The translations under genes and the position numbers were made by a program. 64,000 bases of DNA. It comes from an uncultured Clostridia bacterium (GTDB lineage Bacteria; Bacillota; Clostridia; Christensenellales; UBA3700). The first letter of the stretch is position 1. Every line of letters starts with the position of its first letter. Below are positions 1 to 64,000 of the stretch, piece after piece. The stretch spans positions 21,485 to 85,484 of the forward strand of contig CAMXSN010000002.1 in the NCBI GenBank assembly GCA_947246685.1. Reading direction: 5' to 3'. The notes beneath the pieces are model-generated. The model searched no databases. It worked only from the letters and a program-made list of their open reading frames with translations, and was not told where the DNA came from.

Positions 1-1
1 T

Positions 2-82
2 ACAACTAATCGTGTCGACGGAGAAAAAGGTGGAAACGGATATTACGGAAGTAAAGGCGCTGAAGGAAACGACGGCATTTAA
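2..82 (+). CDS. 3' end of a gene truncated by the window edge; collagen-like Gly-X-Y tail
   Basis: Frame is open from the window edge to TAA at 80-82. It translates ...VDGEKGGNGYYGSKGAEGNDGI* with six consecutive G-X-Y triplets. Same strand as the downstream surface-protein genes. Confidence 0.35.
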   Translation, partial: TTNRVDGEKGGNGYYGSKGAEGNDGI

Positions 83-114
83 TATAAAAATAAAAAACAT
101 ATTGAGGTGTTAAA

Positions 115-1920
115 ATGAAAAAGAAGATTTTACTAACGTTGATTATATGTCTGTCTGTAATTTTTGTTATGGCAGCATGTAATCCAAAGGCAGGAAATGA
201 CGGTCGTACTAAATACGACACACCATCTATGGAATTGTTCGACGCAGAAGTAACTGCGGATTCAATAGAGATTATTTGTGACAAATTTTACGATGAGTAT
301 AAAAACGGCGAGGTCTTGCAATTTAGTCTTCCCAACGGAGATTGGCAGGACAGCCCGCTTTTTGAGGGACTTCTTCCTAATACGTTATACGATATAAGAA
401 TCAGAATAAAGGAAGATAAAGACCATAAAGCGAGCAATTTTGACTATTATTCTGTGAGTACAGCTAAGAAAGAGGCAGCAGTATTGCCTGAACATATAGA
501 CTATACGCAAGAAAACAGAACCGTCACCGTTGAAAAAAATGACGCTTGGGAGTATTGTTTTACAGAAGATGATAGATATAGAAATGCTAATTCTTATACT
601 TATGGTAGCGAGGACGACGGCGAAAGAATCATTAAAGTAAGGACAAAAGGCGATGAAAGCATAAATGCTGGCGATCCGTATGAAATTAAAGTTTACATAA
701 GCGGTTATTATAATGGTTCCGGTACCGAAGAAGATCCATTTTTAATATATACGGTTGAACATTTCAACTCGAGAAAAACTGTGTCCAAAACTAATAACGT
801 TCATATCAAATTGATGAACGATCTTGATTTTACCAACGCTGTAATAAGGGACTGCAATAAATTAGGAGACAGTTTCGACGGCAACGGACATAAAATCAGC
901 AACGCGAAAATTACTAGGGCAACTACCGGAGAGTATATCGTTAAGAACTATGCGGGAATATTTACTCAAATCAAGGAGATCAAAAATCTTACTGCGGAAA
1001 ATATCGTAATAGAACTTGCAGCAGAAAAATGGGATGTAAATTATTCTGTAGGACTGATAGCAGGCGGCGCGCAAGTGGTAGATAATTGCCGTGCGAGCGG
1101 TAGAATAGTATTAAACGATGAATATTCAAAAAGAGGCGTATGCGGTATCGGCGGATTGGTTGGTGAAATGGGTTGCACAAAAGGAGACGTTATTGTAAAC
1201 AATTCATATGCCGACGTTAGTATCGCTTATGAATCTACGACCAATACTAATTTGATATTGAGAGTCGGGGGGTTGTTTGGAGCAGGCGTTGACGGTTACG
1301 TGCAAACTCTAAAGGTATCTCAGAGCGCAGCTAATATAGATGTCGATTTGAAAGGCTTTGTAACTTCGGACGATAGATATACGGGCGTAGGCGGTTTGAT
1401 AGGGGATACCAAAGAAGGTAGCATAGAAAATTGCTATGCTAGCGGAAATATTAAAACAAACGGAGCAGGAGGAAAGGTTGCCGTAGGAGGTTTGACTGCT
1501 GCTGTTTATTCTACTTATGAGAGTTATCGTTGCATCTTCCCCAATATTAAAAATTGCTATTCTACGGTAAATATGGATATTGACGGAACAAACCAAACGG
1601 TAGTCGCCGGTGGAGTCAATCCGATGATGCATAGCAAAACCGGTCCGAAAACTGTCGATAATTGTTTGTTTGCAGGCAATATTTCGATAACTAATTTATC
1701 AGATAGATCCGCTGCAGGCAGCGTATACGGAAAAGATTGCGAGAACATTACGGTTTCCAATTGCTATAATATCAATACTCTTGCCGATTACGTAGACGTA
1801 AGTATGTCTACAGCAGTTGATGAAGCAACTATCAAGAGTGTGGTATGGCAACGAGAAACGTTAAAACTTAGCGAAGAATACTGGGAGCTTGTCGAAGGGA
1901 AATATCCTGAGTTGAAATAG
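115..1920 (+). CDS. surface lipoprotein with GLUG-like repeats
   Basis: 601-aa ORF with GAGGTG just upstream of the ATG. Lipoprotein-type signal ending VMAAC (Cys22). Recurring GGL(I/V/F)G-type motifs (GLIAGG, GIGGLVGE, VGGLFGAG, GVGGLIGD, VGGLTAA) typical of GLUG-motif surface proteins. Confidence 0.8.
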   Translation: MKKKILLTLIICLSVIFVMAACNPKAGNDGRTKYDTPSMELFDAEVTADSIEIICDKFYDEYKNGEVLQFSLPNGDWQDSPLFEGLLPNTLYDIRIRIKEDKDHKASNFDYYSVSTAKKEAAVLPEHIDYTQENRTVTVEKNDAWEYCFTEDDRYRNANSYTYGSEDDGERIIKVRTKGDESINAGDPYEIKVYISGYYNGSGTEEDPFLIYTVEHFNSRKTVSKTNNVHIKLMNDLDFTNAVIRDCNKLGDSFDGNGHKISNAKITRATTGEYIVKNYAGIFTQIKEIKNLTAENIVIELAAEKWDVNYSVGLIAGGAQVVDNCRASGRIVLNDEYSKRGVCGIGGLVGEMGCTKGDVIVNNSYADVSIAYESTTNTNLILRVGGLFGAGVDGYVQTLKVSQSAANIDVDLKGFVTSDDRYTGVGGLIGDTKEGSIENCYASGNIKTNGAGGKVAVGGLTAAVYSTYESYRCIFPNIKNCYSTVNMDIDGTNQTVVAGGVNPMMHSKTGPKTVDNCLFAGNISITNLSDRSAAGSVYGKDCENITVSNCYNINTLADYVDVSMSTAVDEATIKSVVWQRETLKLSEEYWELVEGKYPELK

Positions 1921-1956
1921 GTTTTGCGGAATTTAGGATAATAGAGTATCAAAGTA

Positions 1957-4900
1957 ATGATGAAAGCAGCAAAAATAATTATTTTTATCTTTATTATCAT
2001 TAGCGTGATAGTCGTCGGCGATAATATAATTCTTGCAGATGACTATTGCGCCTATGCGCAAATGCAGAATGAAAATGACGCTTCTGCTCGTACGATAAAT
2101 AATTTTTCTGATTTGGCCGCCATAGCTTCTGATGTAAACGGAGGTAAATATGACGGATATTATGGCTTAACTATTAATCTTGCATGCGATTTGGATATTG
2201 GAGACGATTGTCGATCATTTGACAGCGGTTCCGGATGGATACCTATAGGTACGACAACGTATCCTTTCAAAGGTACGTTTAATGGAAACGGATATAGTAT
2301 CAGCGGTCTATATATAAATAGACCTAACAGCGAAAATGTTGGATTATTCGGTGTTGCAAATGCAAACGCTACAATAGAGAATTTGGAAGTCGATGGTACG
2401 ACTGTTGGCAACAATTATACAGGCGGATTGATAGGATATAGTCAGGCTAAGATTGATAATTGCGTTAGTTGCATATCGGTGTCTGCTCAAAATGATACTT
2501 TACATATCGGAGGAATAGCCGGATATAATTTAGGGAAAATTTCTAAGTCCAAAAATTACGGAAAAGTAAGCGTTGGTTTTTCAACTTTTGTAGGAGGAGT
2601 AACAGGTAGTAATTTAGGAACCATAGATCTGTGTTTCAACGAAGGCGAAATTATTTCATCAAATTCTGTTGTAGGGGGTATTGCGGGAAACAATGCAGGA
2701 AATATCGGAATTTGTATGAATAGCGGAAAAGTTGTAGGTAAGGCGAGTGTAGGCGGCATTGTAGGTAATAATCAAAACTTAATAAATAACGTATTCAGCA
2801 GATGCACAGTCGAATCCGTCAACGGAACTGCCGGCGGGATAGTAGGAAGTAACGAAGCAGTCGGCAATGTTACGTGTTGTGTTGCCGTATGCACAGTCAA
2901 CGGAATGGATGATATTGCGTCTGTTTGCGGTTATAATATGGGGGTAGTGGAAAATTCTTTTTTTGACGATTGTATTTCGACGGCTCCGATAGTTAACGGT
3001 TTAGCTGCAGAAAATTCAAAAGGCTTGACTACTAGATTATTAGTACACGAAGATTCATTGATAAATAAAGAGAAACTATTGTCTCTTAATGTAAACGTTG
3101 ATGGAATTTGGGTAAAACGAAAGAGCGTGGACGGGAAGTTTTTTTATCCCGAATTAAAATATTTTTATGAAAATGAAGTTGATATTTCCACTCGGTTTTC
3201 TGAAGGAATATGTTCATTGCCGAGCGCTGAGGACGTTGAATTAGAAAAGTCGGAATTTGATTATAATGGGGAATGTCATTATATTGTCGTAAAAGTCAAT
3301 GAAATTTGTTTAGAACTCGGGCAGGACTACAACGTAAGGTATTCGGATAATATTAATTCCGGTAAGCATAACGCGAATATAGAGTTTAGCGGCATTTATG
3401 CAGGAATTGTGGAAAAAGAATTCTGTATAAATAAGTCTTTACTTGAAGTTGAATGGGACGAGGATGCATTTTATTATGATGGTCACGAACATAGACCTAA
3501 GTTGAGAATAGTTAGCGGTTTAATCAATAATGACAATATAGAATTTGAATATAACGCTGTTAAATCCGTCAACGTAAACGAATATGAAATTACCGCGCAA
3601 CTATCTGATAATTCGCTTATAAATAGAAATTACGAATTGCCCATAACGATAGGGAAATATAGGATATTGCAAGCTCCGTTAACGATAGGTTGGACAGATG
3701 AAAGCTTTGTTTATAATGGGCAGGTGCAATTTCCTAAAGCGCATGTGTTAACTGGAAAAGTAGAAGACGAGAATATTTCCATCATATATGAATATTTCGA
3801 TAACATAAATGCAGGCGAACAAACAATAAAGGCTTGTCTTGCCCAAACAGATATAAATGCCAATTATACACTTGACGCAAATCCATATACTTATTTAATC
3901 GAACAGAAGCCATTAGATTTAATTTGGGATGACGATGCGCTGTATTATAACGGGGAGGCTCAATTTCCTAAAGTCAAAAGCGTAATCGGAACTGTAAACG
4001 ACGATATAGTTGAGCTTATATATTCCGATTGCTCAAATAATATAAATGCAGATACTGACCGCAAATATATTGTGTCGGTCAAACTTTCCGATATTGAAGT
4101 TAATAATAATTATATTTTGTCAGGGAATAAACACAGCTATGTAATTAACAAAACCAAATTGGTTGTCGACTGGTGGGATACGCCACTGATATATAACGGA
4201 AAGCCACAGTGTCCTAATTACTTTATCGAGAGCGGAATTATAGGTAAAGAAGAAATAATAGTTGAGTATTCAGATTATTCGGCAAATATAAATGCTTGCG
4301 AAGATGACGTATATCAAATTGAAATCGCATTGGCAGATAATTTAATTAATGCAAATTACTTTCTTTCGCAAACGGTCAGAAGTTATGGCATAAGAAAAGC
4401 TGATTTTGATCCTAATAAAGACGTCGAGTTTGATTCAAAGGTATTTGGATACGATGGAGTAGTTAAAAGTATCTTTATTGAAGGCGTACTCCCGTACGGC
4501 GTTTCTGTTGAATATGAAAATAATGGAAAGACAGATATAGGACAGTACACAGTTACGGCAATTTTCAGTATCGACGCTGATAATTATAATCCGTTGATCA
4601 CAAAAATTTTATCGGCTACGCTGTCTATAGCGCAAATGGCTTTTTACGATAGCAAAAGCGATATAACGGCAATAAAGAAAGGCGATGCTATATACGGTTT
4701 GACCATAGGCATAGATCGTTTGGAAAAAACAAGCTTTAATAAAACGGGAAAGAAATTGTTGAAAGCGTATAAGAGTTCTTTTTCAGAAGGAACTGTTGAG
4801 TATAGAATACCTGTTGATAAAGAGTTAATTCAGGGAGGTAATCTTAATGTTTTGTATAAAACAGTATCTGGGGAAATTATCGGAGCTGACTATGTAATAG

Positions 4901-5427
4901 ATAATAACTACATTGTTTTTACTGTTGAAAACGCCGTTGAATTTGCTGTTTTTACAGATTTGAATCTGACTTGGCTTTGGGTCAGTTTGGGGCTAGTCAG
5001 CGTTATCATTATCGTTGTTATTGCTGTAATTTTAATGCGCAGAAAAAAACGTCGACGTGTTAATAAAGTTTTGGAATCGACTAATCTTCAAGATGAAATA
5101 CATTCTCATAAGGTTAATACGGAAAATAGTGTAAACGATTTTCCAGAAACAGAGCATCCGAATAGTATACACAGTGATGGGGCATACAACACTTCTTTTT
5201 ATTTTGACGGTGTATTTTGCTTATCTTATGAATGGTTTATAAAAAGTCTAAGTTTTAAGACGGTTGCTAAACAGAGTCGTATTTGCGCTGGAGATAATGG
5301 CGCGATCTTATTAAAGGAATCGATTTCAAGAGATACTATTTATTGGCAGGGCAAGCGATATAGAGTTAATTCAAAACAATATGATGCATTAATCGAAAGA
5401 GCAAAGGAGGCTATGCGTGAAAGTTAA
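1957..5427 (+). CDS. large membrane-anchored surface protein: GLUG-like repeats + MBG (YDG/YNG-type) repeats + C-terminal TM helix and cytoplasmic tail
   Basis: 1156-aa ORF with an N-terminal hydrophobic signal. GLUG-like motifs are present (GGLIGY, GGIAGY, GGVTGS, GGIAGN, GGIVGN). There are at least five repeats of the form F/L-Y-Y/N-G-x-x-Q/H-x-P ... N-(A/N/R)-N-Y-x-L. A TM segment WLWVSLGLVSVIIIVVIAVILM is followed by RRKKRRR and a tail of about 130 aa. Confidence 0.85.
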   Translation: MMKAAKIIIFIFIIISVIVVGDNIILADDYCAYAQMQNENDASARTINNFSDLAAIASDVNGGKYDGYYGLTINLACDLDIGDDCRSFDSGSGWIPIGTTTYPFKGTFNGNGYSISGLYINRPNSENVGLFGVANANATIENLEVDGTTVGNNYTGGLIGYSQAKIDNCVSCISVSAQNDTLHIGGIAGYNLGKISKSKNYGKVSVGFSTFVGGVTGSNLGTIDLCFNEGEIISSNSVVGGIAGNNAGNIGICMNSGKVVGKASVGGIVGNNQNLINNVFSRCTVESVNGTAGGIVGSNEAVGNVTCCVAVCTVNGMDDIASVCGYNMGVVENSFFDDCISTAPIVNGLAAENSKGLTTRLLVHEDSLINKEKLLSLNVNVDGIWVKRKSVDGKFFYPELKYFYENEVDISTRFSEGICSLPSAEDVELEKSEFDYNGECHYIVVKVNEICLELGQDYNVRYSDNINSGKHNANIEFSGIYAGIVEKEFCINKSLLEVEWDEDAFYYDGHEHRPKLRIVSGLINNDNIEFEYNAVKSVNVNEYEITAQLSDNSLINRNYELPITIGKYRILQAPLTIGWTDESFVYNGQVQFPKAHVLTGKVEDENISIIYEYFDNINAGEQTIKACLAQTDINANYTLDANPYTYLIEQKPLDLIWDDDALYYNGEAQFPKVKSVIGTVNDDIVELIYSDCSNNINADTDRKYIVSVKLSDIEVNNNYILSGNKHSYVINKTKLVVDWWDTPLIYNGKPQCPNYFIESGIIGKEEIIVEYSDYSANINACEDDVYQIEIALADNLINANYFLSQTVRSYGIRKADFDPNKDVEFDSKVFGYDGVVKSIFIEGVLPYGVSVEYENNGKTDIGQYTVTAIFSIDADNYNPLITKILSATLSIAQMAFYDSKSDITAIKKGDAIYGLTIGIDRLEKTSFNKTGKKLLKAYKSSFSEGTVEYRIPVDKELIQGGNLNVLYKTVSGEIIGADYVIDNNYIVFTVENAVEFAVFTDLNLTWLWVSLGLVSVIIIVVIAVILMRRKKRRRVNKVLESTNLQDEIHSHKVNTENSVNDFPETEHPNSIHSDGAYNTSFYFDGVFCLSYEWFIKSLSFKTVAKQSRICAGDNGAILLKESISRDTIYWQGKRYRVNSKQYDALIERAKEAMRES

Positions 5428-8400
5428 AAACTTATTACCTATTATTGTATTGTTGCTGATATCAAGTTTAGTTTGTTTATTTTCCGCATGCAAAGAAGTG
5501 GAGGAGCAAGGAAATGGCAAAGACGTTGAAAATTTTACAAGTTATTGCGTAACATTCAATTTAGGAGACGATTCCTTTACCGTATATAGTAATAATAAAA
5601 CGGGAAAAGTCGATAAACCAGCCGACCCTCAACGAAGTGGTTTTACATTTGCAGGTTGGTATACAACAGTAGATTCTGGAAATATATTTAATTTTGACAG
5701 TATTATTGTAGAAGATACGAATATTTATGCAAGATGGGATAAAAATCCTAACAAAATCAGATTTGAAGGAAATGGGAGCATTTCCGGAACGATGCCGGAT
5801 ATGATTGTAGAGGGGAATACTCCGACAAAATTACCGTTAAATAATTTTTTTAGAGAGGGATATGATTTTATTGGTTGGTCAGATATTGCAAACGGTAGCG
5901 TTAAGAATAAAGATGGCGGATGGTTTTATATGGAAGAAGGGATAGTTACTCTCTTTGCATGTTGGCAACCTAAAAAATATAATGTCGTAATAGATAACGA
6001 AAATGGCGAAGACACGCAAAAAATCGTGGCAACATTCGGCGAATTTTTGCCTCTGTTAAAAATGCCAATAAAGATCGGATACGTTTTTTCGGGATATTAT
6101 TCACAAAAAGATGGAAACGGGGATAAATATATTGATTCATCAATGCAGGGATGTAAAAAGTATTTATTAGCGAACGAAGAAATAACTTTGTTTGCAAAGT
6201 GGATTGAAGCCAAAAACATTATCAATTTTGACGGTAACGGCAATACTGGAGGAAGCACGTTGTGTTTGAGCGCTAAGTCTCACGAGGAAGTTTATTTGCC
6301 GGAATGCGGATTTACCCGCATAGGTTACACATTTATAGGTTGGAACGAATTATCGGATCTAAGCGGCAAAACTTATAAGGTTGGAGACAAATTTGAGATG
6401 CCTGCAAGTAGCGAGCCCATAGTATTGTATGCGGAATGGGTGAATAATAATTATAAAATAGTTCTAGACGATAACTTTTCTGGCGAATATTACGAATTTG
6501 AAATTTCTTATGACGTTGAAATAGAATTGAGGGAAAATACTTATATCAGATACGGATATACTTTTGTGGCATGGAATGACAAAAGCGACGGCTCGGGCAA
6601 TTATTATCAAGACAGGCAAACTATAATAAATTTAACCGAAGAAGCAAATGGAATAATAAGGTTGTTCGCAATTTGGAAGCCAGTTACGGTGCTTGTGCTT
6701 TTTAATAAGTCGGGAGGCAAGGGCGGAACAAGCAGCGCTAATATCACATTTGGCACACAGTTTCCGTTGATTGCCGCGCCTACAAAGGAGGGGTATATTT
6801 TCGGAGGGTATTATGCACAAGAAAACGGAAATGGTAATGAGTATTTAGATTCCCAGCTAGTTCCTATAAAAGTTTCCGATTTAGGGGCAGACGGCATCGA
6901 AGTCTATGCGAATTGGATTCCCAAAGAAAATACGCTGATGCTGTATCCTAACGGCGGCGTTGGGGACATAATAAGTATTGAGACCAAGACTGATGAAGTT
7001 ATTAATTTATATGATTATAGTTTCTATAAAATAGGATATACGCTTATCGGTTGGAATACAAAGGACAATGGCAACGGAGATTTTTATTCTTATGATTCGA
7101 ATTATGTTACTATAGCAAGCAATAATATTATAAAGTTGTATGCCGTTTGGGTTGCAAAATCGGTGATAGTTAAATTTAACGGAAATGGAAGCACTTCGGG
7201 AAACAATGAAGATGAATCTGGATATTGCGATAATGAAATAACTTTGCCGAATTGCGGGTATACAAGAGTGGGATATAAGTTTATTGGATGGAGCAGAACG
7301 AAAAATGGAGACGACGCTCTTCTCCAGCCGAATGCATCATATAAAATCGAGGCGTTGGATAGCGGTCTTATTGAATTCTTTGCTATGTGGGACGTCCAAT
7401 ATTATACCGTTAATTATCTATTAAACGGCGGCGTAAATTCGGCTTATAATCCGGTTAAATATACCTATTTAAGCGGTGATATCGTATTGGATATTCCAAC
7501 CAAAAGAGGGTATGAATTTGTCGGTTGGTATGAGGATGAAGAATTTTTGTCTAAGGTCACCGCGATACCTTCCGGCAGCTTTGGAGACAAAACTTATGTA
7601 GCACAGTGGAATAAAATCACATACAAAATTTTTTATATACTCAATGGGGCAAATGTAGAAAACCCTAATATAATTAATGAGTACGATATAGAAACAGAAA
7701 CCTTTTACCTAAAAGATCCTAAGAAACCCAATTATAATTTTGAGGGATGGGCAGAAGGTAACGTTGTTGAAAAAGGTAGTACGGGAAATAAAACTTTTAC
7801 CGCGCAGTGGAGCGGAGTAAGTTATAGTATAACGTATGTTTTGGACGGCGGCGTTAACGGAGACGGGAATCCGGGAACGTATATGTCGGATAGCGATCAA
7901 ATCGTCCTAAAGAGTCCCACTAAATTAGGATATGTATTTACTGGTTGGACTTGCGTAGATATGGGCATTAATACGCCTACTATGCCAGTAAAAATAGAAA
8001 AAAATAGTAGTGGCGATAGGACTTTTGTTGCACATTGGGATGTTATAAAGTATAGCATCTCTTATGATTTGAACGGTGGGGAGAACTCGGATAAAAATCC
8101 GACGGACTACGATATCACTGATGAAATACTATTAAGTGATCCAACTAAAATTGGGTACAATTTCGATGGCTGGCGAGAAGGTGCATTAGTTGTACAAGGC
8201 AGCACGGGAAATTTGAAGTTTACGGCAGAATGGTCTCCAATAAATTACGAAATATCGATAATTTACGATAAGTCTTTGGAATTGCAGTCAAAAGTAATTA
8301 AATACAATATTGAGAGCAAAGACATTTTGATAAGCGTAGATCCATCTATTGATTGCGGTTACAGTATTCAAGTCGGAGAAGAAATTGAAAGTGTAGTAGT

Positions 8401-8776
8401 ATCGAATAAAAACGGATATATTCTATCCGGATGGTATGAAAATGATAATGAAGGGGATGTTATATCATCATATTTAATTACAACAGGTACTATTGGGGAT
8501 AAGACGATAACGGCGAAATGGGAAATTATAATGTATACGATTGAGTATGATGTTGAGGATGATGCCGTATTTGAAATAGAAAATCCCAATTATTACAATA
8601 TACAATCCGATACAATAGAATTACAACGTCCGACGAGAGAAGGATATATATTTGTGGATTGGGTTGATGAGAATATGGAAGCGGTAAAAATCATCCCGTC
8701 GGGAAGTATTGGAAATATTAAATTAAAGGCAATATGGATATTGGATGAATCTGCGTCCGGTTCGGAGCCGACATAA
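5417..8776 (+). CDS. surface lipoprotein made of about 14 Listeria-Bacteroides (InlB B-repeat / Flg_new) repeats
   Basis: 1119-aa ORF with a GTG start preceded by AAGGAGG. It overlaps the stop of the upstream gene. The signal ends LFSAC. The motif G-Y-x-F-x-G-W recurs (GFTFAGWYT, GYDFIGWSD, GYTFIGWNE, GYKFIGWSR, GYEFVGWYE, GYVFTGWTC, and others). Confidence 0.9.
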   Translation: MKVKNLLPIIVLLLISSLVCLFSACKEVEEQGNGKDVENFTSYCVTFNLGDDSFTVYSNNKTGKVDKPADPQRSGFTFAGWYTTVDSGNIFNFDSIIVEDTNIYARWDKNPNKIRFEGNGSISGTMPDMIVEGNTPTKLPLNNFFREGYDFIGWSDIANGSVKNKDGGWFYMEEGIVTLFACWQPKKYNVVIDNENGEDTQKIVATFGEFLPLLKMPIKIGYVFSGYYSQKDGNGDKYIDSSMQGCKKYLLANEEITLFAKWIEAKNIINFDGNGNTGGSTLCLSAKSHEEVYLPECGFTRIGYTFIGWNELSDLSGKTYKVGDKFEMPASSEPIVLYAEWVNNNYKIVLDDNFSGEYYEFEISYDVEIELRENTYIRYGYTFVAWNDKSDGSGNYYQDRQTIINLTEEANGIIRLFAIWKPVTVLVLFNKSGGKGGTSSANITFGTQFPLIAAPTKEGYIFGGYYAQENGNGNEYLDSQLVPIKVSDLGADGIEVYANWIPKENTLMLYPNGGVGDIISIETKTDEVINLYDYSFYKIGYTLIGWNTKDNGNGDFYSYDSNYVTIASNNIIKLYAVWVAKSVIVKFNGNGSTSGNNEDESGYCDNEITLPNCGYTRVGYKFIGWSRTKNGDDALLQPNASYKIEALDSGLIEFFAMWDVQYYTVNYLLNGGVNSAYNPVKYTYLSGDIVLDIPTKRGYEFVGWYEDEEFLSKVTAIPSGSFGDKTYVAQWNKITYKIFYILNGANVENPNIINEYDIETETFYLKDPKKPNYNFEGWAEGNVVEKGSTGNKTFTAQWSGVSYSITYVLDGGVNGDGNPGTYMSDSDQIVLKSPTKLGYVFTGWTCVDMGINTPTMPVKIEKNSSGDRTFVAHWDVIKYSISYDLNGGENSDKNPTDYDITDEILLSDPTKIGYNFDGWREGALVVQGSTGNLKFTAEWSPINYEISIIYDKSLELQSKVIKYNIESKDILISVDPSIDCGYSIQVGEEIESVVVSNKNGYILSGWYENDNEGDVISSYLITTGTIGDKTITAKWEIIMYTIEYDVEDDAVFEIENPNYYNIQSDTIELQRPTREGYIFVDWVDENMEAVKIIPSGSIGNIKLKAIWILDESASGSEPT

Positions 8777-8917
8777 CAATATAAGCCGAATTTGCGTGTT
8801 AATTCTGCCTAATGAAACAACTACCATGTTTCATTATCTTGGATATTACATAGAAGGCTTAAAATAATCAAAAACTCAATAAGTAATATTATGATATAAA
8901 CTCAGGAGATAATACAT

Positions 8918-11719
8918 ATGAAAATTAAAGTTTTTCTAGCCTCATCGATCACAGAATTTGAAAGTGATCGTATGAGTTTTGCCATTTATTTGAATAAACT
9001 CAACGCAATATTTGCCGAACAATATGGCGTTTCGATTACTCCTTTTATTTGTGAAACGGCCGATCATTCAGTTAATAAAAACGGCCGAAAACAAGACGAA
9101 TATAATCAAGAAATTGCTGATAGCGATATGGTTATCTTCTTACTGGGGAATAATTTGGGAGAATTCACAAAAGAGGAATTTTGCTTTTCTTGCAACAAGC
9201 TGAAAGAGAATAGCCGACCGAAAATTTATGTTTATTTCTGTAATAAAGGGAATTGTTCCGACGACATTGCTGATTTTAAGAAAGTTCTCGAAACCGAATA
9301 TCAACATTATTACGATACGTTTGAGTACATAGATACAGTCAAGCTTAGCACGTTATTTAATATTCGTCGGTTGGCTTTTCCTTCAATGAAAGTAGAAATT
9401 AAAGGCGACTATTTCTTTGTCGACGGAAAAATGATTTCGCAAGACATATTATCACCGACTAATATACAGGCTTTCAATAATAATCAAGAAATTAATGAAC
9501 TCAAAATAAGATATGATAAATCCGACGAAAATAATAAAAAAATTATAAAAAGAAGAATAAATGAGATACAAAATGATATTTTAAGTGTTTTTCTGGACTT
9601 AAGCAATTATACATTTAACGGGGAATATAACTGTAGAGTGACTGAAGCTGTTAGGTTATTGGAAAACGGTGATAAAGCCAAAGCTATAGATGTATTAGAT
9701 AACGCGCATAACCGAGATAGGCGAGCAGCGAGAAAAAGAGTGCGCCAAATGGAAACACTTGATGATATTAGCAGAATAAAATTCGAAATAAATATTCGCA
9801 AAACGGATAAAGAATATTCGAAAATCGATGATCTATATCGGGAAGCCGTTGAATATGCATTAGAGGATCGTATCGGATTAATGGTATTATACGATTATTC
9901 GTCATGGCTGGCTTCTATTCATCGGGTAGATGAAGCAGTAAAAATTGCAGTACAATTAAATGATATTTTGATTAATTACACACAGGATGAATTGAAAGAT
10001 GACAACATATCGAAGATAGATTTAGCAAATATAAAGATACTTCTAGGCGATTTGTATAGGAGAATATTGCAATTTAATAAAGCATATTCTGCTTACCGTG
10101 AAGCATTTTCTTTTTGGGAGGATTGCATTGATTCGTTTATGGGAGTTCAAGTATGGACATTGGCGGAGTATATTGAGGAAGTTGCTTGTTTCATTCAAAA
10201 TGTTCCTGATTCGGTTTCTGATATTGTTGATCCATTAAATTACGCTAAAGGCGTACGTGTTGGGCAATTAGCCACAGATATAAGAAGACTTAAAAGAAAA
10301 TTGCAAGATAAAAATCAAATAGATTTTAGCACCCTAGAATCTAATCCTATTTACAAAAGAGGAAGTCAATCGATTGCATTATTTGAAGAAAGCTTATCTG
10401 AAAAGTTCAAATCAGATGTAATTTCCGATAGCATTACTTTTGTACTGGATAATCCTATTTGCGAATCTTATATTCTTTTGTTGTTTGCCTTATGTATAAA
10501 GCAATCTGTTCTAGATAAAACGAAAGACTATTCAGGTTATGCTAGAGGATTATCAATGACAATATTAAATATTGCAACAATACAAAATATAATGCGCCGT
10601 TACGAAGATGCCGAAGATGGGGCGAATTTAGCTATAAGTTATTTAACTAAATTTCCCGAGATTAATACCGATATGGATATAAATCATGATTTTCTTCAAG
10701 CATACGCGGTTTTATATACTAGCTATATTAATCGTGATAACATGATTAAAGCGCAGAAATGTAGGAATAATATGTTAAAATACGGTGAAAAAATTTATAA
10801 CCAATATCCAAGAGAATTTGCCTTAGACTATACAGATATGCTATTTCATTTGGGTATTGATAGTCTTCACGCTTCAAACTTTTTTGCATCGGTCGAAATA
10901 TTTGAAAAAATTATTGGCATATATGAAAGTATAGACGCGGACCGGGAAATAGATAGGACACAGTATTTAATTCCATTTTTAATATCTAATCTCAGATGGA
11001 TAGAGGCGTATTCACAATATTCTCATATTACAGAAAAATTTCAGTCTGATTTTAATATTATAAATGATCACTTTATAAAGGCTATAAGTTTATTTGACGC
11101 TATAAATGCAAGCGATGACTTTGATGAGCTAAGTAAATCTAATTGCGTTCTTGAAATAAATTGGTGTAATTTATTATATTTGCCTCCTATAGGGGATATG
11201 AATGCATGTGTAGATATAATAGAACAAGCTTTTGAAATATGTATGAGTTTAAGCTTGGAGGATAATTTTTGCACATATTATCAATGGACAAAAACTTTAG
11301 AAGTAGTAACAATGTTTATTAATTGCTGTTGTGATATTGAACTTGAAAAATCGAAATGGCTTAATAATTTATACTCGATATTAGTGTTGCCGATTGATTT
11401 TATTATAAATAATGCGAAACTGGATCCCTTGCGTTTAATTCCTTCCCATTTCAGACATTTAACTGATTATGCTTTTCTAAATTCTTCAGATGTTGATTTT
11501 TTGACAAACTATAAAACCGTATTGTTTTTGTTTTATGAATCAATAATTGATTGTGAGGATGATGTTGGAGAAGTAAAACAACAGTTGATTGAAAAAATTA
11601 GCAATTCATATAGCGAGATTATAAAACAAGCAAATTCTCTTGAGAATAGGATATGTATACTTTCTATATTAGAAAAAGAAAGGGACAAAATTAAAAAGAA
11701 TTCTAATAGTACCATTTGA
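8918..11719 (+). CDS. large cytoplasmic protein: DUF4062/TIR-like N-terminal domain + coiled coil + TPR-like helical repeats; no NTPase motif
   Basis: 933-aa ORF with an AGGAG RBS. The N-terminus reads KVFLASSITEFESDR ... ADSDMVIFLLGNNLGEFTKEEF ... PKIYVYF, an alternating beta/alpha pattern with the acidic motifs I associate with DUF4062/TIR-like folds. The remaining 800 aa or so are helix-rich and repeat-like. I saw no GxxxxGK[ST] anywhere in the protein. Confidence 0.75.
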   Translation: MKIKVFLASSITEFESDRMSFAIYLNKLNAIFAEQYGVSITPFICETADHSVNKNGRKQDEYNQEIADSDMVIFLLGNNLGEFTKEEFCFSCNKLKENSRPKIYVYFCNKGNCSDDIADFKKVLETEYQHYYDTFEYIDTVKLSTLFNIRRLAFPSMKVEIKGDYFFVDGKMISQDILSPTNIQAFNNNQEINELKIRYDKSDENNKKIIKRRINEIQNDILSVFLDLSNYTFNGEYNCRVTEAVRLLENGDKAKAIDVLDNAHNRDRRAARKRVRQMETLDDISRIKFEINIRKTDKEYSKIDDLYREAVEYALEDRIGLMVLYDYSSWLASIHRVDEAVKIAVQLNDILINYTQDELKDDNISKIDLANIKILLGDLYRRILQFNKAYSAYREAFSFWEDCIDSFMGVQVWTLAEYIEEVACFIQNVPDSVSDIVDPLNYAKGVRVGQLATDIRRLKRKLQDKNQIDFSTLESNPIYKRGSQSIALFEESLSEKFKSDVISDSITFVLDNPICESYILLLFALCIKQSVLDKTKDYSGYARGLSMTILNIATIQNIMRRYEDAEDGANLAISYLTKFPEINTDMDINHDFLQAYAVLYTSYINRDNMIKAQKCRNNMLKYGEKIYNQYPREFALDYTDMLFHLGIDSLHASNFFASVEIFEKIIGIYESIDADREIDRTQYLIPFLISNLRWIEAYSQYSHITEKFQSDFNIINDHFIKAISLFDAINASDDFDELSKSNCVLEINWCNLLYLPPIGDMNACVDIIEQAFEICMSLSLEDNFCTYYQWTKTLEVVTMFINCCCDIELEKSKWLNNLYSILVLPIDFIINNAKLDPLRLIPSHFRHLTDYAFLNSSDVDFLTNYKTVLFLFYESIIDCEDDVGEVKQQLIEKISNSYSEIIKQANSLENRICILSILEKERDKIKKNSNSTI

Positions 11720-11898
11720 CCTAAAGGTTGTACGAAAGTTCCACTAAAATTCCAATGGCTTTCTATATAGAACCTAATAATTGAATAGTTGCGTTCTAAA
11801 TCTGAACTTTTTATGATCAGCTCAGCAGTGCGAAAGCGCAGATTTTGTTTTCAAGATTTTGCAAAACACTGTAATTTGAGCGCAAAGTTTTGATATGT

Positions 11899-11934
11899 GC
11901 GAGCGACGACAATTGCGTCGCCGCACTATTTTTT
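11899..11934 (+). terminator. putative rho-independent terminator downstream of the 933-aa gene
   Basis: GCGAGCGACG-acaattg-CGTCGCCGC forms a 9-bp GC-rich stem with one bulged A, followed by ACTATTTTTT. Confidence 0.45.
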
Positions 11935-12420
11935 GTGCTCGTTCTGCGAATTATACTTACCATTAAGCTCTATTACGATACTTTTGCATGTTGGGCTATC
12001 GTCGCGTTCGACGTATATTTCAAATTTATGATAAATTCTGAATTTTTTTCCGCAACGATTTCCCATATGTTTCGTTTGTCCGTGCTAACTTTGGCAATGT
12101 TTTATTCAATAATTTGATTGAGGAAATATTTGTTTTTTTATGACCATTCAGATTAATCTTTGATAAAAATTTAAACAAACTTTTTCCCATGGGTTCGTTA
12201 AATTTTTAATGGCGGATGCAGAGGCTTTAAAGCCACGTGCCATTAAAGACAGACGGTTTTCAAGAATAAAGTTTAATGGATTTAATGAAAGACTTTATTA
12301 GAGATTATTATGAAATATTACTACAATAATTAAAGACTATAAAAAGCGCTAGACTCTAGTTTAATAAAAAAAGAATGTAAGAAATCCCCAAGATAATCAT
12401 TAAAAATCATAGTCATAATA

Positions 12421-12449
12421 TTGATATTCAATGTTTGTTATGATATAAT
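12421..12449 (+). promoter_or_regulatory. sigma-A type promoter with extended -10 for the helicase-nuclease gene
   Basis: TTGATA, a 17-nt spacer, then TATAAT, with TG at the extended -10 position (TGATATAAT). The -10 hexamer ends 19 nt upstream of the ATG at 12469. Confidence 0.55.
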
Positions 12450-12468
12450 TAACTAAATTATTTGGGTA

Positions 12469-15400
12469 ATGATTATGCAGAAGATTATAGAGAATTTTGT
12501 TAATCAAAAAAGCAATGGCTTAATGTTACTAGATTTGCCAACAGGTTTTGGTAAAACGACTAGCGTAATAAAGTTTATAGATAAATTCATAAACAGTAAT
12601 ACGCAATCGGTTAAGCGAATTTATTTTGTAACAAATCTAAAGAAGAATCTTCCAGAAAAACGATTAAAAAAATCGTTGGGAGATAATTATGATAAATATT
12701 GTTTGTATCTAAAGCCATATTGGGAGTCGGTAACTGAAAAATGGAAGTTAACGCAAATTACGAATCCTGAAGTTTTGAATGCGGAAGAATATAAGAATCT
12801 TAACTTGGATATTGAAACGCTTTATAAATTTAGAGAAGATAATGAAAAACTTAGGAAAGCTAAAGATTTCAATCAAGAATATGTGAAGAATAAACGATTG
12901 ATTCAGTCTTATGAGCAAAAGATTGAAAGGGATACCGAAGTTAAATTTAGACAATTCATTAAAAAGACATTCTTCTATAATCAAACAGTGTATGAGAAAG
13001 ATAAGTTTTTAAAGAATAACCAATGGATTGCCGAGCTTTATCCTGCATGCAAATTAAAAGAAGAGAATATTAAAGTAGTATTGTCAAGTACGAAGAAATT
13101 TTTTAGTCCAATGGATACATTTTCTAGAATGCCGTTTTACATATACAATAACGAAGCATTAACGGAGAATAGTATTACATTTATTGATGAGTTTGATACG
13201 ACGAAAGAAACGTTATTAGATCAAATCATTGATGACGGCTTAAAATTTGATATCGACATTTTTGCGCTATTTCTAAATATCTATTATTCTTTAACAAATC
13301 TTTCATTTCCTGTCACACTAATGAGACTTAGTGATTATAGAAAAGGAAAGATTGAAAAAGAAGAATGGGTGGATATAAAAGAGTTGATAGAAGAACTGAA
13401 AAAGAAATTTCAGCAAGTTTATGAAGATTACCAGTTGCAATTTTTAGTAAAAAGTAAGGGCTTTGAAGAAAAGAAGGCATTTATTTTTGATGATGGCAAA
13501 TCTTTGAATATATTTAGCGATAAATCCAAAAAGGTGTTGAAGGCTACATACGACAAAGATGAAAATATTAACTCATTACTTGCGGTTGCAAAAAGTTATA
13601 AAGGTCAAGAAAAAGAGAGACTTGACAATATTTTGCTCGATGTGAAATTCGCTATAAATAGTTTTATAAATAAATCGGCCTACATATCGAAAAATTACAC
13701 AGATTATAAAAATCAATCTTTAAAGGGATATAAAATTAAATATTCATTTGAGGAATCTGCATTGACCATATTGTCAGCATTTAATGTTGCAGATGAATAT
13801 AGACAATATCTCTTAGATCGCATTATTGATAGAAACGCGAATATGAAACTAGATTTGCACGTAGAACCAGAGTTGGAGTTTATGAATAAAGGGTTCGAAT
13901 ATACTGAACTTGAGGATGATCATGAACACGATTTGCAAACAAAATGTCATGCATTTAAATTTGATACGACACCAGAGGCAATAATTGCTAAACTATGTGT
14001 AAAATCTAGAGCAGTTGGAATTTCAGCGACTGCATCGATAGAGACGGTAATTGGCAATTATGATATTGAATATTTCAAAAAAGTTTTACAAGACGACTTC
14101 TATTCAATTTCAGATAGCGATTATGCTAGGTTAGAGCAAGAGTTTATGGATGAGCAGAAAACATATGAAGAGAATAATATTACTATTCATACGGCTCCTA
14201 TAGATGGCGATAAAGTCTTTTCCGATAAAGAGAATTGCATTCAAGTTATTACGTCGATTTTTAATGAGAAGAATAGAGAATATTATTTAAATTATCTTGA
14301 AAATGATACAGAGCATTATCATTCTTATATTATTTGTAAACTTCTAAAATTGTATACTCATGTTGCGGCAAGTAGAGACATATATTCATTTCTGGCATTC
14401 TTAAATTCGTTTCCCAAAACTCAAGATAAGGCAGACAGACATCAGTTTTTAAATAAGGATTTTTTAGAGAGGGCAATAAGCGATCTTATTAAGCAAAATG
14501 GTTATGAGAATGCGCCTATAATCCATATTGTGAGGAGCGATAACTTTGAGGAAGAATTTGCGAAGATAAATGAAGAATTGGCCGAAGGTAAAAAGGTATT
14601 TGTATTAAGCACATATAGGACTATGGGCAATGGACAGAATATCCAATATAAGATTCCAGATATTGAGAGCATAAAATCAAACGTCATTATCAACAACAAA
14701 GATAGATTGGAAAAAGATTTCGATGCGATATACCTTTTAACTCCAACTAATTTGGTGCAAATGTTATCCTATGATTTGGAGAACAGAGTAAATAATTTGT
14801 GCAAATATTTATTTCAACAGGAATACTTGTATAAGAAGAATTATATATCATTTGATCAAAGAAAAATAAATATTGAATCTGGTTTTAGAAAAACGTTTTA
14901 TGGAGATAGGACAACGTCTTCATATAGAAGGAATGAAGACATATTATTACATACTGCTCAGTTAACAATTCAAGCTGTAGGTAGAATATGTAGATGTCAA
15001 AATAAGAACAAAAACATTTATATTTTTTACGACCAAGAAATTCTTAATCGGTTAAATCTTATTAAAGACGATTTAACCAATGGCAAGAAGATTTTTAATA
15101 AAGAGTTTAGGGTATTGTTGGAACAACCTGTACATGATGAGCGTATAGTATTCGATCATTATACGCTTAGGAATAAGAAAGCTTATGGTTTTCTAACAAA
15201 AATGTCAAAGGAGGTTAGGAAATCTAAAGAGAACGTTAGTGAATGGCAGGAATTGCGGAATTTTGTATTAAAACATCCAACAGCTAATAACATTCCGGAT
15301 AAATATGCATTTTTGTATTTTAAGTTTGATACGCCTGTCTATGGGTATGCATATAGATTTAATAATAATTATGAGTTTGTGAATTTCACGGTCAACAATA

Positions 15401-15915
15401 CATATGAAAAGACTCAAGTGTCAGCAGAGGGTAGTGAACTAATAAGGCTTATGAGTATTCCGGAGTTAAGGGAATATTTTGCAAGAAATGGATACGCCAC
15501 TAATTTTGAGCGCGGAATCTATGTGATGTCGGAATCTTTGTATAAGCAAATTTATAAAGGTGCGCTCGGCGAGGCTGTAGGAAGATATATAATTTCAAAG
15601 GCATGTGGTTGCGATTTGGAGGAGTTGGACAATTATCAGCAGTATGAGGCTTTTGATTTCAAAATTAATAATATTTATTTTGATTTTAAGCACTGGGATT
15701 ATTTTATTAAAGATAATGATAGTTATAGTAAATTTATTGAGTGGAAACTTAAAACAGTCCAAGGGGCAAAAGTAGTTGTTGCCAATATTTTTCAACGTGG
15801 CAATCATAAAATACGAGAATCGGTTGATGGTAAGATAATTCAAATACCATACTTAATAAATGATGACAATGAAATAGATTATAAATATCTAGATATTTTG
15901 CTAGACTTAATATAA
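12469..15915 (+). CDS. SF2 (DExD/H, SNF2-flavoured) helicase fused to a C-terminal PD-(D/E)xK-like nuclease module
   Basis: 1148-aa ORF. Helicase motifs: I LDLPTGFGKTT (nt 12544-12561), II FIDEFD (about 13186-13197), III-like GISATAS, V-like LSTYRTMGNGQNIQ, and VI QAVGRICR (14971-14994). The C-terminus reads GALGEAVG ... YEAFDFKINNIYFDFKHW (15646-15696). Confidence 0.85.
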   Translation: MIMQKIIENFVNQKSNGLMLLDLPTGFGKTTSVIKFIDKFINSNTQSVKRIYFVTNLKKNLPEKRLKKSLGDNYDKYCLYLKPYWESVTEKWKLTQITNPEVLNAEEYKNLNLDIETLYKFREDNEKLRKAKDFNQEYVKNKRLIQSYEQKIERDTEVKFRQFIKKTFFYNQTVYEKDKFLKNNQWIAELYPACKLKEENIKVVLSSTKKFFSPMDTFSRMPFYIYNNEALTENSITFIDEFDTTKETLLDQIIDDGLKFDIDIFALFLNIYYSLTNLSFPVTLMRLSDYRKGKIEKEEWVDIKELIEELKKKFQQVYEDYQLQFLVKSKGFEEKKAFIFDDGKSLNIFSDKSKKVLKATYDKDENINSLLAVAKSYKGQEKERLDNILLDVKFAINSFINKSAYISKNYTDYKNQSLKGYKIKYSFEESALTILSAFNVADEYRQYLLDRIIDRNANMKLDLHVEPELEFMNKGFEYTELEDDHEHDLQTKCHAFKFDTTPEAIIAKLCVKSRAVGISATASIETVIGNYDIEYFKKVLQDDFYSISDSDYARLEQEFMDEQKTYEENNITIHTAPIDGDKVFSDKENCIQVITSIFNEKNREYYLNYLENDTEHYHSYIICKLLKLYTHVAASRDIYSFLAFLNSFPKTQDKADRHQFLNKDFLERAISDLIKQNGYENAPIIHIVRSDNFEEEFAKINEELAEGKKVFVLSTYRTMGNGQNIQYKIPDIESIKSNVIINNKDRLEKDFDAIYLLTPTNLVQMLSYDLENRVNNLCKYLFQQEYLYKKNYISFDQRKINIESGFRKTFYGDRTTSSYRRNEDILLHTAQLTIQAVGRICRCQNKNKNIYIFYDQEILNRLNLIKDDLTNGKKIFNKEFRVLLEQPVHDERIVFDHYTLRNKKAYGFLTKMSKEVRKSKENVSEWQELRNFVLKHPTANNIPDKYAFLYFKFDTPVYGYAYRFNNNYEFVNFTVNNTYEKTQVSAEGSELIRLMSIPELREYFARNGYATNFERGIYVMSESLYKQIYKGALGEAVGRYIISKACGCDLEELDNYQQYEAFDFKINNIYFDFKHWDYFIKDNDSYSKFIEWKLKTVQGAKVVVANIFQRGNHKIRESVDGKIIQIPYLINDDNEIDYKYLDILLDLI

Positions 15916-16043
15916 TATTATTAGCAACTGAAGTTAAATTTGTAAATGATTAAGGAAAATGACAGTCTATGTTTCTTTCTAGCCAAAGTACATCGATATC
16001 CCATTTTAATGAAAAAAAGATTAATTAGAGGCAATAATATCAA

Positions 16044-17255
16044 TTATTCACTAGGTGAATTATCAATCACTTGAAAATTCTTAATAAAAGTACTTATTAT
16101 TTCATCGTATTGTTTAAAAAATTCATCTATTTCTTTAAGATCTTTAGGTTTAATAATAGAAAGCATAGATAAGCCTTCTATAGATTGTAATTTAGTCAAA
16201 ATATTAGCAAGTTGATTATTTGTTCGGAATAGCATATTGTAATAAAATAAATGCTTTAACAATAGTGGCTTGCAATCTTTAGTGAATTCTAATATGTGTT
16301 TAGCTATCAAAGATGTATGTTTTTTAATGATAGAAATATAATTGGTTAGATTTTCCATTGCACATGTGAAGTGTGTGTTTAAAGTTGACAATGCTGATGA
16401 CGTTAAACTTGATAAAAATAGAAACTCATTTCGTTTAAGTAGCTCATCGCACAGGTCTAAAGTTCTATGAGTAATTCTATTAGCTATGATAATATTTAAT
16501 TCTGAAAAAGACTTAGATTCGTTAATGATGAACTGTAAAACAGACTTAGCTTGCTCTGTATTATCTTGGCAAAGGGCTTCTAAAAATAACATATCTATGG
16601 TCTCAAATTCGTTTGAGTAGGTTTTGGAAATATAATTATCGATTTTCGCGATTTGATCTTCGTTTAGATTTGGTATCGCAGTAAGAGTCGCATTTTCAAA
16701 AACGCAAATATAATCAGTATTCTTAATCTTAAATCGAACCTTACTTTCATAATAATAATATACGGGGTCTAGGGAATAGAGCCATATTGCATAAACAATT
16801 AAATAGATAAAACATAAAGATAGATATATTGCTGTAGCTATCATATTTTTATAGTCTTGCAAGATGAAATGATATATCCATAGAGAAGTATTTATAAATA
16901 TAAATAGCCAAGAATCTTTGCGATAATCAGCAATACGTGGGATACTTTTATGTATTTCTCTTAGGGTAATTCCAAGTACTTTTGTGTTCATTTCTTTTAA
17001 CAATGGAAGCAAGATTGAAATATATATGCCTAAAAGGGCGGTGGGTAACGCAACGAGCGCAATTGCCCAATTCTCGTTGCCTTTTATTGCATTCTCAAAA
17101 TTTGGCATCGCATATTCCGCAATTGCCAAGTATCCAATGAGGATAATCAAGCAAAATAGGAGCTTGAAAAATGGACCACTGAAAAACACCTCTGCCCGGC
17201 TAGTTGTTTTTTGCAATTTAATTAGTTTTCTCTTTATGCGTTTATAAGATTTCAT
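16044..17255 (-). CDS. hypothetical 4-TM membrane protein with a helical soluble domain of about 240 aa
   Basis: 403-aa ORF, very AT-rich. Four hydrophobic segments lie in the first 160 aa (FFKLLFCLIILIGYLAIA, WAIALVALPTALLGIYISILLPLL, WLFIFINTSLWIYHFIL, MIATAIYLSLCFIYLIVYAIWLY). I recognised no family. Confidence 0.7.
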   Translation of the reverse strand: MKSYKRIKRKLIKLQKTTSRAEVFFSGPFFKLLFCLIILIGYLAIAEYAMPNFENAIKGNENWAIALVALPTALLGIYISILLPLLKEMNTKVLGITLREIHKSIPRIADYRKDSWLFIFINTSLWIYHFILQDYKNMIATAIYLSLCFIYLIVYAIWLYSLDPVYYYYESKVRFKIKNTDYICVFENATLTAIPNLNEDQIAKIDNYISKTYSNEFETIDMLFLEALCQDNTEQAKSVLQFIINESKSFSELNIIIANRITHRTLDLCDELLKRNEFLFLSSLTSSALSTLNTHFTCAMENLTNYISIIKKHTSLIAKHILEFTKDCKPLLLKHLFYYNMLFRTNNQLANILTKLQSIEGLSMLSIIKPKDLKEIDEFFKQYDEIISTFIKNFQVIDNSPSE

Positions 17256-17273
17256 TTTAGTTCTGCATTATTA

Positions 17274-17282
17274 ATTATATCA
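17274..17282 (-). promoter_or_regulatory. extended -10 element (TGATATAAT on the minus strand) upstream of the 4-TM gene
   Basis: The reverse complement of 17274-17282 is TGATATAAT, about 19 nt upstream of the ATG at 17255. The same 9-mer occurs at the helicase promoter. Confidence 0.35.
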
Positions 17283-17299
17283 AAGATTTATATATAGTC

Positions 17300-17339
17300 G
17301 AGCCTAAAACTTTCCGTTGACTGGGTTCGTTTTAGGCTC
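17300..17339 (-). terminator. hairpin immediately 3' of tRNA-Ser
   Basis: Perfect 11-bp inverted repeat GAGCCTAAAAC / GTTTTAGGCTC with an 18-nt loop, starting 5 nt after the tRNA CCA end. The trailing U-tract is weak. Confidence 0.4.
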
Positions 17340-17343
17340 GTTA

Positions 17344-17432
17344 TGGCGGAAGCGAAGGGATTCGAACCCCTGTGGGCTTGCACCCAAATGCTTTTCAAGA
17401 GCACCTCGTTATGACCACTTCGATACGCTTCC
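17344..17432 (-). tRNA. tRNA-Ser (anticodon UGA), CCA encoded
   Basis: The minus strand reads GGAAGCG..GTGCT-CTTGAAA-AGCAT..long variable arm..AGGGGTTCGAATCCCTT-CGCTTCC-G-CCA. The cloverleaf has a TPsiC GTTCGAATC loop and a long extra arm, and it parallels E. coli tRNA-Ser(UGA). Confidence 0.9.
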
Positions 17433-17644
17433 ATGTGAATTATTAAGATTTTGTTGCGAAAATTTTCGACGTATTTCGTAGATATTTTCGCACGTTTCTA
17501 CGAATTTGCGGTCAATTTATAGATTTTATCGACCGTCTAGGTGTTGCCGATTTGCTACTAAACGTCAATTTTTCATCAACACAAATCAAGCATTTTTTGG
17601 AAGTTCATAAGTGGTCGAGTAGTGCTTGTAGAATTATTTTCTAG

Positions 17645-17709
17645 GTGCAACCCTATGGGGATGTTTTCCTTTCAAGACTACCTCGTTATGACCGCTTCGA
17701 TATGCTTCC
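17645..17709 (-). pseudogene. decayed tRNA-Ser fragment (5' half only)
   Basis: The minus strand reads GGAAGCATATCGAAGCGGTCATAACGAGGTAGTCTTGAAA and matches the first 40 nt or so of the intact tRNA-Ser with a few mismatches. The anticodon stem no longer pairs, and there is no T-arm or acceptor 3' strand. Confidence 0.6.
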
Positions 17710-17799
17710 GTAAGGGCAGATTGTAATCTGTCGTGATTATTGAGTAATTATATTATAAGTTTTAAGGGCGAGTTTGTCAATAAAACGCGCGCCTAAGCG

Positions 17800-18324
17800 T
17801 CAAAGTTCATCTTCATCGTCGGCATCTTCTTCGTCCTCGTCGTCTATATCGGACGTGTCGACGTCGTCGATATTGTAATTGAAATCGTCCTCGAAATCGT
17901 CTTTGACTTCTTCGATTTCTTCCTCGTCTTCTTCGTCGTTTGAAAAATCGTCTTTGTCAAAGTCGTTGGCAGAGAAATCATCCTGGTCGTCGAAGGCGTC
18001 GTCATACATATCAAACTTTTCTTCCTCTTCGATTTCGTCAAAGGAGATCTTTTCGATATCGTCTTCCATTTCGTTTTCGGACGTAACGGTGTCGCTTTCG
18101 TAAATATCGGTTTCGCCTTGTTGCTTAGTCTTGCAATCGGCGCACATTTTTTCGCCGCGGTCGATATAATTTATGCCGCAAACGGGGCAGAGCATTTCGT
18201 CGTCCTCGTCTTCAAGCAAAGTAAAGCCTTCCATACCGAGTTCTGCTTTGCACACGTCGCAGTACTCGTTTTCTGCGAGAATCCAATTGAGTTCGCATCT
18301 CGGACATTTAATATATTTTCCCAT
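17800..18324 (-). CDS. double zinc-ribbon protein with an extremely acidic (D/E-rich) C-terminal tail
   Basis: I place the start at the internal Met (MGKYIKCPRCE...), which is preceded by AGGAGG. Two CxxC...CxxC pairs are present (CPRC..CDVC; CPVC..CADC). About 110 aa of D/E-rich sequence follows. Confidence 0.7.
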   Translation of the reverse strand: MGKYIKCPRCELNWILAENEYCDVCKAELGMEGFTLLEDEDDEMLCPVCGINYIDRGEKMCADCKTKQQGETDIYESDTVTSENEMEDDIEKISFDEIEEEEKFDMYDDAFDDQDDFSANDFDKDDFSNDEEDEEEIEEVKDDFEDDFNYNIDDVDTSDIDDEDEEDADDEDEL

Positions 18325-18538
18325 AAATCCTCCTAGGCAACGTGAAGAAGATATGCCTTCAATGTTTAGTATTATATGCATAAATTTCTGATTTGTAAAC
18401 ACTTTTTCTTAAAAAATATTAAAAATTTTATATAACGAATAATCGGATAAAAAACATGCGTATAAAAACGCATGTTCAAGCAACTTGATTTGATTGAACG
18501 GAAGCGCTTTGCACAGTGAAAACCGGCTTTTCAATGGC

Positions 18539-18577
18539 AAAACAGAGACGGGGAAGAATCTTCTCCGTCTCTGTTTT
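18539..18577 (-). terminator. rho-independent terminator downstream of spo0A
   Basis: Inverted repeat AAAACAGAGACGG / CCGTCTCTGTTTT around a 13-nt loop. On the minus strand the stem runs into TTTT. Confidence 0.6.
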
Positions 18578-18672
18578 AGGGTGTTATATGGATGGTGCAT
18601 TACGTCGTAATATTATACTCGCGCTATCGGCGCCGTATTGCGCCTTAAAGCGACGAAAACGCTTTGGGCTTA

Positions 18673-19461
18673 TCAAGCGCCTTCCATGAGCATTTTGTCG
18701 GCGAGAAGCGCGATAAACTCGCCGTTGGTCGGCTTGTCGTTGGCAGTATATATCTTTATGCCGAAAATATTATTGATATTTTCAATCTTTCCGCGATTCC
18801 AAGCTACTTCTATCGCGTGGCGAATAGCGCGTTCAACCTTGGACGGGGACGTCTCGAATTTATTTGCAATAGACGGATACAGTTTTTTGGTGATGCTATT
18901 GATTATTTCCGGACTGTCGATAGCCATTTTGATAGCTTCTCTCAAAAATTGATATCCTTTTATATGCGCGGGGATTCCGACTGATATGAAAATATTGGCG
19001 AGTTTTTCATCGAGGTTACGCTGCGATCTTTTGACTGCCTGCTGAATGAGTCTGTCGTCGAGCACAGTGGATTTTTTAGTAACTGTGACGCCGCCGAATT
19101 CTTTGACTCTGTCTTTGAGCATTTGCATATTTACCGGCTTGACTAGGTAATAGCTTGCGCCGAGCGTAATAGCTTTATTGATAAAGTTTTCGCCGATAAG
19201 CTGAGACGTCACGATAAAATTGGGTTTTGAAGTCATATTGTTGTAATCGAGGTTGGATAGCACTCCAAAACCGTCGACTTCCGGCATTACCAAATCAAGT
19301 ATAACCACGTCGGGGTTAAAAGATTCTATTTTATGAATAGCTTCCAAGCCGTCGCTTGCGCTGCCTATTACTTCTACTTCTTCGTCGTCAAAATAACTTT
19401 CTCTAACGTTGTTTACAAATTCTTCGCTGTCGTCTACAATCAGCAATTTGATTTTTTTCAT
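18673..19461 (-). CDS. spo0A: sporulation master response regulator Spo0A
   Basis: N-terminal receiver domain (KLLIVDDS ... DVVILDLVMPEVDG). The C-terminal Spo0A-specific domain carries HIKGYQFLREAI and SKVERAIRHAIEVAWNRG. I chose the start at MKKIKLL after GGAGGAA. Confidence 0.92.
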   Translation of the reverse strand: MKKIKLLIVDDSEEFVNNVRESYFDDEEVEVIGSASDGLEAIHKIESFNPDVVILDLVMPEVDGFGVLSNLDYNNMTSKPNFIVTSQLIGENFINKAITLGASYYLVKPVNMQMLKDRVKEFGGVTVTKKSTVLDDRLIQQAVKRSQRNLDEKLANIFISVGIPAHIKGYQFLREAIKMAIDSPEIINSITKKLYPSIANKFETSPSKVERAIRHAIEVAWNRGKIENINNIFGIKIYTANDKPTNGEFIALLADKMLMEGA

Positions 19462-19503
19462 ATCATTCCTCCGCAAATTCTTTTAAGTATCTACATTTTA
19501 TTA

Positions 19504-19550
19504 TGTCGCAAATATTCTTTCAATGTAACGGCGGGTCGAAAAATGTCGTT
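19504..19550. promoter_or_regulatory. three 0A-box-like heptamers in the spo0A upstream region
   Basis: TGTCGCA (19504-19510), GGTCGAA (19534-19540) and TGTCGTT (19544-19550) resemble the Bacillus 0A-box consensus TGNCGAA. Confidence 0.3.
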
Positions 19551-19644
19551 TTAATAAAAATAAGGTCAAAATGAACGCATTTAAGATTATTTTAACGTAT
19601 AAAAATCGCTTTTATAATTTTTTCATATATGCTATAATGCTTGT

Positions 19645-19959
19645 ATGGAAACTAATGAGATATTAAAAAAGCTGCGAAATATCAACAGAATCAGTCAAAA
19701 GCAACTGGCGGACGATCTCGGAATCGGGCAGGCTACGGTATGCCAATGGGAAAAGGGGATATCCAAGCCAACGTGCGACACGATAGCGGCGCTCGCTCAG
19801 TATTACGAGGTCACGGCTGATTTTATTCTCGGGCTTTCGGACGAAGGCGACAGACAGCTCAACAAAGAGCAAGAGGCGTTTTTGGGGTTGTTTGACAACC
19901 TCACTTCCGTGCAGAAAGAATTGATCATAGGCATAATGATGCAAATGAAAGATTTATAA
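19645..19959 (+). CDS. XRE-family helix-turn-helix transcriptional regulator
   Basis: 104 aa. Contains ISQKQLADDLGIGQATVCQWEKG, the canonical Cro/C1-type HTH. Confidence 0.8.
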   Translation: METNEILKKLRNINRISQKQLADDLGIGQATVCQWEKGISKPTCDTIAALAQYYEVTADFILGLSDEGDRQLNKEQEAFLGLFDNLTSVQKELIIGIMMQMKDL

Positions 19960-19963
19960 CCGT

Positions 19964-20000
19964 GTCAATCGATTGACATTTGGCTTTGGCGGAGTATAAT
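19964..20000 (+). promoter_or_regulatory. near-consensus sigma-A promoter overlapped by a perfect 14-nt palindrome (candidate operator)
   Basis: Palindrome GTCAATCGATTGAC at 19964-19977. TTGACA (19973-19978), a 16-nt spacer, then TATAAT (19995-20000). It lies just upstream of the AEC transporter gene and just downstream of the XRE gene. Confidence 0.55.
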
Positions 20001-20038
20001 TTATGCGTGACGGCTAAGACCGCGCGCAAAAGGTGGAT

Positions 20039-20983
20039 ATGCAGGAATTCAAGACAACTCTTATAATGGTGGGCATAATGCTGGTGTATGCTGTGCCCGG
20101 ATATATATTAATAAAAGTAAAAGCGGTAAAGTCGGAAAGCATATCTTCGTTTTCTAAGGTATTGTTGTTCGTATGTCAACCGGCATTGACGCTGTATTCT
20201 TTTAATAAGGCAGATTTCAGCAAACAGCTCGGCATAAACCTATTGATTTTTCTTGCTATAATTACTGTGGCGCAATTGGCGTTTATAGGCGTATTTTATT
20301 TAATATTCCGTAAGAAAATGGACGACGTAAGATACAGGATTACCACGGTTGCCACGACGCTATCCAACTGTTCTTTTTTGGGAGTGCCTTTATTGGAGGC
20401 TATTTTTCCCGATTCGCCCAACGTGGCGGTATATTCGATGATGTATTTTCTGTCCATGAGCCTTCTCGGTTGGACGCTCGTATCGGCTATTATCACGCGC
20501 GATAAAAAATATATCAATATCAAAAAGATACTTATCAATCCCGCGACGCTGTCAATTGCAATTTCACTTCCGTTTTTCTTCACTGGATACAAGATAGGAT
20601 TTGAGAACGGCGAATTGGCGGGGCAGATCGAAAGGATGATAGATATATTGGGCAAGATGACAACTCCGCTATGTATGCTTGTGATGGGTATGCGCCTTGC
20701 GACGGTCAAATTCAAGAGTTTGTTTACCAATTGGATGCAATATTTTGCGATTGCGATAAATCAAATAGTATTTCCCCTGTGCGTCTTGGGCGCACTGTGG
20801 TTGTTGGGAGTCGACGCGGAGCTCAGAGTATGTATGTTTATAATGTGCGCGTGTCCCGTAGCTGCAGTGGTGCAAAATTATGCGGAAATATTAGGCGAAG
20901 GACAGGATACAGCCGCCAATATGGTCTTACTTGGCACAATGTCGTCAATCGTCACTTTGCCTCTGATGGCGTTGTTGATTTAG
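20039..20983 (+). CDS. AEC (auxin efflux carrier) family transporter
   Basis: Polytopic membrane protein of about 314 aa with the typical AEC N-terminus (VPGYILIK ... SKVLLFVCQPALTLYSF). The start could be GTG 20033 or ATG 20039. Confidence 0.8.
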   Translation: MQEFKTTLIMVGIMLVYAVPGYILIKVKAVKSESISSFSKVLLFVCQPALTLYSFNKADFSKQLGINLLIFLAIITVAQLAFIGVFYLIFRKKMDDVRYRITTVATTLSNCSFLGVPLLEAIFPDSPNVAVYSMMYFLSMSLLGWTLVSAIITRDKKYINIKKILINPATLSIAISLPFFFTGYKIGFENGELAGQIERMIDILGKMTTPLCMLVMGMRLATVKFKSLFTNWMQYFAIAINQIVFPLCVLGALWLLGVDAELRVCMFIMCACPVAAVVQNYAEILGEGQDTAANMVLLGTMSSIVTLPLMALLI

Positions 20984-21096
20984 AAAGTAAGGGAAATAAT
21001 CGAAAAAAGACTTGCTATGGAAATGCCCCTTCTTACGTTGTGTACAGCTTTTTGGGGTGATAGCATTATAGCAAGTCATTTTATAATAGAGATTTG

Positions 21097-21711
21097 TTAA
21101 AACAAGTCCTTTCTCAATTTGACGGAATCTTGCGGAGTCAGCTTGCGTATGACTTTGCAAGGCACTCCTGCAGCAACCACTCCGGAGGGGATGTCCTTTG
21201 TCACGACGCTTCCGCTGCCTATGACCGCGTTGTCACCGATAGTTACTCCGCCGTTGACGATTACGCCGCTCGCCAGCCAAACGTTGTTGCCGATAGTTAT
21301 CGGGCGGGCGTATTCAAGGTCGTAATAGCCGTCGGAGTATTGTTGAATAGCGCGTTCTTCTGGGAGCAAAGGATGCACGGGCGTAGCTATTGTGACGTTG
21401 GGACCGAACATGACGTTGTCTCCGATTGTCACCGGCGCGACGTCGAGAATGACGCTGTTGTAATTGGCGTAGAAGTTTTCGCCTATTGAAGTATTGCAAC
21501 CGTAATCGAATCTTACGTTGGGTTCGAAATAAAATTCTTTTTTGTGGTCTTTGAGCACGGAGTGCAAAAGCGCAAAGCGCGTCTCCTGTTCGTCTTCGTT
21601 GGTTTTGTTAAAATCAATACAGGCTTGTCTCACCTTTTTTCTCAGCGCGACAAGTTCCGGATCGGTGGGATTATATAGTTTGCCAGCGATCATTTTCTCT
21701 CTTTCCGTCAT
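21097..21711 (-). CDS. maa: sugar (maltose/galactoside-type) O-acetyltransferase, hexapeptide-repeat family
   Basis: 204 aa. N-terminal Mac-type region MTEREKMIAGKLYNPTDPEL. Left-handed beta-helix repeats are present (IGDNVMFGPNVTI, IGNNVWLASGVIV, IGDNAVIGSGSVV). Confidence 0.85.
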   Translation of the reverse strand: MTEREKMIAGKLYNPTDPELVALRKKVRQACIDFNKTNEDEQETRFALLHSVLKDHKKEFYFEPNVRFDYGCNTSIGENFYANYNSVILDVAPVTIGDNVMFGPNVTIATPVHPLLPEERAIQQYSDGYYDLEYARPITIGNNVWLASGVIVNGGVTIGDNAVIGSGSVVTKDIPSGVVAAGVPCKVIRKLTPQDSVKLRKDLF

Positions 21712-21976
21712 GAATCGTCTCCTTAAATTTACTTACCTGTACTATGGGCTATTGACGTCAAAGATATTTTAACAGACTGCCTTAGACAAAGTCAATACGA
21801 GCGCGCCGATTGTATCGCTATTGACTTTAATGCGTTGCAAAGGGTATAATATTATTGGGATAAATAATATACGGCAAAATGGCGGATAACGATATTTGCC
21901 TGCGAATAATATTTATCGAGGCGCGTACGGAAGCGTTGACAAGACGGATTCTCAATCGAGCTGAGCGGAGGGCGGT

Positions 21977-23371
21977 ATGAACACTGATATTCTGATAATA
22001 GGGGCGGGACCGGCAGGTATTTTTACCGCGTTGGAACTTTTGGAAAAGGGAGTCGGCAAGAAGATAACCATTGTAGAAAAAGGTTCCGCTGTGGAAGATC
22101 GAGTCTGTCCTAAGCAGAAGAGCGGTCTGTGCGCGAGCTGCAAAAATTGCGCTATCACGACGGGATTTTCGGGAGCGGGCGCGTTTTCCGACGGCAAACT
22201 GTCGTTGAGCAGCGACGTGGGCGGAGATCTTCCCGAACTTATAGGCAGAGACGTCGTAGAGCAATTAATTAGTTATACCGACGGCATTTATCTGCGCTTC
22301 GGCGCCGACGAAAAGATTGAAGGCGTCAGCGCACCCGATAAAATCAGAGAAATAAGAAAAAAGGCGATCAAAGCGGGACTTAAGCTCGTCGACTGTCCGA
22401 TACGGCATTTGGGCACTGAAAAGGCGCGAGAGTTGTATCAGGCTATCGAAAAATATCTTATAGAGAAAGGCGTAGAAATACTCTTTAGAACGGAGTGCAA
22501 AGATTTGATTATAAACGACGGAATTTGCTCGGGCGCTTCGGTGACGTCGGGGGGAAAGACGTTGGACGTATTTGCTCAAAAGACGGTGGTAGCGACGGGT
22601 AGGCGCGGAGCCGATTGGCTGGAAAACGCGTGCAGAATTCACGGAATCGATCATCAGCCCGGCACCGTGGATATCGGAGTGCGAGTTGAGGTGCGCAACG
22701 AAGTTATGGACGAGGTCAACGCCGCTCTTTACGAATCCAAATTGATAGGCTATCCCGAGCCTTTTAGGAACAAAGTACGCACGTTCTGTCAGAATCCCGG
22801 CGGATTTGTCGCGCAGGAAAATTACGACAATGCGTTGGCGGTCGTCAACGGACATTCTTACAAAGACAGGAAATCTGGGAATACCAATATTGCAATACTT
22901 TGTTCTCACAATTTCAAAGAACCGTTCAATCAGCCGATAGAATACGCAAAAAAAGTCGGAGAGCTGACCAATATGCTGGGAGCAGGGCGGATCATGGTGC
23001 AGAGATACGGCGATATACTGGCGGGTAAGAGGACTTGGCAGAGAGAACTCGACCAATCCAACGTGCGTCCCACGTTGGTCGACGCGGTTGCGGGAGACGT
23101 CACTTCGGCGATGCCGTACAGATCGATGTTGAGCATACTCAATTTCATAAAGCAGCTTGACGAAGTCGTGCCGGGATTTGCTTCTCCGGAAACGCTGCTG
23201 TATTCTCCCGAACTCAAATTTTACAGCAACAAGATCAAAATGGACGGGGATCTCAACACAAGCGTGCGCAATCTGCACTGTCTCGGGGATTCCACCGGTT
23301 GGACGAGAGGACTGATGATGGCGTCCGTAATGGGCGTATATATGGCGAGAAAGATTGCCGAAAGCAAGTGA
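21977..23371 (+). CDS. FAD-dependent oxidoreductase (uncharacterised FAD-dependent dehydrogenase family)
   Basis: 464 aa with an N-terminal dinucleotide fold ILIIGAGPAGIFTALEL. The architecture resembles COG2509-type proteins. Confidence 0.8.
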   Translation: MNTDILIIGAGPAGIFTALELLEKGVGKKITIVEKGSAVEDRVCPKQKSGLCASCKNCAITTGFSGAGAFSDGKLSLSSDVGGDLPELIGRDVVEQLISYTDGIYLRFGADEKIEGVSAPDKIREIRKKAIKAGLKLVDCPIRHLGTEKARELYQAIEKYLIEKGVEILFRTECKDLIINDGICSGASVTSGGKTLDVFAQKTVVATGRRGADWLENACRIHGIDHQPGTVDIGVRVEVRNEVMDEVNAALYESKLIGYPEPFRNKVRTFCQNPGGFVAQENYDNALAVVNGHSYKDRKSGNTNIAILCSHNFKEPFNQPIEYAKKVGELTNMLGAGRIMVQRYGDILAGKRTWQRELDQSNVRPTLVDAVAGDVTSAMPYRSMLSILNFIKQLDEVVPGFASPETLLYSPELKFYSNKIKMDGDLNTSVRNLHCLGDSTGWTRGLMMASVMGVYMARKIAESK

Positions 23372-23470
23372 CGCAAGAGTTGACGTGCGACATCAAAAAA
23401 CCGACCTTTCGGTCGGCTTTTTGCATTTCTTAGGGAAACGGTATAATAGGAAAAGTATTGAAGAAAAAGA

Positions 23471-24055
23471 TTAGGCTTCTTTGATAAGCACAACGCCTTG
23501 TTTTGCTTGACATACGGGGCAGATTTCAAAAGCCTGCTTAGAGGTGGATTCGTATCCGCAATCGGGACATTTCCACACCACGGGGACTTCGCTCTTATAG
23601 AGCTTGCCTTCTTTGAACTGTTTGTAAAGTCTCAAAAATTCCGCTTTGTGCGACGCTTCTATCTTGATAAGGTTGTTGAAAAATGCCGCTATATCGTTAA
23701 AGCCTTCTTCTTTTGCGACTTTGGCAAATTCGGGATAGAGTTGTTCCGCCTCGATACCTTCGTCTTCGGCGGCGAATTTGAGATTGTCCGCCAAGTCCCA
23801 TTTTTGACGGAAAGGATAACCGGTGCAGACTTCGATATTGTCAATCGTCCCGTCGCCTGCCGTTTGGATAAAGCTGTACATCATTCTCGAATGAGTGAAT
23901 TCTTGATAGGCTATCTTGTCAATAATGTCGGCAAGCGCCTTGTAGCCCTGTTCTCTTGCGCCGTATTCGATAAATTCATATCTTGTCCTTGCCTGACATT
24001 CTCCTGCGAAAGCTCTGGCTAAATTTTTGTAAGTTTGACTGTCTTTTAATTTCAT
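23471..24055 (-). CDS. rbr: rubrerythrin
   Basis: Ferritin-like diiron motifs (ECQARTRY, EFTHSRMM, EASH) plus a C-terminal rubredoxin-like CPDCG...CPVC. I chose the start at MKLKDSQTYKNL after GGAGGT. Confidence 0.9.
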   Translation of the reverse strand: MKLKDSQTYKNLARAFAGECQARTRYEFIEYGAREQGYKALADIIDKIAYQEFTHSRMMYSFIQTAGDGTIDNIEVCTGYPFRQKWDLADNLKFAAEDEGIEAEQLYPEFAKVAKEEGFNDIAAFFNNLIKIEASHKAEFLRLYKQFKEGKLYKSEVPVVWKCPDCGYESTSKQAFEICPVCQAKQGVVLIKEA

Positions 24056-24187
24056 TTTATTTACCTCCGCAGAGATTATTGTCCATATCGGTTGCATTTA
24101 TACGACGGCACAAGTAAATAAGGACATAATTCGCTTCGGTGTAAAATTACTATAGCGGCGTCAATACTAACGCCGCTATCAAATTGA

Positions 24188-24685
24188 TTACATAATATTT
24201 TCTAATATATATAAAGTATTATTATTCTCGCTATAAACAAAATATATTGAATTATTTATTTTTTTAATACTTTTCCAAATAAAGTTATCATCTTCAGTCG
24301 GAGTTATAATTTTATCGCAATCTAGTCCTTCTTCAGTGATAAGTTTAACAGCAGAATTATATCCTGTAATAAATTCGTCATAGTTGTCTTGCGAAAAATC
24401 TCTAAGGAATGAATCAGGTCTTTGCTCGAATTTGCAAATTGTATAGTTTTCACCGTCTCCGGTGAATCCTCCTTGCGAAGAATAATCAAACGTTACTTTT
24501 ATATTTTCGGGAAATACTATATCCCATCTTTCTTCGTAAATATCCAATTCTGTTTCCCCCATACGTTCGATATAAGACATAAGAAACATTGAACCGTAAA
24601 TGATAATAAGAATCATCAGCGCAATGACGGGAATGCCGATGATAGGTATTGTTACTCCAAGCGCAATTTTAGTACCTTTTTTCAT
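24188..24685 (-). CDS. hypothetical membrane-anchored protein
   Basis: 165-aa ORF with a single N-terminal TM segment (IALGVTIPIIGIPVIALMILIIIYGSMFLM). AT-rich. No family recognised. Confidence 0.6.
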   Translation of the reverse strand: MKKGTKIALGVTIPIIGIPVIALMILIIIYGSMFLMSYIERMGETELDIYEERWDIVFPENIKVTFDYSSQGGFTGDGENYTICKFEQRPDSFLRDFSQDNYDEFITGYNSAVKLITEEGLDCDKIITPTEDDNFIWKSIKKINNSIYFVYSENNNTLYILENIM

Positions 24686-24693
24686 AGTTTACC

Positions 24694-25848
24694 TCACTCG
24701 CATGTTATTGTTATTGTTACCGTATTAGTTGAGGATAACAACATATTTATTATAAATATATTCATATAAAATGGTGCTCCGTTGGCAACAGGCTCTATAG
24801 TTGCTGTAAATTTTAATTTTTTAGTTGTTGCGCTTGCTAACGCATATCTATCTTTTTCCCAGAACGGGCTAGTTGCATACAAGTCTGTCGCTTTTTTTGC
24901 GTTGTCTATTGTAATTGTTACTTTTGTGCAGTTTGAAAGCGATATATCAAAATAACGTTTTTCATTTTTATATAAATCAAACGTTTCTTTGTAAGAATAG
25001 TTTGGTTTCAGCGATACATCGGTAGTAAGTTCTACTGTTTGTTTGATTTTGAATGGCACAAGAGCTCCTGCTACTTCAGCCTTATGAAACAAATCCAAAA
25101 TTTTATCTAAAGTGGTTTCGGTTTGTTTTGGTTTATCAAAATCATATGTATCAATAATAGTTACAGCGCGGCTGTTTGGCATATTTTTAGTATAGGAGAA
25201 TTCTCTGATTGAAAAATACAAATCGTCATCAATAGTGGATCCGGATGTTATAAATTTGCTTTCCCCTGAAATCGATGTGCCGAATGCTAGCTTTTCAAAT
25301 ACTTTACCTGCTTTTATTATGTCTGTGCGCTGAATTTTATATAATTTTCCATATTCATCGTTATTTTTGGCAGCTAGGAGCAATTCTGATGACAAATAAT
25401 AGTCTTGAGATTCAAAGTAAGCATTTGCTAATGAAATCATCGGCGTGTATGTAGGATGTGTTTTCGCTCTCATCATCTTGCTTCTGTCGTACTCTTCATA
25501 TTTCGCGATCAAATCTTCAGTTGTGGCGATCAACGATTGCATAGTCTCCATATCATTATATTCGCCGTTTGACAACATTGTCTCATACCTTGACAGCTGA
25601 TTGTCTAATTGATCGAGGGCAGTGGTGTTGTTTTTTGCCAGCTCGTTTTCCAGCATATCCATCACTTCGTAATAAGATTGCAGATCTTCTTCTTTGACTT
25701 TTGCGTCGCCGATATTATCCGTTACTGCGTCAGCCGATGCCGAGCGCGGTCGAAAAATCGCGCCGATTGCTCCTGCGGCGAGGATGCCGAGGGTAATTGA
25801 CGCGATGAGAAGTATTGGCACAAAGTGCCGCATTTTATTTCTAAACAT
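24694..25848 (-). CDS. hypothetical secreted/membrane-anchored protein
   Basis: ORF with an N-terminal signal/anchor (HFVPILLIASITLGILAAGAIGAI). I chose the start at MFRNKMRH after GGAGGGG; the longest ORF extends to 25905. No family recognised. Confidence 0.6.
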   Translation of the reverse strand: MFRNKMRHFVPILLIASITLGILAAGAIGAIFRPRSASADAVTDNIGDAKVKEEDLQSYYEVMDMLENELAKNNTTALDQLDNQLSRYETMLSNGEYNDMETMQSLIATTEDLIAKYEEYDRSKMMRAKTHPTYTPMISLANAYFESQDYYLSSELLLAAKNNDEYGKLYKIQRTDIIKAGKVFEKLAFGTSISGESKFITSGSTIDDDLYFSIREFSYTKNMPNSRAVTIIDTYDFDKPKQTETTLDKILDLFHKAEVAGALVPFKIKQTVELTTDVSLKPNYSYKETFDLYKNEKRYFDISLSNCTKVTITIDNAKKATDLYATSPFWEKDRYALASATTKKLKFTATIEPVANGAPFYMNIFIINMLLSSTNTVTITITCE

Positions 25849-25932
25849 ATTTTCCCCTCCGAGCTTCTTTTTTTCTATTATATTATGCTCGATAACCTTT
25901 GTCAATATATTCAGAAAAAGTTTTTCGTAAAG

Positions 25933-26250
25933 TTAGCCACCTATCTTCAACATGTCTAGAATCTTCTGTTTCGGCACAACGCCCACAGAGGAGTTGACAA
26001 CTTTATTGTCTTTGATGACTACAAGCAGCGGTATGCTTGATACTTGGAATGCCGCCGCAAGCTCTCCCTCTTTGTCTACGTTGACTTTGCAGACTTTGAT
26101 ATCGTCGTTTTCTTCGGCAATTTCGTCTACTACAGGCGAGAGCATTCTGCACGGCGCGCACCAGCTTGCCCAGAAATCTATCAATACTGTCTTGTCGCAA
26201 TTAAGCGCTTCGCTGTCGAAGTTGTCTTTGTTCAATTCTATTACTTTCAT
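25933..26250 (-). CDS. trxA: thioredoxin
   Basis: 105 aa with the active site WASWCAPC and a typical thioredoxin length. Confidence 0.9.
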   Translation of the reverse strand: MKVIELNKDNFDSEALNCDKTVLIDFWASWCAPCRMLSPVVDEIAEENDDIKVCKVNVDKEGELAAAFQVSSIPLLVVIKDNKVVNSSVGVVPKQKILDMLKIGG

Positions 26251-26611
26251 AATCGTTGCTCCTGTAAGTTGATTTACCTATGTCAATTTAATTTTGTCCT
26301 TAGGCAATATTAATTATAGCATAGCAAAAACGAAAAATCACTATTTTTGCAATCGATATCGCGACGATAATAGCAGTTTATTAGAACCGCGCGTAAATAT
26401 TTGTAAAAACTTTATTTCCGTAACTTGTTGACAAAATTTTGACGCAGGGCTAAAATATAACCGAACATACATTGTAAAGATTGCGTAATATAATTTGTAA
26501 AATCTACAAGATATCTGTATGACTTATGGGAAAATAATATTGATATCGGCTGCGATATATTATAGAATATAGATGTGATCAGTCGAATACAATAGAAAGG
26601 AGGAGAAAGAA

Positions 26612-27082
26612 ATGAAATATTGTAAGAACTGCGGATCTTCTGTCGACGATAGCGACGTATTTTGCGGCAACTGCGGCACAAGAGTATTTTCTGAAGAAGA
26701 AAATTCGATAGCGCAGCCGTTTGCAAAACAAAACGAACGTGTCGACAATACTTTTGAGAAAAAAGAAGAAGTCACCAGAGCGTCCTCTTCGTCGGAGAAA
26801 AAGCGCCCCAAGGTACTCAAAGAAAACAGCGATGCAATGCTTTGCATGATATTGGGTATCGTGGCTTTGTGCGGCGGAGGTATTATCTTTGCAATAATCA
26901 GCATAGTTTTGAGCAAAAGAGCTCAGGAGCTTTGCAAGACGGGCGAATACGACGGCGAATCGAATATCAAGACAGGTTTGCTTTGTTCTAAGATCGCTAT
27001 TATTTTGACGATAGTCGGCGTCGTTATCTCTGTGATTGTAATGATCGCCGTTTACTTGCCTATGATATTTATGGCAATGTGA
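26612..27082 (+). CDS. zinc-ribbon + DUF4190-like two-TM membrane protein (paralogue 1)
   Basis: 156 aa after an AGGAGGAG RBS. N-terminal MKYCKNCGSSVDDSDVFCGNCG. Two C-terminal hydrophobic helices. Confidence 0.75.
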   Translation: MKYCKNCGSSVDDSDVFCGNCGTRVFSEEENSIAQPFAKQNERVDNTFEKKEEVTRASSSSEKKRPKVLKENSDAMLCMILGIVALCGGGIIFAIISIVLSKRAQELCKTGEYDGESNIKTGLLCSKIAIILTIVGVVISVIVMIAVYLPMIFMAM

Positions 27083-27109
27083 CGCGGATCGGCGTATCCG
27101 AAAGCCTAA

Positions 27110-27143
27110 GCCGAAACCTCGCAAACGCGGGTTTTGGCTTTTT
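27110..27143 (+). terminator. rho-independent terminator
   Basis: GCCGAAACC-loop-GGTTTTGGC (9 bp, one G-U pair) followed by TTTTT. Confidence 0.55.
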
Positions 27144-27257
27144 AGGTTAACGGCATTTTGAGTAAGCAAGCATACTTATCGGTGAATTATATCGCCGACG
27201 GTTGAAATTATCTGCGAATAAGCGTATAATAAAATCGATACGGACAATGAGGTATAT

Positions 27258-27728
27258 ATGAGATACTGTACAAATTGCGGAAGTCCCGTTGAGGACAAAG
27301 ACACGTATTGCGGAAATTGCGGACATAGGATAGGAGCAAAGGTCGTTGCTCAGTCCGACGAGTTTTCTCAATTGGACTTTGACAGCGAATTCGATCAATC
27401 CAAGAGCAATTTTTATGAAGACGAACCATACGTGGAAATCAAGAGCGACAAGCGCGCCGACAACAATAGAAAGAACGCCGCCCCCGTTTTGAAAAACAGC
27501 GATTCGCAAAGTTGTTTGGTATGCGGGATTATGTCGTTGGTATTTGCATGGTCGGCAGTAATTGCAATCATATTCGGAGCGGTGGGACTGTCTTTGGGCA
27601 AGAGAGCGAGAGAAAAAGATATGTCGGGTAAATATATTCCAAACTCTGCTTACAAAGCCGGAACGATATGTTCTTCAATCGGACTTGCTTTGGGAATAGT
27701 GACGACGATGTTTTATATTATATTTTGA
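27258..27728 (+). CDS. zinc-ribbon + DUF4190-like two-TM membrane protein (paralogue 2)
   Basis: 156 aa. N-terminal MRYCTNCGSPVEDKDTYCGNCG. Same architecture and length as 26612-27082. Confidence 0.75.
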   Translation: MRYCTNCGSPVEDKDTYCGNCGHRIGAKVVAQSDEFSQLDFDSEFDQSKSNFYEDEPYVEIKSDKRADNNRKNAAPVLKNSDSQSCLVCGIMSLVFAWSAVIAIIFGAVGLSLGKRAREKDMSGKYIPNSAYKAGTICSSIGLALGIVTTMFYIIF

Positions 27729-27735
27729 ACGAATT

Positions 27736-27766
27736 AAAGCCCGCCAAACGCGGCTTTAATTTTTTT
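27736..27766 (+). terminator. rho-independent terminator
   Basis: AAAGCCCGC-caaac-GCGGCTTT followed by AATTTTTTT. Confidence 0.6.
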
Positions 27767-27928
27767 AGCGATTTAATCGCGCGTCTACGCGTCTGTACTG
27801 TAAAGTGTTGATGAAAAATATATTTGGTATTGTAATTGTATTACATCTATGGTAAAATATAACAATAAAAGTTGTTTTGCAGGCGATAGCTCAACGTATC
27901 GAATACAATCGACTATAGCGGAGGATTT

Positions 27929-29497
27929 ATGAATATCATACCATTACCTAAAAATGCAGTGGAAAAAGATAAAAATATAAAATTGGGTAAAGACACGGTT
28001 GTCGAAGGAGAATTTCCCGAGACTTCTGCTAAGGTCGTCGACTTTGTGTCGCAGTTCGACGGCGGAGAGAATGTAAAGATAAGATTTTCTTGCGACGTCA
28101 AGATTCCAAAAGAAGGTTACGTCATCATTTGCGAGCGTAATACCGTCAACGTAAGCGCGAGTTCGGAAGCGGGAGCATTCTATGCGTTTGCCACGCTTAG
28201 ACAGCTTACGAATGAAAAAGGCGAATTGCGAGCGGTCGACGTTCAGGATTCGCCGAAATACGCTTTCAGAGGCTTTATGCTAGATTGCGCGAGACATTTC
28301 TGGAGCGTAGATAAGATCAAAGAATATCTCGACGTCATGGCTCTGCTCAAAATGAACGTATTTCATTGGCATCTTACCGAGGATCAGGGATGGCGCGCGG
28401 AAATCAAAAAATATCCGTTGCTGACAGAAAAGGGTTGTATCAGACGCAGCACCTGGTTGGCAAAACACGGTTATGCCAAAGGTAAGGCAAAGTTTGAGGA
28501 CAAACCATACGGCGAAGGTCTGTATTATTCTCAAGAACAGATGCGGGAGATAGTAGCTTATGCTGCCGATAGACATATCGAGGTTATTCCCGAAGTAGAT
28601 ATGCCCGGTCATATGGTGGCGGCAATTGCTTGTTACCCCGAATTATCCTGCACGGGCGAGGAGACGGAAGTGTCGACCGCTTTCGGCGTTATGGACAACA
28701 TTTGCTGTTGCGGCAAAGATAATATTTTCAATTTTGCAAAAGACGTAATAGACGAACTGTGCGAGATTTTCCCGGGCAGATATTTCCATATCGGAGGCGA
28801 CGAAGTGCCCAAGACGCGCTGGAAAAGATGTCCGCTGTGTCAGGAGAAGATCAAAAAACTTCAACTCAAAGACGAGAATGCTTTGCAGGGACATTTCAAC
28901 AACGAAATAGCCAAGTATCTTAGAAGCAAAGGAAAACGCATGATCGGATGGAATGAGGTGCTCGACGCTCAAGAGATAATGGACAACGACGTCGTAGCTC
29001 AGTGGTGGACTACGCACAGCGTCGGCAATAAGAATGAATTTAGATGGATGGAAAAGGGCGGCGAGTGCGTACTCTCTATGTGTCCCTACGTTTATATGGA
29101 TCATCCCTACAACGTGAGACCGCTCAAAAAGACTTATTCGTTCTCCGCGGCAAAACTGTCGGTGAGAGACGACAGCAAGATACTGGGAATGGAGATTCCG
29201 CAGTGGACGGAATATATACGCGTAGAAGAGAAATTGGATATGCTTGTCTATGCAAGGCTTGTAGCGTTTGCAGAAGTATGCTGGACGCAAGACAACCTCA
29301 AAGATTACAATGATTTTGAGATGAGATTGGAGTCTATGCGCCCGTATTTCGACAGTATCGGCGCAAAGCTGTGCCCGCAGAAGATATACAGAGGCAAGGT
29401 ATATCCCGGATACGCATTAGCAGTTCCGCTTAGATGGGATCTGTGGTCAAAGAATCCTGATTACGAGTTCAACGAGATGAAAAATCTTAACAAATGA
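27929..29497 (+). CDS. beta-N-acetylhexosaminidase, glycoside hydrolase family 20
   Basis: 522 aa with GH20 catalytic-domain signatures RGFMLDCARHF, FHWHLTEDQGWR and HIGGDEV. Confidence 0.9.
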   Translation: MNIIPLPKNAVEKDKNIKLGKDTVVEGEFPETSAKVVDFVSQFDGGENVKIRFSCDVKIPKEGYVIICERNTVNVSASSEAGAFYAFATLRQLTNEKGELRAVDVQDSPKYAFRGFMLDCARHFWSVDKIKEYLDVMALLKMNVFHWHLTEDQGWRAEIKKYPLLTEKGCIRRSTWLAKHGYAKGKAKFEDKPYGEGLYYSQEQMREIVAYAADRHIEVIPEVDMPGHMVAAIACYPELSCTGEETEVSTAFGVMDNICCCGKDNIFNFAKDVIDELCEIFPGRYFHIGGDEVPKTRWKRCPLCQEKIKKLQLKDENALQGHFNNEIAKYLRSKGKRMIGWNEVLDAQEIMDNDVVAQWWTTHSVGNKNEFRWMEKGGECVLSMCPYVYMDHPYNVRPLKKTYSFSAAKLSVRDDSKILGMEIPQWTEYIRVEEKLDMLVYARLVAFAEVCWTQDNLKDYNDFEMRLESMRPYFDSIGAKLCPQKIYRGKVYPGYALAVPLRWDLWSKNPDYEFNEMKNLNK

Positions 29498-29500
29498 TTT

Positions 29501-29532
29501 CCAGCCCCACATATTTGCGGGGCTGGTTTTTT
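29501..29532 (+). terminator. rho-independent terminator
   Basis: CCAGCCCC-acatatttgc-GGGGCTGG followed by TTTTTT. Confidence 0.7.
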
Positions 29533-29614
29533 CGTTGCGGGAGAGAATTGTCGGAAGTGTGCAAAAGTTTGATATATTAATTACGCGTACGCGTGATAAT
29601 AATATTAAAATCTA

Positions 29615-29643
29615 TTGATATTTTTCAACTAAAATGCTATACT
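29615..29643 (+). promoter_or_regulatory. putative sigma-A promoter of the polysaccharide locus
   Basis: TTGATA, a 17-nt spacer, then TATACT, 39 nt upstream of the ATG at 29682. A 12-nt palindrome ACGCGTACGCGT sits at 29583-29594. Confidence 0.45.
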
Positions 29644-29681
29644 AAGATATATTTGGTATTTCTAAAAATAACGGAGAGTTT

Positions 29682-30878
29682 ATGAACATAAAATTTTCAC
29701 CTCCCGATATTACTCAGGAAGAGATAGACGAAGTCGTCGACACACTCAAGTCAGGTTGGATTACCACCGGTCCCAAAACCAAGCTGTTTGAGAAAAAAAT
29801 CGCAGAGTATTGCCGCGTTGAACGCGCAGTCTGTCTTAATTCGGCGACGGCGGGTTTGGAGATAATATTGCGATTCTTGGGCATAGGCGAGGGAGACGAA
29901 GTCATTACGAGCGCATATACTTACACAGCGTCCGCCAGCGTCATCGCTCACGTGGGCGCAAAAATCGTGCTCGCGGACACAGATAAGGACGATTTTTATA
30001 TTTCCGCTCAAAATGTAGAACGACTTATCACCCCTAGGACAAAAGCTATTATCGGCGTTGACTTCGCGGGTATGATAGCCGATTATGACGCGCTGTTTGA
30101 CGTTGTGCAAAGACACAGAGATATTTTTGAGCCGTCCAACGAGGTGCAGAAGGCGATGGGAAGGATCGCCGTAATCGCCGACGCGGCTCACTCTTTCGGA
30201 GCGGTACGAGATGGAAAGGCGTCCGGCGAGATTGCCGATTTTACTTCTTTTTCTTTTCACGCGGTAAAGAATCTTACGACTGCCGAAGGCGGCGCCGTCA
30301 CGTGGAAAAAAACAGACGGTATCGACAGCGATTACGTCTATGCGCAGATGGTGCTTGACAGCCTGCACGGTCAATCCAAAGACGCTTTGTCCAAGATGAA
30401 AGCCGGCGCTTGGGAATACGATATCAAAATGCTGGGTTACAAGTGCAATATGACCGACATCATGGCGTCGCTGGGACTTGTGCAATTGAGAAGATACGAC
30501 GCTTTGCTGGCAAGGCGCAGAGAGATAATCGACAGATACGACAGAGCATTTGCTAATACGCGTATCAGACCTATCGCCCACGGCGGATTAAATTCGACGG
30601 GAAGCGGACATTTGTATATCACGAGAATAGACGGCATAGGCGAAGAAGAGCGCAACCGCATAATCGGCGAGATGGCGGCTAAGGGCGTCGCCACCAACGT
30701 GCATTATAAGCCGCTTGCTATGTTCGGCGGATATAAGGCATTGGGATTCGATATAGCCGATTATCCCAACGCTTACGACTTATATCGCAACGAGATCACT
30801 TTGCCTTTGCATACGTTGCTTACCGATGAAGAAGTAGATTACGTTATCGCTTGTTTTAAGGAGGCTGTAGGTGTATAG
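29682..30878 (+). CDS. DegT/DnrJ/EryC1/StrS-family sugar aminotransferase (PglE-like)
   Basis: 398 aa with the PLP-lysine motif [15 protein letters not shown] and the N-terminal motif GWITTGPK. Confidence 0.9.
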
Positions 30879-31473
30879 ATTCAGCAAGAGATGTTTTGAT
30901 ATATTTTTCTCGTTGTTAGGCATTTCGGTTTTGCTATTGCTGTTTTTATTTGTTGCAATCGCAATAAAATGCTCGTCCAAAGGACCGGTGCTGTTCAAGC
31001 AGGAAAGAGTGGGCAAGGACGGTAAAGTCTTTAAGATATGGAAATTCCGCTCGATGGTCGTCAATGCGGAGGCTAAGGGTATGCAGATAACTACCGACGG
31101 GGACAGCAGAATTACCAAAGTCGGCAAGTTTATTCGCAAGACCAAAATCGACGAACTGCCGCAGCTTTTCAACGTGCTGTCAGGCAAGATGAGTTTTGTT
31201 GGGCCGCGCCCCGAAGTGCCTAAATACGTCGCTATGTACGACGAGGAACAGACTAAGGTGCTGAGCGTCAAGCCGGGCATAACTGATCTGGCGTCTATAG
31301 AATTTCGCAACGAAAACGATCTTCTCGACGGAGACGAGGATCCCGAGAGAAAGTATATCGAAGAGATCATGCCCGCAAAACTTGCACTTAATCTCAAATA
31401 CATAGAAAAAGCGGGATTTTTCTATGATATCGGACTGATTTTCAAGACGGTATTCAAAGTCATAAAGGAGTAA
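30871..31473 (+). CDS. small undecaprenyl-phosphate sugar phosphotransferase (bacterial sugar transferase, PglC/WbaP C-domain type)
   Basis: 200 aa with a GTG start after AGGAGG. One N-terminal TM segment. Motifs [18 protein letters not shown] and MSFVGPRP. Confidence 0.9.
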
Positions 31474-31484
31474 ATTCACACAAG

Positions 31485-32351
31485 ATGCAGCAAGAATTCA
31501 GCGTATTGATGTCGGTATATAAGAACGATATCGCCGAGAACGTGGTTACGGCGGTAAGAAGTATTATCAATCAGACTGCGCCGCCTGCGCAAGTCGTCAT
31601 TGTTATAGACGGCGAGATACCGCAGGAATGCGACGACGCTCTTAGCGCGTTAAAAGACGAGTATCCGATAATAGAACTTTATCCGTTGGAACAAAACGTC
31701 GGATTGGGCAACGCGCTCAAAGAAGGAATGTTGCATTGCAGATACGAGCTTGTCGCTAGAATGGACAGCGACGATATTGCCGTCGAAGATAGATTTGCCA
31801 AACAGCTTGCGATGTTTGAGGACGACGATCAGCTTTCTATCGTAGGCAGCGACATAGCGGAATTTATCGGCGACAAAGACAACGTTGTGAGTATAAGGGA
31901 CGTGCCCGCCGGTCACGAAGAGATATGTCAATATCTTAAAAAAAGATGTCCGTTCAATCACATGACCGTAATGTTTAGAAAAAGCGAGGTAGAAAAGGCG
32001 GGAGGATATTTGCATTGGTTTTATAATGAGGATAGCTATCTCTGGGCAAGAATGTATCTCGCAGGTTGCAAATTCGCCAATATAAAGGAGAATCTTGTTT
32101 TTGCCCGTATCAACGAGGCTACTTTCTACAGACGCGGCGGCAAGAAATATTATATCAGCGAACGGGATTTGTTTAAGTTTATGCTCAACAAAAATATAAT
32201 CTCAAAAGGCGAGTATAGGAAGAGCTGTTTTTTGCGATATATTATACAGGTGCTTATGCCCAATTGGTTGAGGAAGTTTGTTTTTATCAAAATGATGAGA
32301 AAAAATCCCAATGTCGGCAGAGAGAAAAAACAAGATAAAGAGGTTGTATGA
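31485..32351 (+). CDS. glycosyltransferase family 2
   Basis: 288 aa. FSVLMSVYKN ... INQT, plus DSDD-type (RMDSDDI) acidic motifs. Confidence 0.85.
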   Translation: MQQEFSVLMSVYKNDIAENVVTAVRSIINQTAPPAQVVIVIDGEIPQECDDALSALKDEYPIIELYPLEQNVGLGNALKEGMLHCRYELVARMDSDDIAVEDRFAKQLAMFEDDDQLSIVGSDIAEFIGDKDNVVSIRDVPAGHEEICQYLKKRCPFNHMTVMFRKSEVEKAGGYLHWFYNEDSYLWARMYLAGCKFANIKENLVFARINEATFYRRGGKKYYISERDLFKFMLNKNIISKGEYRKSCFLRYIIQVLMPNWLRKFVFIKMMRKNPNVGREKKQDKEVV

Positions 32352-33181
32352 AAAAAATCGAAATAGAGGAAATGAGACAGCGCCTAATAGCTATGACTCA
32401 GTATTTGGACAAGCTGTGCGACGATAACGGACTTACGCTTTTTATGTCGGGAGGTACTTTGCTCGGCGCAGTAAGACACAAAGGATTTATCCCTTGGGAC
32501 GACGACATAGATATGTATCTTTCGCGACCGGATTACGATAGATTGATTGAGATTTTCAGACAAAGCGGCAACGACGGCAGATTCAAGCTGTTGTCTCACG
32601 AGCTCGATAATAAATATCTTTATCCTTTTGCGAAATTGATAGATACAGACACGCTTTTGATAGAGGCGGGCGGAGACGCGGGCACCGAAATGGGATTGTT
32701 TGTGGATATTTTCCCGATAGACGGTCTGGGCAACAGTATTGACGAGGCGCGCAGGCAGATGAAAAAGACCAACAAATACACTACGCTCAATTTGGCGCTT
32801 TTGGTCAAGCCTTGGCGTAAGAACGTATCTTTTGCAAAGAATTTTGCCATAGCCTGTCTCAGATTATTGGCAAAAATATACGGAGCCGATCGTATACACA
32901 GAAAGCTTTATGCGCAGGCGAGGTCGCTGTCTTACGACAAGAGCGAGTACGTTGGAGAATTTATAGACGAGATAGGCGACAAAAGAATAATGCTCAAGAG
33001 TGAAATGTACGACGGCTACGTTATGATGGATTTCGGCGACGCTAAGTTTAAGGCGCCCAAGAATTGGGATAAGTGGCTTACGCAGTTTTACGGAGATTAT
33101 ATGCAGTTGCCGCCCGTCGAACAGCGCGTGTTGACGCACGGATATCAGTTGTACGATAAAAAAGAAGAGGAAGATAAATGA
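32348..33181 (+). CDS. licD: LicD-family phosphotransferase (transfers a phospho-alcohol from a CDP-activated donor)
   Basis: 277 aa with the LicD signature GGTLLGAVRHKGFIPWDDDIDM. Its start overlaps the upstream stop by 4 nt. Confidence 0.85.
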   Translation: MKKIEIEEMRQRLIAMTQYLDKLCDDNGLTLFMSGGTLLGAVRHKGFIPWDDDIDMYLSRPDYDRLIEIFRQSGNDGRFKLLSHELDNKYLYPFAKLIDTDTLLIEAGGDAGTEMGLFVDIFPIDGLGNSIDEARRQMKKTNKYTTLNLALLVKPWRKNVSFAKNFAIACLRLLAKIYGADRIHRKLYAQARSLSYDKSEYVGEFIDEIGDKRIMLKSEMYDGYVMMDFGDAKFKAPKNWDKWLTQFYGDYMQLPPVEQRVLTHGYQLYDKKEEEDK

Positions 33182-34728
33182 ACGTTGCGATGATTCTATC
33201 CGGAGGCGTGGGAAAACGTCTCGGCGGAAATGTGCCCAAACAATATCTTGCCATCAAAGGCAAGATGGTCATAGAGTACGTTGTCGACGCGATCAAAGCA
33301 AGCAAAACGATAGATAAGATACTCGTCGTAGCGCACGAGCCTTATGCTTCGATGATAAGTCATAAGTTGGGCGTAGACGTATGTTTGGGCGGCAGCGAAA
33401 GGAATATTACTCTCAAAAAAGGCTTGGATTACGTCAAGACCAATTACAACTGCGATAATATAATGATTTTCGACGCGGTGCGGCCGCTGGTCACCGCAGA
33501 GCTTGCCGACGAATATATGGACAGACTCAGTTCGTTCGACATGGTACTTACGGCGCAGAAAATCACTGACAGTCTCGGCTGTTACGACGCGCACGAGATT
33601 GACCGAGAACGGTATTATTTGCTGCAATCTCCCGAAGCATATAGGTTTGAAAATCTATACGAATATTTTGATGAGAACAGCAAGTTGACGGAAGTTGCGC
33701 AGCAATTGCCCGAGCGGTTGACCAAATATCTTAATTTCGATTTTGCAGACAATATCAAGATAACATATAAATATGACTTGGTGCTTGCCGAACAATTACT
33801 GGGCTTATATGAGACGCGGTCAAAATTCGACGTCAAAAGGCTCAAAGAATATCTGGGAAAGAACTATCCCGTTGAGACTGACCAATGGATCAACGAATTA
33901 CCGCAGATAATCGACTGTCTCAAATACAAATGGCAGTTTGACGATTATACTATCAATCCCAATTCCCATTTCGGAATAATTATGCGCGCGAATTCGCGCC
34001 GTTGGGGCGACGTGGTCGTCAAATTGATTCCGCCTTTTATCGGCAGATTCGAAGGTGAAGTGGAACTTTATCGGCGGTATGCTAATTCAGGCGTTATGTG
34101 TCCTCTATACGATAGCGACGCGACGTTTTGCGCATTGCTCATTAAATGCGGCGATCCGGGAGACTGCGCGGATTTCAACGACGAAAATTTCGTCGGGTTG
34201 AGACGGTTTTTTGACAGGCTCAACGATTCGTTCATTGCCTACAAAGACAAAGGATTCAATAATTACCGCGAGATATTGACAGATAAGTCGTCAATAAAAG
34301 CCTGCGGGAAAAATGCAAAAGTCATCAGCGATTACGTTAACCTTGCGATAGATCTTTTTGATAGATATTTTGAGTGTGAAGATACTTATCTGTTGCTCGG
34401 AGACGCGCATAAATACAACTTGATAAAAGACGGCGGCATATTTTTGGCAATAGACCCGATCGGTTACGTAGCTCCCAAAGAAATCGAATTTGCAAGGTTC
34501 ATAGGCACTGCATTGACGGAGAATCTAGATGAAGCAAAGAATACGCTTGTCAAGACCGTCGAGTTTTTTGAAAAATACTCCGACCGAGATAAATTGATCG
34601 CAGCGTTGATAATAGACGTTGCGTTTAGATTGCACAATACCACGTTTGAGAATGACGACGACGTGCTCGCCGACAAATGGATATACGTGCTTGGCGTGAT
34701 AGAAGAGTATACGGGGGGAGCTATATGA
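33178..34728 (+). CDS. bifunctional IspD/TarI-type cytidylyltransferase (N) + APH/choline-kinase-like phosphotransferase (C)
   Basis: 516 aa. N-terminus ILSGGVGKRLGGNVPKQYL. The C-terminal half has the kinase catalytic-loop pattern LLGDAHKYNLI (GDxHxxN) and the metal-binding LAIDPIGY. 4-nt overlaps on both sides. Confidence 0.8.
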   Translation: MNVAMILSGGVGKRLGGNVPKQYLAIKGKMVIEYVVDAIKASKTIDKILVVAHEPYASMISHKLGVDVCLGGSERNITLKKGLDYVKTNYNCDNIMIFDAVRPLVTAELADEYMDRLSSFDMVLTAQKITDSLGCYDAHEIDRERYYLLQSPEAYRFENLYEYFDENSKLTEVAQQLPERLTKYLNFDFADNIKITYKYDLVLAEQLLGLYETRSKFDVKRLKEYLGKNYPVETDQWINELPQIIDCLKYKWQFDDYTINPNSHFGIIMRANSRRWGDVVVKLIPPFIGRFEGEVELYRRYANSGVMCPLYDSDATFCALLIKCGDPGDCADFNDENFVGLRRFFDRLNDSFIAYKDKGFNNYREILTDKSSIKACGKNAKVISDYVNLAIDLFDRYFECEDTYLLLGDAHKYNLIKDGGIFLAIDPIGYVAPKEIEFARFIGTALTENLDEAKNTLVKTVEFFEKYSDRDKLIAALIIDVAFRLHNTTFENDDDVLADKWIYVLGVIEEYTGGAI

Positions 34729-35843
34729 AGGTATTGCACGTATTGTCTTCTCTCAACGTAAACAGCGGAATCGCCAACGTGGTAATGAATTATTTCCGCA
34801 ATATCGACAGAAGTCAGGTGCAGTTCGACTGTCTTGTTTTTACCATTGCGGAAAAGCGCTTTGACGACGAAGTCGAGCAGCTAGGCGGCAAGATATATAA
34901 ATTTACGCAACCGGGATTGAGGACGTATTTTAAGGCGGAAAAAGAATTGGATGAGTTTTTTCGTCAACACGCCAAAGAGTACGATATAATTCACTGCCAT
35001 GAAATACTCGTGGCAAAGATGGTATTCAAATACGCGAGAAAATACGGCGACGTAAAGTGCATCGCGCACAGTCACAGCGTCAAGCTGTCCAATAGTTTTT
35101 TGCGCGCGGTAAGAAACAGGATAGTCATCGCCGGATTGAAAAATAAATGCGATTATTGTTTTGCGTGTTCGCAGAAAGCGGGTCAGTCTGCTTTCGGAAA
35201 AAATATTATCGGGCAAAAGAAATATTCGACGCTGTATAACGCTATCAATTTGGATAATTACGCGTTTTCTTCCCAAGCGAGAGAGGCTGTAAAACGAGAA
35301 TTTTCATTGGACGGGAATTTGGTGCTCGGCAACGTGGGCAGGCTTAGTAATGAAAAGAACCAAAAATTTGCGATAGACGTGCTCAAAAGTCTAGTCGATA
35401 AGACCAAAGACGGCAATATACGGCTTTTGCTCATCGGCGCGGGAGATAAGGGCGGCGAATTAAAAAGCTATGCAAAAGAGCTTGCGTTGGATAACAACGT
35501 TATATTTACGGGCATAAGAAAAGACGTTCCGCAGCTGTTGTGCGCAATGGATTATTTTGTTTTCCCCTCGTTATTCGAAGGATTCGGCATTACGCTTTTA
35601 GAGGCTCAGGCAAGCGGATTGCCGTCGCTTTGTTTTGAGAATATGCCGATTGAGATCAAGATTACGGATTGCTTGAAAGAGTTTTCCGTCAAGTCTACCC
35701 CCGAGGAGTGGGCTGAATTTATTTTATCGGACAAGGAAGACCGCGACAGACGCGGTTATTGCGATAAGGTAAAAAGCAAAGGCTTTGATATAGAGAAGCA
35801 AGCCGTTGCGCTTGCCGAAAAATATTTTGATATGTTGAGGTAA
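34725..35843 (+). CDS. glycosyltransferase family 1 (GT4-type)
   Basis: I chose the start at MKVLHVLSS, giving an ATGA overlap with the upstream stop. C-terminal motif FPSLFEGFGITLLEAQASGLP. Confidence 0.85.
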   Translation: MKVLHVLSSLNVNSGIANVVMNYFRNIDRSQVQFDCLVFTIAEKRFDDEVEQLGGKIYKFTQPGLRTYFKAEKELDEFFRQHAKEYDIIHCHEILVAKMVFKYARKYGDVKCIAHSHSVKLSNSFLRAVRNRIVIAGLKNKCDYCFACSQKAGQSAFGKNIIGQKKYSTLYNAINLDNYAFSSQAREAVKREFSLDGNLVLGNVGRLSNEKNQKFAIDVLKSLVDKTKDGNIRLLLIGAGDKGGELKSYAKELALDNNVIFTGIRKDVPQLLCAMDYFVFPSLFEGFGITLLEAQASGLPSLCFENMPIEIKITDCLKEFSVKSTPEEWAEFILSDKEDRDRRGYCDKVKSKGFDIEKQAVALAEKYFDMLR

Positions 35844-35845
35844 AG

Positions 35846-36979
35846 ATGACGCATCTCCTGCTGCTTACCGCGTTTGTGCTGATATTCGCTTATCTTCAAT
35901 CGAGACGATCTAGGAAGATAGCGTACTACAATGGCAGATGTCAGACGCAGAATGCAAGAAAAGACAAAGGAACGTACATGACGGTCGCACTGCTTGTCAT
36001 GATGTTTCTTGCTATGTTCAGGGGAATCAACGTCGGCAACGATACGGAAGAATATCACAAAATATTTATAAATATTATCACGAATCCCGATTATGCCAAT
36101 ACCACGAGATACGAGATAGGATACGTCTTTCTCAACAAGCTCGTCGGCAAGTTTACATCCGAATCTCAAGCGATAATAATCGTCACTTCGGCAATAGTAT
36201 ATTTGATATTTATATGGTTTTTGAGACGCCACAGCGGCAACTATGCGCTAAGTCTTATATTCTTCTTTTTATTCGTATTCGGCGCGTCGTTGACTATGAT
36301 ACGGCAGGAATTGGCGATAGCGTTTTTGTTGATAGCGTACGATCGCTGCGTCAACAAAAGGATTATCGCCTCTTATATATGGATCGTTATCGCGGCGTTA
36401 TTTCACAGCAGCGCGATTATTTTCCTTGTTATGCCGTTGCTGCCTTATCTTCGATTCGACAAATCCGTCGCGGTGTTCGTTGCGGGAGTTGTCACAGTGT
36501 TGACGGCTACGAATCTGCTTTTCAGAATCTTCGACGTGATAGCTCCGCAATATTCGCATTATTTCGGGGGCAAATATTCGGGGACGGGCTTTCTTGCGAT
36601 AACCTATCAGCTGATAAGAAATTTCGTATTCTTCTGTTTGATATTTTACGTAGTAAGCAAGACTCAAGATAACAGCGTGGCAGGCAAATCGTTGCTCAAA
36701 TCCAACCAAAAGTCAAATATGGTAGGATGGATAGTCTTTGTTTCCGCAGCGGGACTGATATTCGGATACAGAATCAATCTTATTGACAGAATAATTACTT
36801 ATTTCAACACTTTCTATATCATATTCCTTCCCAACGCTTTGAATAAATACGCCAAAAAGACGGCTTTGCTGTTGAAGACGGCGATTGTAGGAATAATGAT
36901 AGCTTACACGATAGTGACGCATATATTCAGACCGGAATGGAATACTATCTATCCATACGAATTTTTCTGGCAGGATTGA
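35846..36979 (+). CDS. EpsG-family polysaccharide polymerase-like membrane protein
   Basis: 377 aa, polytopic, with EpsG-like features (NDTEEYHKIF, YEIGYVFLNK, MIRQELAIAF). Confidence 0.75.
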   Translation: MTHLLLLTAFVLIFAYLQSRRSRKIAYYNGRCQTQNARKDKGTYMTVALLVMMFLAMFRGINVGNDTEEYHKIFINIITNPDYANTTRYEIGYVFLNKLVGKFTSESQAIIIVTSAIVYLIFIWFLRRHSGNYALSLIFFFLFVFGASLTMIRQELAIAFLLIAYDRCVNKRIIASYIWIVIAALFHSSAIIFLVMPLLPYLRFDKSVAVFVAGVVTVLTATNLLFRIFDVIAPQYSHYFGGKYSGTGFLAITYQLIRNFVFFCLIFYVVSKTQDNSVAGKSLLKSNQKSNMVGWIVFVSAAGLIFGYRINLIDRIITYFNTFYIIFLPNALNKYAKKTALLLKTAIVGIMIAYTIVTHIFRPEWNTIYPYEFFWQD

Positions 36980-37025
36980 CGTAGAAGGCGTCGGTATAAG
37001 CGCATAATGCTTAAACAAAAGAGAT

Positions 37026-38642
37026 ATGAACAAATATAAAAGACTGATTTCCAACTCAATAATTTTTGCGTTAGGCAACCTTACTGTTAAGGCGGCTCAG
37101 TTTTTTATACTTCCCATACTGACCAAATATCTTTTGGAGAGTCAATACGGAATTACAGATAACGTGGTTACCACTATTTCCGACTTATTCATGCCGATAC
37201 TGACGCTGGGACTTGCCGAAGCGTTGTTTAGATTTGCCGTGGATAAAAAATATTCTCCAAGCGAAATAATCACCAATTCTTTTACCATAGTGTTTTTTGG
37301 CATTATCGTATTTGCTATCGGCGACGTCATATTTTATTTCATTGCCGGCGCGACCAACTCCGGCTATGGAGAGAAGTATTTGCTTTTGCTGATACCGCTG
37401 TTTGCTTTCAAGAGTTTTAAGAATCTTTTGGGGGAATTCACCAGAGGCATAGGCAAGACTGTCAACTATGCGCTGTCGAGTATTATCGAGGCAGGAGTTA
37501 TGCTGTTGGTCGCGTATTTGCTTATCGTATATGCCAAGTTGGGCATCTACGGTTATATAATAGCTCTCATTGCCGCTCCGATAGCGGGAATCGTTTTTCT
37601 TACCGTCACAGTCAACCCATGGAAATTCATCAAAGCTCGCGATTTCAATAAGACGACGCTCAAAGAGATGCTCAGATATTCGGTGCCCAACGTTTCCAAC
37701 AGCATAAGCTGGTGGATAGTGCAGACGTCGGGTAGATACCTGATGGTCTATCTTTCCGTGCTCGCGGTAGCGGGTTTCGGTCAGCATGAAGAACTATACG
37801 AGCAGGCTTGGTCCGTTGCGGGATTGGTTACCGCCGCCAGCAAACTCCCTTCGCTTATCAACGTAGTCAGCAGTATTTTTCTGCAGGCGTGGTCGCTTTC
37901 TTCGGCGCAGGAGAGCGAGAGCAGCGACCGAGAACAATTCTACAGCACTGTTTTCAAATACTATTCGCCCGTAATTTTTATGGCAACGGCGGCAGTTATA
38001 TTGATTTTGCCTTATATATCAAAGTTTCTGCTTAAAGAGGGATTTTATAGAGCGTGGACGTATTCTCCCATATTGATCATGGGGGCGGTGTCGGGATGTT
38101 TTTCGGCGTTTTTCGGCGCGTTTTTCGGCGCTTATTATAAGTCGAAATACAGCATGTACACGACTTTTATAGGCGCGGGCGTCAACTTGCTGACGTGTTG
38201 CGTCTTTATGCCGATAGTCGCAAAATACAGCGGTATGGACAACGTGGTTTATGTTTCTATTATTGCGTTTTGGCTGAGTTACACAGTTATATTCTTGACG
38301 CGAGTTTTATTTGCGAGAAAACTTGTCAAGATCAGCGCCGATTGGATCAAATTCGCAATTCAATATTTGCTACTTATGGGACTGGCGGCAATATATACCG
38401 TCGATGTCAAATACAAAATAGTTGCGGCGGTTTCCGTATTGCTTATTATTTTTATTGTCAATATCAAAGAGATGGTATTCGTACTGAAGAAGTTTATTGA
38501 CATTCTCAGACGTAAACTTCAAAAAACGGATAACAGTGGTGCACCTAAAGCAGAAATTGCTAGCATTGACACTGACAAATGTAATATAATCGAAGAAAAC
38601 ATTGATAGTACTGAAAACGAGGTAAATGATGAACAAAATTAA
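37026..38642 (+). CDS. Wzx-type polysaccharide flippase (MOP superfamily)
   Basis: 538 aa with about 12-14 TM segments. The N-terminus MNKYKRLISNSIIFALGNL is typical of polysaccharide-biosynthesis flippases. Confidence 0.85.
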   Translation: MNKYKRLISNSIIFALGNLTVKAAQFFILPILTKYLLESQYGITDNVVTTISDLFMPILTLGLAEALFRFAVDKKYSPSEIITNSFTIVFFGIIVFAIGDVIFYFIAGATNSGYGEKYLLLLIPLFAFKSFKNLLGEFTRGIGKTVNYALSSIIEAGVMLLVAYLLIVYAKLGIYGYIIALIAAPIAGIVFLTVTVNPWKFIKARDFNKTTLKEMLRYSVPNVSNSISWWIVQTSGRYLMVYLSVLAVAGFGQHEELYEQAWSVAGLVTAASKLPSLINVVSSIFLQAWSLSSAQESESSDREQFYSTVFKYYSPVIFMATAAVILILPYISKFLLKEGFYRAWTYSPILIMGAVSGCFSAFFGAFFGAYYKSKYSMYTTFIGAGVNLLTCCVFMPIVAKYSGMDNVVYVSIIAFWLSYTVIFLTRVLFARKLVKISADWIKFAIQYLLLMGLAAIYTVDVKYKIVAAVSVLLIIFIVNIKEMVFVLKKFIDILRRKLQKTDNSGAPKAEIASIDTDKCNIIEENIDSTENEVNDEQN

Positions 38643-39765
38643 TTTGATTACTTTCTTTAATAAACTTATGCCGAAATATAAGCGTAAAGTTGTTTTTTAC
38701 GGCAGAACGCGTTATGACGGCAACAATCATGCTCTTGCTCAGTATATGATAAACAACGGATACAATGAAAAGTATAAAATCTATCTGGTCGTATCCAATG
38801 ACGACGATTTGGTTTTTTACAAAAATATAAAAAACGTTTATCCGGTAAAAGGCGCGATTGCGGGGGCTTATCACACTCTTACGGCAAAGTATATTTTTCA
38901 TTGTTACGGTATGGGCAAAATGTCGTCGAGAATTCCTCGCAGGCAAATTGTTTTTGATCTATGGCACGGAATCGGGCTTAAAGCTTTGAGCGACGTGTCT
39001 GACAGTGGCTATAATTTGCGGTCTACTTATATATTGGCAACTTGTGATTACGGTAAAAATTATTTTATGAAATGCTTCGGTTATAAATCCGAACAGTTTT
39101 ATATGGGCGGTTATCCGCGTTGCGAACAGCTTTTTTCCCAAGAAGATGCGCTTAATAAATTTGGTATTGACAAATCTTCTTATTCTAAAATAGTCCTATA
39201 TATGCCGACTTTCAGAAAAGCCAAACAATTCGGATACGATGATTCTGTATTGGAATTTCCTTTGTTCGACGTACAGAAACTCAATGAATTCAACGACTAT
39301 CTCGCGCAAAAGAATGTACTTTTTATTATCAAACCGCATCCTGCGCAGGATAATTTGGAAATACTGAATTTCAGTTCGTCCAATATAAAAATTATCAAGA
39401 ATATGGATTTGCTGAATAAGAAAATAATGCTTTACAGTTTAGTCGGGCAGTCAGATATATTGATTACCGATTATTCGTCGATATATTTTGACTATTTGCT
39501 TACGCAGAAGCCTATAGGATTCGTTATTGACGACATAGATTCTTACGGTGACAGGAGAGGATTTGTTGTGGAGAACCCCGAGGACTATATGGCGGGGGAA
39601 AAGATTAAAAATGTTGAGGAACTACAAAATTTTCTTGATACCATTTTAGACGGCGAAGACAAATGGAAGGAAAAGCGTCGCGAAATTAACCATTTGATGA
39701 ATACGGATCGGAGTATGGAGTTTAGTAAAAAAATACTTGATTTTGTGGGAATTAAAAAGGAGTAA
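38626..39765 (+). CDS. CDP-glycerol/CDP-ribitol poly(alditol phosphate) transferase, TagB/TagF family
   Basis: 379 aa with motifs LYMPTFRK, IKPHPAQ and ITDYSSIYFDYLL. Confidence 0.85.
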   Translation: MMNKINLITFFNKLMPKYKRKVVFYGRTRYDGNNHALAQYMINNGYNEKYKIYLVVSNDDDLVFYKNIKNVYPVKGAIAGAYHTLTAKYIFHCYGMGKMSSRIPRRQIVFDLWHGIGLKALSDVSDSGYNLRSTYILATCDYGKNYFMKCFGYKSEQFYMGGYPRCEQLFSQEDALNKFGIDKSSYSKIVLYMPTFRKAKQFGYDDSVLEFPLFDVQKLNEFNDYLAQKNVLFIIKPHPAQDNLEILNFSSSNIKIIKNMDLLNKKIMLYSLVGQSDILITDYSSIYFDYLLTQKPIGFVIDDIDSYGDRRGFVVENPEDYMAGEKIKNVEELQNFLDTILDGEDKWKEKRREINHLMNTDRSMEFSKKILDFVGIKKE

Positions 39766-39768
39766 CAT

Positions 39769-40407
39769 ATGGACATAGCAGTAGTTTTAGCTGGAGGGGT
39801 AGGAAGTCGTTATGGCGGAGATACTCCCAAGCAGTATTGTACGATTAATGGTAAAGAGGTTATTAGTTATGCTATTCGCGAGGCGCGAAAAAGCTCATTG
39901 ACTGATAAAGTAATTGTCGTGTGCGATAAGATGTATCAAAAAAGAATCCGTGATTGTTATAAAGTTGAGGTGTGCGACGGCGGAAGGAGTAGAAATCAAT
40001 CTGTCTCAAACGCTTTAGAATATATAGTATCAAGAGGTTATCAATGCAATAAAATAATATTTTTGGATTCGGCAAGGCCTATGATAAAGGCCTCATATAT
40101 AGATTCTTGTATGAATAAGCTGGATGAATACGATTGCGTAATAACTGCTCAGAAAATTGTAGATAGCTTGGGACGTTACGGAAAGATAAGCGTGGACAGA
40201 GAAAATTATTATCTTATACAGACTCCCGAGGCGTTTAAGTTCGATGTTTTCTGTAAAAATTTCGATAAGAATTCGACCAACACGGCGCTTTGTCAGTTTA
40301 TGCCCAGCGCAGATATGATCTATCAGAATTTCGGAATGAAACAGAATTTTAAGATTACGTATCAAGGTGATTTGGAGTATATAGCGCAGTTTTTAGAGAA
40401 CAATTGA
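39769..40407 (+). CDS. IspD/TarI-type cytidylyltransferase
   Basis: 212 aa. N-terminus VLAGGVGSRYGGDTPKQY. Confidence 0.85.
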   Translation: MDIAVVLAGGVGSRYGGDTPKQYCTINGKEVISYAIREARKSSLTDKVIVVCDKMYQKRIRDCYKVEVCDGGRSRNQSVSNALEYIVSRGYQCNKIIFLDSARPMIKASYIDSCMNKLDEYDCVITAQKIVDSLGRYGKISVDRENYYLIQTPEAFKFDVFCKNFDKNSTNTALCQFMPSADMIYQNFGMKQNFKITYQGDLEYIAQFLENN

Positions 40408-40419
40408 AAAGGAGATATT

Positions 40420-41706
40420 ATGAATATAGGCGTAATTCTAGCTGCCGGAGATAGCAAACGTTTTGGCGGTTATATGCACAAACAGTATCTGAAACTTAAC
40501 GGTGTTGAAGTAGTAGGTTACAGCATCAGAGCTATGAAAGCGTGCGAGAGCATTGATGAAGTAATACTCGTCGTTGATAAAGAAGAATATGAGTCTAGTT
40601 ATATTTCCGGAAAATATGGTGTGGTATGTGTGCTTGGCGGGGATACACGAAATCGCTCTGTATTCAATGCTTTGGAATATATTAGAGAGACTTATGCGAA
40701 TTGCGAGAAAGTCATTTTTCACGATAGTGTGCGTCCGTTAATCACGTCTAATAAGTTATCCGATATTATAAATTGCTTGGATGAATATGACGCAGTAGTA
40801 ACTAGCGATACTATAAATGACGCATTGTCGTACTGCAACTACAATAATGCGGAAAGAGACAGCTTTATACTCATTCAGGCTCCAGAGGGGTTCAGGTTTT
40901 CGATTTTAGATAAGTTTGAACCCAAAAGTAACAGTATGTCAATAGTAAGTCAAGTTAGTAATTGTCGCATCAAAAGCTTACGCTCTAACATATTCAATAT
41001 GAAAATAACGTATCCTGAAGATTTGTTTATTGCAGAGCAGTTGATGAGACTCAATTATTACAGTGTTAATCATAACGATTCTTTCTTGCGCGCAGCCAAT
41101 CCCGAGAGAGTATTGTTGCTCGGGGGTTCGGGAGGGATAGGTTTGGCGCTTAAAGAATATTTTGAGGCAAACAGTATAGATTACAGAGCACCATCTCATA
41201 GAGAGCTTGACTTGTCACAATTGTCGGTTGCCAAGTTGCAAGAATATTGCAGCGATTTTATACCCGACGCAATCATTAATGCTGCAGCTGTTTATTATGA
41301 CGATACTGCGGGATTAACTCAAACTTTCGACGATATTTTTTCTGTAAACGTTAAGGCTAACGAATATTTAATAGAATATGCCGAGACGTTGGGAAAGAAA
41401 GTAAATCTTGTGCTGCTGAGCAGTTCTTCATCCACAAAAGGCAGAGAGAATCTTACAAATTATTCGGCAGCAAAATCCGCGCTCAATAGTATAGTTGAGT
41501 CTCAGGCAAAGACTTTGGCGAGTAGGAATATATATATTAATGCTGTTATTCCTGAAAAGGTCAATACTCCTTTGATAGCTAAGCTTCATAAGACAAAAAT
41601 TAATTTGAGAGAGTTGCTTGAACCAAAGGACGTTATTAACGCCATTATGTATTTTTCGGTATCAAAAGAATACGGGCAACTTGTGCATATAAGAAAGGGA
41701 TTATAA
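40420..41706 (+). CDS. bifunctional cytidylyltransferase + short-chain dehydrogenase (Bcs1/Acs1-like CDP-ribitol synthase architecture)
   Basis: 428 aa. N-terminus ILAAGDSKRFGGYMHKQYL. The C-terminal half has the SDR Rossmann motif LLLGGSGGIGLAL and the catalytic YSAAKSAL (YxxxK). Confidence 0.8.
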   Translation: MNIGVILAAGDSKRFGGYMHKQYLKLNGVEVVGYSIRAMKACESIDEVILVVDKEEYESSYISGKYGVVCVLGGDTRNRSVFNALEYIRETYANCEKVIFHDSVRPLITSNKLSDIINCLDEYDAVVTSDTINDALSYCNYNNAERDSFILIQAPEGFRFSILDKFEPKSNSMSIVSQVSNCRIKSLRSNIFNMKITYPEDLFIAEQLMRLNYYSVNHNDSFLRAANPERVLLLGGSGGIGLALKEYFEANSIDYRAPSHRELDLSQLSVAKLQEYCSDFIPDAIINAAAVYYDDTAGLTQTFDDIFSVNVKANEYLIEYAETLGKKVNLVLLSSSSSTKGRENLTNYSAAKSALNSIVESQAKTLASRNIYINAVIPEKVNTPLIAKLHKTKINLRELLEPKDVINAIMYFSVSKEYGQLVHIRKGL

Positions 41707-41790
41707 TTATCATACTTTCAATTCTAATACCTCAGTTATAAATGTGCGACACATTTTTTGATTATTGATAATCTTAAATGCGATGCGACG

Positions 41791-42289
<499 letters not shown>

Positions 42290-42329
42290 CTTTTATTTAG
42301 CGTAAAGAAAATTATAAAGGAGAAATATA

Positions 42330-43345
42330 ATGGATAAATTGTTAAGCGTTATCATACCCGTTCACAACAGTCAAGACACAATCGACCGATGCGTTGAGAG
42401 CGTGCTCAATCAGACGTATTCTAATATTGAGGTAATTCTGGTTGAGAACGGGTCTACGGATTCAACGTATCAGAAGTGTATTGAATGGCAGAATCGCGAC
42501 GGCAGAATTAAAGTTGCGATTTCCGATAAAGGGGTTTCCAAGGCGAGAAATTTAGGTTTGAATATGGCAGAGGGCGATTATTTTGCATTTGTCGATTCGG
42601 ATGACTATCTCGACGTTGAGACTTATGAAAAATGTTTTGACGCAATCGTTTCCGGCGATGAGGACATGGTCTATTTTGAGACTAATAGCGTCTTCGGGGG
42701 GGGGGGCATATCGTCTCGTTGAATGAAAAAAATATCGACGATTTAGTTTATAATAAAAATATAAAATACTTCTTTTGCAACGGCAATGAATCGATAAGAG
42801 GCGGCGTCATAAGAAGTATTTTTTTATCGGAAAAATTCAAAGACGTGAGATTCAACGAACGTATGTGTTTTAGCGAAGACCTATTGTTTCATTTGGAATG
42901 TTTGAATAAGTCGGAAAAGCGAGTGCTTTTGCACAAGCCGTTTTATTATAACGTAAATAACTATGACAAACCGCATGCTTTTGCGATTAAATATTACAAT
43001 AGAGAAAACTTTCTCGGCGTAAGAAAGATTCTTTTGGAAAGTCAATCCGATATGCTGATTGCCAATTTAGGAATAGATGTGTTTGAGGCTATTAAGTTCG
43101 GAGATTTAATTTTTTATATTAATTCCATAATAGTAAATGAAAAAAAGTACGTTAAAAAAATCAAAGAATTTTTGAGCGATCCTTTTTGGCGGCAAGCGTA
43201 CAATAGAAAAAATTATAAATTATATTGCAAACATATTAATTACAATAGCGGCAAATCTTATAGGATTCAAGCGTTTCTGATAGTGCATAAGATGTATAGA
43301 CTGTATTCTTTGGCTATGAAAGTATATGAGCGAAAATTCAAATAA
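42330..43345 (+). pseudogene. glycosyltransferase family 2, split by a frameshift at a G11 tract
   Basis: The N-terminal ORF (LSVIIPVHNS...LNQTY...AFVDSDDYL) stops 13 nt after the G tract. The downstream ORF continues in the +1 frame. G12 or G9 would give one ORF of 337-338 aa. Confidence 0.75.
42696..42706. repeat. G11 homopolymer inside the GT2 coding sequence
   Basis: Read directly: TCTTC-GGGGGGGGGGG-CATATC. Confidence 0.95.
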
Positions 43346-43547
43346 TCTTACGAGTCTTTATTTGGGGTGCGATAAAATTGTAAATTTTTGTGTCAACTGA
43401 CTAAAATTTACGAAATTAATATAAACAAAAATTTTTTAATTGTTATATTATTAACTATTGACACATATTTTACATTGTGCTATATTAATATCAAGCAAAG
43501 TTTTTGCGTAGCGCAATTACTTGGCAAAAAACTTTTTTGGAGGGGCT

Positions 43548-43811
43548 ATGAAAAGTAAAGTTACAGCCGGAGTTCTTGCATTGTTGCTCGGCGCATGGGG
43601 TGTTCACAAATTCTATCTCGGCAAGGTTGGTATGGGTATTCTCTATATCTTGTTCTGCTGGACCGGAATTCCGTCAATCATCGCTTTGATTGAAGGAATT
43701 ATGTATTTGGTATCCGATGACGAAACTTTCCAGGTTAAGTACTGCGGTATGCCGCCGAAGTCTCAATCTGACGAAAGCACAAAAGACGATAGCGATATTA
43801 AGATCGACTAA
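43548..43811 (+). CDS. TM2-domain membrane protein
   Basis: I chose the start at MKSKVTAG after GGAGGGG. Contains AGVLALLLGAWGVHKFYLGKVGMGILYILFCWTGIPSIIALIEG, which is characteristic of the TM2 domain. Confidence 0.8.
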   Translation: MKSKVTAGVLALLLGAWGVHKFYLGKVGMGILYILFCWTGIPSIIALIEGIMYLVSDDETFQVKYCGMPPKSQSDESTKDDSDIKID

Positions 43812-43857
43812 TCGTTCATATCAATAAGTTCTTAAGAAATTCTATTGATTAAAAAAA

Positions 43858-43881
43858 GGCAGAGTGATCTGCCGTTTTTTT
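43858..43881 (+). terminator. rho-independent terminator (A-tract upstream, so possibly bidirectional)
   Basis: AAAAAAA-GGCAGA-gtga-TCTGCC-GTTTTTTT. Confidence 0.7.
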
Positions 43882-44080
43882 ATGTCTACCGTAGTTTTAT
43901 TTAATTAATGTTATAAATCGTTTATTTAACGTATATGATTTTTATCTCTATGCTTTTTAATATTAATAAGCATCTTCGGCTATGCTTAGAATGACTTGAC
44001 TTAAAAATTGGCGAGCATCGATCTGTTGTCCTGAGCCTAATAGAGCGTCGTTGCTAATATGACGTTGTCTATACTAATAA

Positions 44081-44111
44081 ATATGGACAAAACGGCATAA
44101 TATGGACAAAA
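44081..44111. repeat. direct repeat ATATGGACAAAA x2 upstream of the iol operon
   Basis: Copies at 44081-44092 and 44100-44111, read directly. Confidence 0.9.
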
Positions 44112-44269
44112 TGAAAGAAATCATATTGCCAAATTACTGCTGTGAATTTGATAAAATTGTAAAAATTTAGTGATAAAGCATATTTTATTATTCTCAAATA
44201 TTAATATTTTATAAATCAGGTGGCATATAATATTTATGGAAAAATCGGTAGAAATTTGTTATTTATATA

Positions 44270-44299
44270 TTGACTTTGCGTGTTTTTCGATAGTATAAT
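44270..44299 (+). promoter_or_regulatory. near-consensus sigma-A promoter of the iol operon
   Basis: TTGACT (44270-44275), an 18-nt spacer, then TATAAT (44294-44299). This implies the CDS starts at ATG 44339 (RBS AAGAGG) rather than at 44300. Confidence 0.6.
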
Positions 44300-44338
44300 A
44301 TGAGTATAAAATATACTTACACGCGCATAAGAGGCTTT

Positions 44339-45169
44339 ATGATAGTTACAGGTAGTGAATTGCTCAAAGATTGCAGACGCGGCGGATATGCTGTGCCGGC
44401 GTTTAACGTAGACAATTTGGAGAGTGTTTTGGGCGTGCTGGGCGCAATAGAGAAACTTTCGTTGCCCGCAATAATTCAGACGATTCCGAGGACGCTTAAA
44501 TACGGCGGAATAGGGTCTTATTCTGCGTTGGTAAGGGCAAATTACAAAGGCGGAGCGGATATCTCCATACATCTTGACCATGGCGGAGATTTGGACGTGT
44601 GCAAGAAATGTATTGACGAAGGATACACGTCCGTGATGATAGACGGCTCGGCGTTGCCTTTTGATAAAAACGTGGAGATTACTCGGCAGGCTGTTGAACT
44701 TGCTCACAGGCACGGAGTCAGCGTCGAGGCGGAGCTTGGCGCAATAGGCGGCAAGGAAGAAACGGAATCGCAGATCAAGTATACCGAGGTGAACGAGGCG
44801 GTCGAATTTGTCAAACTGACAGGCGCGGACAGTCTGGCAATAGGCGTAGGCACGGCTCACGGCGTGTATAAAGGAGAGCCGCATATAGCAATAAGCAGAA
44901 TTAAAGAAATCGCCGACGCGGTCGATATCCCTTTGGTGCTTCACGGCGCAAGCGGGCTGTCCGACAGCGTTATCAAAGAGTGCATTAAGGCGGGTATAAG
45001 CAAAATTAACTTTGCCACGCATTTGCGGCAGGCGTTTACGCAAGGTCTTAGAGAAGGGCTGGCAAGCGCAGACGCTACTTTCGATCCGAAGACGTACCTG
45101 CCATATGCGATCAAAGCCGTGCAGGAAGCCGCCGAGGGAATAATAAAACTCTGTCGCGCCCAGGCATAA
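44339..45169 (+). CDS. iolJ: class II aldolase, 6-phospho-5-dehydro-2-deoxy-D-gluconate aldolase (IolJ) by context
   Basis: Class II FBP/tagatose-bisphosphate aldolase motifs (YAVPAFNV, HLDHG, VMIDGS, LVLHGASG). It is the first gene of an iol cluster. Confidence 0.8.
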   Translation: MIVTGSELLKDCRRGGYAVPAFNVDNLESVLGVLGAIEKLSLPAIIQTIPRTLKYGGIGSYSALVRANYKGGADISIHLDHGGDLDVCKKCIDEGYTSVMIDGSALPFDKNVEITRQAVELAHRHGVSVEAELGAIGGKEETESQIKYTEVNEAVEFVKLTGADSLAIGVGTAHGVYKGEPHIAISRIKEIADAVDIPLVLHGASGLSDSVIKECIKAGISKINFATHLRQAFTQGLREGLASADATFDPKTYLPYAIKAVQEAAEGIIKLCRAQA

Positions 45170-45230
45170 CTTAAACGTAAGATATTAATCTAATCAAGTA
45201 TATTCGATTACAACTATAAACGAGGTGAAC

Positions 45231-46247
45231 ATGCAATACGTTGATTTTTCTCAAAACAGAAAATTTGATTTGATAGCAATAGGCAGGATCGCTATTGATT
45301 TTAATCCGTTGGATTATTTCAAGCCCCTTTCACAAAGTCAGCAATACAGAAAGTATCTCGGCGGTTCTCCCGCAAACGTAGCGGTAGGTCTTGCAAGATT
45401 AGGCAAGAAGGTCGGCTTTATAGGCAAGGTATCGGACGATCAGTTCGGAGATTACGTCACGCAATTTTTTGCCAACGAGGGTATTGACGTATCGCGCGTT
45501 ACAAGAGCTCTCAACGGAGAAAAGCTGGGCTTGACGTTTACCGAAATTTTATCTCCTACGGAGAGCAGTATCCTAATGTACAGAGACGGCATTGCCGATT
45601 TGACTTTGTCGCCCGCGGACGTAGACGAAGAATATATTGCGAGCGCAAAGGCGATTCTTATTTCCGGCACGGCGCTAGCTCAAAGTCCTTCGAGGGAGGC
45701 GTGCCTCAAAGCTATGCAACTTGCCGAAAAAAACAATACGAGAATTATATTCGATATAGATTATCGCGCATATAATTGGAAGAGCGCCGATGAAATCGCC
45801 GTATATTATACTGCGGTGGCAGAGCACGCCGACATAATAATGGGGTCCCGCGAGGAATATGATTTGACTCAAGCGATATTTGCGCCGAACTTCGACGACG
45901 ATAAAACGGCAAAATATTGGTTTGGCAAACGCGCGAAGATCGTCATCATCAAACACGGCAAGCAGGGCAGTACCGCGCATACTTGCGACGGACAGAAATA
46001 TAATATCAAATCCTTCCCCGTTAAGGCATTTAAGTCTTTCGGCGGCGGAGACGGATACGGTTCGGCGTTTTTGTACGGACTTTTTGAAGGAAAAGAAATT
46101 ATCGACTGTCTTGAACTCGGATCTGCTTCGGCGTCAATGCTTGTTTCGGCGCACGGCTGTTCGGAATTTATGCCGACCGTTGAGGAATTAGAGAAATTTA
46201 TTAAAGACGAAAAACAAGAATTCGGAGATATGATTGCCAGAGGTTGA
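45231..46247 (+). CDS. iolC: 5-dehydro-2-deoxygluconokinase (PfkB family)
   Basis: About 338 aa with ribokinase-like motifs (GGSPANVAVGLARLG; C-terminal GGGDGYGSAF). iol context. An alternative GTG start lies at 45225. Confidence 0.85.
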   Translation: MQYVDFSQNRKFDLIAIGRIAIDFNPLDYFKPLSQSQQYRKYLGGSPANVAVGLARLGKKVGFIGKVSDDQFGDYVTQFFANEGIDVSRVTRALNGEKLGLTFTEILSPTESSILMYRDGIADLTLSPADVDEEYIASAKAILISGTALAQSPSREACLKAMQLAEKNNTRIIFDIDYRAYNWKSADEIAVYYTAVAEHADIIMGSREEYDLTQAIFAPNFDDDKTAKYWFGKRAKIVIIKHGKQGSTAHTCDGQKYNIKSFPVKAFKSFGGGDGYGSAFLYGLFEGKEIIDCLELGSASASMLVSAHGCSEFMPTVEELEKFIKDEKQEFGDMIARG

Positions 46248-46280
46248 CGCAATCGTAAACAAATATAGGCGGTATGAAAT

Positions 46281-47051
46281 ATGGCTTTTAATTATCCAAA
46301 ATTTAATAAACGCGGCGTAAAAACGCTTGCGAAAATGGACGGCAAAAACAAGGATATGCTTATGGATATCCTCGTTGTCAAAATCGCAAAAGGCGAAAGC
46401 GTTAGCTACGAAGAAAAAGATAAGGAAATGTGCGTGCTCCTCACCGAAGGTTCGGTGGAGATGAGATGCGGAGAACTTGTCGGCAGAGGCGAGCGGAGCG
46501 ACGTATACGGAGATTTGCCCGTAACAATGCACGTGTGCAAGGGAAACGCGCTTACCGTCACTGCTTTGGAAGACAGCGAAATAATATATCTAGCTACTAC
46601 CAACGACAGAATATTCTCCGCGAAATTTTATGATAAAAGCGACGTTATCAGGACAGTGTCCTGCGAGGGGCTTTGGGAAAACACCGCGGTCAGGGACGTT
46701 AACACGGTGTTCGATTATTCCAATGCGCCGTATTCCAATTTGGTAGTGGGAGAAGTCATCGCCCGTCAGGGCAGATGGTGGAGTTATCTGCCTCATTCGC
46801 ATCCGCAGCCCGAAGTATATTATTACAAAATGCCCGCGCCCGAGGCATTTGGAGCGTGTTTTATAGGAGAATTTGAACCGCATACGATAATAGACGGAAG
46901 TGTGGGCTGTTTCCCGGGAGGAAAAACTCACGTTCAGGTCACCGCGCCGGGATATCCTATGTACTGCTGTTGGATGATAAGACATCTTGACGGCAATCCT
47001 TGGGATAAGACAAGAATAGTCGACGAAAGATACGAGTATTGGGAAAAATAA
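46281..47051 (+). CDS. iolB: 5-deoxy-glucuronate isomerase
   Basis: 256 aa, cupin-like. Its size and position between iolC and iolD match IolB. Confidence 0.8.
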   Translation: MAFNYPKFNKRGVKTLAKMDGKNKDMLMDILVVKIAKGESVSYEEKDKEMCVLLTEGSVEMRCGELVGRGERSDVYGDLPVTMHVCKGNALTVTALEDSEIIYLATTNDRIFSAKFYDKSDVIRTVSCEGLWENTAVRDVNTVFDYSNAPYSNLVVGEVIARQGRWWSYLPHSHPQPEVYYYKMPAPEAFGACFIGEFEPHTIIDGSVGCFPGGKTHVQVTAPGYPMYCCWMIRHLDGNPWDKTRIVDERYEYWEK

Positions 47052-47103
47052 CGCTTAAAGCGGAGCAATAAGCAAAATGTATTGAGATAAGGAGCGTAAA
47101 TTA

Positions 47104-49026
47104 ATGATAAAAACAGAGAGAATGAGCGTAGGCGAAGCGATCGTCAGGTTTCTTGACAATCAATACGTCAGTTTTGACGGCGAGGTCAACAAACTCGTCG
47201 AGGGAGTTTTTACGATATTCGGACACGGCTGCGTGTTGGGAATAGGCGAAGCTCTCTCTATGGGCGAACATTCGCTCAAGGTCTATCAAGGCAAGAACGA
47301 ACAGGGCATGGCTCACGTTGCCATTGCATATGCAAAACAGAACAACAGGCGCAAGATTATGCCGTGCGTATCTTCTATCGGACCGGGCGCGGCTAATATG
47401 GTCACTGCCGCGGGAACGGCGACCGCCAACAATATACCGCTGTTACTGTTTGTGGGAGACACGTTTGCGTCGCGGCAACCCGATCCGGTATTGCAGCAGA
47501 TAGAGCAACTGTACAATCCCACAATCACGACTAACGACGCTTTTAAGGCGGTTACCAGATATTTTGACAGAATCACACGTCCGGAAACTGTGATGAGCTG
47601 TATGCTTAACGCAATAAGAGTATTGCTCGATCCGGCGCATACGGGAGCGGTTGCGATCGCATTGCCTCAGGACGTGCAGGGGGAATGTTATGATTTTCCC
47701 GAAGAGTTTTTCAAGAAAAGAGTGACGAAAATCGTGCGTCGCACGCCTACTACCGAAGAATTGCAGGGGCTTGCCAACGAGATAAAGAATAGCAAGAAAC
47801 CTCTTGTGATAGTAGGCGGAGGAGTAAGATACAGCGAAGCGGGCAAGAGCGTGGCAAAGTTCTGTGAGAAGCACAATATACCTTTCTGCGAGACGCAGGC
47901 AGGTAAGAGCGCAGTGCGTTCGTCGCATTCGCTGAATCTCGGCGGAATAGGCGTCACTGGCAACAGCGCTGCGAATTATATTGCAGGCGAGAGCGATCTG
48001 ATATTCGCCATAGGCACGAGATTTACGGATTTTACTACCGCGTCAAAATCGTTGTATGCGGATAAACAGGTGATTACGCTCAACGCGTCGGATTTTCATG
48101 CGTCCAAACTTGACGCGATAAAGGCGATTGGCGACGCAAAGGCGGGACTTATCGCGCTCGACGCTTTGCTCGACGCCTATAAGAGCGAATATACTTCGGA
48201 GATATTGCAAGCCAAAGCCGATTGGGAAATGGAAATGCAAAGACTTACCAACATAGACGTAGAAGAAGATTATAAGCCGGAGATAGATACATATATGCAC
48301 GACGCCGTATCGAATTATATTGCTCAGCACGGCGGAGCGATGGCGCAGACAAAGGCTATAGGCGTGATAAGAGAATGTATCCCCGAAGACTCTATTGTCG
48401 TCGGCTCTGCAGGAAGTCTCCCGGGCGATTTGCAGAGAATGTGGACGAGCGAAAGCAAGGACAGTTACAATATGGAATACGGATATTCCTGCATGGGATA
48501 TGAGATAGCGGGATGTCTTGGCAGTAAGATCGCCTGCCCCGACAAAGAAGTCTACGCAATGGTCGGCGACGGCAGCTATTTGATGTTGCACAGCGAGATG
48601 GTGACGGCTGTGCAAGAAGGAATAAAAATGAACGTGTTGCTTTTCGACAATTCGTCCTTTGGATGTATCAATAATCTGCAAATGGAACAGGGCGTGGACA
48701 GTCTGTGCACGGAGATGCGTTACCGCGACGGAGATAAGCCGATAAGAGAGGGAAAATTTTTGAATATAGATTACGCTATGTGCGCAAGAGGATACGGTTT
48801 TGTTACGTATACGGTTCGCAACGAGGACGAATTGCGCGCGGCGCTTGCCGACAGCCTGCGTCAAAGCGTTTCCACGCTTATCGACATCAAGGTTCTGCCA
48901 AAATCCATGACGCACGGATACGACGGTTGGTGGCACGTGGGATGCAGCGCCAATCCGCGAAGCGAAAGAGGCAAAAAGGCGTATGAAAATAAAAAGCGTA
49001 TGCTGGAAAAAGCAAGAAGATATTAA
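47104..49026 (+). CDS. iolD: 3D-(3,5/4)-trihydroxycyclohexane-1,2-dione acylhydrolase (ThDP-dependent)
   Basis: 640 aa, ThDP enzyme (GHGCVLG, GPGAANMVTA, GDGSYLM...N motif). The length is typical of IolD. Confidence 0.9.
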   Translation: MIKTERMSVGEAIVRFLDNQYVSFDGEVNKLVEGVFTIFGHGCVLGIGEALSMGEHSLKVYQGKNEQGMAHVAIAYAKQNNRRKIMPCVSSIGPGAANMVTAAGTATANNIPLLLFVGDTFASRQPDPVLQQIEQLYNPTITTNDAFKAVTRYFDRITRPETVMSCMLNAIRVLLDPAHTGAVAIALPQDVQGECYDFPEEFFKKRVTKIVRRTPTTEELQGLANEIKNSKKPLVIVGGGVRYSEAGKSVAKFCEKHNIPFCETQAGKSAVRSSHSLNLGGIGVTGNSAANYIAGESDLIFAIGTRFTDFTTASKSLYADKQVITLNASDFHASKLDAIKAIGDAKAGLIALDALLDAYKSEYTSEILQAKADWEMEMQRLTNIDVEEDYKPEIDTYMHDAVSNYIAQHGGAMAQTKAIGVIRECIPEDSIVVGSAGSLPGDLQRMWTSESKDSYNMEYGYSCMGYEIAGCLGSKIACPDKEVYAMVGDGSYLMLHSEMVTAVQEGIKMNVLLFDNSSFGCINNLQMEQGVDSLCTEMRYRDGDKPIREGKFLNIDYAMCARGYGFVTYTVRNEDELRAALADSLRQSVSTLIDIKVLPKSMTHGYDGWWHVGCSANPRSERGKKAYENKKRMLEKARRY

Positions 49027-49038
49027 TAAGGTGATATT

Positions 49039-49932
49039 ATGGATAGATCGAAGATAAAACTGGGCATTGCGCCGATCGCGTGGACCAACGACGATATGCC
49101 CGACCTTGGCGCAGAGAATACTTTCGAGCAATGCGTGAGCGAAATGGCTCTCGCAGGTTTCGAGGGGTGCGAAATAGGAAATAAATATCCCTCCGATCCC
49201 GAAGTTTTGAAAAAGGCATTGGAATTGAGAGGACTGCGTATTGCCAATCAGTGGTTTTCTTCTTTCGTGCTGACGAAGCCGATGGAAGAAGTCGAGCGGC
49301 AGTTCGTTGCGCAGTGCAGATTTCTCAAAGCTATGGGCGCCGACAGAATAGGCGCGTCGGAGCAGAGTTATAGCATTCAGGGACAGATTGATACGCCCGT
49401 ATTCGATTGCAAATACATAATGAGCGGCAAAGAGTGGGATATATTTGCAAAAGGCATGAATAGATTGGGCGAAATAGCCGACGCTATGGGAATCAAACTC
49501 GTATATCATCATCACATGGGCACGGTAGTGCAGACTGCCGAAGAGATTGACAGAATGATGGATATGACCGATAAAGACAGATTCTCGTTGCTGTTTGACA
49601 GCGGTCACCTCGCATATTGCGCGCAGGATTACAACGCGGTGTTGAAAAAACATATCGGCAGAGTTAAGCACGTTCATCTCAAAGACGTAAGAAAGACCGT
49701 GGTTGAGCAGGTGAGAGAGAATAAGATGTCTTTCCTGCAGGGCGTCAGAGCAGGCGCGTTTACCGTGCCGGGCGACGGATGCATAGATTTCACGCCTATA
49801 TTCGATACGCTTGACGCGGGCGGATACGAGGGATGGATGATAGTCGAGGCGGAGCAGGATCCGTCCAAGGCAAATCCTCTCGAATATGCTATCAAAGCAA
49901 GAAAATATATAGCCGATAAGGCGAAAATATAA
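49039..49932 (+). CDS. iolE: myo-inosose-2 dehydratase (xylose-isomerase-like TIM barrel)
   Basis: 297 aa. The N-terminus KLGIAPIAWTNDDMPDLG is characteristic of IolE. Confidence 0.9.
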   Translation: MDRSKIKLGIAPIAWTNDDMPDLGAENTFEQCVSEMALAGFEGCEIGNKYPSDPEVLKKALELRGLRIANQWFSSFVLTKPMEEVERQFVAQCRFLKAMGADRIGASEQSYSIQGQIDTPVFDCKYIMSGKEWDIFAKGMNRLGEIADAMGIKLVYHHHMGTVVQTAEEIDRMMDMTDKDRFSLLFDSGHLAYCAQDYNAVLKKHIGRVKHVHLKDVRKTVVEQVRENKMSFLQGVRAGAFTVPGDGCIDFTPIFDTLDAGGYEGWMIVEAEQDPSKANPLEYAIKARKYIADKAKI

Positions 49933-49961
49933 AACAGTTTCAGATAAAGGAGAAATATATA

Positions 49962-51470
49962 ATGGCAGTAAAGACACTTGGATATTTCACGAATAATCAG
50001 TTTGTGCAGTCGACTACGGACAAGTATTATCCCGTATTCAATCCCTCGACTGGAGAGCAGATTGCGCAGATGCCCCGCTGTACTACGGCGGAAGTCAGCA
50101 AGGTAATCGACAACGCGCATGAAGCGTATAAAAAATGGTCGAGAGTACCGGTCATCAAAAGAGTTCAGATATTGTATAAAGTAAGGGATTTGCTCATAGA
50201 GCATATGGACGAGCTTGTCGAGCTTTGCGCGAGAGAACACGGTAAGAATTGGGAAGAGAGCAAGGGCGATATACTCAAGGCAAAAGAGGGTACGGAACTC
50301 GCATGTTCCATGCCGTCGCTTTTGCAGGGCGAATCGCTTATGGACGCGTCGAGCGGTTACGACACCGTGCTTTACCGCGAATCTATGGGCGTATTCGTAG
50401 GTATCGCTCCGTTTAATTTCCCCGCAATGATACCGATGGGTTGGATGGCTCCCGTATGTATTGCGTGCGGCAACTCTATCGTGCTCAAAGTAGCAGGCGC
50501 TACGCCTATGACTTCGTTGAGAATCGCCGAACTTTACAGAGAGGCGGGACTTCCCGACGGAGTGCTCAATATCGTCAGTTGCGATCGCAACGACACGCAG
50601 GAACTTATCTCCAATCAAAAAGTCGTCGGTATCACGTTTGTAGGTTCTACGACCGTAGGAAGATATATTTACGAGACCGCGGCAAAGTACGGTAAGAGAG
50701 TGCAGTGTCTGTGCGAGGCAAAAAACCATGCGCTCGTGCTTGAAGACGCGGCTCTTGATCGAACCGCGGCGGGGATTATCAACGCGACTTACGGTTGCGC
50801 GGGAGAGAGATGCATGGCTTTGCCCGTCGTCGTAGCGCAGGAAAGCATTGCCGACCGGCTCGTCGAAAAGCTCGTTGCTTTGGCAAAGAAGATCAAAGTC
50901 GGTCCGGCTTATGACAAGACGACCAATCTAGGTCCCGTATACAGCGCCGAACACAAAAAGAGTGTCGAGGAGTGGATAAAAAAGGGTATCGACGAAGGAG
51001 CCAAACTCGTGCTTGACGGCAGAAACGTCAAAGTTGACGGATTTGAAAAGGGATTCTATCTCGGACCTACTATATTAGATAACGTTACTCCGCAAATGAG
51101 CGTGGGACAGAGAGAAATTTTCGGACCAGTGCTCTGCGTTAAGAGAGTCAAGAATTTCGAGGAAGGTCTTGCCGTTATGAACGCCAATCCGTTTGCCAAC
51201 GGTTCGGTAATCTATACTCAGAACGGTTATTATGCAAGAGAGTTCGTGCGTAATACCGACGGCGGTATGGTAGGCGTTAACGTGGGCATCCCCGTTCCCG
51301 TAGGAGTATTCTCCTTTACGGGACATAAGTATTCTTTCTTCGGCGATCTCCACTGTTTGGGACGCGACAGCTTCAAATTCTATACGGACAGCAAGACCGT
51401 TACTACGCATTGGTTTGACGAGCACGAAGCCAAGTCTACCAAGGTTTCTACGTGGGACGGCACAATTTAA
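49962..51470 (+). CDS. iolA: CoA-acylating methylmalonate/malonate-semialdehyde dehydrogenase
   Basis: 502 aa aldehyde dehydrogenase (FVGSTTVG, catalytic GERCMA). iol context. Confidence 0.9.
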   Translation: MAVKTLGYFTNNQFVQSTTDKYYPVFNPSTGEQIAQMPRCTTAEVSKVIDNAHEAYKKWSRVPVIKRVQILYKVRDLLIEHMDELVELCAREHGKNWEESKGDILKAKEGTELACSMPSLLQGESLMDASSGYDTVLYRESMGVFVGIAPFNFPAMIPMGWMAPVCIACGNSIVLKVAGATPMTSLRIAELYREAGLPDGVLNIVSCDRNDTQELISNQKVVGITFVGSTTVGRYIYETAAKYGKRVQCLCEAKNHALVLEDAALDRTAAGIINATYGCAGERCMALPVVVAQESIADRLVEKLVALAKKIKVGPAYDKTTNLGPVYSAEHKKSVEEWIKKGIDEGAKLVLDGRNVKVDGFEKGFYLGPTILDNVTPQMSVGQREIFGPVLCVKRVKNFEEGLAVMNANPFANGSVIYTQNGYYAREFVRNTDGGMVGVNVGIPVPVGVFSFTGHKYSFFGDLHCLGRDSFKFYTDSKTVTTHWFDEHEAKSTKVSTWDGTI

Positions 51471-51594
51471 TTGTTTTTCGGCTCGCATTCAACGCGGTGT
51501 GCGATACTGTCGGTATAAGCTGCCGCGATTGAACTCGGGAAAAATATTTCAATCCGTCAATATACGGAAATAAGGTAAATCAAAGGGGTATGAT

Positions 51595-52605
51595 ATGATT
51601 AATATAGGAATTATCGGCGCGGGAAGAATAGGTAAGGTTCACTGCGAATCCATTATGCGCTACGTTAAGGGAGCGACGGTCAAGACTGTCGCGGATCCGT
51701 TTATGAACGATGAGACGCAGAAGTGGCTCGAAACTATGGGCGTAGAGAAGACGACCAAGGATTATAAAGAAATTCTGTCGGATAAGAGCATTGACGCGGT
51801 GCTTATATGTTCGTCAACGGATACGCACGCTCCTATTTCGATAGAAGCTATCAAGGCGGGAAAACACGTTTTTTGCGAAAAGCCCGTCGATCACGATATT
51901 GCCAAGATCAACGAAGTCAAGAAGGCGTTGGAGGCAAGCGACGTTAAGTATCAGGTTGGTTTCAACCGGAGATTCGATCACAATTTCGCCGCTGTCCGCG
52001 AAGCGGTATTGCAAGGCAAAATAGGCGCGCTCAACGTGTTGAAAATTTGTTCCAGAGATCCTGCAGCTCCTCCCGTGTCTTACATAAAAGTCAGCGGCGG
52101 TATTTTCTTGGATATGACAATCCACGATTTTGATATGGTCAGATTTATTTCGGGAGAAGAAGTCGAGAGCGTGTTCGCTATGGGCGGCGTTATGGTCGAT
52201 AAGGCGATAGGCGACGCGGGCGATATCGATACTGCGGTCATTACGCTCAGATTGAAGAGCGGCGCTTTGGCGGTCATAGATAATTGCCGCCGCGCGTCTT
52301 ACGGCTATGACCAAAGAGCTGAGGCGTTCGGCGAGCTTGGTCAGGTGGCAATTTCCAACGATTGCGCTTCCAATGCGGTTGTTTCCAATGCCGACGGCGT
52401 AACCGCCGAGAAACCTCTGCTATTCTTCTTGGAAAGATATATGCAGGCATACGTCAACGAGATCAGTCAGTTTATAGACTGTATCGTCAATAATAAGCAG
52501 GTGCCCGTAAGCATAGAAGACGGATTGCAAGCAGTCGTAATAGGTATGGCCGCCAAAAAGTCTTTGCAAGAAGGCAGACCGGTTGCGTTGAGCGAAATAC
52601 TATAA
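51595..52605 (+). CDS. iolG: inositol 2-dehydrogenase (Gfo/Idh/MocA family)
   Basis: 336 aa. N-terminus INIGIIGAGRIGKVH. EKP motif (FCEKPV). Confidence 0.85.
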   Translation: MINIGIIGAGRIGKVHCESIMRYVKGATVKTVADPFMNDETQKWLETMGVEKTTKDYKEILSDKSIDAVLICSSTDTHAPISIEAIKAGKHVFCEKPVDHDIAKINEVKKALEASDVKYQVGFNRRFDHNFAAVREAVLQGKIGALNVLKICSRDPAAPPVSYIKVSGGIFLDMTIHDFDMVRFISGEEVESVFAMGGVMVDKAIGDAGDIDTAVITLRLKSGALAVIDNCRRASYGYDQRAEAFGELGQVAISNDCASNAVVSNADGVTAEKPLLFFLERYMQAYVNEISQFIDCIVNNKQVPVSIEDGLQAVVIGMAAKKSLQEGRPVALSEIL

Positions 52606-52644
52606 TATAAATTTAATCTTCAAATTAATATGCGAAAATATTTT

Positions 52645-52680
52645 ACGGCTTCCCATACGGGGAGCCGTAACGTTTGTTTA
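52645..52680 (+). terminator. putative terminator after iolG
   Basis: ACGGCTTCCC-atac-GGGGAGCCGT (one mismatch) followed by a T-rich stretch AACGTTTGTTT. Confidence 0.45.
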
Positions 52681-52731
52681 AGCGAAATCCGCTTATTTGA
52701 TTAGATTGGGGGAATTTCGTTTACTCGACCT

Positions 52732-52962
52732 CTAATTGTTCCGAAAAAATACGGGCGAATCTAGAAATTCCAACACGGTCATTTCAAATCCTTTGGCTAA
52801 CATATACACGGTGCTCAAAGTGACGGTTTTGTTTCTTCCGTTCATAATACATTGCATACTTCCGTGTTGGATACCCGAAAGCTGTTCTAGCTTATATTGC
52901 GAAATATTTCGCTCTTTAAGCAATTCGGCAATGCGTTTTGCCACTGCGTCGTTTACTGTCAC
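52732..52962 (-). CDS. XRE-family helix-turn-helix protein
   Basis: 76 aa. ISQYKLEQLSGIQHGSMQCIMNG is a Cro/C1-type HTH. Confidence 0.75.
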   Translation of the reverse strand: MTVNDAVAKRIAELLKERNISQYKLEQLSGIQHGSMQCIMNGRNKTVTLSTVYMLAKGFEMTVLEFLDSPVFFRNN

Positions 52963-53231
52963 GGCGTCGATCTCCTATGTAGTTTTGCCTACTTAAATTT
53001 TAATGCGTAGAACGATTAAATATGCGAAGGCAAATATACATATATTATTTACTTATACAGTTAAATCTGTATTAAAATTTATAGTCTTTTATCGTTATGG
53101 GAGCAAATAAGGTCGCGCAGCTTTTATTATCAGATATTTGTTTTGGAATATAAATTTTGGTCAAAATTTTACTCAAATTACAGATTTTGGAAAATTTTAC
53201 AAAGATTTTACATTTATGTCAGTTCAAACGC

Positions 53232-53260
53232 TTGCTGTTTTTTCTCTATTAATGTAATAT
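53232..53260 (+). promoter_or_regulatory. putative promoter of the S10 operon
   Basis: TTGCTG, a 17-nt spacer, then TAATAT. A leader of about 185 nt follows before rpsJ. Confidence 0.4.
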
Positions 53261-53447
53261 TCTTTGTGCTTGCGCCGTATGGGGTGAAGCGGGAGGTTAC
53301 CTCTATATAGAGGAGAACTTTCGCGGACAAGTGTCCGACAATCGGGCGACTAACGTATAAAGGCTGACTGCTGGCCTTTTTATAATCGGCAAGAGCGGAA
53401 CGCACGGAAGTGTTTAATAAAATAAGTTAGGTAAAAGGAGAACAACA

Positions 53448-53756
53448 ATGGCAGGACAAACAATCAGAATCAGATTAAGAGCTTACGATCACAACCTTAT
53501 CGACCTTGCGTCGGATAAGATCGTCGAGACGGCAAAGAGAAGCGGCGTGCAGGTTTCGGGACCTATTCCGCTCCCTACGGAGAAGGAAATCGTTACGATT
53601 ATCAGAGCCGTTCACAAGTATAAGGACAGCAGAGAACAATTCGAGCTGAGAACTCATAAGAGACTTATCGATATCGTCAATCCCACAAGCAAGGCTGTGG
53701 ACGCTCTTATGAAATTGGATTTGCCGGCGGGCGTTGATATTCAGATCAAACTGTAA
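53448..53756 (+). CDS. rpsJ: 30S ribosomal protein S10
   Basis: [10 protein letters not shown] ... conserved S10 sequence, 102 aa, AAGGAG RBS. Confidence 0.97.
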
Positions 53757-53791
53757 CGCGCGGCAAAGCATCAAATCAATTCAGTCAAATA

Positions 53792-53815
53792 AAAACCGCG
53801 TCGACAAGCGGTTTT
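53792..53815 (+). terminator. terminator-like hairpin between rpsJ and rplC (possible attenuator)
   Basis: AAAACCGC-gtcgacaa-GCGGTTTT. The stem is short. Confidence 0.3.
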
Positions 53816-53846
53816 GCGAAATAAAAAAGGAGGATGAACTTTATCT

Positions 53847-54467
53847 ATGAATAAAGCAATCATTGGAAGAAAGTTAGCAATGAGTCAGATTTTTGCGCCG
53901 GACGGTACGGTCATACCCGTGACAATCGTGCTTGCGGGACCGTGTCCTATCGTGCAAAAGAAAACCCTTGATAACGACGGCTACGAGGCGCTGCAAATCG
54001 CCTTTGGCGACATCAAAGAAAAGAACGTCAACAAGCCGGTAAAGGGTCATTACAAAAAAGCGGGTGTTACACCGAGAAGAGTGCTCAGAGAGTTCAGAAC
54101 GGAAGTAGCTTCTTTCGAACTCGGACAGGAACTCAAATGCGATCAGTTCGCAGAAGGTTCTTTGGTCGACGTAAGCGGAACCTCTAAAGGTCACGGATTT
54201 ACTGGCGCGGTTAAGAGATGGAATCATCACTGCGGACCGATGGCGCACGGCTCGGGATATCACAGAGGCGTAGGTTCTATGGGCGCTTGTTCGACTCCTT
54301 CGAGAGTATTTAAGAACAAGAAGATGTCCGGACATTGGGGTAACGAAAAAGTTACCGTCAAGAATCTCACGGTGGCAAAAGTCGATGCCGAGCGTAATCT
54401 CCTCTTTATTAAGGGCGCTATTCCGGGAGCAAAGGGCAACATCGTTGTCGTAAAGCAAAACGGTTAA
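53847..54467 (+). CDS. rplC: 50S ribosomal protein L3
   Basis: Conserved L3 sequence (GRKLAMSQIF, GTSKGHGFTG) and operon order. Confidence 0.97.
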   Translation: MNKAIIGRKLAMSQIFAPDGTVIPVTIVLAGPCPIVQKKTLDNDGYEALQIAFGDIKEKNVNKPVKGHYKKAGVTPRRVLREFRTEVASFELGQELKCDQFAEGSLVDVSGTSKGHGFTGAVKRWNHHCGPMAHGSGYHRGVGSMGACSTPSRVFKNKKMSGHWGNEKVTVKNLTVAKVDAERNLLFIKGAIPGAKGNIVVVKQNG

Positions 54468-54481
54468 AGGAGTGAGCAGAA

Positions 54482-55102
54482 ATGAAAGTCAATATATTAG
54501 ATATACAAGCTAAGAAAGTAGGCGAGCTCGAGCTCAACGAAGGAGTATTCGGCGTAGAATACAACGAACCGCTCATCCACCAGGTAGTGGTAGCTCAGTT
54601 GGCTAACAGAAGACAGGGTACCAAATGCACTTTGACCCGTACGGAAGTCAGAGGCGGAGGCAAGAAGCCTTGGAGACAGAAAGGCACGGGACGCGCAAGA
54701 CAGGGTAGTATCCGTTCTCCGCAATGGACGGGCGGCGGCGTAGTATTCGCTCCAAAGCCCAGAGATTTTTCTCAGAAAATCAACAAGAAGATGAAGACTG
54801 CGGCTACACTTTCCGCTTTGAGCGCAAAGGTAAGCGACAACGATTTCATCGTGTTGGATAAACTTCAGCTTGAAGAAGGCAAGACCAAATATATCGCTCA
54901 GATGCTCAAAGCATTCGAGATACAGTCCAAAGTATTGCTCGTTGTGGCAAACGACGACGAAGCCGTTAAGAGAGCGTGCGCTAACATTCAGAACGTTACT
55001 CTTATCAACGCGGATCTTTTGAACGTATATGATTTGGCTGCCAACGCGAAGTGCATATTCACCGTAGACGCAGTGAATAAAATCCAGGAGGTATATGCGT
55101 AA
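54482..55102 (+). CDS. rplD: 50S ribosomal protein L4
   Basis: Conserved L4 motifs ([16 protein letters not shown]). Confidence 0.97.
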
Positions 55103-55392
55103 TGAATAAATATGATATTATTATATCCCCTATCCTTACGGAAAAGAGTTATGACGGCATCGCCGTAAAGAAGTATACCTTCAAAGTAGCGTGCGACGCT
55201 ACCAAGACTCAGATAAAGGTGGCTGTCGAAGATATCTTCGGCGTTAAGGTAGCAAAAGTCAACACTGTCAACGTAAACGGCAAGAAGAAGAGAATGGGAA
55301 GAAGCGAAGGCATGACTTCCGCTTACAAGAAAGCAGTCGTTACGCTGACCGAGGACAGCAAGACAATCGAGTTCTTCGAGAGTCTGGCATAA
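55102..55392 (+). CDS. rplW: 50S ribosomal protein L23
   Basis: 96 aa with an L23-like sequence (ISPILTEKS). TAATG overlap with rplD. Confidence 0.95.
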
Positions 55393-55407
55393 TAGGAGGA
55401 ACGAATA

Positions 55408-56232
55408 ATGGCTATTAAGAGATATAAACCAACTTCTCCTGCGCGTCGTTTTATGACCGTGTCCGCATTCACCGAGATAACCACGACGGTACCGGAAAAA
55501 AGTTTGCTTCAATCGCTTAAAAAGAGCGGCGGAAGAAACTCCTCGGGTAAAATAACCGTCAGACACATCGGCGGCGGCAACAGAAGAAAATACAGAATAA
55601 TTGATTTCAAGCGCAATAAGGACAATATTCCTGCAAAGGTTGCTTCTATCGAATACGATCCCAACCGCAGCGCAAACATAGCGCTCCTCTGTTATGCAGA
55701 CGGCGAGAAGAGATATATTATCGCTCCGCTCGGATTGCAGAAGGGAGATACGGTTATGAGCGGCGAAAACGCCGATATCAGAACGGGCAATACGCTTCCT
55801 CTCGAAAAGATTCCGGTAGGTACCGTAATCCACAATATCGAGATGCATCCCGGCAAAGGCGGTCAAATCGCAAGATCTGCGGGCAACTCCGCTCAGCTGA
55901 TGGCTAAGGAAGGCAAGTACGCAACTTTGAGACTTCCCAGCGGCGAGATGAGATATCTTCCCATCAAGTGCAGAGCTACGGTCGGTCAGGTCGGAAATAT
56001 CGAACACGAGATCGTCTCTCTGGGTAAGGCCGGACGTAAGCGCCATATGGGTATTAAGCCTACGGTCAGAGGTGTCGTAATGAACCCATGCGATCACCCG
56101 CACGGCGGCGGCGAAGGAAAATCGCCTATCGGTATGCCCAGTCCTGTAACTCCTTGGGGTAAACCTGCTTTGGGTTACAAGACCAGAAAGAAGAACAAGA
56201 GCAATAAGTTCATCATCAAGCGTGTGAACTAG
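55408..56232 (+). CDS. rplB: 50S ribosomal protein L2
   Basis: [14 protein letters not shown] ... HPHGGGEG. Confidence 0.98.
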
Positions 56233-56246
56233 GAGGACTGAGGAAA

Positions 56247-56525
56247 ATGAGTAGATCGGTAAAGAAAGGACCTTTCGTTGAAGAGAGACTTATAAAAAGA
56301 ATTATCGCAATGAACGAAGCCAATGAAAAGAAGGTTGTCAAGACTTGGTCGAGAGCATCCACAATCTTCCCGGAAATGGTTGGACACACGATTGCCGTAC
56401 ACGACGGCAGAAAGCACGTACCCGTATACGTGACCGAGGATATGGTCGGATGCAAGCTCGGCGAGTTTGCCCCCACAAGGACGTTCAAGGGCCACGCAGG
56501 CGAGAAGACGACAGGCAAGAGATAG
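56247..56525 (+). CDS. rpsS: 30S ribosomal protein S19
   Basis: [10 protein letters not shown] ... GHT(I)[13 protein letters not shown]. Confidence 0.98.
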
Positions 56526-56535
56526 GAGGCGTAAA

Positions 56536-56922
56536 ATGGCAAAGAGAATCAGAGAAAAGGCTGAACTTCGTAAGACTAACGCTGACAAGCGTCCGAGCGC
56601 TACAGCTAAATACGTCAGAATTTCTCCCGATAAGGTAAGAATCGTTCTCGACGTAATCAGAGGTAAGAACTATACGGAAGCTTTGGCAATATTGAAATTT
56701 ACACGCAAGGCTGCTTGCGAGCCGCTCATAAAATTGTTGAATTCCGCGGCGGCAAACGCTGAGAATAATCTGAATATGAGCAAAAACGAGCTCTATGTGG
56801 CAGAGTGCTATGCCAATGCAGGTCCGATACTCAAACGTATCAGAGCAAGAGCAAAAGGCAGCGCAGCAAGAATCAACAAGCGTACGAGCCACATCACCAT
56901 CATTCTTGATGAGGCTAAATAA
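56536..56922 (+). CDS. rplV: 50S ribosomal protein L22
   Basis: I chose the start at MAKRIREK after AGGAGG; the longer ORF from 56467 overlaps rpsS. Conserved [18 protein letters not shown]. Confidence 0.95.
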
Positions 56923-56940
56923 GGAAGGAGGTATAGAAAT

Positions 56941-57618
56941 ATGGGACAGAAAGTTAGTCCGCACGGACTGAGAGTCGGCGTTATTAAAGAGTGGAACGCG
57001 CAATGGTATGCCGATAAGAAGAATTTCTCTAAGAATCTTGTAGAAGACCATAAGATAAGAACTTACTTGAAAAAGCAATATTATCAGTGCTCGATCTCCA
57101 AGATAACCATCAGCAGAATACTCTCTTCGGCGAACGATATAGTTATCGTTACGATTTATACCTCTAAGCCGGGCATTATGATAGGTAAAGCAGGCGCAGG
57201 CGTAGAGCAAATCAAGAAGGAAGTAATGAAACTCGCTCCCAAGAAGAGCGTAAGCATCAATATCATGGAAGTCAAGAGACCCGATACGGACGCGCAGTTG
57301 ATCGCGGAAAATATTGCCGCTCAGCTCGAAAAGCGTACCGCATTCCGCCGCGCAATGAAAGGTTGCATCTCCAAAGCTATGAAGAGCGGCGTCAAAGGTA
57401 TCAAGACTCAGGTGTCCGGTCGTCTTGACGGCGCGGAAATCGCAAGGTCGGAAAACTATCACGAGGGATCCATTCCTCTTCAGACTTTGAGAGCGGATAT
57501 CGACTACGGCACGGCAGAAGCTCACACCACGTTCGGAATTATCGGCGTTAAGGTATGGGTATATAAGGGCGAAGTGCTCGGAAAGACCAAAGACAATAAG
57601 GAAGGAGGTAACGCGTAA
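56941..57618 (+). CDS. rpsC: 30S ribosomal protein S3
   Basis: [13 protein letters not shown] ..., KH-domain sequence. Confidence 0.98.
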
Positions 57619-58049
57619 TGTTAATGCCTAAGAGAGTAAAAAGACGTCGCGTACATCGCGGCAGATTGACGGGACAGGCTAACAAGGGCAACAAGGTTGC
57701 ATACGGCGAATACGGACTCGTAGCGCTCGAGCCGAGCTGGATTACCTCCAACCAAATAGAGGCTGCCCGTATAGCGATGACACGTTATATAAAGAGAGGC
57801 GGTAAAGTATGGATAAACATATTCCCGCACAAGCCTATCACTAAAAAGCCCGCCGAGACCAGAATGGGTAGCGGTAAAGGTAGCGTAGAATATTGGGTTG
57901 CCGTGGTTAAGCCCGGTCGCGTAATGTTCGAGATGGCAGGAGTTAACGAAGAAGTGGCTCGCGAAGCGCTCAGACTCGCGTCTCACAAATTGCCTGTAAA
58001 GTGCAAGTTCGTAAAGAGAGAAGAGGTGATTGAAGATGAAAGCAAGTAA
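57618..58049 (+). CDS. rplP: 50S ribosomal protein L16
   Basis: [15 protein letters not shown] .... TAATG overlap with rpsC. Confidence 0.98.
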
Positions 58050-58278
58050 TTTTTTCGAAATGACAAACGAAGAGCTCAACAACAAGCTCAATTCGTTGAA
58101 AGAAGACCTTTTCAAGCTACGTTTTAAGCACAAGGCAGGTCAGCTTGAAAATGCAAATCAGCTCGCAATCTGCAAGAAAGATATCGCAAGAGTTAAGACG
58201 ATAATCCGTCAGAGAGAACTCGGTATCTCCGCAGAACCCACGAAAGCTGTAAAGAAAACCGCAAAGAAGTCTAAATAA
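58036..58278 (+). CDS. rpmC: 50S ribosomal protein L29
   Basis: ATG at 58036 after AGAGG. The sequence [20 protein letters not shown] is typical of L29. Confidence 0.93.
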
Positions 58279-58292
58279 GGAGGATATCGAAC

Positions 58293-58550
58293 ATGGAAGA
58301 CAGAAATCTCAGAAAATCCAGAGTCGGAGTAGTAGTAAGCGATAAGATGGATAAGACAGTCGTAATTGCTATCAAAGAGCGTGTTAAACATCCTCTTTAC
58401 GGAAAGATTGTCAACAGAACCAAGACGTTCAAAGCTCACGATGAGCAAAACGAATGCGGCGTAGGCGATACCGTTCGTGTCGTCGAAACAAGACCGCTCT
58501 CTAAGGAAAAGCGTTGGAGAGTCGTCGAGATCGTCGAAAAGGCTAAATAA
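58293..58550 (+). CDS. rpsQ: 30S ribosomal protein S17
   Basis: [16 protein letters not shown] ... [13 protein letters not shown]. Confidence 0.97.
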
Positions 58551-58564
58551 GGAGGACCGCGAAA

Positions 58565-58933
58565 ATGATACAACCGGAGACAAGATTAAACGTTGCGGAC
58601 AATTCGGGCGCAAAGGAAATCAAATGTATTAGAGTAATGGGCGGTTCGTTCCGCAGAAGCGGAAATATCGGCGACGTAATAGTCGCTGCCGTTCAGACGG
58701 CTACGCCCGGCGGCGCCGTTAAGAAAGGCGACGTCGTTAAGGCGGTTATCGTAAGAACCAAGAAAGGTATCAGAAGAACCGACGGATCGCATATCAGATT
58801 TGACGACAACGCAGCCGTTATAATCGACAACCAGAAACAACCCAGAGGCACGCGTATCTTTGGACCAATCGCCAGAGAGCTGAGAGAAAAAGATTATATG
58901 AAGATCATTTCTCTTGCCCCTGAGGTAATTTAA
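58565..58933 (+). CDS. rplN: 50S ribosomal protein L14
   Basis: [18 protein letters not shown] .... Confidence 0.98.
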
Positions 58934-58948
58934 CGGAGGTAGACCAAT

Positions 58949-59377
58949 ATGAGTATGAATGTTAAAAAGGGCGATGCGGTCAAGATAATCGCAGGCTCTG
59001 ATAAGGGTAAGACCGGTCAGGTTCTGGCAGTTGATACCAAGTCCCAGAGAGTAGTTCTTAAAGGCGACGGATTGAAGACCGTTAAGTGTTTTGTCAAACC
59101 GCGCAGCGCTCAGGAAAAGGGCGGCATCATCGAAAGAGAAGCGTCTATCAACGTATCCAACGTAATGGTACTTTGCCCGAGCTGCAACGCCGCTACGAGA
59201 GTGGCTCACAGCTTTACGGTAGACGACAACGGCAAGAAGACGAAGAGCCGCGTCTGCAAGAAGTGCGGAGCGTCATTGGACGTTAAGGCTGCAAAGGCTG
59301 CTAAGACCGCTAAAAAAGCCGCTCCGAAAAAGACGGCTACAAAGGCTAAAAAGACCGCTACCGCGGAAGAAAATTAA
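58949..59377 (+). CDS. rplX: 50S ribosomal protein L24 with zinc-ribbon insert and Lys/Ala-rich C-terminal extension
   Basis: KKGDAVKIIAGSDKGKTGQVL (KOW motif), CPSC...CKKCG, and the tail AAKAAKTAKKAAPKKTATKAKKTA. 142 aa. Confidence 0.95.
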   Translation: MSMNVKKGDAVKIIAGSDKGKTGQVLAVDTKSQRVVLKGDGLKTVKCFVKPRSAQEKGGIIEREASINVSNVMVLCPSCNAATRVAHSFTVDDNGKKTKSRVCKKCGASLDVKAAKAAKTAKKAAPKKTATKAKKTATAEEN

Positions 59378-59383
59378 TGGAGG

Positions 59384-59944
59384 ATGACGACTGTGGAAAA
59401 CAGAGAATACAGAATGCTCGAATACTATAAATCAACAGTAGTTCCTGCATTGATTAAAAAATTCAATTATAAGAACGTCAACGAAGTTCCCAAGCTCGAG
59501 AAAGTTGTGCTCAATATGGGACTCGGCGACGTCAAGGACAACAGCAAGAGCTTGCAGATCGCGATCGAAGAACTTAAGATGATCGCAGGTCAAGCACCTG
59601 CAGAATGTAAAGCAAAGAAGAGCGTTGCTAACTTCAAAGTAAGAGAAGGTATGGTCATCGGCGCAAAGGTTACTCTTCGCGGAAAGAAAATGTACGACTT
59701 CATGGATAAACTCGTGTCTGTCGCGCTTCCTCGAGTAAGAGACTTCAAAGGCGTGCCCAACGATTCTTTTGACGGACGCGGCAACTATGCAATGGGCGTT
59801 AAGGAACAAATCATCTTTCCGGAAATTCAATACGACAAGGTTGAGAAGGTCAGAGGATTTGACGTTATCGTCGTAACGACGGCAAAAACAGACGAAGAGG
59901 CTAAGGAGCTTTTGACTCTCCTCGGTATGCCTTTTGTGAAATAA
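59384..59944 (+). CDS. rplE: 50S ribosomal protein L5
   Basis: Conserved L5 sequence ([23 protein letters not shown]). Confidence 0.96.
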
Positions 59945-59957
59945 GGAGAAATAGAAA

Positions 59958-60143
59958 ATGGCTAAGAAAGCAATGATTAACAAGCAGCAAAAGACTCCAA
60001 AGTACTCCACAAGAGCATACACAAGATGCCAGATTTGTGGAAGACCGCACGCAGTATTAAGAAAGTACGGAATTTGCAGAATTTGCTTCAGAGAACTCGC
60101 ATACAAGGGCGAGATCCCCGGAGTAAAGAAGGCAAGTTGGTAA
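59958..60143 (+). CDS. rpsN: 30S ribosomal protein S14 type Z (zinc-binding)
   Basis: 61 aa with [21 protein letters not shown]. Confidence 0.97.
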
Positions 60144-60159
60144 TAGGAGGATATTTACT

Positions 60160-60558
60160 ATGATGATAACTGACCCAATCGCAGATATGCTTACCCGTAT
60201 CCGTAACGGTTTGGTAGCTAAGCACGACAGCGTGCAGATGCCAAGTTCTAAGATGAAGAAGGCTATCGCCGAAATTCTTACGGAAGAAGGCTACATCAAC
60301 GGCTACGAAGTGGTAGAAGGCGAAGTTCAAAGTGTTATGAAGGTAAATTTGAAGTACGGACCTAACAATGAAAAGGTCATTTCCGGAATCAAGCGCATCT
60401 CTAAGCCCGGTCTCAGAGTTTATGCAAATTCCGAAAATCTTCCTGTCGTACTCAACGGTTTGGGAATTGCTATAATTTCCACGTCCAAGGGAGTAATGAC
60501 AGATAAGAAAGCTCGCGCAGCGCACATCGGCGGCGAAGTGCTCGCTTACGTGTGGTAA
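60160..60558 (+). CDS. rpsH: 30S ribosomal protein S8
   Basis: [13 protein letters not shown] .... Confidence 0.98.
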
Positions 60559-60573
60559 TAGGGAGGTAACGAT

Positions 60574-61116
60574 ATGTCAAGAATTGGAAGACTTCCCGTG
60601 GTAATCCCCCAAGGCGTGGAAGTGAGCGTTTCTCCTGAAAATTTGGTTACCGTTAAGGGCGCAAAGGGAACTTTGACGCTGAAGGTAAACGAAATTATCA
60701 AGGTCAATATAGAAGCAAACGAAGTTAAGGTGACAAGACCCAACGACGAAAAGAACGTCAAAGCTATGCACGGTCTTTACAGAAAGCTTATCGCCAATAT
60801 GGTCGAGGGTGTGTCCAAAGGATTTGAAAAGTCGCTGATACTCAACGGTGTAGGTTATAAGGCGGCTAAGCAGGGCAAGAAGCTCGTTCTCAACGTCGGA
60901 TATTCGCATCCTGTTGAAATCGAAGAGATTGCCGGCATAACTTACGAGTGTCCGTCGGTTACCGAAGTTGTAGTCAAGGGTATCGATAAGGAATTGGTCG
61001 GTCAGATGGCTGCCAACATCAGAAAAGTTCGCAATCCGGATCCTTACCACGTTTACGGTATTCGTTACAAAGACGAAGTTATCGTACGTAAAGAAGGCAA
61101 GACGGGTAAGAAATAA
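60574..61116 (+). CDS. rplF: 50S ribosomal protein L6
   Basis: [17 protein letters not shown] .... Confidence 0.98.
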
Positions 61117-61129
61117 GGAGTGAGTTAAT

Positions 61130-61498
61130 ATGATTAGTAAGATTGATAAGAATGCCATCAGGCAAAAAAGACATCAAAGAGTAAGAACTAAAATCAGCGG
61201 CACTGCCGAGAGACCTCGCTTCAACGTTTACAGAAGTACGAACAATATCAACGTGCAGATAATCGACGATATCAAAGGCGCAACGCTCGTATCCTGCTCG
61301 ACTCTCGATAAAGATATCGCGGCTCAGATCAAAGAGATGACCAAGTCGGAAGCGGCTGCGGTCGTAGGCAAGGCAGTCGCAGAGAAAGCTTTGAAAGCAG
61401 GAATCACCGAAGTCGTGTTCGACAGAGGCGGATATCTGTATACAGGACGCGTTAAGAGCGTGGCGGACGGCGCAAGAGAAGCCGGACTTAAATTCTAA
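61130..61498 (+). CDS. rplR: 50S ribosomal protein L18
   Basis: [23 protein letters not shown] .... Confidence 0.97.
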
Positions 61499-61513
61499 GG
61501 AGGTACGGTGAAA

Positions 61514-62023
61514 ATGGCTAGAGAAAAGAGATTTAACAATCAGGAAAACGATTTGCTCAACAAGCTTATTTGCGTCAACCGCGTTACTAAGGTCGTTAAG
61601 GGCGGTAAGAATATGAAATTCGCCGCGCTTATCGTAGTAGGCGACGGACAGGGTTCCATAGGTCTTGGTATGGGTAAGGCGGGCGAAGTTCCCGAGGCTA
61701 TCCGCAAGGCTACCGCAGAGGCAAAGCGCAGCATGATCAAGGTCGCAATGATGGATACGACCGTTCCCCACGAGGCAATCGGCAACTTCGGCAGCTCCAA
61801 GGTTATCATCAAACCGGCAAGCGAAGGTACCGGCGTTATCGCGGGCGGTCCCGTACGTGCGGTGCTTGAATGCGCAGGTATCAAGGACGTAAGAACGAAG
61901 TCTATGGGCAGCAACAACAAGATCAACTGTGTTAAGGCAACTTTTGACGGACTTGCTCAAATGAAGACGGCTGAACAGATCGCCGCTTTGAGAGGCAAGA
62001 GCGTCGAAGAAATAAAGGGCTGA
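61514..62023 (+). CDS. rpsE: 30S ribosomal protein S5
   Basis: ATG after [29 protein letters not shown]. Confidence 0.97.
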
Positions 62024-62036
62024 TAGGAGGCGACTT

Positions 62037-62216
62037 ATGGAAAAGATTAAAGTTACGCTCGTAAAGAGCACGATAGGTTGCTCGCAAAAGCAAAAAGATA
62101 CGGTTAAGGCTCTCGGTCTCAAAAAGATTGGCAGCAGTAACGTTATTACGTCTAACGCATGTTCCGAGGGTATGCTCAAAGTCGTATCTCATCTCGTAAT
62201 GATCGAACAAGCGTAA
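62037..62216 (+). CDS. rpmD: 50S ribosomal protein L30
   Basis: 59-aa ORF below the ORF-track cutoff, found by hand: [36 protein letters not shown].... AGGAGG RBS and the expected position between rpsE and rplO. Confidence 0.9.
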
Positions 62217-62229
62217 GGAGGAGTATAAG

Positions 62230-62673
62230 ATGAAATTAAATAATATGGCTCCGGCTCCCGGCGCAAAAACAGAATCCAAGAGACTCGGCAGAGGTATAGG
62301 CTCCGGTCTCGGCAAGACTTCCGGAAAGGGTCACAAGGGTCAATGGGCTCGTAGCGGCGGCGGAGTCAGACCGGGATTTGAAGGCGGTCAGATGCCTCTC
62401 GTGAGAAGAATTCCTAAGAGAGGATTCAACAACGTATATAAAAAAGAGTATTCTATCGTCAACGTAAGTTCGCTCGAGCAGTTTGACGAGGGAACGGTAA
62501 TAACGGCAGAACTTCTTTTGGAGAAGGGTGTTCTTAGTAAAATTGAACCGTATGGATTGAAGATCCTCGGTAACGGTACGTTAACTAAAAAGCTTGAAGT
62601 TAAAGCAAACAAATTTACTAAGTCAGCTGCTCAAATAATCGAACAAGCAGGTGGCAAAGCAGAGGTGCTATAA
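62230..62673 (+). CDS. rplO: 50S ribosomal protein L15
   Basis: [38 protein letters not shown] .... Confidence 0.98.
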
Positions 62674-64000
62674 TGTGGCAAACTATTAAAAACGCATTTA
62701 GCGATAAAAGCATCAGAGGCAAGATGTTCGCAACCTTCGGAATTCTTTTGGCGTTCCGTATAGGTTGCTGGATACCTCTTCCAGGAATTTCTGTAGACTT
62801 TTACAGCACGCAGTTCGGCGGCGGCGAAGGTACGCAAAATCAGATTTTCCAACTTCTGAGTATGATGAGCGGCGGCTCTATGCAATATCTAACGTTGTTT
62901 GCATTGGGAATTTTGCCGTTTATCAACAGCTTTATCATTATGCAGTTGCTCACACTTATCATTCCTCCGCTTGAAAGACTTTCCAAGCAAGGTGATGAGG
63001 GGCGTGAAAAAATTACTATGATCACGAGATATGTGGCGATAGCTTTGGCGGTCGTGCAGGCAATCGGTATAGTAGTCGCATACAAAGATTTTATAGATCC
63101 TATGTTCGGCGAAAAGAACGGTTGGCTTACGGCGATAATGCTTATAGCGTTGCTCGTGTCGGGAAGTACTGTGGTTATGTGGTTGGGCGAGAGAATTACT
63201 CAGCTCGGCATAGGCAACGGAACTTCGTTGATAATATTCAGCGGTATTCTGTCGTCGTTCGGACTTGCTCTTGTCAACACTATTCCGCAGATCAAGGCAG
63301 AACCTACCAAGATTTGGAATCTGTTTGGATATTTGATCGTGGTGCTCTTTCTCTTCGCGTTTATCGTATTCGTTGACGGAGGCGAGCGCAAAATAAGAGT
63401 CAATTACGCCAAGCAGGTCAAGGGTAATAAAATGTACGGCGGTCAGTCGACGTTTATTCCCATCAAGGTCAACAGTTCCGGCGTTATGCCTATCATTTTC
63501 GCGTCTTCGTTTATGACGATACCGATGATGATATTCCAATTCGTAGGTACGGATTCTCAAGCATATATGAATTATATGATTTATTGCTACCCGGGCAACA
63601 GCACGTCGCAGTGGCAATGGGTAGGCTGGGTATTCTATTACCTCATTATGTTGGGACTGATAATATTCTTTGCATATTTCTATGCTCAGATTCAGTTCAA
63701 TCCGCAGGACGTGGCGAGAAATCTTCAACAGTACGGCGGAACGATACAAGGTATCAGAGGCGGTAAGCCGACGAGCGACTTCCTTGCGAGAATCAACAAC
63801 AGAATAGTTTTGTTCGGCGCCTTGTTCCTTGGATTTATAGCGATAGTACCTACCGCGATATTCCAAGTAATCGGACTGGGGCTGGGAATCAACAACGCAA
63901 TATCCGCTACGGGTATGTTGATTGCGGTAAGCGTCGCGTTGGAATTCAACAAGCAGTTGGAAGGACAGCTCATGATGAAGCATTACAAGGGCTTCCTGAA
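62673..64000 (+). CDS. secY: preprotein translocase subunit SecY (5' partial, runs off the window)
   Basis: ATG overlaps the rplO stop (TAATG). [39 protein letters not shown] ..., with an open frame to the window end. It is absent from the ORF track because no stop lies inside the window. Confidence 0.93.
   Translation, partial: MWQTIKNAFSDKSIRGKMFATFGILLAFRIGCWIPLPGISVDFYSTQFGGGEGTQNQIFQLLSMMSGGSMQYLTLFALGILPFINSFIIMQLLTLIIPPLERLSKQGDEGREKITMITRYVAIALAVVQAIGIVVAYKDFIDPMFGEKNGWLTAIMLIALLVSGSTVVMWLGERITQLGIGNGTSLIIFSGILSSFGLALVNTIPQIKAEPTKIWNLFGYLIVVLFLFAFIVFVDGGERKIRVNYAKQVKGNKMYGGQSTFIPIKVNSSGVMPIIFASSFMTIPMMIFQFVGTDSQAYMNYMIYCYPGNSTSQWQWVGWVFYYLIMLGLIIFFAYFYAQIQFNPQDVARNLQQYGGTIQGIRGGKPTSDFLARINNRIVLFGALFLGFIAIVPTAIFQVIGLGLGINNAISATGMLIAVSVALEFNKQLEGQLMMKHYKGFL

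What the first reader, a model, noticed from the sequence alone, without database searches (positions are those of the whole stretch)
8918..17255. AT-rich three-gene island beside tRNA-Ser: candidate uncharacterised conflict/defence locus
Seen in the sequence: three large ORFs (933, 1148 and 403 aa) fill a stretch that looks clearly more AT-rich by eye than the spo0A, iol and ribosomal parts of the window. The stretch is wedged between surface-protein genes and tRNA-Ser(UGA) at 17344-17432, with a decayed tRNA-Ser half nearby. ORF1 has an N-terminal DUF4062/TIR-like module, about 800 aa of helical repeats and no P-loop. ORF2 has a full SF2 helicase motif set plus a C-terminal PD-(D/E)xK-like motif. 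ORF3 is a 4-TM protein. Inference: a long repeat protein with a small Rossmannoid effector-type head, sitting next to a helicase-nuclease, is the architecture typical of anti-phage systems. From memory, this gene combination does not match Hachiman, Gabija, Zorya, Druantia, DISARM, Shango, Azaca, Mokosh, Hna, Nhi or Hhe. No methyltransferase is present, so it is not a classical R-M system, and no integrase or transposase is present. Caveat: ORF1 and ORF2 are separated by about 750 bp containing a terminator-like hairpin and a strong promoter, so they are probably separate transcripts.
Basis: partly seen in the sequence, partly recalled or inferred. Interest (0 to 1): 0.85.

Follow-up and report, generated by a model that had tools for sequence, protein, structure and literature searches.

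The report
Defence hotspot with Argonaute-less DdmD nuclease
The "three-gene system" is really three unrelated neighbours in a variable defence hotspot of a gut Clostridia genome: a TIR-like NADase-TPR protein of a defence family first described in 2026, a DdmD-type anti-plasmid helicase-nuclease from a lineage that lacks its usual Argonaute partner, and a backbone membrane protein.

Summary
In detail: the three ORFs, low GC, tRNA-Ser(UGA) and a decayed tRNA half are all present. The interpretation as one new three-gene system does not hold.

- **ORF2** is a full-length homologue of DdmD, the helicase-nuclease of the DdmDE anti-plasmid system (PDB 9ix4, E=7e-53). All helicase and PD-(D/E)xK catalytic residues are intact.
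- **ORF1** is a DUF4062 (TIR-like NADase) plus TPR protein. It belongs to the single-gene defence superfamily described in 2026 as Swarozyc/Evangelion.
- **ORF3** is a lineage-restricted membrane protein that diverges at the same rate as the backbone.

The three genes have separate histories. An identical ORF1 is followed by Hachiman and Gabija in a sister strain. ORF2 alone is 93% identical in a genome whose backbone is about 74% identical. No other ORF2 relative sits next to an ORF1 relative.

The interesting residue is ORF2's lineage. Twenty-four loci in two clades (each 100% bootstrap) have no DdmE within ±7-10 kb and no other conserved partner. All 58 loci of the other clades that have enough flank carry DdmE directly downstream. 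ORF2 is under strong purifying selection (dN/dS 0.04-0.08). It is probably an Argonaute-independent DdmD, which the literature searched here does not describe.

The parts
8918..11719 (+). ORF1, 933 aa: DUF4062 (TIR-like NADase) plus TPR protein, a candidate stand-alone defence gene
   Evidence: Pfam DUF4062 E=1.2e-4 for residues 4-86. 13 of 26 family members hit PF13271 and 19 of 26 hit TPR models. AF2 model pLDDT 84, pTM 0.70. Only about 5 full-length relatives exist.
8918..9382 (+). ORF1 N-terminal five-stranded beta-alpha-beta domain (residues 1-155). Family-invariant residues are F6, S9, S10, R18, E86, E87, F88, P101, I103, F120 and D139. E86/E87 (9173-9178) are the candidate catalytic glutamate(s).
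   Evidence: Domain model pLDDT 90, pTM 0.87. Foldseek matches: NDT-like BcmB TM 0.69-0.71 and TIR domains TM 0.56-0.62. Invariant columns.
9392..9616 (+). ORF1 small three-stranded beta unit (residues 159-173) and helical stalk (184-233). This is the same order of elements as published for KpSwz.
   Evidence: Secondary structure of the models; published description of KpSwz.
9632..11713 (+). ORF1 TPR-like helical solenoid (residues ~239-932), the presumed sensor or auxiliary region
   Evidence: Foldseek top hits are Ctr9, LGN, SPY and Tom70 TPR solenoids; TPR Pfam hits across the family.
11900..11936 (+). Hairpin plus T-run (GCGACGACAATTGCGTCGC...TTTTTT), a likely terminator after ORF1
   Evidence: Read directly from the sequence. 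The scan tool flagged a weaker site at 12000-12013.
12264..12265 (.). Synteny breakpoint. Window 1-12264 is 99.6% identical to sister-strain locus L006, which then continues with Hachiman, an integrase and Gabija instead of ORF2.
   Evidence: blastn; gene content of L006.
12421..12449 (+). Promoter-like site TTGATA-17-TATAAT with a TG extension, 20 nt upstream of ORF2
   Evidence: 11 of 12 matches.
12445..15959 (+). Single-gene mobile cassette: the stretch that is 93% identical to L011, while the flanking backbone is 73-75% identical
   Evidence: blastn. ORF2 dS is 0.285 while spo0A dS is saturated between the same two genomes.
12469..15915 (+). ORF2, 1148 aa: DdmD-family SF2 (XPD/DinG-like) helicase fused to a PD-(D/E)xK nuclease, from a DdmE-less clade
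   Evidence: PADLOC DdmD E=5e-35. PDB 9ix4_A (LcDdmD) E=7e-53 and VcDdmD E=3e-37, near full length. No DdmE within the 64-kb window.
12544..12561 (+). ORF2 Walker A motif GFGKTT (K29, equivalent to VcDdmD K55). Other helicase motifs: DEFD at 13186-13197, SATA at residues 519-522, QAVGRICR at residues 835-842.
   Evidence: Invariant in 18 clade members and in all clades.
15571..15690 (+). ORF2 nuclease active site: E1035, E1060, D1063, D1072 and K1074, aligned to VcDdmD E1059, E1082, D1085, D1100 and K1102
   Evidence: Alignment to solved DdmD chains; published catalytic residues; invariant in all clades.
16044..17255 (-). ORF3, 403 aa: membrane protein with an N-terminal hydrophobic region and a C-terminal helical region. 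It is a backbone gene, not part of either defence gene.
   Evidence: Hydropathy. Only 6 relatives. Diverges at the backbone rate and is syntenic with tRNA-Ser and spo0A in L011 and L094. One relative (L096) lies elsewhere, without DdmD.
17344..17432 (-). tRNA-Ser(UGA), the right-hand landmark of the hotspot
   Evidence: ARAGORN; Rfam 52.9 bits. The same tRNA flanks the hotspot in L011.
17670..17709 (-). Decayed copy of the tRNA-Ser 5' half (90% over 40 nt), 277 nt upstream of the tRNA on the spo0A side

Best explanation
The stretch is a variable defence-gene hotspot. It lies between surface-protein genes and tRNA-Ser/spo0A in a gut Christensenellales-like Clostridia genome, and it holds independent genes rather than one system.

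(1) ORF2 is a DdmD-family helicase-nuclease from a lineage that has no Argonaute (DdmE) partner. Shown here: it is homologous to solved DdmD over nearly its full length, all ATPase and nuclease catalytic residues are intact, it is under purifying selection, it was transferred as a single-gene cassette, and it has no conserved neighbour. Inferred: it acts autonomously. Published work shows that DdmD alone degrades ssDNA and nicks plasmids, and that its autoinhibited dimer opens on forked DNA. I therefore propose that ORF2 loads directly on ssDNA or fork structures of invading DNA (conjugative transfer, rolling-circle or phage replication intermediates), translocates 5'->3' using ATP, and cuts with its PD-(D/E)xK domain, without a DNA guide.

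(2) ORF1 is a separate single-gene candidate of the DUF4062 TIR-like NADase family. Inferred from Swarozyc and Evangelion: the TPR solenoid senses a phage component, relieves autoinhibition of the N-terminal domain, NAD+ is depleted and infection aborts.

(3) ORF3 is a lineage-specific backbone membrane protein of unknown role. It belongs to neither defence gene.

The confidence given is for the whole statement. By component: ORF2 is a DdmD-family protein, about 0.97; the three genes are not one system, about 0.9; ORF2 works without any Argonaute, about 0.6; ORF1 is a DUF4062-type NADase defence gene, about 0.65.
For: ORF2 identity:
- PADLOC DdmD E=5e-35; PDB LcDdmD E=7e-53 and VcDdmD E=3e-37.
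- The five nuclease residues and the Walker A lysine align to the published catalytic residues and are invariant.

No partner:
- A DdmE HMM finds DdmE directly downstream in all 56 genomic and 2 viral loci of the other clades that have enough flank. It finds none within +/-7-10 kb of 17 clade-N and 7 clade-X loci, and none in the 64-kb window.
- Neighbour clustering finds no other conserved family.
- Clades N and X each have 100/100 bootstrap support.

Functional and mobile:
- dN/dS is 0.081 and 0.044.
- The cassette is 93% identical against a 73-75% identical backbone.
- One relative (L091) is a lone insertion among housekeeping genes.

Defence context:
- Neighbours include Hachiman, Gabija, BREX, type I/II/IV R-M, AbiTii, ApeA and NERD.

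Independence of ORF1:
- An identical ORF1 with the same left flank is followed by Hachiman. The 53%-identical relatives have VWA and kinase neighbours.

ORF1 family:
- (DUF4062 plus TPR); models; fold matches; published biology.

DdmD activity without DdmE in vitro:
-.
Against: - Only +/-7-10 kb around each relative was examined, so an unlinked DdmE, ApsB or other pAgo elsewhere in these genomes is not excluded.
- For V. cholerae DdmD, DdmE is needed to act on dsDNA plasmids, so autonomy would require a change in regulation that I could not identify. There are no clade-specific indels. The DdmE-docking bundle maps to a stretch that is poorly conserved in all clades.
- No sequence feature explains self/non-self discrimination.
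- ORF1's own Pfam score is below the curated cut-off, its fold matches are weak (E~1e-4), and no direct alignment to KpSwz or Eva01 was possible.
- One distant DUF4062-TPR relative sits among housekeeping genes, not defence genes.
- Nothing here tests a phenotype.
Confidence: 0.6

Rival explanations
1. One reading: ORF1, ORF2 and possibly ORF3 form one new multi-gene defence system, with a TIR-like/TPR sensor-effector working alongside the helicase-nuclease.
For: ORF1 and ORF2 are adjacent and on the same strand. The same arrangement recurs in a second sample, L008, at 99.5% identity. That is the same strain, so it is not independent evidence.
Against: - An identical ORF1 is followed by Hachiman, an integrase and Gabija in L006/L007, with the breakpoint at 12264 inside the spacer.
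- No ORF1 relative lies near any of more than 85 DdmD relatives, and no DdmD lies near the 53%-identical ORF1 relatives.
- ORF2 is 93% identical in L011, where ORF1 is absent and a type I HsdR lies upstream.
- A terminator-like hairpin and a separate promoter lie between the two genes.
- ORF3 diverges at the backbone rate.
Confidence: 0.04
2. ORF2 is a canonical DdmD effector that still depends on a guide-loaded Argonaute (DdmE, ApsB or another pAgo) encoded elsewhere in the genome.
For: VcDdmD needs DdmE to attack dsDNA plasmids. The whole ApsA/DdmD family is described as tied to Argonaute-like partners. Only +/-7-10 kb of each locus was searched.
Against: - In 58 of 58 informative canonical loci DdmE abuts or overlaps DdmD, so unlinking would be exceptional.
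- The DdmE-less state is clade-wide in two clades with 100% bootstrap.
- ORF2 moves between divergent genomes as a one-gene cassette. That would strand it without a matched partner, yet it stays under strong purifying selection.
- No DdmE is present in the 64-kb window.
Confidence: 0.17
3. ORF2 is an inactive remnant of a DdmDE operon that lost DdmE and is decaying.
For: DdmE is absent. The locus is AT-rich and accessory.
Against: - The reading frames are full length across 36-95% identity.
- Every catalytic residue is invariant.
- dN/dS is 0.04-0.08.
- A strong promoter-like site lies upstream.
- No DdmE fragments lie beside any of the 24 loci.
Confidence: 0.03
4. ORF2 is not a defence gene. 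It would be an accessory DNA-repair or replication helicase-nuclease (DinG/XPD-like with a nuclease domain) serving the host or a mobile element.
For: The helicase core resembles DinG/XPD. One relative (L091) sits among housekeeping genes next to an Ogt-type methyltransferase.
Against: - Distribution is patchy, with horizontal transfer.
- Most neighbourhoods are defence islands: R-M, BREX, Gabija, AbiTii, ApeA.
- The closest characterised relatives are all anti-plasmid effectors.
Confidence: 0.07

Closest known systems
DdmDE anti-plasmid system (Vibrio cholerae VC1771/VC1770; Lactobacillus casei LcDdmDE; PDB 9EZX/9EZY, 8U0U, 9IX4)
   Same: ORF2 is homologous to DdmD over nearly its full length and has the same size (~1150 aa). 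It has the same XPD/DinG-like SF2 helicase motifs and the same five PD-(D/E)xK catalytic residues. It sits in a defence island. One clade member (L002) even has a divergent WYL-regulator gene, as V. cholerae ddmDE does.
   Different: There is no ddmE (long-C Argonaute) in the window or beside any member of ORF2's clade. The gene moves alone. Several residues that are near-invariant in DdmE-linked DdmDs vary freely here: window positions 918, 967 and 1027.
ApsAB (E. coli ST38 anti-plasmid system) and the wider ApsA/DdmD helicase-nuclease family
   Same: It is the same superfamily of helicase plus PD-(D/E)xK proteins with GFGK(S/T), DExx, SAT and QAVGR motifs. These genes are carried on genomic islands, sometimes at tRNA genes.
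   Different: The family was described as two classes, each tied to an Argonaute-like partner (ApsB or DdmE). ORF2's clade has neither. ApsA is larger (nuclease motif at ~1420-1435). ORF2 hits the DdmD model. ApsA itself was not compared here.
Swarozyc (KpSwz) and Evangelion (Eva01-04): single-gene DUF4062 TIR-like NADase defence systems (bioRxiv 10.64898/2026.05.01.722283 and 10.64898/2026.06.25.731849)
   Same: ORF1 has an N-terminal DUF4062-type domain with an invariant aromatic residue (F6) and invariant glutamates (E86/E87). Their spacing is similar to Eva01 F11/E87, and KpSwz has its catalytic Glu at E97. The domain is followed by a small beta-sheet, a helical stalk and a large divergent auxiliary region. 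ORF1 lies next to known defence systems in a sister strain.
   Different: The auxiliary region is a ~700-residue TPR solenoid. TPR is not mentioned in the text of either preprint. ORF1's full-length family is tiny, about 5 clusters. No direct sequence comparison with KpSwz or Eva01 was possible, so the lineage within the DUF4062 superfamily is unassigned. No activity data exist.
Single-gene helicase-nuclease defence proteins (Hna, Nhi) and Cas3
   Same: Functional analogy only: one polypeptide couples ATP-driven translocation to DNA cutting. This is how I propose ORF2 works without a partner. Published authors compare DdmD to Cas3 recruited by Cascade.
   Different: ORF2 matched no PADLOC v2.0.0 model other than DdmD at E<=0.1. 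That library's exact content was not checked; from memory it includes Hna and Nhi. The resemblance is one of mechanism, not of family.

Membership tests
DdmDE system | DdmD component: ~1150-1190-aa protein homologous to V. cholerae / L. casei DdmD over its full length | tested here: met
   PDB 9ix4_A E=7e-53 (query 183-1132 plus the N-terminal Walker A stretch); VcDdmD E=3e-37 (288-1134). PADLOC DdmD E=5e-35.
DdmDE system | SF2 helicase ATPase site (Walker A Lys = VcDdmD K55; DExx box; motifs III and VI) | tested here: met
   GFGKTT with K29, DEFD 240-243, SATA 519-522, QAVGRICR 835-842. These are invariant in the clade and conserved in all clades.
DdmDE system | C-terminal PD-(D/E)xK nuclease with VcDdmD E1059, E1082, D1085, D1100 and K1102 | tested here: met
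   E1035, E1060, D1063, D1072 and K1074 align to them (residues) and are invariant.
DdmDE system | Adjacent ddmE gene (catalytically inactive long-C prokaryotic Argonaute), normally directly downstream | tested here: not met
   A DdmE HMM built from 56 loci finds nothing in the 64-kb window, even at E<=10, and nothing near 17 clade-N and 7 clade-X loci. It finds DdmE in 58 of 58 informative loci of the other clades. PADLOC gives no DdmE hit for ORF1 or ORF3.
DdmDE system | Autoinhibited DdmD dimer released by DdmE or forked DNA; anti-plasmid phenotype | not testable with these tools
   This needs biochemistry, structure work and plasmid-stability assays.
DUF4062 TIR-like NADase single-gene defence (Swarozyc / Evangelion superfamily) | N-terminal DUF4062 (PF13271) domain | tested here: inconclusive
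   ORF1 itself scores 22.6 bits, E=1.2e-4, just under the 24.7-bit cut-off. 13 of 26 aligned family members hit PF13271, with best E=4e-7. The weight of evidence favours membership, but the curated threshold is not reached by ORF1 alone.
DUF4062 TIR-like NADase single-gene defence (Swarozyc / Evangelion superfamily) | TIR/NDT-like five-stranded beta-alpha-beta fold, followed by a small beta-sheet and a helical stalk | tested here: met
   Confident models (pLDDT 84 and 90) show strands at 2-9, 39-43, 71-76, 102-108 and 132-135, a beta unit at 159-173 and a stalk at 184-233, as described for KpSwz. Foldseek matches are weak (E~1e-4): BcmB NDT-like TM 0.69-0.71 and TIR RRS1 TM 0.62.
DUF4062 TIR-like NADase single-gene defence (Swarozyc / Evangelion superfamily) | Conserved catalytic glutamate (KpSwz E97, Eva01 E87) and N-terminal aromatic motif (Eva01 F11) | tested here: inconclusive
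   F6 and E86/E87 are invariant in the family and lie at the start of the third helix of the model. Equivalence with E97/E87 rests on position and spacing only. No KpSwz or Eva01 sequence was available to align, and a profile search of PDB sequences found nothing.
DUF4062 TIR-like NADase single-gene defence (Swarozyc / Evangelion superfamily) | Large divergent C-terminal auxiliary (sensor) region in the same polypeptide; acts as a single gene | tested here: met
   There is a ~700-residue TPR solenoid. ORF1 relatives have no conserved neighbour.
DUF4062 TIR-like NADase single-gene defence (Swarozyc / Evangelion superfamily) | NAD+ hydrolysis and abortive-infection phenotype | not testable with these tools
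   This needs enzymology and phage assays.
   PADLOC v2.0.0 at E<=0.1 gives no hit for ORF1 or ORF3, and only DdmD for ORF2. Which of the listed systems that library models was not checked.
tRNA-targeted integrative genomic island | Integrase gene plus a direct repeat of the tRNA 3' end at the far boundary | tested here: not met
   No integrase lies in 8.9-17.3 kb. The tRNA 3' end occurs only once in the window at up to 3 mismatches. The only tRNA-derived repeat is a 5'-half copy on the other side of the tRNA. The sister strain does carry an integrase in the same slot.

The most novel reading that the evidence does not exclude
Clades N and X of the DdmD family, about 20 of roughly 425 strong 50%-identity clusters and found in gut Bacillota, would be a third, Argonaute-free class of the ApsA/DdmD superfamily. 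In this reading they are autonomous, guide-independent single-gene helicase-nuclease defence genes. They would recognise invading DNA by its structure (ssDNA or forks) rather than by a DNA guide, and they would spread as one-gene cassettes. Because both clades sit near the base of the midpoint-rooted tree, the reading also allows that the effector came first and recruited an Argonaute later. The rooting is unresolved (N+X bipartition 23% bootstrap).
Probability: 0.5. Interest if true: 0.62.

Novelty: new variant of a known kind. Interest (0 to 1): 0.45.

Why it matters
DdmDE is the textbook case of a catalytically dead Argonaute recruiting a helicase-nuclease, in the way Cascade recruits Cas3. 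The related ApsAB family was described as always having an Argonaute-like partner. A well-supported, selectively maintained and horizontally mobile lineage of DdmD without any Argonaute raises a sharp, testable question: what substitutes for guide-based targeting and for release of dimer autoinhibition?

Natural Argonaute-free and Argonaute-linked DdmDs also offer matched sets for mapping the residues that couple the effector to its sensor. Current annotation tools that require both genes will miss these loci. They are common enough in gut Clostridia to matter for plasmid ecology and for genetic tractability of these organisms.

Separately, ORF1 extends the newly described DUF4062 NADase defence superfamily to a long TPR-sensor architecture in Clostridia.

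Tried and rejected
- **ORF1 as a divergent DdmE:** rejected. There is no PADLOC DdmE hit and no hit to the DdmE HMM. The model is a TIR-like domain plus TPR solenoid, not an Argonaute fold.
- **Another conserved partner of DdmE-less DdmDs:** clustering of all neighbours within +/-6 kb found none. Only sporadic families turned up: a 121-aa protein, Dcm methylases, integrases, a 416-aa protein in two loci, and HsdR. The ~415-aa gene directly after DdmD in L011/L094/L095 has no Pfam match and occurs only in that lineage.
- **Structural signature of DdmE loss:** there are no clade-specific indels. The published DdmE-docking bundle (Vc 603-633) maps to ORF2 ~580-610, which is poorly conserved in every clade, so no conclusion was possible.
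- **tRNA half as an att site:** rejected. It is a 5'-half copy on the wrong side of the tRNA, and there is no 3'-end repeat.
- **Plasmid or phage carriage of ORF2's clade:** tblastn found only distant hits on 5 plasmids and none on phages. The two viral-contig hits are canonical DdmDE.
- **Solved-structure relatives of ORF1:** no sequence hit with the protein or with an N-domain profile.
- **More ORF1 loci from metagenomes:** two alignments were too divergent for the tool and the third scan found nothing.
- **RNA families in the island:** only the tRNA.

Full report
**Observation.** GC falls to 0.28-0.33 across 9-17 kb, against 0.40-0.51 further right. The surface-protein genes to the left are also low (0.34-0.39), so the accessory region is wider than stated. 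tRNA-Ser(UGA) lies at 17344-17432 on the minus strand. A 40-nt, 90%-identical copy of its 5' half lies at 17670-17709. That copy is on the spo0A side of the tRNA, and the tRNA 3' end is not repeated anywhere in the window, so it does not delimit the island. The ORF1-ORF2 spacer carries a hairpin plus T-run at about 11900-11936 and a strong promoter-like site at 12421-12449.

**ORF2 is a DdmD.** PADLOC gives one hit, DdmD, at E=5e-35 over residues 303-1132. Against solved structures, ORF2 matches the chain deposited as DdmD in 9ix4, most likely the Lactobacillus casei protein of the Huang et al. preprint, at E=7e-53. It matches the Vibrio cholerae DdmD chains at E=3e-37, in each case over nearly the whole protein. 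Loeff et al. define the catalytic residues of VcDdmD as K55 (ATPase) and E1059, E1082, D1085, D1100 and K1102 (nuclease). In the alignment to the solved chains these correspond to ORF2 K29, E1035, E1060, D1063, D1072 and K1074. All of them are invariant in 18 clade members that are as little as 37% identical, and in every clade of the family.

**DdmE is missing, and that is a property of the clade.** Canonical DdmD works with DdmE, an inactive long-C Argonaute that uses DNA guides to find plasmids and then recruits DdmD. I collected 80 genomic loci encoding ORF2 relatives, further loci from metagenome assemblies and two viral contigs. A DdmE profile built from 56 neighbours finds DdmE abutting or overlapping the 3' end of DdmD in all 56 genomic and both viral loci of the other clades that have enough flank. 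It finds nothing, even at E<=10, in the 64-kb window, in 17 loci of ORF2's own clade (N; 36-95% identity) or in 7 loci of a second clade (X; about 30% identity). In a tree of 83 proteins every DdmE-less protein falls in N or X. Each clade has 100/100 bootstrap support, while their union as one lineage gets only 23/100. One loss, two losses or an ancestral Argonaute-free state therefore all remain possible. Clustering all neighbours within +/-6 kb finds no alternative conserved partner. The ~415-aa gene that follows DdmD in the L011/L094 lineage has no family match and is confined to that lineage.

**The gene is maintained and mobile.** dN/dS is 0.081 between the window and L011, and 0.044 between L012 and L013. 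At the nucleotide level only 12445-15959, which is ORF2 plus a few dozen flanking bases, is 93% identical to L011, an uncultured Christensenella MAG. ORF3, the tRNA and spo0A are 73-75% identical. Synonymous divergence is 0.285 for ORF2 but saturated for spo0A. ORF2 has therefore been exchanged recently as a one-gene cassette between genomes of different species. Homology to more distant clade members also stops within about 35 nt of the gene ends. The neighbourhoods are mostly defence islands:
- integrase plus Dcm methylases and HNH;
- WYL regulator, BREX and an AAA_11/12 helicase;
- Gabija;
- type I HsdR, GmrSD, DpnII, Bsp6I and Eco57I;
- NERD, ApeA and MspI, AbiTii.

One member is a lone insertion among housekeeping genes. 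In a search of 1.84 billion cluster representatives the family has 425 members at E<=1e-30, of which about 20 belong to ORF2's clade.

**ORF1 is a separate gene of a family described in 2026.** Pfam DUF4062 matches residues 4-86 at 22.6 bits, just under its 24.7-bit cut-off. Thirteen of 26 aligned relatives hit it individually (best E=4e-7), and 19 hit TPR models. The AlphaFold model (pLDDT 84; N-domain alone pLDDT 90) shows a five-stranded beta-alpha-beta domain, a small three-stranded beta unit, a helical stalk and then a ~700-residue solenoid. The solenoid matches Ctr9, LGN, SPY and Tom70 TPR structures. The N-domain weakly matches the NDT-like glycosidase BcmB (TM 0.69-0.71) and TIR domains (TM 0.56-0.62). 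Osinski et al. show that DUF4062 is a TIR-like NADase. They describe Swarozyc, whose TIR-like domain is followed by a small beta-sheet, a stalk and an auxiliary domain that binds the phage portal, with catalytic E97. Ibarra-Chavez et al. describe Evangelion, single-gene DUF4062-plus-auxiliary systems with F11 and catalytic E87. ORF1's family-invariant F6 and E86/E87 fit this pattern by position and spacing. I could not align the published proteins directly, and a profile search of PDB sequences found nothing. Neither preprint mentions a TPR-type auxiliary region in its text.

**The three genes are not one system.** Window 1-12264 is 99.6% identical to L006/L007, and the match ends inside the spacer. 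There an identical ORF1 is followed by HamA plus a DEAD helicase (Hachiman), an integrase and Gabija. The 53%-identical ORF1 relatives are followed by VWA, a protein kinase and other genes, with no DdmD. L011 carries ORF2 at 95% protein identity in the same slot next to tRNA-Ser, but it has no ORF1 and has a type I HsdR upstream instead. ORF3 has six relatives in all. It is syntenic with the tRNA and spo0A at backbone-level divergence in L011 and L094, and one relative lies elsewhere without DdmD. The slot between ORF1 and ORF3/tRNA-Ser is thus a hotspot in which different defence cargos replace one another.

**Mechanism.** Shown here: ORF2 has an intact DdmD-type ATPase and nuclease, is under selection, has no partner nearby and is mobile as a single gene. 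From the literature: VcDdmD alone is a potent ssDNA nuclease but does not degrade dsDNA plasmid without DdmE. It nicks plasmids weakly, and its autoinhibited dimer opens on forked DNA. LcDdmD alone degrades ssDNA, nicks plasmids and unwinds 5'->3'. Inference: ORF2 acts on its own by loading on ssDNA or fork structures of incoming or replicating foreign DNA, then translocating and cutting. What replaces guide-based discrimination is unknown. Some positions that are near-invariant in DdmE-linked DdmDs (window 918, 967, 1027) vary freely in both DdmE-less clades. I could not tie them to the published DdmE interface, which maps to a poorly conserved stretch. For ORF1 the inferred mechanism is TPR-mediated sensing that releases a TIR-like NADase and causes abortive infection, by analogy with Swarozyc and Evangelion.

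**Novelty and limits.** The ApsA/DdmD family has been described as two classes, each tied to an Argonaute-like partner. Full-text searches for DdmD with 'standalone' or 'homologs', and for 'DdmD-like', found no report of an Argonaute-free class. The main caveat is that I saw only +/-7-10 kb per locus, so an unlinked partner cannot be excluded. No phenotype was tested. I rate the locus as a new variant of a known kind, with moderate interest.

Noticed in passing
window 17433-17709: A 90%-identical copy of the 5' half of tRNA-Ser lies 277 nt upstream of the intact gene. The layout fits a small remnant of an element that once inserted into the tRNA and carried its own 5' half, or a partial tandem duplication.
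   Followed up: partly
L006 13740-22414 (sister strain; replaces window 12265 onward): In a strain whose left flank, including ORF1, is 99.6% identical, the slot holds Hachiman (HamA plus a DEAD helicase), an HTH_17 protein, a tyrosine integrase and Gabija (GajB/GajA-like) instead of ORF2.
   Followed up: yes
L013 13630-18420 and L061 9268-17424: The same cassette (a 121-aa protein, ~380-aa and 200-aa unknowns, and two Dcm-type methylases) flanks DdmD genes from two different DdmE-less clades (68% vs ~30% identity to ORF2). This suggests that DdmD variants are swapped within one kind of mobile element.
   Followed up: no
L002 6803-7795 (-): A WYL-domain regulator gene is divergently placed upstream of a DdmE-less DdmD. 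This mirrors the HTH-WYL gene VC1772 upstream of ddmDE in V. cholerae, so regulation may be conserved even where DdmE is absent.
   Followed up: no
L011 7415-8671, L094 5365-6603, L095 2281-3498: A ~415-aa gene with no Pfam match sits 9 nt after DdmD in the sister lineage and is absent from the window. The window keeps about 30 nt of homology to its start (15928-15959), which suggests a deletion in the window lineage.
   Followed up: partly
ORF2 residues 918, 967, 1027 (window 15220-15222, 15367-15369, 15547-15549): These columns are Trp (96%), Asp (95%) and Asn (100%) in 56 DdmE-linked DdmDs, but vary in both DdmE-less clades. They are candidate coupling residues, but were not mapped onto a structure.
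   Followed up: partly
P0007 (NCBI MAG, Anaeroplasmataceae bacterium, partial protein): A 90%-identical partial copy of ORF2 is annotated in an Anaeroplasmataceae MAG. That is either transfer across bacterial classes or a binning error.
   Followed up: no
L030 13452-18094: In one canonical locus DdmE appears as a 180-aa fragment directly after DdmD, with the main 597-aa part 2.3 kb further on, as if the gene were interrupted by an insertion.
   Followed up: no
L097 and L098 (IMG/VR viral contigs): Two contigs classified as viral carry complete canonical DdmD plus DdmE pairs.
   Followed up: partly
window 11817-12243 (-): Three short overlapping ORFs in different frames on the minus strand of the ORF1-ORF2 spacer look like a frameshifted gene remnant just left of the synteny breakpoint at 12264.
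   Followed up: no
window 115-8776: Three large co-directional genes precede ORF1: 601 aa with a GLUG motif; 1156 aa with a weak C-terminal Phage_30_3 match; and 1119 aa with nine Listeria-Bacteroides repeats. The 53%-identical ORF1 relative is also preceded by a large LRR surface protein (L009).
   Followed up: no

Follow-up and report, generated by a model that had tools for sequence, protein, structure and literature searches.

It was not until 2026 that DUF4062 was shown to act as a TIR-like NADase, both in bacterial immunity and in TEP1, a human vault protein. The closest described systems are Swarozyc and Evangelion. Swarozyc (KpSwz) is a single-gene anti-phage system with a DUF4062 TIR-like NADase (Osinski et al., bioRxiv 10.64898/2026.05.01.722283), in which E97 is needed for defence as well as for NADase activity and in which the AUX, a small HTH/winged-helix domain, binds the phage portal (10.64898/2026.05.01.722283). 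Evangelion (Eva01, encoded by the S. aureus plasmid pMW2) combines a DUF4062 core with a diversified AUX; E87 was picked for mutagenesis as the putative catalytic Glu, and the Evangelion motif is E-Y (Ibarra-Chavez et al., bioRxiv 10.64898/2026.06.25.731849). KpSwz and Eva01 are both single-gene DUF4062+AUX abortive-infection systems in which the AUX region senses phage (10.64898/2026.05.01.722283, 10.64898/2026.06.25.731849). In TEP1, E1008 is the counterpart of the conserved catalytic Glu represented by KpSwz E97 and Eva01 E87. KpSwz and TEP1, the two characterised DUF4062 enzymes, yield only ADP-ribose and nicotinamide, human NWD1, NWD2 and NPHP3 showed no NADase activity in vitro, and a similarity network places DUF4062 between the TIR clan and the NDT clan (10.64898/2026.05.01.722283).

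Here, we describe a 933-aa DUF4062 protein encoded in a 64,000-nucleotide stretch of DNA (the window) from an uncultured Christensenellales gut bacterium. We think it rather likely that this protein is a self-contained, single-polypeptide DUF4062 (NIR) immune protein that comprises an NADase head, a stalk and a TPR sensor, is triggered by clustering and acts independently of the helicase encoded next to it. The gene is genuine and subject to selection: five full-length homologues with 48-100% identity align with it along the whole length. It sits in a low-GC segment, and the intergenic ORFs at 11720-12468 include nothing convincing. The peptides quoted in a first-pass annotation of this DNA (KVFLASSITEFESDR, ETADH, EIADSDMVIFLLGNNLGEFTKEEF and PKIYVYF) are each found in the translated ORF. 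The ORF is preceded by a good ribosome-binding site; the features of the gene are listed in Table 1.

Table 1. Coordinates of the DUF4062-stalk-TPR gene, its ribosome-binding signal and its predicted domains within the window.
Feature	Residues	Position	Strand	Basis
Shine-Dalgarno AGGAGA		8905..8910	+	7 nt 5' of ATG; read from sequence
CDS of the 933-aa DUF4062-stalk-TPR protein		8918..11719	+	ATG start, stop codon included; ORF translated
DUF4062 (PF13271) TIR-like head	1-155	8918..9382	+	Pfam, AF2, Foldseek, hhalign, conservation
Predicted catalytic glutamate, codon GAA, in motif FTKEEF at the start of helix C	87	9176..9178	+	Invariance in 26 homologues and Eva01 alignment
Three-stranded beta element (159-173) and long helical stalk (184-233)	156-235	9383..9622	+	AF2 secondary structure
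All-alpha TPR-like solenoid of ~30 helices, putative sensor (AUX) body	236-933	9623..11716	+	AF2, Foldseek, homologues
Rare C-terminal body module common to TIR_2-headed P0037	388-925	10079..11692	+	Profile search, BLASTP

At the level of sequence, the assignment of the head to DUF4062 exceeds chance. PF13271 matches residues 1-220 scanned alone with 25.5 bits (E 1.5e-5), above the gathering cut-off of 24.7, and the full-length protein with 22.6 bits (E 1.2e-4), slightly below it; the family is also matched by 20 of the 26 head homologues and by all five full-length homologues. Using hhalign, the head aligns with Eva01 over 176 columns (E 4.6e-7, probability 92.6%). Two independent runs place F6 on Eva01 F11 and E87 on Eva01 E87, and Q59 of the head falls on the Q of the Eva01 Q/W/E motif. 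Among the 26 head homologues, F6, S9, S10, R18, E87 and P101 are invariant and E46, Q59, N63 and E86 nearly so, and among the five full-length homologues mean identity is higher in the head (68%) than in the body (46-56%). The predicted structure agrees with this assignment. The AF2 model of the head (pLDDT 91) is flavodoxin-like with five parallel strands (residues 2-9, 39-44, 71-76, 102-108 and 132-135) alternating with helices, and its Foldseek neighbours include the TIR domain of RRS1 (4c6s, TMt 0.62), the CMP N-glycosidase BcmB (4jen, TM-score 0.70), RCL and viral nucleoside deoxyribosyltransferases; the scores of generic flavodoxin-like folds are similar to those of TIR and NDT. Sequence and model together support a DUF4062/TIR/nucleoside-deoxyribosyltransferase-like fold. 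The first-pass annotation had read a TIR/DUF4062-like N-terminus from the letters alone and had called for structure prediction and a Foldseek search; the PF13271 match to the isolated head, the Eva01 alignment and the resemblance of the AF2 model to TIR and nucleoside deoxyribosyltransferase structures all bear this reading out. A PDB sequence search with the head profile returned chance-level matches only, the KpSwz and TEP1-TIR structures being apparently absent there or too distant, and the 933-aa protein, when scanned with PADLOC and NCBIfam, matched no family or model. Relatives P0007 and P0019 contain tandem heads, an arrangement that is compatible with head-to-head cooperation.

Residues 2-205, i.e., the head and part of the stalk region, are conserved as a single unit across the subfamily. 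The segment previously described as a coiled coil, NNNQEINELKIRYDKSDENNKKIIKRRINEIQ, spans residues 187-218 and lies within the helical stalk of the AF2 model. In the full-length AF2 model (pLDDT 83), no strand is predicted beyond residue 173, and the 43 significant matches of this model in the PDB (Foldseek, E≤1e-3) are TPR/alpha-solenoid repeat proteins, with Ctr9, IFT-A TTC21B, LGN, Tom70, SPY, OGT-TPR and APC/C as the top matches. The TPR_12 signal in the 933-aa protein itself is weak (E 0.04); TPR_12 and TPR_2 are matched by all five full-length homologues (best TPR_12 E 1.1e-6), and the profile search with the body also retrieves TPR_12 proteins. Together, sequence and model support a TPR-like solenoid for the body. 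The TPR-like body of the earlier description, weak by the protein's own sequence, is therefore backed by the homologues, the profile matches and the predicted structure.

The distribution of the protein is rare and patchy. Only 13 matches were obtained when a profile of residues 396-933 was searched against 1.84 billion representatives, a full-length alignment scan of 185,579 species genomes yielded one distant locus with 28% identity, and a scan of viral contigs returned no relatives. The body is also present in P0037, an uncharacterised metagenomic protein of 978 aa that contains TIR_2 at residues 167-257 (E 2.4e-11), aligns to residues 388-925 of the 933-aa protein (BLASTP E 8e-11; profile E 2e-13) and is known from a 3.4-kb contig without genomic context. 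The fusion of this body to a TIR_2 head as well indicates an effector swap, and a homologous body under a TIR_2 head is the pattern expected for interchangeable NADase effectors on one sensor. The genomic surroundings vary between relatives: the hotspot contains a DdmD-like gene here, Hachiman, integrase and Gabija-like genes in locus L004, and type I restriction and DdmD-like genes in locus L093. The distant subfamily members P0006, P0008 and P0012 are located among housekeeping genes and not in defence islands.

In other proteins DUF4062 adjoins NACHT or AAA_16 NTPases; P0042 consists of DUF4062, AAA_16/nSTAND and TPR, and human TEP1, NWD1 and NPHP3 share the DUF4062-NTPase layout. By this precedent, the 933-aa protein could be an ordinary STAND protein with a degenerate, cryptic P-loop NTPase between head and repeats. 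However, the Walker A pattern [GA]xxxxGK[ST] is absent from the protein and from its four full-length homologues, Pfam gives no NTPase family for the protein even at E≤1, and the strands of the AF2 model end at residue 173 with no alpha/beta NTPase domain. Likewise, the best 50 Foldseek PDB matches listed for the full-length model include no NTPase, the top ones being TPR/alpha-solenoid proteins, and a PDB sequence search with the full-length profile gave chance-level matches only and no NTPase. Motif scan, Pfam, AF2 and Foldseek all speak against a cryptic P-loop; we consider this reading extremely improbable and dropped it. With no STAND NTPase, cryptic or otherwise, the protein is therefore an NTPase-less effector-sensor fusion. 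The absence of the NTPase had been spotted correctly from the sequence, but the premise that it is unusual is weakened: 33 of 34 relatives likewise have neither an NTPase domain in precomputed Pfam lists nor a P-loop motif (in four, the pattern has isolated matches within TPR regions), and NTPase-less DUF4062+AUX proteins were published in 2026. It had also been proposed that the protein relies on the adjacent helicase for NTP-dependent switching, which would make the locus a two-gene system. The neighbour is a DdmD homologue, i.e., a large SF2 helicase-nuclease, the two genes are on the same strand within the low-GC segment, and DdmE was sought beside the DdmD-like gene and not found, leaving the helicase without this partner nearby. 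However, the genes are separated by a 750-bp gap and the DdmD-like gene has its own near-consensus promoter (11 of 12 positions plus a TG extension). Locus L004 is 99.6% identical up to window position 12264 and encodes a copy of the 933-aa protein that differs by 3 aa; this position is a recombination breakpoint, beyond which L004 carries Hachiman, integrase and Gabija-like genes instead of the DdmD-like gene. P0004, a full-length homologue with 53% identity, has VWA and protein kinase genes as neighbours, and no relative of the 933-aa protein is encoded at any of 14 other DdmD-like loci (0/14). The DdmD-like cassette and that of L093 share 93% identity, against 73-75% for the flanking core genes; therefore, this cassette moved on its own. 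Moreover, the neighbour genes of the 933-aa protein and its relatives differ in every context examined, and neither a PADLOC match nor a conserved co-occurrence with DdmD identifies the protein as a DdmDE component. These comparisons largely refute the two-gene reading, which we regard as very improbable and for which the first-pass proposal finds no support. Judged by gene content and sequence identity, the DdmD-like helicase-nuclease forms a defence cassette of its own within the same hotspot, and the 933-aa protein is independent of it.

An independent immune protein with an NADase head also has to be weighed against other chemistries and other roles. The head might act as a nucleotide or nucleoside N-glycosidase similar to NDT, RCL or BcmB, or might make an ADP-ribose-derived messenger. 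The Foldseek scores of BcmB (TM-score 0.70), RCL and viral nucleoside deoxyribosyltransferases, which are similar to those of TIR, are consistent with such activities, as are the intermediate position of DUF4062, with TIR on one side and NDT on the other, in the published clan network and the motif E-F of this head as opposed to E-Y in Evangelion. By contrast, ADP-ribose and nicotinamide are the only products of KpSwz and TEP1, the head resembles DUF4062 rather than NDT families in sequence, and no conserved adjacent downstream effector gene is present to read a signal. We therefore consider a different chemistry unlikely. To a similar degree, we doubt that the protein is a non-immune TPR scaffold or regulator whose DUF4062 head has no activity or serves to bind nucleotides in a housekeeping role. 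The distant subfamily members that are flanked by housekeeping genes and have no defence genes in their vicinity would fit such a role, and no model of the defence databases matches the 933-aa protein. In addition, NWD1, NWD2 and NPHP3 showed no NADase activity in vitro, so the DUF4062 fold is no guarantee of activity. However, the subfamily shows no variation at the catalytic Glu and the other motif residues, swappable defence cassettes adjoin the gene and its closest relatives, the gene has a low GC content and a very patchy distribution, and the body is common to the TIR_2 protein P0037.

Under the favoured reading of a self-contained DUF4062 immune protein, we infer NADase activity and phage defence, and we suggest the following scenario. 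The head, with its predicted catalytic residue E87, would be the effector and would most likely hydrolyse NAD+. The beta-hairpin and stalk probably pair heads into an auto-inhibited dimer. The ~700-residue TPR solenoid would be the sensor and may bind a phage-derived, probably multimeric, protein. Binding of this ligand would reposition or cluster the heads and thereby turn on NAD+ hydrolysis, aborting the infection; in this way, ligand-driven clustering would stand in for the oligomerisation normally supplied by a STAND NTPase. Because the body is unrelated to the Eva01 AUX and unlike the AUX described for KpSwz, the activation step is proposed by analogy only. More speculatively, and with considerable reservation, the protein and its relatives might represent a class of NTPase-free TPR pattern-recognition receptors, in which a rare solenoid chassis carries swappable NAD-consuming heads (DUF4062, TIR_2), clustering replaces nucleotide-driven oligomerisation, and the trigger class and activation geometry differ from those of Swarozyc and Evangelion.

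With this protein, the DUF4062 NADase class would gain a member from a gut Christensenellales bacterium, and one whose TPR-solenoid sensor is much larger. Together with P0037, it provides a natural head-swap pair for probing how a sensor activates two different NADase folds when no STAND NTPase is present. In addition, the locus is a defence hotspot whose cassettes (DdmD-like, Hachiman, Gabija-like, type I restriction) vary from one near-identical strain to another. The practical value is modest, since this class of architecture has already been described.

Compared to the described systems, the protein has the Swarozyc/Evangelion architecture, i.e., one polypeptide with a DUF4062 core and a C-terminal AUX but without an NTPase or an obligate partner gene. 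With KpSwz it shares an N-terminal DUF4062 head with the conserved catalytic Glu, a beta element with a helical stalk, a C-terminal sensing region, a single gene without NTPase and a defence-island setting. The stalk resembles the intertwined beta-sheet and helical stalk of KpSwz as far as can be judged from the text description rather than from coordinates. By contrast, the AUX of KpSwz, judged by the description in the paper, is a small HTH/winged-helix domain while that of the 933-aa protein is a ~700-aa TPR solenoid, and TPR is not mentioned in the Swarozyc supplements. With Eva01 it shares a homologous head (hhalign E 4.6e-7) and a single-gene organisation, and in Eva01 the C-terminal region, which is not an NTPase either, is required. 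However, Eva01 has 324 aa with a short AUX, the similarity is confined to the head and does not extend to the Eva01 AUX, and the head motif is E-F and not the E-Y of Evangelion; moreover, Eva01 is plasmid-borne in staphylococci whereas the gene described here is chromosomal. The STAND-type DUF4062 proteins (P0042, TEP1, NWD1, NPHP3) also have a DUF4062 head, often together with TPR_10, TPR_12 or NPHP3-type repeats, but carry NACHT or AAA_16 between head and repeats, where the 933-aa protein has neither. P0037 is homologous in its C-terminal body, from residue 388 of the 933-aa protein to the end, and differs in having a canonical TIR_2 in place of the DUF4062 head. Altogether, NTPase-less single-gene DUF4062+AUX defence has been known since the 2026 preprints, and what is unusual in this protein is its large and rare TPR body.

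The 933-aa protein most likely acts by abortive infection, as a single-gene system in which a DUF4062 NADase is coupled to a TPR sensor. We hold this reading, which is drawn by analogy with characterized systems, with moderate confidence, and we are highly confident of the predicted architecture, i.e., a DUF4062 head, a stalk and a TPR-like body. The first-pass annotation had proposed an NTPase-less TIR/DUF4062 head on a TPR-like body, possibly relying on a neighboring helicase. Our analyses uphold the fold of the head, the TPR nature of the body and the lack of an NTPase, and contradict the dependence on the helicase.

Several lines of evidence indicate that the protein is real and conserved. 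The annotated ORF, preceded at 7 nt by an AGGAGA ribosome-binding site, was recovered, and all peptide strings quoted for it are present in its translation. A search of 5.8 billion proteins returned P0001, which differs from it by just 3 substitutions, and four further full-length homologues with 70, 55, 53 and 48% identity, and all five align with the 933-aa protein end to end. Among the five full-length proteins, mean identity is higher in the head (68%) than in the body segments (46 to 56%).

DUF4062 (PF13271) is the sole significant Pfam family in the protein. It scored 22.6 bits (E 1.2e-4) against the full protein, slightly under the 24.7-bit cut-off, and 25.5 bits, over the cut-off, when residues 1-220 were scanned alone; it was also matched by 20 of 26 head homologues and by all five full-length proteins. 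In a confident AlphaFold2 model of residues 1-220, based on an alignment of 26 sequences (pLDDT 91, pTM 0.88), the head has five parallel strands with helices between them. Foldseek matched this model to flavodoxin-like folds in the PDB, including the BcmB CMP N-glycosidase (0.70), the plant TIR RRS1 (TM 0.62) and RCL, and the best matches among viral models were enriched in nucleoside 2-deoxyribosyltransferases (NDTs) and included a TIR domain. Evidence from the fold alone cannot separate a TIR from an NDT or a generic flavodoxin-like domain; at the level of sequence, the head is assigned to the DUF4062 type. Specifically, hhalign aligned the head profile with Eva01, the Evangelion protein of Staphylococcus aureus plasmid pMW2, which has been characterized experimentally, over 176 columns (92.6% probability, E 4.6e-7), placing E87 on Eva01 E87 and F6 on Eva01 F11, and a second, narrower profile gave the same register. 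F6, S9, S10, R18, E87 and P101 are invariant in the 26 head homologues.

In both AlphaFold2 models, the head is followed by a small three-stranded beta element (residues 159-173) and long helices (184-233), which contain the segment previously described as a coiled coil. Throughout the head subfamily, conservation extends over residues 2-205 as a single unit. The Swarozyc protein KpSwz is described in print as having its TIR-like domains carried by a small, intertwined beta-sheet and two helical stalks; residues 156-235 resemble this arrangement, and by comparison with that description we infer a KpSwz-like stalk. The full-length model (pLDDT 83, pTM 0.67) contains ∼30 helices, and Foldseek ranks TPR/alpha-solenoid repeat proteins highest among its PDB matches; these include Ctr9, IFT-A TTC21B, LGN/Pins, Tom70/71, SPY, OGT-TPR and APC/C subunits. 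The TPR signal is weak in the 933-aa sequence itself (TPR_12, E 0.04); TPR_12 is matched by five of five homologues, with a best E of 1.1e-6.

This body is rare. A profile of residues 396-933 retrieved 13 proteins from 1.84 billion representative proteins at E≤1e-3. Besides family members and fragments, the matches comprise ordinary TPR_12 proteins, matched at residues ∼540-680 and in some cases carrying DUF4062+AAA_16, NACHT or SIR2 heads, and P0037, which shares the whole body through the C terminus (profile E 2e-13; BLASTP 8e-11 against residues 388-925) and in which a canonical TIR_2 domain takes the place of DUF4062. Two different NADase-type heads on a homologous sensor body are what one expects of an effector-sensor fusion.

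A cryptic P-loop NTPase would make the protein an ordinary STAND protein. However, the full-length model has no beta-strands past residue 173, and the body is predicted to be all-helical with TPR/alpha-solenoid matches, which excludes such a domain as far as prediction allows; moreover, none of the five full-length proteins contains a Walker A motif. The head subfamily includes ∼30 further proteins that have residues 1 to ∼400 in common and continue into canonical TPR_10/TPR_12 arrays. Two of them carry tandem DUF4062-like heads in one polypeptide (two copies in P0007, at least two in P0019). Because only P0032, a Roc-COR-LRR (ROCO) GTPase with a C-terminal DUF4062-like head (residues 661-803), has an NTPase domain or canonical P-loop motif, the NTPase-less architecture is, judged by domain content, the norm in this subfamily and not an anomaly; isolated P-loop pattern matches in P0006, P0011, P0026 and P0030 lie inside TPR regions. 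The adjacent 1148-aa protein, which had been proposed as a possible source of NTP-dependent switching, is a DdmD homologue (PADLOC, 5e-35; PDB DdmD 9ix4 against residues 183-1132, 6.8e-53). Its gene has its own promoter. The window and the metagenomic locus L004 are 99.6% identical over 1-12264 and diverge completely thereafter, and L004 continues with Hachiman HamA (8.5e-17) and HamB (2e-86), an integrase and a Gabija-like OLD-TOPRIM/UvrD pair. Downstream of the gene for P0004, the homologue with 53% identity, lie VWA, protein kinase, HTH, RyR and TIR_2-like genes. A relative of the 933-aa protein is missing from all 14 genomic loci with DdmD-like genes (38 to 95% identity; gut Clostridia MAGs), and these loci have no conserved neighbor in common. 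In L093, from a related MAG, the DdmD-like cassette lies directly downstream of a type I restriction enzyme and is 93% identical to that of the window, versus 73 to 75% for flanking core genes, which indicates recent horizontal transfer of a single DdmD-like gene. Altogether, these comparisons show that the helicase is an independently mobile defense cassette, which shares the hotspot with the 933-aa gene but does not act as a partner of its product. No DdmE/pAgo-like gene was found near this "solo" homologue, which may belong to a DdmE-independent DdmD clade.

The hotspot lies upstream of the Spo0A region, and its contents vary among loci: DdmD-like in both the window and L006, and in L093 also an additional 418-aa ORF. 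GC content is 29 to 39% in the first ∼17 kb versus 44 to 49% in most of the window. This setting supports an immune role of the 933-aa gene and its close relatives. As a caveat, more distant subfamily members are flanked by housekeeping genes; P0006 (L090) and P0012 (L113) each lie within ∼8 kb of the same YicC, guanylate kinase, RpoZ and PriA cluster, so that the chromosomal position may be conserved in some of the subfamily, which tempers a purely defense-island reading. Other features of these regions are listed below; in two loci with no relation to each other, RyR proteins are encoded a few genes 3' of DUF4062-TPR homologues.

Features of the window and of related loci
Feature	Locus	Coordinates	Strand	Remarks
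Three large genes (601, 1156, 1119 aa)	window	115-8776		surface-protein appearance; GLUG motif in one, 11 Listeria-Bacteroides repeats in one; 1156-aa C terminus weakly matches phage gp30.3 (E 4e-7, under cut-off)
933-aa gene	window	8918-11719	+	933 codons, ATG start
Non-coding stretch, 545 bp	window	11720-12264		conserved with L004; only short broken minus-strand ORFs (31-54 aa) in head-to-tail order; possibly what is left of a decayed gene
Terminator-like hairpin	window	12000-12013		weak
Hotspot breakpoint	window	12264		
DdmD-like gene promoter	window	12421-12449	+	TTGATA-17-TATAAT with TG extension, near-consensus
DdmD-like cassette	window	12445-15959		
DdmD homologue	window	12469-15915	+	
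403-aa ORF	window	16044-17255	-	weak, sub-threshold peptidase M50 match; no match in PDB and PADLOC searches; homologue in L093 divided between two ORFs
Spo0A	window	18673-19476		88% identity with Clostridiales and Christensenellaceae MAGs
Defense hotspot	L004	13347 onward		
RyR-domain (PF02026) protein, ∼95 aa	L001	15527-15814		
RyR-domain (PF02026) protein, ∼95 aa	L003	8093-8374		adjoins 1041-aa protein with weak Card1-endonuclease match

DUF4062 is a TIR-like NADase according to two 2026 preprints (bioRxiv 10.64898/2026.05.01.722283; 10.64898/2026.06.25.731849), in which the single-gene DUF4062+AUX proteins Swarozyc and Evangelion, neither containing an NTPase, are described as abortive-infection anti-phage systems. 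Swarozyc is activated by the phage portal via a small HTH/winged-helix AUX (10.64898/2026.05.01.722283), and Evangelion has a short AUX tied to phage replication (10.64898/2026.06.25.731849). Because the same 2026 work detected no in vitro activity for NWD1, NWD2 or NPHP3, we infer NADase activity of the 933-aa protein but do not regard it as assured. A DUF4062 core with a variable C-terminal auxiliary region (AUX) and no NTPase is a class already published in 2026, within which the 933-aa protein stands out by a TPR body that is both very large and rare, and by a relative in which the head is swapped for TIR_2.

What the first reader, a model, noticed from the sequence alone, without database searches (positions are those of the whole stretch)
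12469..15915. 1148-aa SF2 helicase with a large insertion and a C-terminal PD-(D/E)xK-like nuclease
All motifs were read directly from the translation. Motif I is LPTGFGKTT and motif II is IDEFD. An insertion of about 270 aa separates motif II from GISATAS. Motif V-like is LSTYRTMGNGQNIQ and motif VI is QAVGRICRCQ; both resemble SNF2-type motifs (xGGxGxNLQ and QAxxRxxRxGQ). After a linker of about 250 aa, the C-terminus has GALGEAVG ... YEAFDF-KINN-IYFDFKHW. That is a hhhD ... hh(D/E)xK restriction-endonuclease-like core with an upstream acidic residue. Single-chain helicase-nuclease fusions are recurrent phage-defence effectors (Hna, Nhi and Hhe types), but this one does not look like SF1, and the N-terminal and insertion regions are not recognisable to me.
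Basis: partly seen in the sequence, partly recalled or inferred. Interest (0 to 1): 0.7.

Follow-up and report, generated by a model that had tools for sequence, protein, structure and literature searches.

The report
DdmD helicase-nuclease without its Argonaute partner
This gene encodes a full-length relative of DdmD, the plasmid-destroying helicase-nuclease of Vibrio cholerae, but it belongs to a well-supported branch of that family in gut Clostridia that lacks the Argonaute partner (DdmE) which normally guides DdmD to its target, so it probably acts as a one-gene defence.

Summary
The protein is not an unknown fusion. It is a full-length homolog of DdmD (PADLOC 5e-35; PDB phmmer 7e-53; AlphaFold model pLDDT 87, whose top 20 Foldseek hits are all DdmD). 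Its helicase is XPD/DinG-type, not SNF2-type. The "270-aa insertion" is the Arch domain. The five nuclease residues match the experimentally essential V. cholerae residues.

The unexpected part is the context. In the nearest sister group (28-34% identity), ddmE overlaps or abuts ddmD in 67 of 72 distinct evaluable loci. In the window's clade (NJ bootstrap 200/200; identity down to ~33%) it is found in 0 of 30, plus 4 further members checked (Fisher p = 5e-21). No pseudogene remnants and no other conserved partner were found.

The clade keeps all catalytic residues and has dN/dS of 0.04-0.11. It sits in defence islands. In the window it is a ~3.7-kb single-gene cassette with its own promoter. 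A near-identical strain carries Hachiman and Gabija in that slot.

Best reading: a self-contained DdmD-type defence gene, probably activated directly by ssDNA, as reported for L. casei DdmD alone. A partner encoded elsewhere in the genome is not excluded. Verdict: new variant of a known kind.

The parts
12265..15959 (+). Single-gene ddmD-like cassette (variable segment of the hotspot)
   Evidence: Left edge: a near-identical strain (L166/L167) is 99.6% identical to window 919-12264 and then diverges. Right edge: L006 (Christensenella MAG) is 93% identical in DNA over 12445-15959, whereas the shared chromosomal flanks 16060-20983 are only 73-75% identical. No flanking direct or inverted repeats of note.
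12421..12449 (+). Sigma-70/SigA-type promoter candidate: TTGATA-17 nt-TATAAT with an extended TG
   Evidence: Best match in 11600-17500 (11 of 12 positions). It lies 20-26 nt upstream of the start codons and inside the cassette-specific segment. It is a consensus match only; function was not tested.
12469..15915 (+). ddmD-like ORF (1148 codons from the first ATG; probable start 12475, 1146 aa; stop 15913-15915)
   Evidence: PADLOC DdmD 5.1e-35. PDB phmmer: 9ix4 DdmD 6.8e-53, V. cholerae DdmD 3e-37. AlphaFold2 pLDDT 86.7, pTM 0.79. Foldseek top 20 hits are all DdmD, E 8e-52 to 1e-42.
12535..12561 (+). Helicase motif I / Walker A, LPTGFGKTT (K29)
   Evidence: Read directly. Invariant in the family. 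Corresponds to V. cholerae K55, whose K55A mutant abolishes plasmid elimination.
12727..13062 (+). INS (insertion) domain, about residues 87-198, all-helical (approximate boundaries)
   Evidence: Boundaries transferred from LcDdmD (INS 91-220) through the phmmer alignment and the model's secondary structure. No Fe-S cysteine cluster is seen in the translation, as in V. cholerae DdmD.
13183..13197 (+). Helicase motif II / Walker B, IDEFD (D240, E241, D243)
   Evidence: Invariant. V. cholerae D272A abolishes ATPase activity.
13246..13965 (+).
   Evidence: It lies between motif II and motif III, as in XPD/DinG and DdmD. LcDdmD Arch is 280-503. INS and Arch form the autoinhibitory dimer interface in V. 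cholerae and L. casei DdmD.
14023..14031 (+). Helicase motif III, S519-A-T521
   Evidence: Invariant.
14143..15135 (+). HD2 RecA-like domain, about residues 559-889. Includes the helical bundle at ~580-634 that corresponds to the DdmE-binding region of V. cholerae and L. casei DdmD, and motif VI Q835..R839..R842 (14971-14994)
   Evidence: Alignment to V. cholerae S603-A633 and to the L. casei contact residues. The arginine fingers R855/R858 of V. cholerae correspond to R839/R842. Clade-specific replacements at positions 621, 632 and 647.
15136..15912 (+). Linker plus PD-(D/E)xK nuclease domain, about residues 890-1148. Catalytic E1035 (15571-15573), E1060 (15646-15648), D1063 (15655-15657), D1072 (15682-15684), K1074 (15688-15690)
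   Evidence: These residues align with V. cholerae E1059/E1082/D1085/D1100/K1102, each essential for plasmid elimination. They are invariant in the clade apart from one or two truncated sequences.
17344..17432 (-). tRNA-Ser(TGA), a landmark at the right side of the low-GC variable region (context, not part of the gene)
   Evidence: GC is 28-33% over ~8.5-17 kb versus 40-46% beyond it.

Best explanation
The gene encodes a DdmD-family helicase-nuclease: an XPD/DinG-like 5'-3' ssDNA motor (HD1 with INS and Arch inserts, then HD2) fused to a PD-(D/E)xK nuclease. It belongs to a monophyletic branch of the family that has lost the long-C Argonaute DdmE and works as a self-contained, single-gene anti-plasmid/anti-phage cassette.

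Proposed mechanism:
1. As in characterised DdmD, the resting protein is probably an autoinhibited dimer (inferred).
2. Instead of being delivered to a guide-defined D-loop by DdmE, it loads directly on exposed single-stranded or 5'-tailed/forked DNA. Such DNA is found in rolling-circle plasmid or phage replication intermediates and in incoming conjugative ssDNA (inferred).
3. Once loaded it translocates 5'-3' using ATP and feeds the strand to its nuclease.

Shown here: homology, fold, intact catalytic residues, purifying selection, absence of ddmE nearby, defence-island context and single-gene mobility.

Inferred: the defence function and the guide-independent loading.
For: Identity as DdmD:
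- PADLOC DdmD 5e-35 over residues 303-1132.
- PDB phmmer: L. casei DdmD 7e-53, V. cholerae DdmD 3e-37, near full length.
- AlphaFold2 model pLDDT 86.7; its top 20 Foldseek hits are all DdmD, followed by XPD, DinG and CasDinG.
- Catalytic residues match the mutationally validated V. cholerae residues.

Loss of DdmE:
- An iterated DdmE HMM was seeded on a PADLOC-confirmed DdmE. It finds ddmE overlapping or within 10 nt of the ddmD stop in 67 of 72 distinct evaluable loci of the sister group, and in 0 of 30 of the window's clade (Fisher p = 5e-21).
- Four more divergent clade members also lack it, while the next homolog out (483 bits) has it.
- There are no DdmE remnants in any reading frame.
- The clade has NJ bootstrap support of 200/200.
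- Both groups are about equally distant from the DdmE-linked L. casei and V. cholerae proteins. Linkage is therefore most parsimoniously ancestral.

Still functional:
- Catalytic residues are invariant in 37 distinct members.
- dN/dS is 0.04-0.11.
- There are no clade-specific indels of 6 aa or more.

Self-contained unit:
- No neighbour family is shared by more than 8 of 40 distinct loci.
- The gene is 93% identical in DNA between two genomes whose flanks are 73-75% identical.
- It has its own near-consensus promoter.

Defence context:
- Neighbours include Type I RM, MTases, Avs4-like, Tmn, PDC-S06, GajA, BREX, a CBASS cyclase and TmtA.
- A strain 99.6% identical up to position 12264 carries Hachiman, an integrase and Gabija in the same slot.

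Mechanistic precedent:
- L. casei DdmD alone degrades ssDNA and nicks plasmids.
- It is activated by dimer dissociation triggered by 10-20 nt of ssDNA.
- Its authors conclude that DdmE recruits rather than activates DdmD.
Against: - No experiment supports any of this.
- Only 6-10 kb on each side was examined in most loci (64 kb for the window), and most genomes are MAGs. A pAgo or other partner encoded elsewhere cannot be excluded.
- In V. cholerae, DdmD alone does not degrade dsDNA plasmid in vitro and needs DdmE for targeting. An unguided DdmD would need another way to tell foreign DNA from self, or would risk autoimmunity.
- The structural element that binds DdmE in V. cholerae and L. casei (the HD2 helical bundle) is retained. 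That is equally compatible with a surviving partner interaction.
- Rooting rests on midpoint/NJ trees and bit-score comparisons, not on a formal outgroup-rooted phylogeny.
Confidence: 0.6

Rival explanations
1. It is an ordinary DdmDE effector whose Argonaute (DdmE or another pAgo) is encoded elsewhere in the genome and acts in trans.
For: The DdmE-binding HD2 helical bundle is structurally retained, and there are no clade-specific indels. V. cholerae DdmD needs DdmE to attack dsDNA plasmids. Only local context could be examined, and most genomes are MAGs.
Against: In the sister group ddmE is translationally coupled to ddmD in 67 of 67 positive loci, with a median overlap of 17 nt. A complete and clade-wide uncoupling (0 of 30, plus 4 further members) would be unusual. 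The gene moves on its own: 93% identity against 73-75% in the flanks. There is no DdmE in the 64-kb window. Residues that are nearly invariant in the DdmE-linked group are replaced in this clade: R621, F632, K647 and W918.
Confidence: 0.17
2. A different, physically adjacent protein has replaced DdmE as the sensor or recruiter. Candidates are the Type I restriction HsdR often found just upstream, or in this window the 933-aa DUF4062/TPR protein.
For: hsdR ends 19-42 bp upstream of the gene in several loci, and Type I RM genes are nearby in about 8-10 of 44 loci. The 933-aa protein is the immediate upstream neighbour in the window.
Against: No family is present in more than 8 of 40 distinct loci. 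The 933-aa gene is absent next to the 95%-identical gene in L006. It also persists unchanged in the strain that carries Hachiman instead of ddmD. Its model is an alpha/beta domain plus a TPR solenoid, not a pAgo. There are 750 bp and a separate promoter between the two genes.
Confidence: 0.08
3. It is a housekeeping or DNA-repair helicase-nuclease (DinG/XPD-like with a nuclease), not an immune gene.
For: XPD/DinG-type motors are repair enzymes. The protein is under strong purifying selection.
Against: Its presence varies between strains at one locus: the same species carries either this gene or Hachiman plus Gabija. There is evidence of horizontal exchange and low-GC island composition. Its neighbours are consistently defence genes. 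All of its nearest characterised relatives are defence proteins.
Confidence: 0.08
4. It is a decaying remnant of a DdmDE system, left behind after loss of ddmE.
For: ddmE is missing.
Against: The ORF is intact and full length in 37 distinct members that have diverged to about 33-40% identity. Catalytic residues are invariant and dN/dS is 0.04-0.11. The window's arrangement occurs on at least 21 contigs from many samples.
Confidence: 0.02

Closest known systems
DdmD of the DdmDE plasmid-defence system (Vibrio cholerae VPI-2; Lactobacillus casei; PDB 9ezx, 8u0u, 9ix4 and others)
   Same: Full-length homology and the same fold and domain order: HD1 with INS and Arch inserts, HD2, then a PD-(D/E)xK nuclease. 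The Walker A/B motifs, arginine fingers and five nuclease residues are the same. Some clade members also have a divergent WYL regulator upstream, as V. cholerae does.
   Different: Only about 19-20% identical to the solved proteins. There is no ddmE next to it, and none anywhere in its clade. Four residues that are nearly invariant in the DdmE-linked relatives are replaced: R621I, F632V/I, K647S/R, and loss of W918. The host range is gut Clostridia/Christensenellales-type MAGs.
XPD / DinG / CasDinG (type IV CRISPR) SF2 helicases
   Same: Same helicase architecture, with Arch and insertion domains in HD1, and by inference the same 5'-3' polarity. These are the next-best Foldseek hits after DdmD, at E 1e-9 to 1e-5.
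   Different: They have no C-terminal nuclease. XPD and DinG carry an Fe-S cluster, which DdmD lacks. Sequence identity is about 8-13%.
Single-protein or sensor-less helicase-nuclease defence effectors (Hna, Nhi, DruE of Druantia, Cas3)
   Same: Same functional logic: one polypeptide couples ATP-driven translocation on ssDNA to a nuclease. DruE is also reported to be a dimer that becomes a monomer on DNA with ssDNA overhangs. Cas3 is the recruited-effector analogy drawn by the DdmDE authors.
   Different: The helicase and nuclease folds are unrelated (SF1 in Nhi, PLD in DruE, HD in Cas3). No PADLOC model other than DdmD matched at E <= 0.1. This is an analogy, not family membership.
Hachiman (HamA/HamB)
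   Same: It occupies the same chromosomal slot in a near-identical strain. It is also a helicase-plus-nuclease defence.
   Different: It is a two-gene system with an unrelated helicase family and a DUF1837 nuclease.

Membership tests
DdmD protein family (helicase-nuclease of DdmDE) | Significant full-length sequence similarity to characterised DdmD | tested here: met
   PADLOC DdmD 5.1e-35. phmmer against PDB: LcDdmD 6.8e-53 (query 183-1132, plus the N-terminus), VcDdmD 3e-37.
DdmD protein family (helicase-nuclease of DdmDE) | XPD/DinG-like SF2 core with INS and Arch inserts in HD1, HD2, and a C-terminal PD-(D/E)xK domain | tested here: met
   AlphaFold2 model (pLDDT 86.7) aligns over ~1240-1260 columns to 20 DdmD chains, E 8e-52 to 1e-42, TM ~0.55-0.60. 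XPD, DinG and CasDinG come next.
DdmD protein family (helicase-nuclease of DdmDE) | Catalytic residues: Walker A Lys, Walker B Asp, two Arg fingers, and nuclease E/E/D/D-x-K | tested here: met
   K29, D240/E241, R839/R842, E1035, E1060, D1063, D1072 and K1074 align with V. cholerae K55, D272, R855/R858, E1059, E1082, D1085, D1100 and K1102. They are invariant in the clade.
DdmDE two-gene system | An adjacent ddmE gene (catalytically inactive long-C pAgo), normally overlapping the 3' end of ddmD | tested here: not met
   No DdmE by PADLOC or by the iterated HMM in the 64-kb window. Found in 0 of 30 distinct evaluable loci of the clade, plus 4 more members, against 67 of 72 in the sister group. 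No remnants. The upstream 933-aa protein is an alpha/beta plus TPR protein, not a pAgo.
DdmDE two-gene system | Autoinhibited DdmD homodimer released on delivery to a guide-defined D-loop | not testable with these tools
   The INS and Arch domains that form the dimer interface are present. The oligomeric state cannot be predicted here, and the interface is poorly conserved even between V. cholerae and L. casei.
DdmDE two-gene system | Elimination of plasmids in vivo | not testable with these tools
   This needs an experiment.
   No SNF2 Pfam or PADLOC hit. In Foldseek, CHD1 appears only at E ~5e-3 to 5e-2 over 440-620 columns, far below XPD and DinG.
Other single-chain helicase-nuclease defence proteins (Hna, Nhi, Hhe, HamB) | A match to the family profile | tested here: not met
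   The PADLOC scan at E <= 0.1 returned DdmD only. This holds for whichever of these families PADLOC-DB v2.0.0 models.

The most novel reading that the evidence does not exclude
A whole lineage of DdmD has become guide-independent. After losing its Argonaute, the helicase-nuclease itself senses invader DNA: exposed ssDNA or forks open its autoinhibited dimer. It then destroys that DNA as a one-gene immune system. This would be a natural example of an Argonaute-recruited effector evolving into an autonomous sensor-effector. The replaced residues (R621, F632, K647, W918) would mark the abandoned DdmE-docking surface.
Probability: 0.4. Interest if true: 0.7.

Novelty: new variant of a known kind. 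Interest (0 to 1): 0.55.

Why it matters
DdmDE is the textbook case of an Argonaute that does not cut but recruits a helicase-nuclease. All published mechanism work treats DdmD as dependent on DdmE for targeting.

A diverse DdmE-less clade that is under purifying selection and sits in defence islands raises a concrete, testable question. What tells an unguided DdmD which DNA to destroy, and how is self-DNA spared? The L. casei result that ssDNA alone can open the DdmD dimer suggests an answer. This clade would be the natural system in which to test it.

Practical points:
- Defence-annotation tools that require both genes to call DdmDE would not report such loci as a system. None of the 74 homolog clusters carries a Pfam domain on record or any name other than 'hypothetical protein' or a generic helicase domain label.
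- The hosts are abundant gut Clostridia (Christensenellales-type), which are hard to manipulate genetically. An anti-plasmid gene there is relevant to making them tractable.

Tried and rejected
- **Upstream 933-aa gene as a DdmE substitute.** Rejected: no PADLOC or PDB sequence hit. It is not co-conserved. Its fold is an alpha/beta domain plus a TPR solenoid.
- **Degenerate ddmE in the 750-bp gap 11720-12468 or elsewhere.** Rejected: a six-frame HMM search found nothing. The gap up to 12264 is shared with the strain that lacks ddmD.
- **Large same-strand genes downstream in other loci as cryptic pAgos.** Rejected: they are Avs4-like, Tmn, PDC-S06, GajA, MTase, DUF4238 and similar genes.
- **Clade-specific domain loss or gain in DdmD.** None of 6 aa or more.
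- **att sites, IS ends or flanking repeats around the cassette.** Only AT-rich chance matches.
- **Rfam.** Only the tRNA was found.
- **Phage or plasmid carriage.** No phage hit, and only 5 distant plasmid hits.
- **Literature on DdmE-less DdmD.** Nothing was found in the searchable library. The two Nature papers (PMC7613841, PMC11649018) were not available, so prior mention there cannot be excluded.
- **Conservation and net charge of the DdmE-contact region.** Net charge does not differ clearly between the clades. The L. casei contact residues are poorly conserved in both, so this test is inconclusive.
- **First bootstrap test.** It gave 8/100 only because my predefined set left out P0123, which groups inside the clade. 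With P0123 included, support is 200/200.


Full report
**1. The observation**

The ORF at 12469-15915 (+) is real, and it is the only long ORF on either strand there. From the first ATG it is 1148 codons. All homolog clusters start two codons later, at MQK.... A GGG lies 8 nt before that second ATG. The likely product is therefore 1146 aa, starting at 12475.

- Walker A: LPTGFGK29TT
- Motif II: IDEFD (240-243)
- Motif III: S519-A-T521, 276 residues after motif II
- Motif VI: Q835AVGR839ICR842
- C-terminus: GALGE1035, YE1060AFD1063F, FD1072FK1074

These positions are invariant in an alignment of 36 homologs down to 27% identity.

**2. What the protein is**

Pfam sees only a sub-threshold ResIII N-terminus. 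PADLOC's DdmD model matches residues 303-1132 at 5e-35, and no other defence model matches.

Against PDB sequences the best hits are L. casei DdmD (9ix4, 6.8e-53) and V. cholerae DdmD (3e-37), both over nearly the full length.

An AlphaFold2 model built on the family alignment is confident (pLDDT 86.7, pTM 0.79). Its first 20 Foldseek hits in the PDB are all DdmD chains (E 8e-52 to 1e-42). XPD, DinG and CasDinG follow.

The published structures describe the architecture:
- DdmD is an XPD/DinG-like 5'-3' SF2 helicase.
- HD1 carries an INS domain and an Arch domain.
- HD2 follows, then a PD-(D/E)xK nuclease.

The SNF2 resemblance is not supported.

The nuclease call is right. E1035, E1060, D1063, D1072 and K1074 align with V. 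cholerae E1059, E1082, D1085, D1100 and K1102, each of which is essential for plasmid elimination. K29 corresponds to K55, and R839/R842 to the arginine fingers R855/R858.

**3. The missing partner**

In the characterised systems DdmD is the effector of a two-gene module. DdmE is a catalytically dead long-C Argonaute loaded with a short DNA guide. It binds the plasmid and hands the displaced strand to DdmD, whose autoinhibited dimer comes apart.

The window has no DdmE. Neither PADLOC nor my HMM finds one among its ORFs.

I surveyed the family as follows:
- I fetched 80 genomic and 80 metagenomic loci, plus look-ups of individual homologs.
- I built a DdmE HMM by iteration from a neighbour that PADLOC confirms as DdmE.
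- I searched all ORFs of all loci.

The result is clear-cut. After de-duplication at 97% identity, and counting only loci with at least 2 kb downstream:

| Group | Loci with ddmE |
|---|---|
| Group 28-34% identical to the window protein | 67 of 72 |
| The window's own clade | 0 of 30 |

Fisher's exact test gives p = 5e-21. In all 67 positive loci the ddmE ORF starts overlapping, or within 10 nt of, the ddmD stop.

An exhaustive HMMER search of 1.84 billion representatives found about 1,000 family members. Among them were intermediates between the two groups:
- Four intermediates (505-623 bits to the window protein) also lack DdmE.
- The next one out (483 bits) has it, at E = 3e-177.

A six-frame search found no DdmE pseudogene fragments in the clade's loci.

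The DdmE-less sequences form one clade with 200/200 NJ bootstrap support. Members of this clade and of the DdmE-linked sister group are about equally far from L. casei DdmD (178-210 bits) and V. cholerae DdmD (96-131 bits). They score about 430 bits against each other. The characterised DdmE-linked proteins are therefore outgroups to both. The most parsimonious history is a single loss of ddmE at the base of this clade. That rooting is an inference, not a formal rooted tree.

**4. Is the orphan functional and self-contained?**

It appears functional:
- Thirty-seven distinct full-length clade members keep every ATPase and nuclease catalytic residue. The only exceptions are one or two truncated sequences.
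- Pairwise dN/dS is 0.04-0.11.
- No indels of 6 residues or more distinguish the clade from DdmE-linked relatives.

No other gene has taken DdmE's place:
- Clustering all neighbours within 5 kb in 40 distinct loci gives no family present in more than 8.
- The commonest is a Type I restriction HsdR, sometimes only 19-42 bp upstream, with HsdM and HsdS nearby.
- The others are C5/N6 methyltransferases, Avs4-like, Tmn, PDC-S06, GajA, BREX, a CBASS cyclase, a KAP-NTPase and TmtA.
- These are typical defence-island neighbours. None is a pAgo.

**5. The window's own locus**

Comparison with L006:
- The gene, with about 25 nt upstream and 44 nt downstream (12445-15959), is 93% identical in DNA to L006, a Christensenella MAG.
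- The flanking chromosomal genes, including Spo0A, are only 73-75% identical. This shows recent exchange of a single-gene unit.
- L006 has hsdR upstream where the window has the 933-aa gene.

Comparison with L166/L167:
- A second strain is 99.6% identical to the window from 919 to 12264 and then diverges.
- It carries Hachiman HamA/HamB, an integrase and Gabija instead.
- The cassette is therefore about 12265-15959.

Other features of the locus:
- The cassette contains the best promoter match in the region, TTGATA-17-TATAAT with an extended TG, at 12421-12449.
- No flanking repeats were found.
- The surrounding ~8.5-17 kb is 28-33% GC, against 40-46% in the core genes. It abuts tRNA-Ser(TGA) at 17344-17432.
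- The window's arrangement recurs on at least 21 contigs from different samples.
- The upstream 933-aa protein is an alpha/beta (DUF4062-like) domain followed by a long TPR solenoid. It stays in place whichever cassette follows it, so it is not a partner.

**6. How it probably works**

The enzymology can be transferred from DdmD with fair confidence:
- ATP-driven 5'-3' translocation on ssDNA through the HD1/HD2 channel.
- Cleavage of the strand by the PD-(D/E)xK domain.

What cannot be transferred is targeting. The most relevant published result comes from L. casei DdmD:
- On its own it degrades ssDNA, nicks plasmids and unwinds 5'-tailed DNA.
- ssDNA of about 10-20 nt is enough to dissociate its inhibitory dimer.
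- Its authors conclude that DdmE recruits rather than activates.

V. cholerae DdmD alone also cuts ssDNA, but it does not attack dsDNA plasmid.

I therefore propose that members of this clade are loaded directly by exposed ssDNA or forked DNA. Rolling-circle replication intermediates (common among small plasmids of Firmicutes; my own knowledge, not tested here) and incoming conjugative strands are obvious candidates. This step is inference.

One weak but suggestive observation concerns four positions that are nearly invariant in the DdmE-linked group and replaced in the DdmE-less clade:

| Position | DdmE-linked group | DdmE-less clade |
|---|---|---|
| 621 | R in 41/48 | I in 21/24 |
| 632 | F in 45/48 | V or I in 21/24 |
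| 647 | K in 42/48 | mostly S or R |
| 918 | W in 46/48 | variable |

Three of the four lie in HD2 just after the helical bundle that binds DdmE in V. cholerae (S603-A633, about window 580-610) and close to the L. casei contact R632. The residue correspondences are not established. The L. casei and V. cholerae interfaces themselves differ. This is a lead, not evidence.

**7. Rivals**

- **A pAgo encoded elsewhere.** This is the main rival. I could inspect only 6-10 kb on each side in most loci, and 64 kb in the window.
- **An adjacent replacement partner.** This is disfavoured by the lack of any conserved neighbour.
- **A housekeeping repair role.** This is disfavoured by strain-level presence/absence, horizontal exchange and island context.
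- **A decaying remnant.** This is excluded by the selection data.

**8. Novelty and score**

As a protein this is a new member of a known, structurally solved family, so the finding as written loses most of its novelty. As a system it fails the defining feature of DdmDE, because there is no DdmE, and it does so clade-wide.

I found no description of DdmE-less DdmD lineages in the searchable literature.

I rate it a new variant of a known kind, with interest 0.55.

DdmE-less DdmD also appears to have arisen at least three more times inside the DdmE-linked group: L068/L085, L065/L066 and L031.

Noticed in passing
window 8918-11719 (+): A 933-aa protein with an N-terminal alpha/beta domain (weak DUF4062 match, E 1e-4) and a ~750-aa TPR-like solenoid (model pLDDT 82). 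Its family is tiny: 5 clusters at 48-100% identity. It stays at the edge of the hotspot whether the next cassette is ddmD-like or Hachiman. A 53%-identical homolog sits beside VWA, protein-kinase and 671-aa genes (L169/L170). It is possibly an independent defence or sensor gene.
   Followed up: partly
L166 10803-18802 (strain 99.6% identical to window 919-12264): An alternative allele of the same hotspot: Hachiman HamA/HamB, an HTH gene, a 541-aa integrase, then Gabija GajB/GajA, in place of the ddmD-like cassette. The right-hand junction was not reached.
   Followed up: partly
L001 13438-14005; L008, L010/L012, L011, L024, L098, L099, L103 (adjacent to ddmD): A recurring trio of small opposite-strand ORFs (about 79-94 aa, 121 aa, 79-94 aa; no Pfam hit) lies directly next to DdmE-less ddmD in about 8 of 40 distinct loci. 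It is downstream in some loci and upstream in others. It is absent from the window. It could be a mobile-element module or an accessory/regulatory set.
   Followed up: partly
L065 9113-9997 and L066 9168-9998: In two Bacteroidota loci of the DdmE-linked group, ddmE is absent. A 276-294-aa Hypoth_Ymh (PF09509) gene ends 3 nt before the ddmD start. It may be an alternative partner.
   Followed up: no
L048 13452-18094: ddmE is split into a 180-aa fragment and a 597-aa fragment by an inserted element that carries 252-aa and 517-aa minus-strand ORFs.
   Followed up: no
L002 8803-9795 (-) and L029: A WYL-domain regulator is divergently transcribed upstream of a DdmE-less ddmD (50% identical to the window protein). 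This mirrors the WYL repressor upstream of V. cholerae ddmDE. The window has no such gene.
   Followed up: no
window 11720-12264: A 545-bp non-coding stretch shared with the Hachiman-allele strain. It contains short GC-rich patches, a small hairpin (12000-12013) and broken reading frames on the minus strand. It looks like a decayed gene remnant. There is no Rfam hit.
   Followed up: partly
window 16044-17255 (-) versus L006 8712-10385: The conserved 403-aa flanking gene has only a weak Peptidase_M50-like match and is probably a membrane protein. It is intact in the window but split into 271-aa and 125-aa ORFs in L006. L006 also has an extra 418-aa gene of unknown function between ddmD and this gene.
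   Followed up: no
window 1957-8776 (+): Two very large tandem genes lie upstream of the hotspot: 1156 aa, and 1119 aa with 14 Listeria-Bacteroides (Flg_new) repeats. They are probably cell-surface proteins.
   Followed up: no
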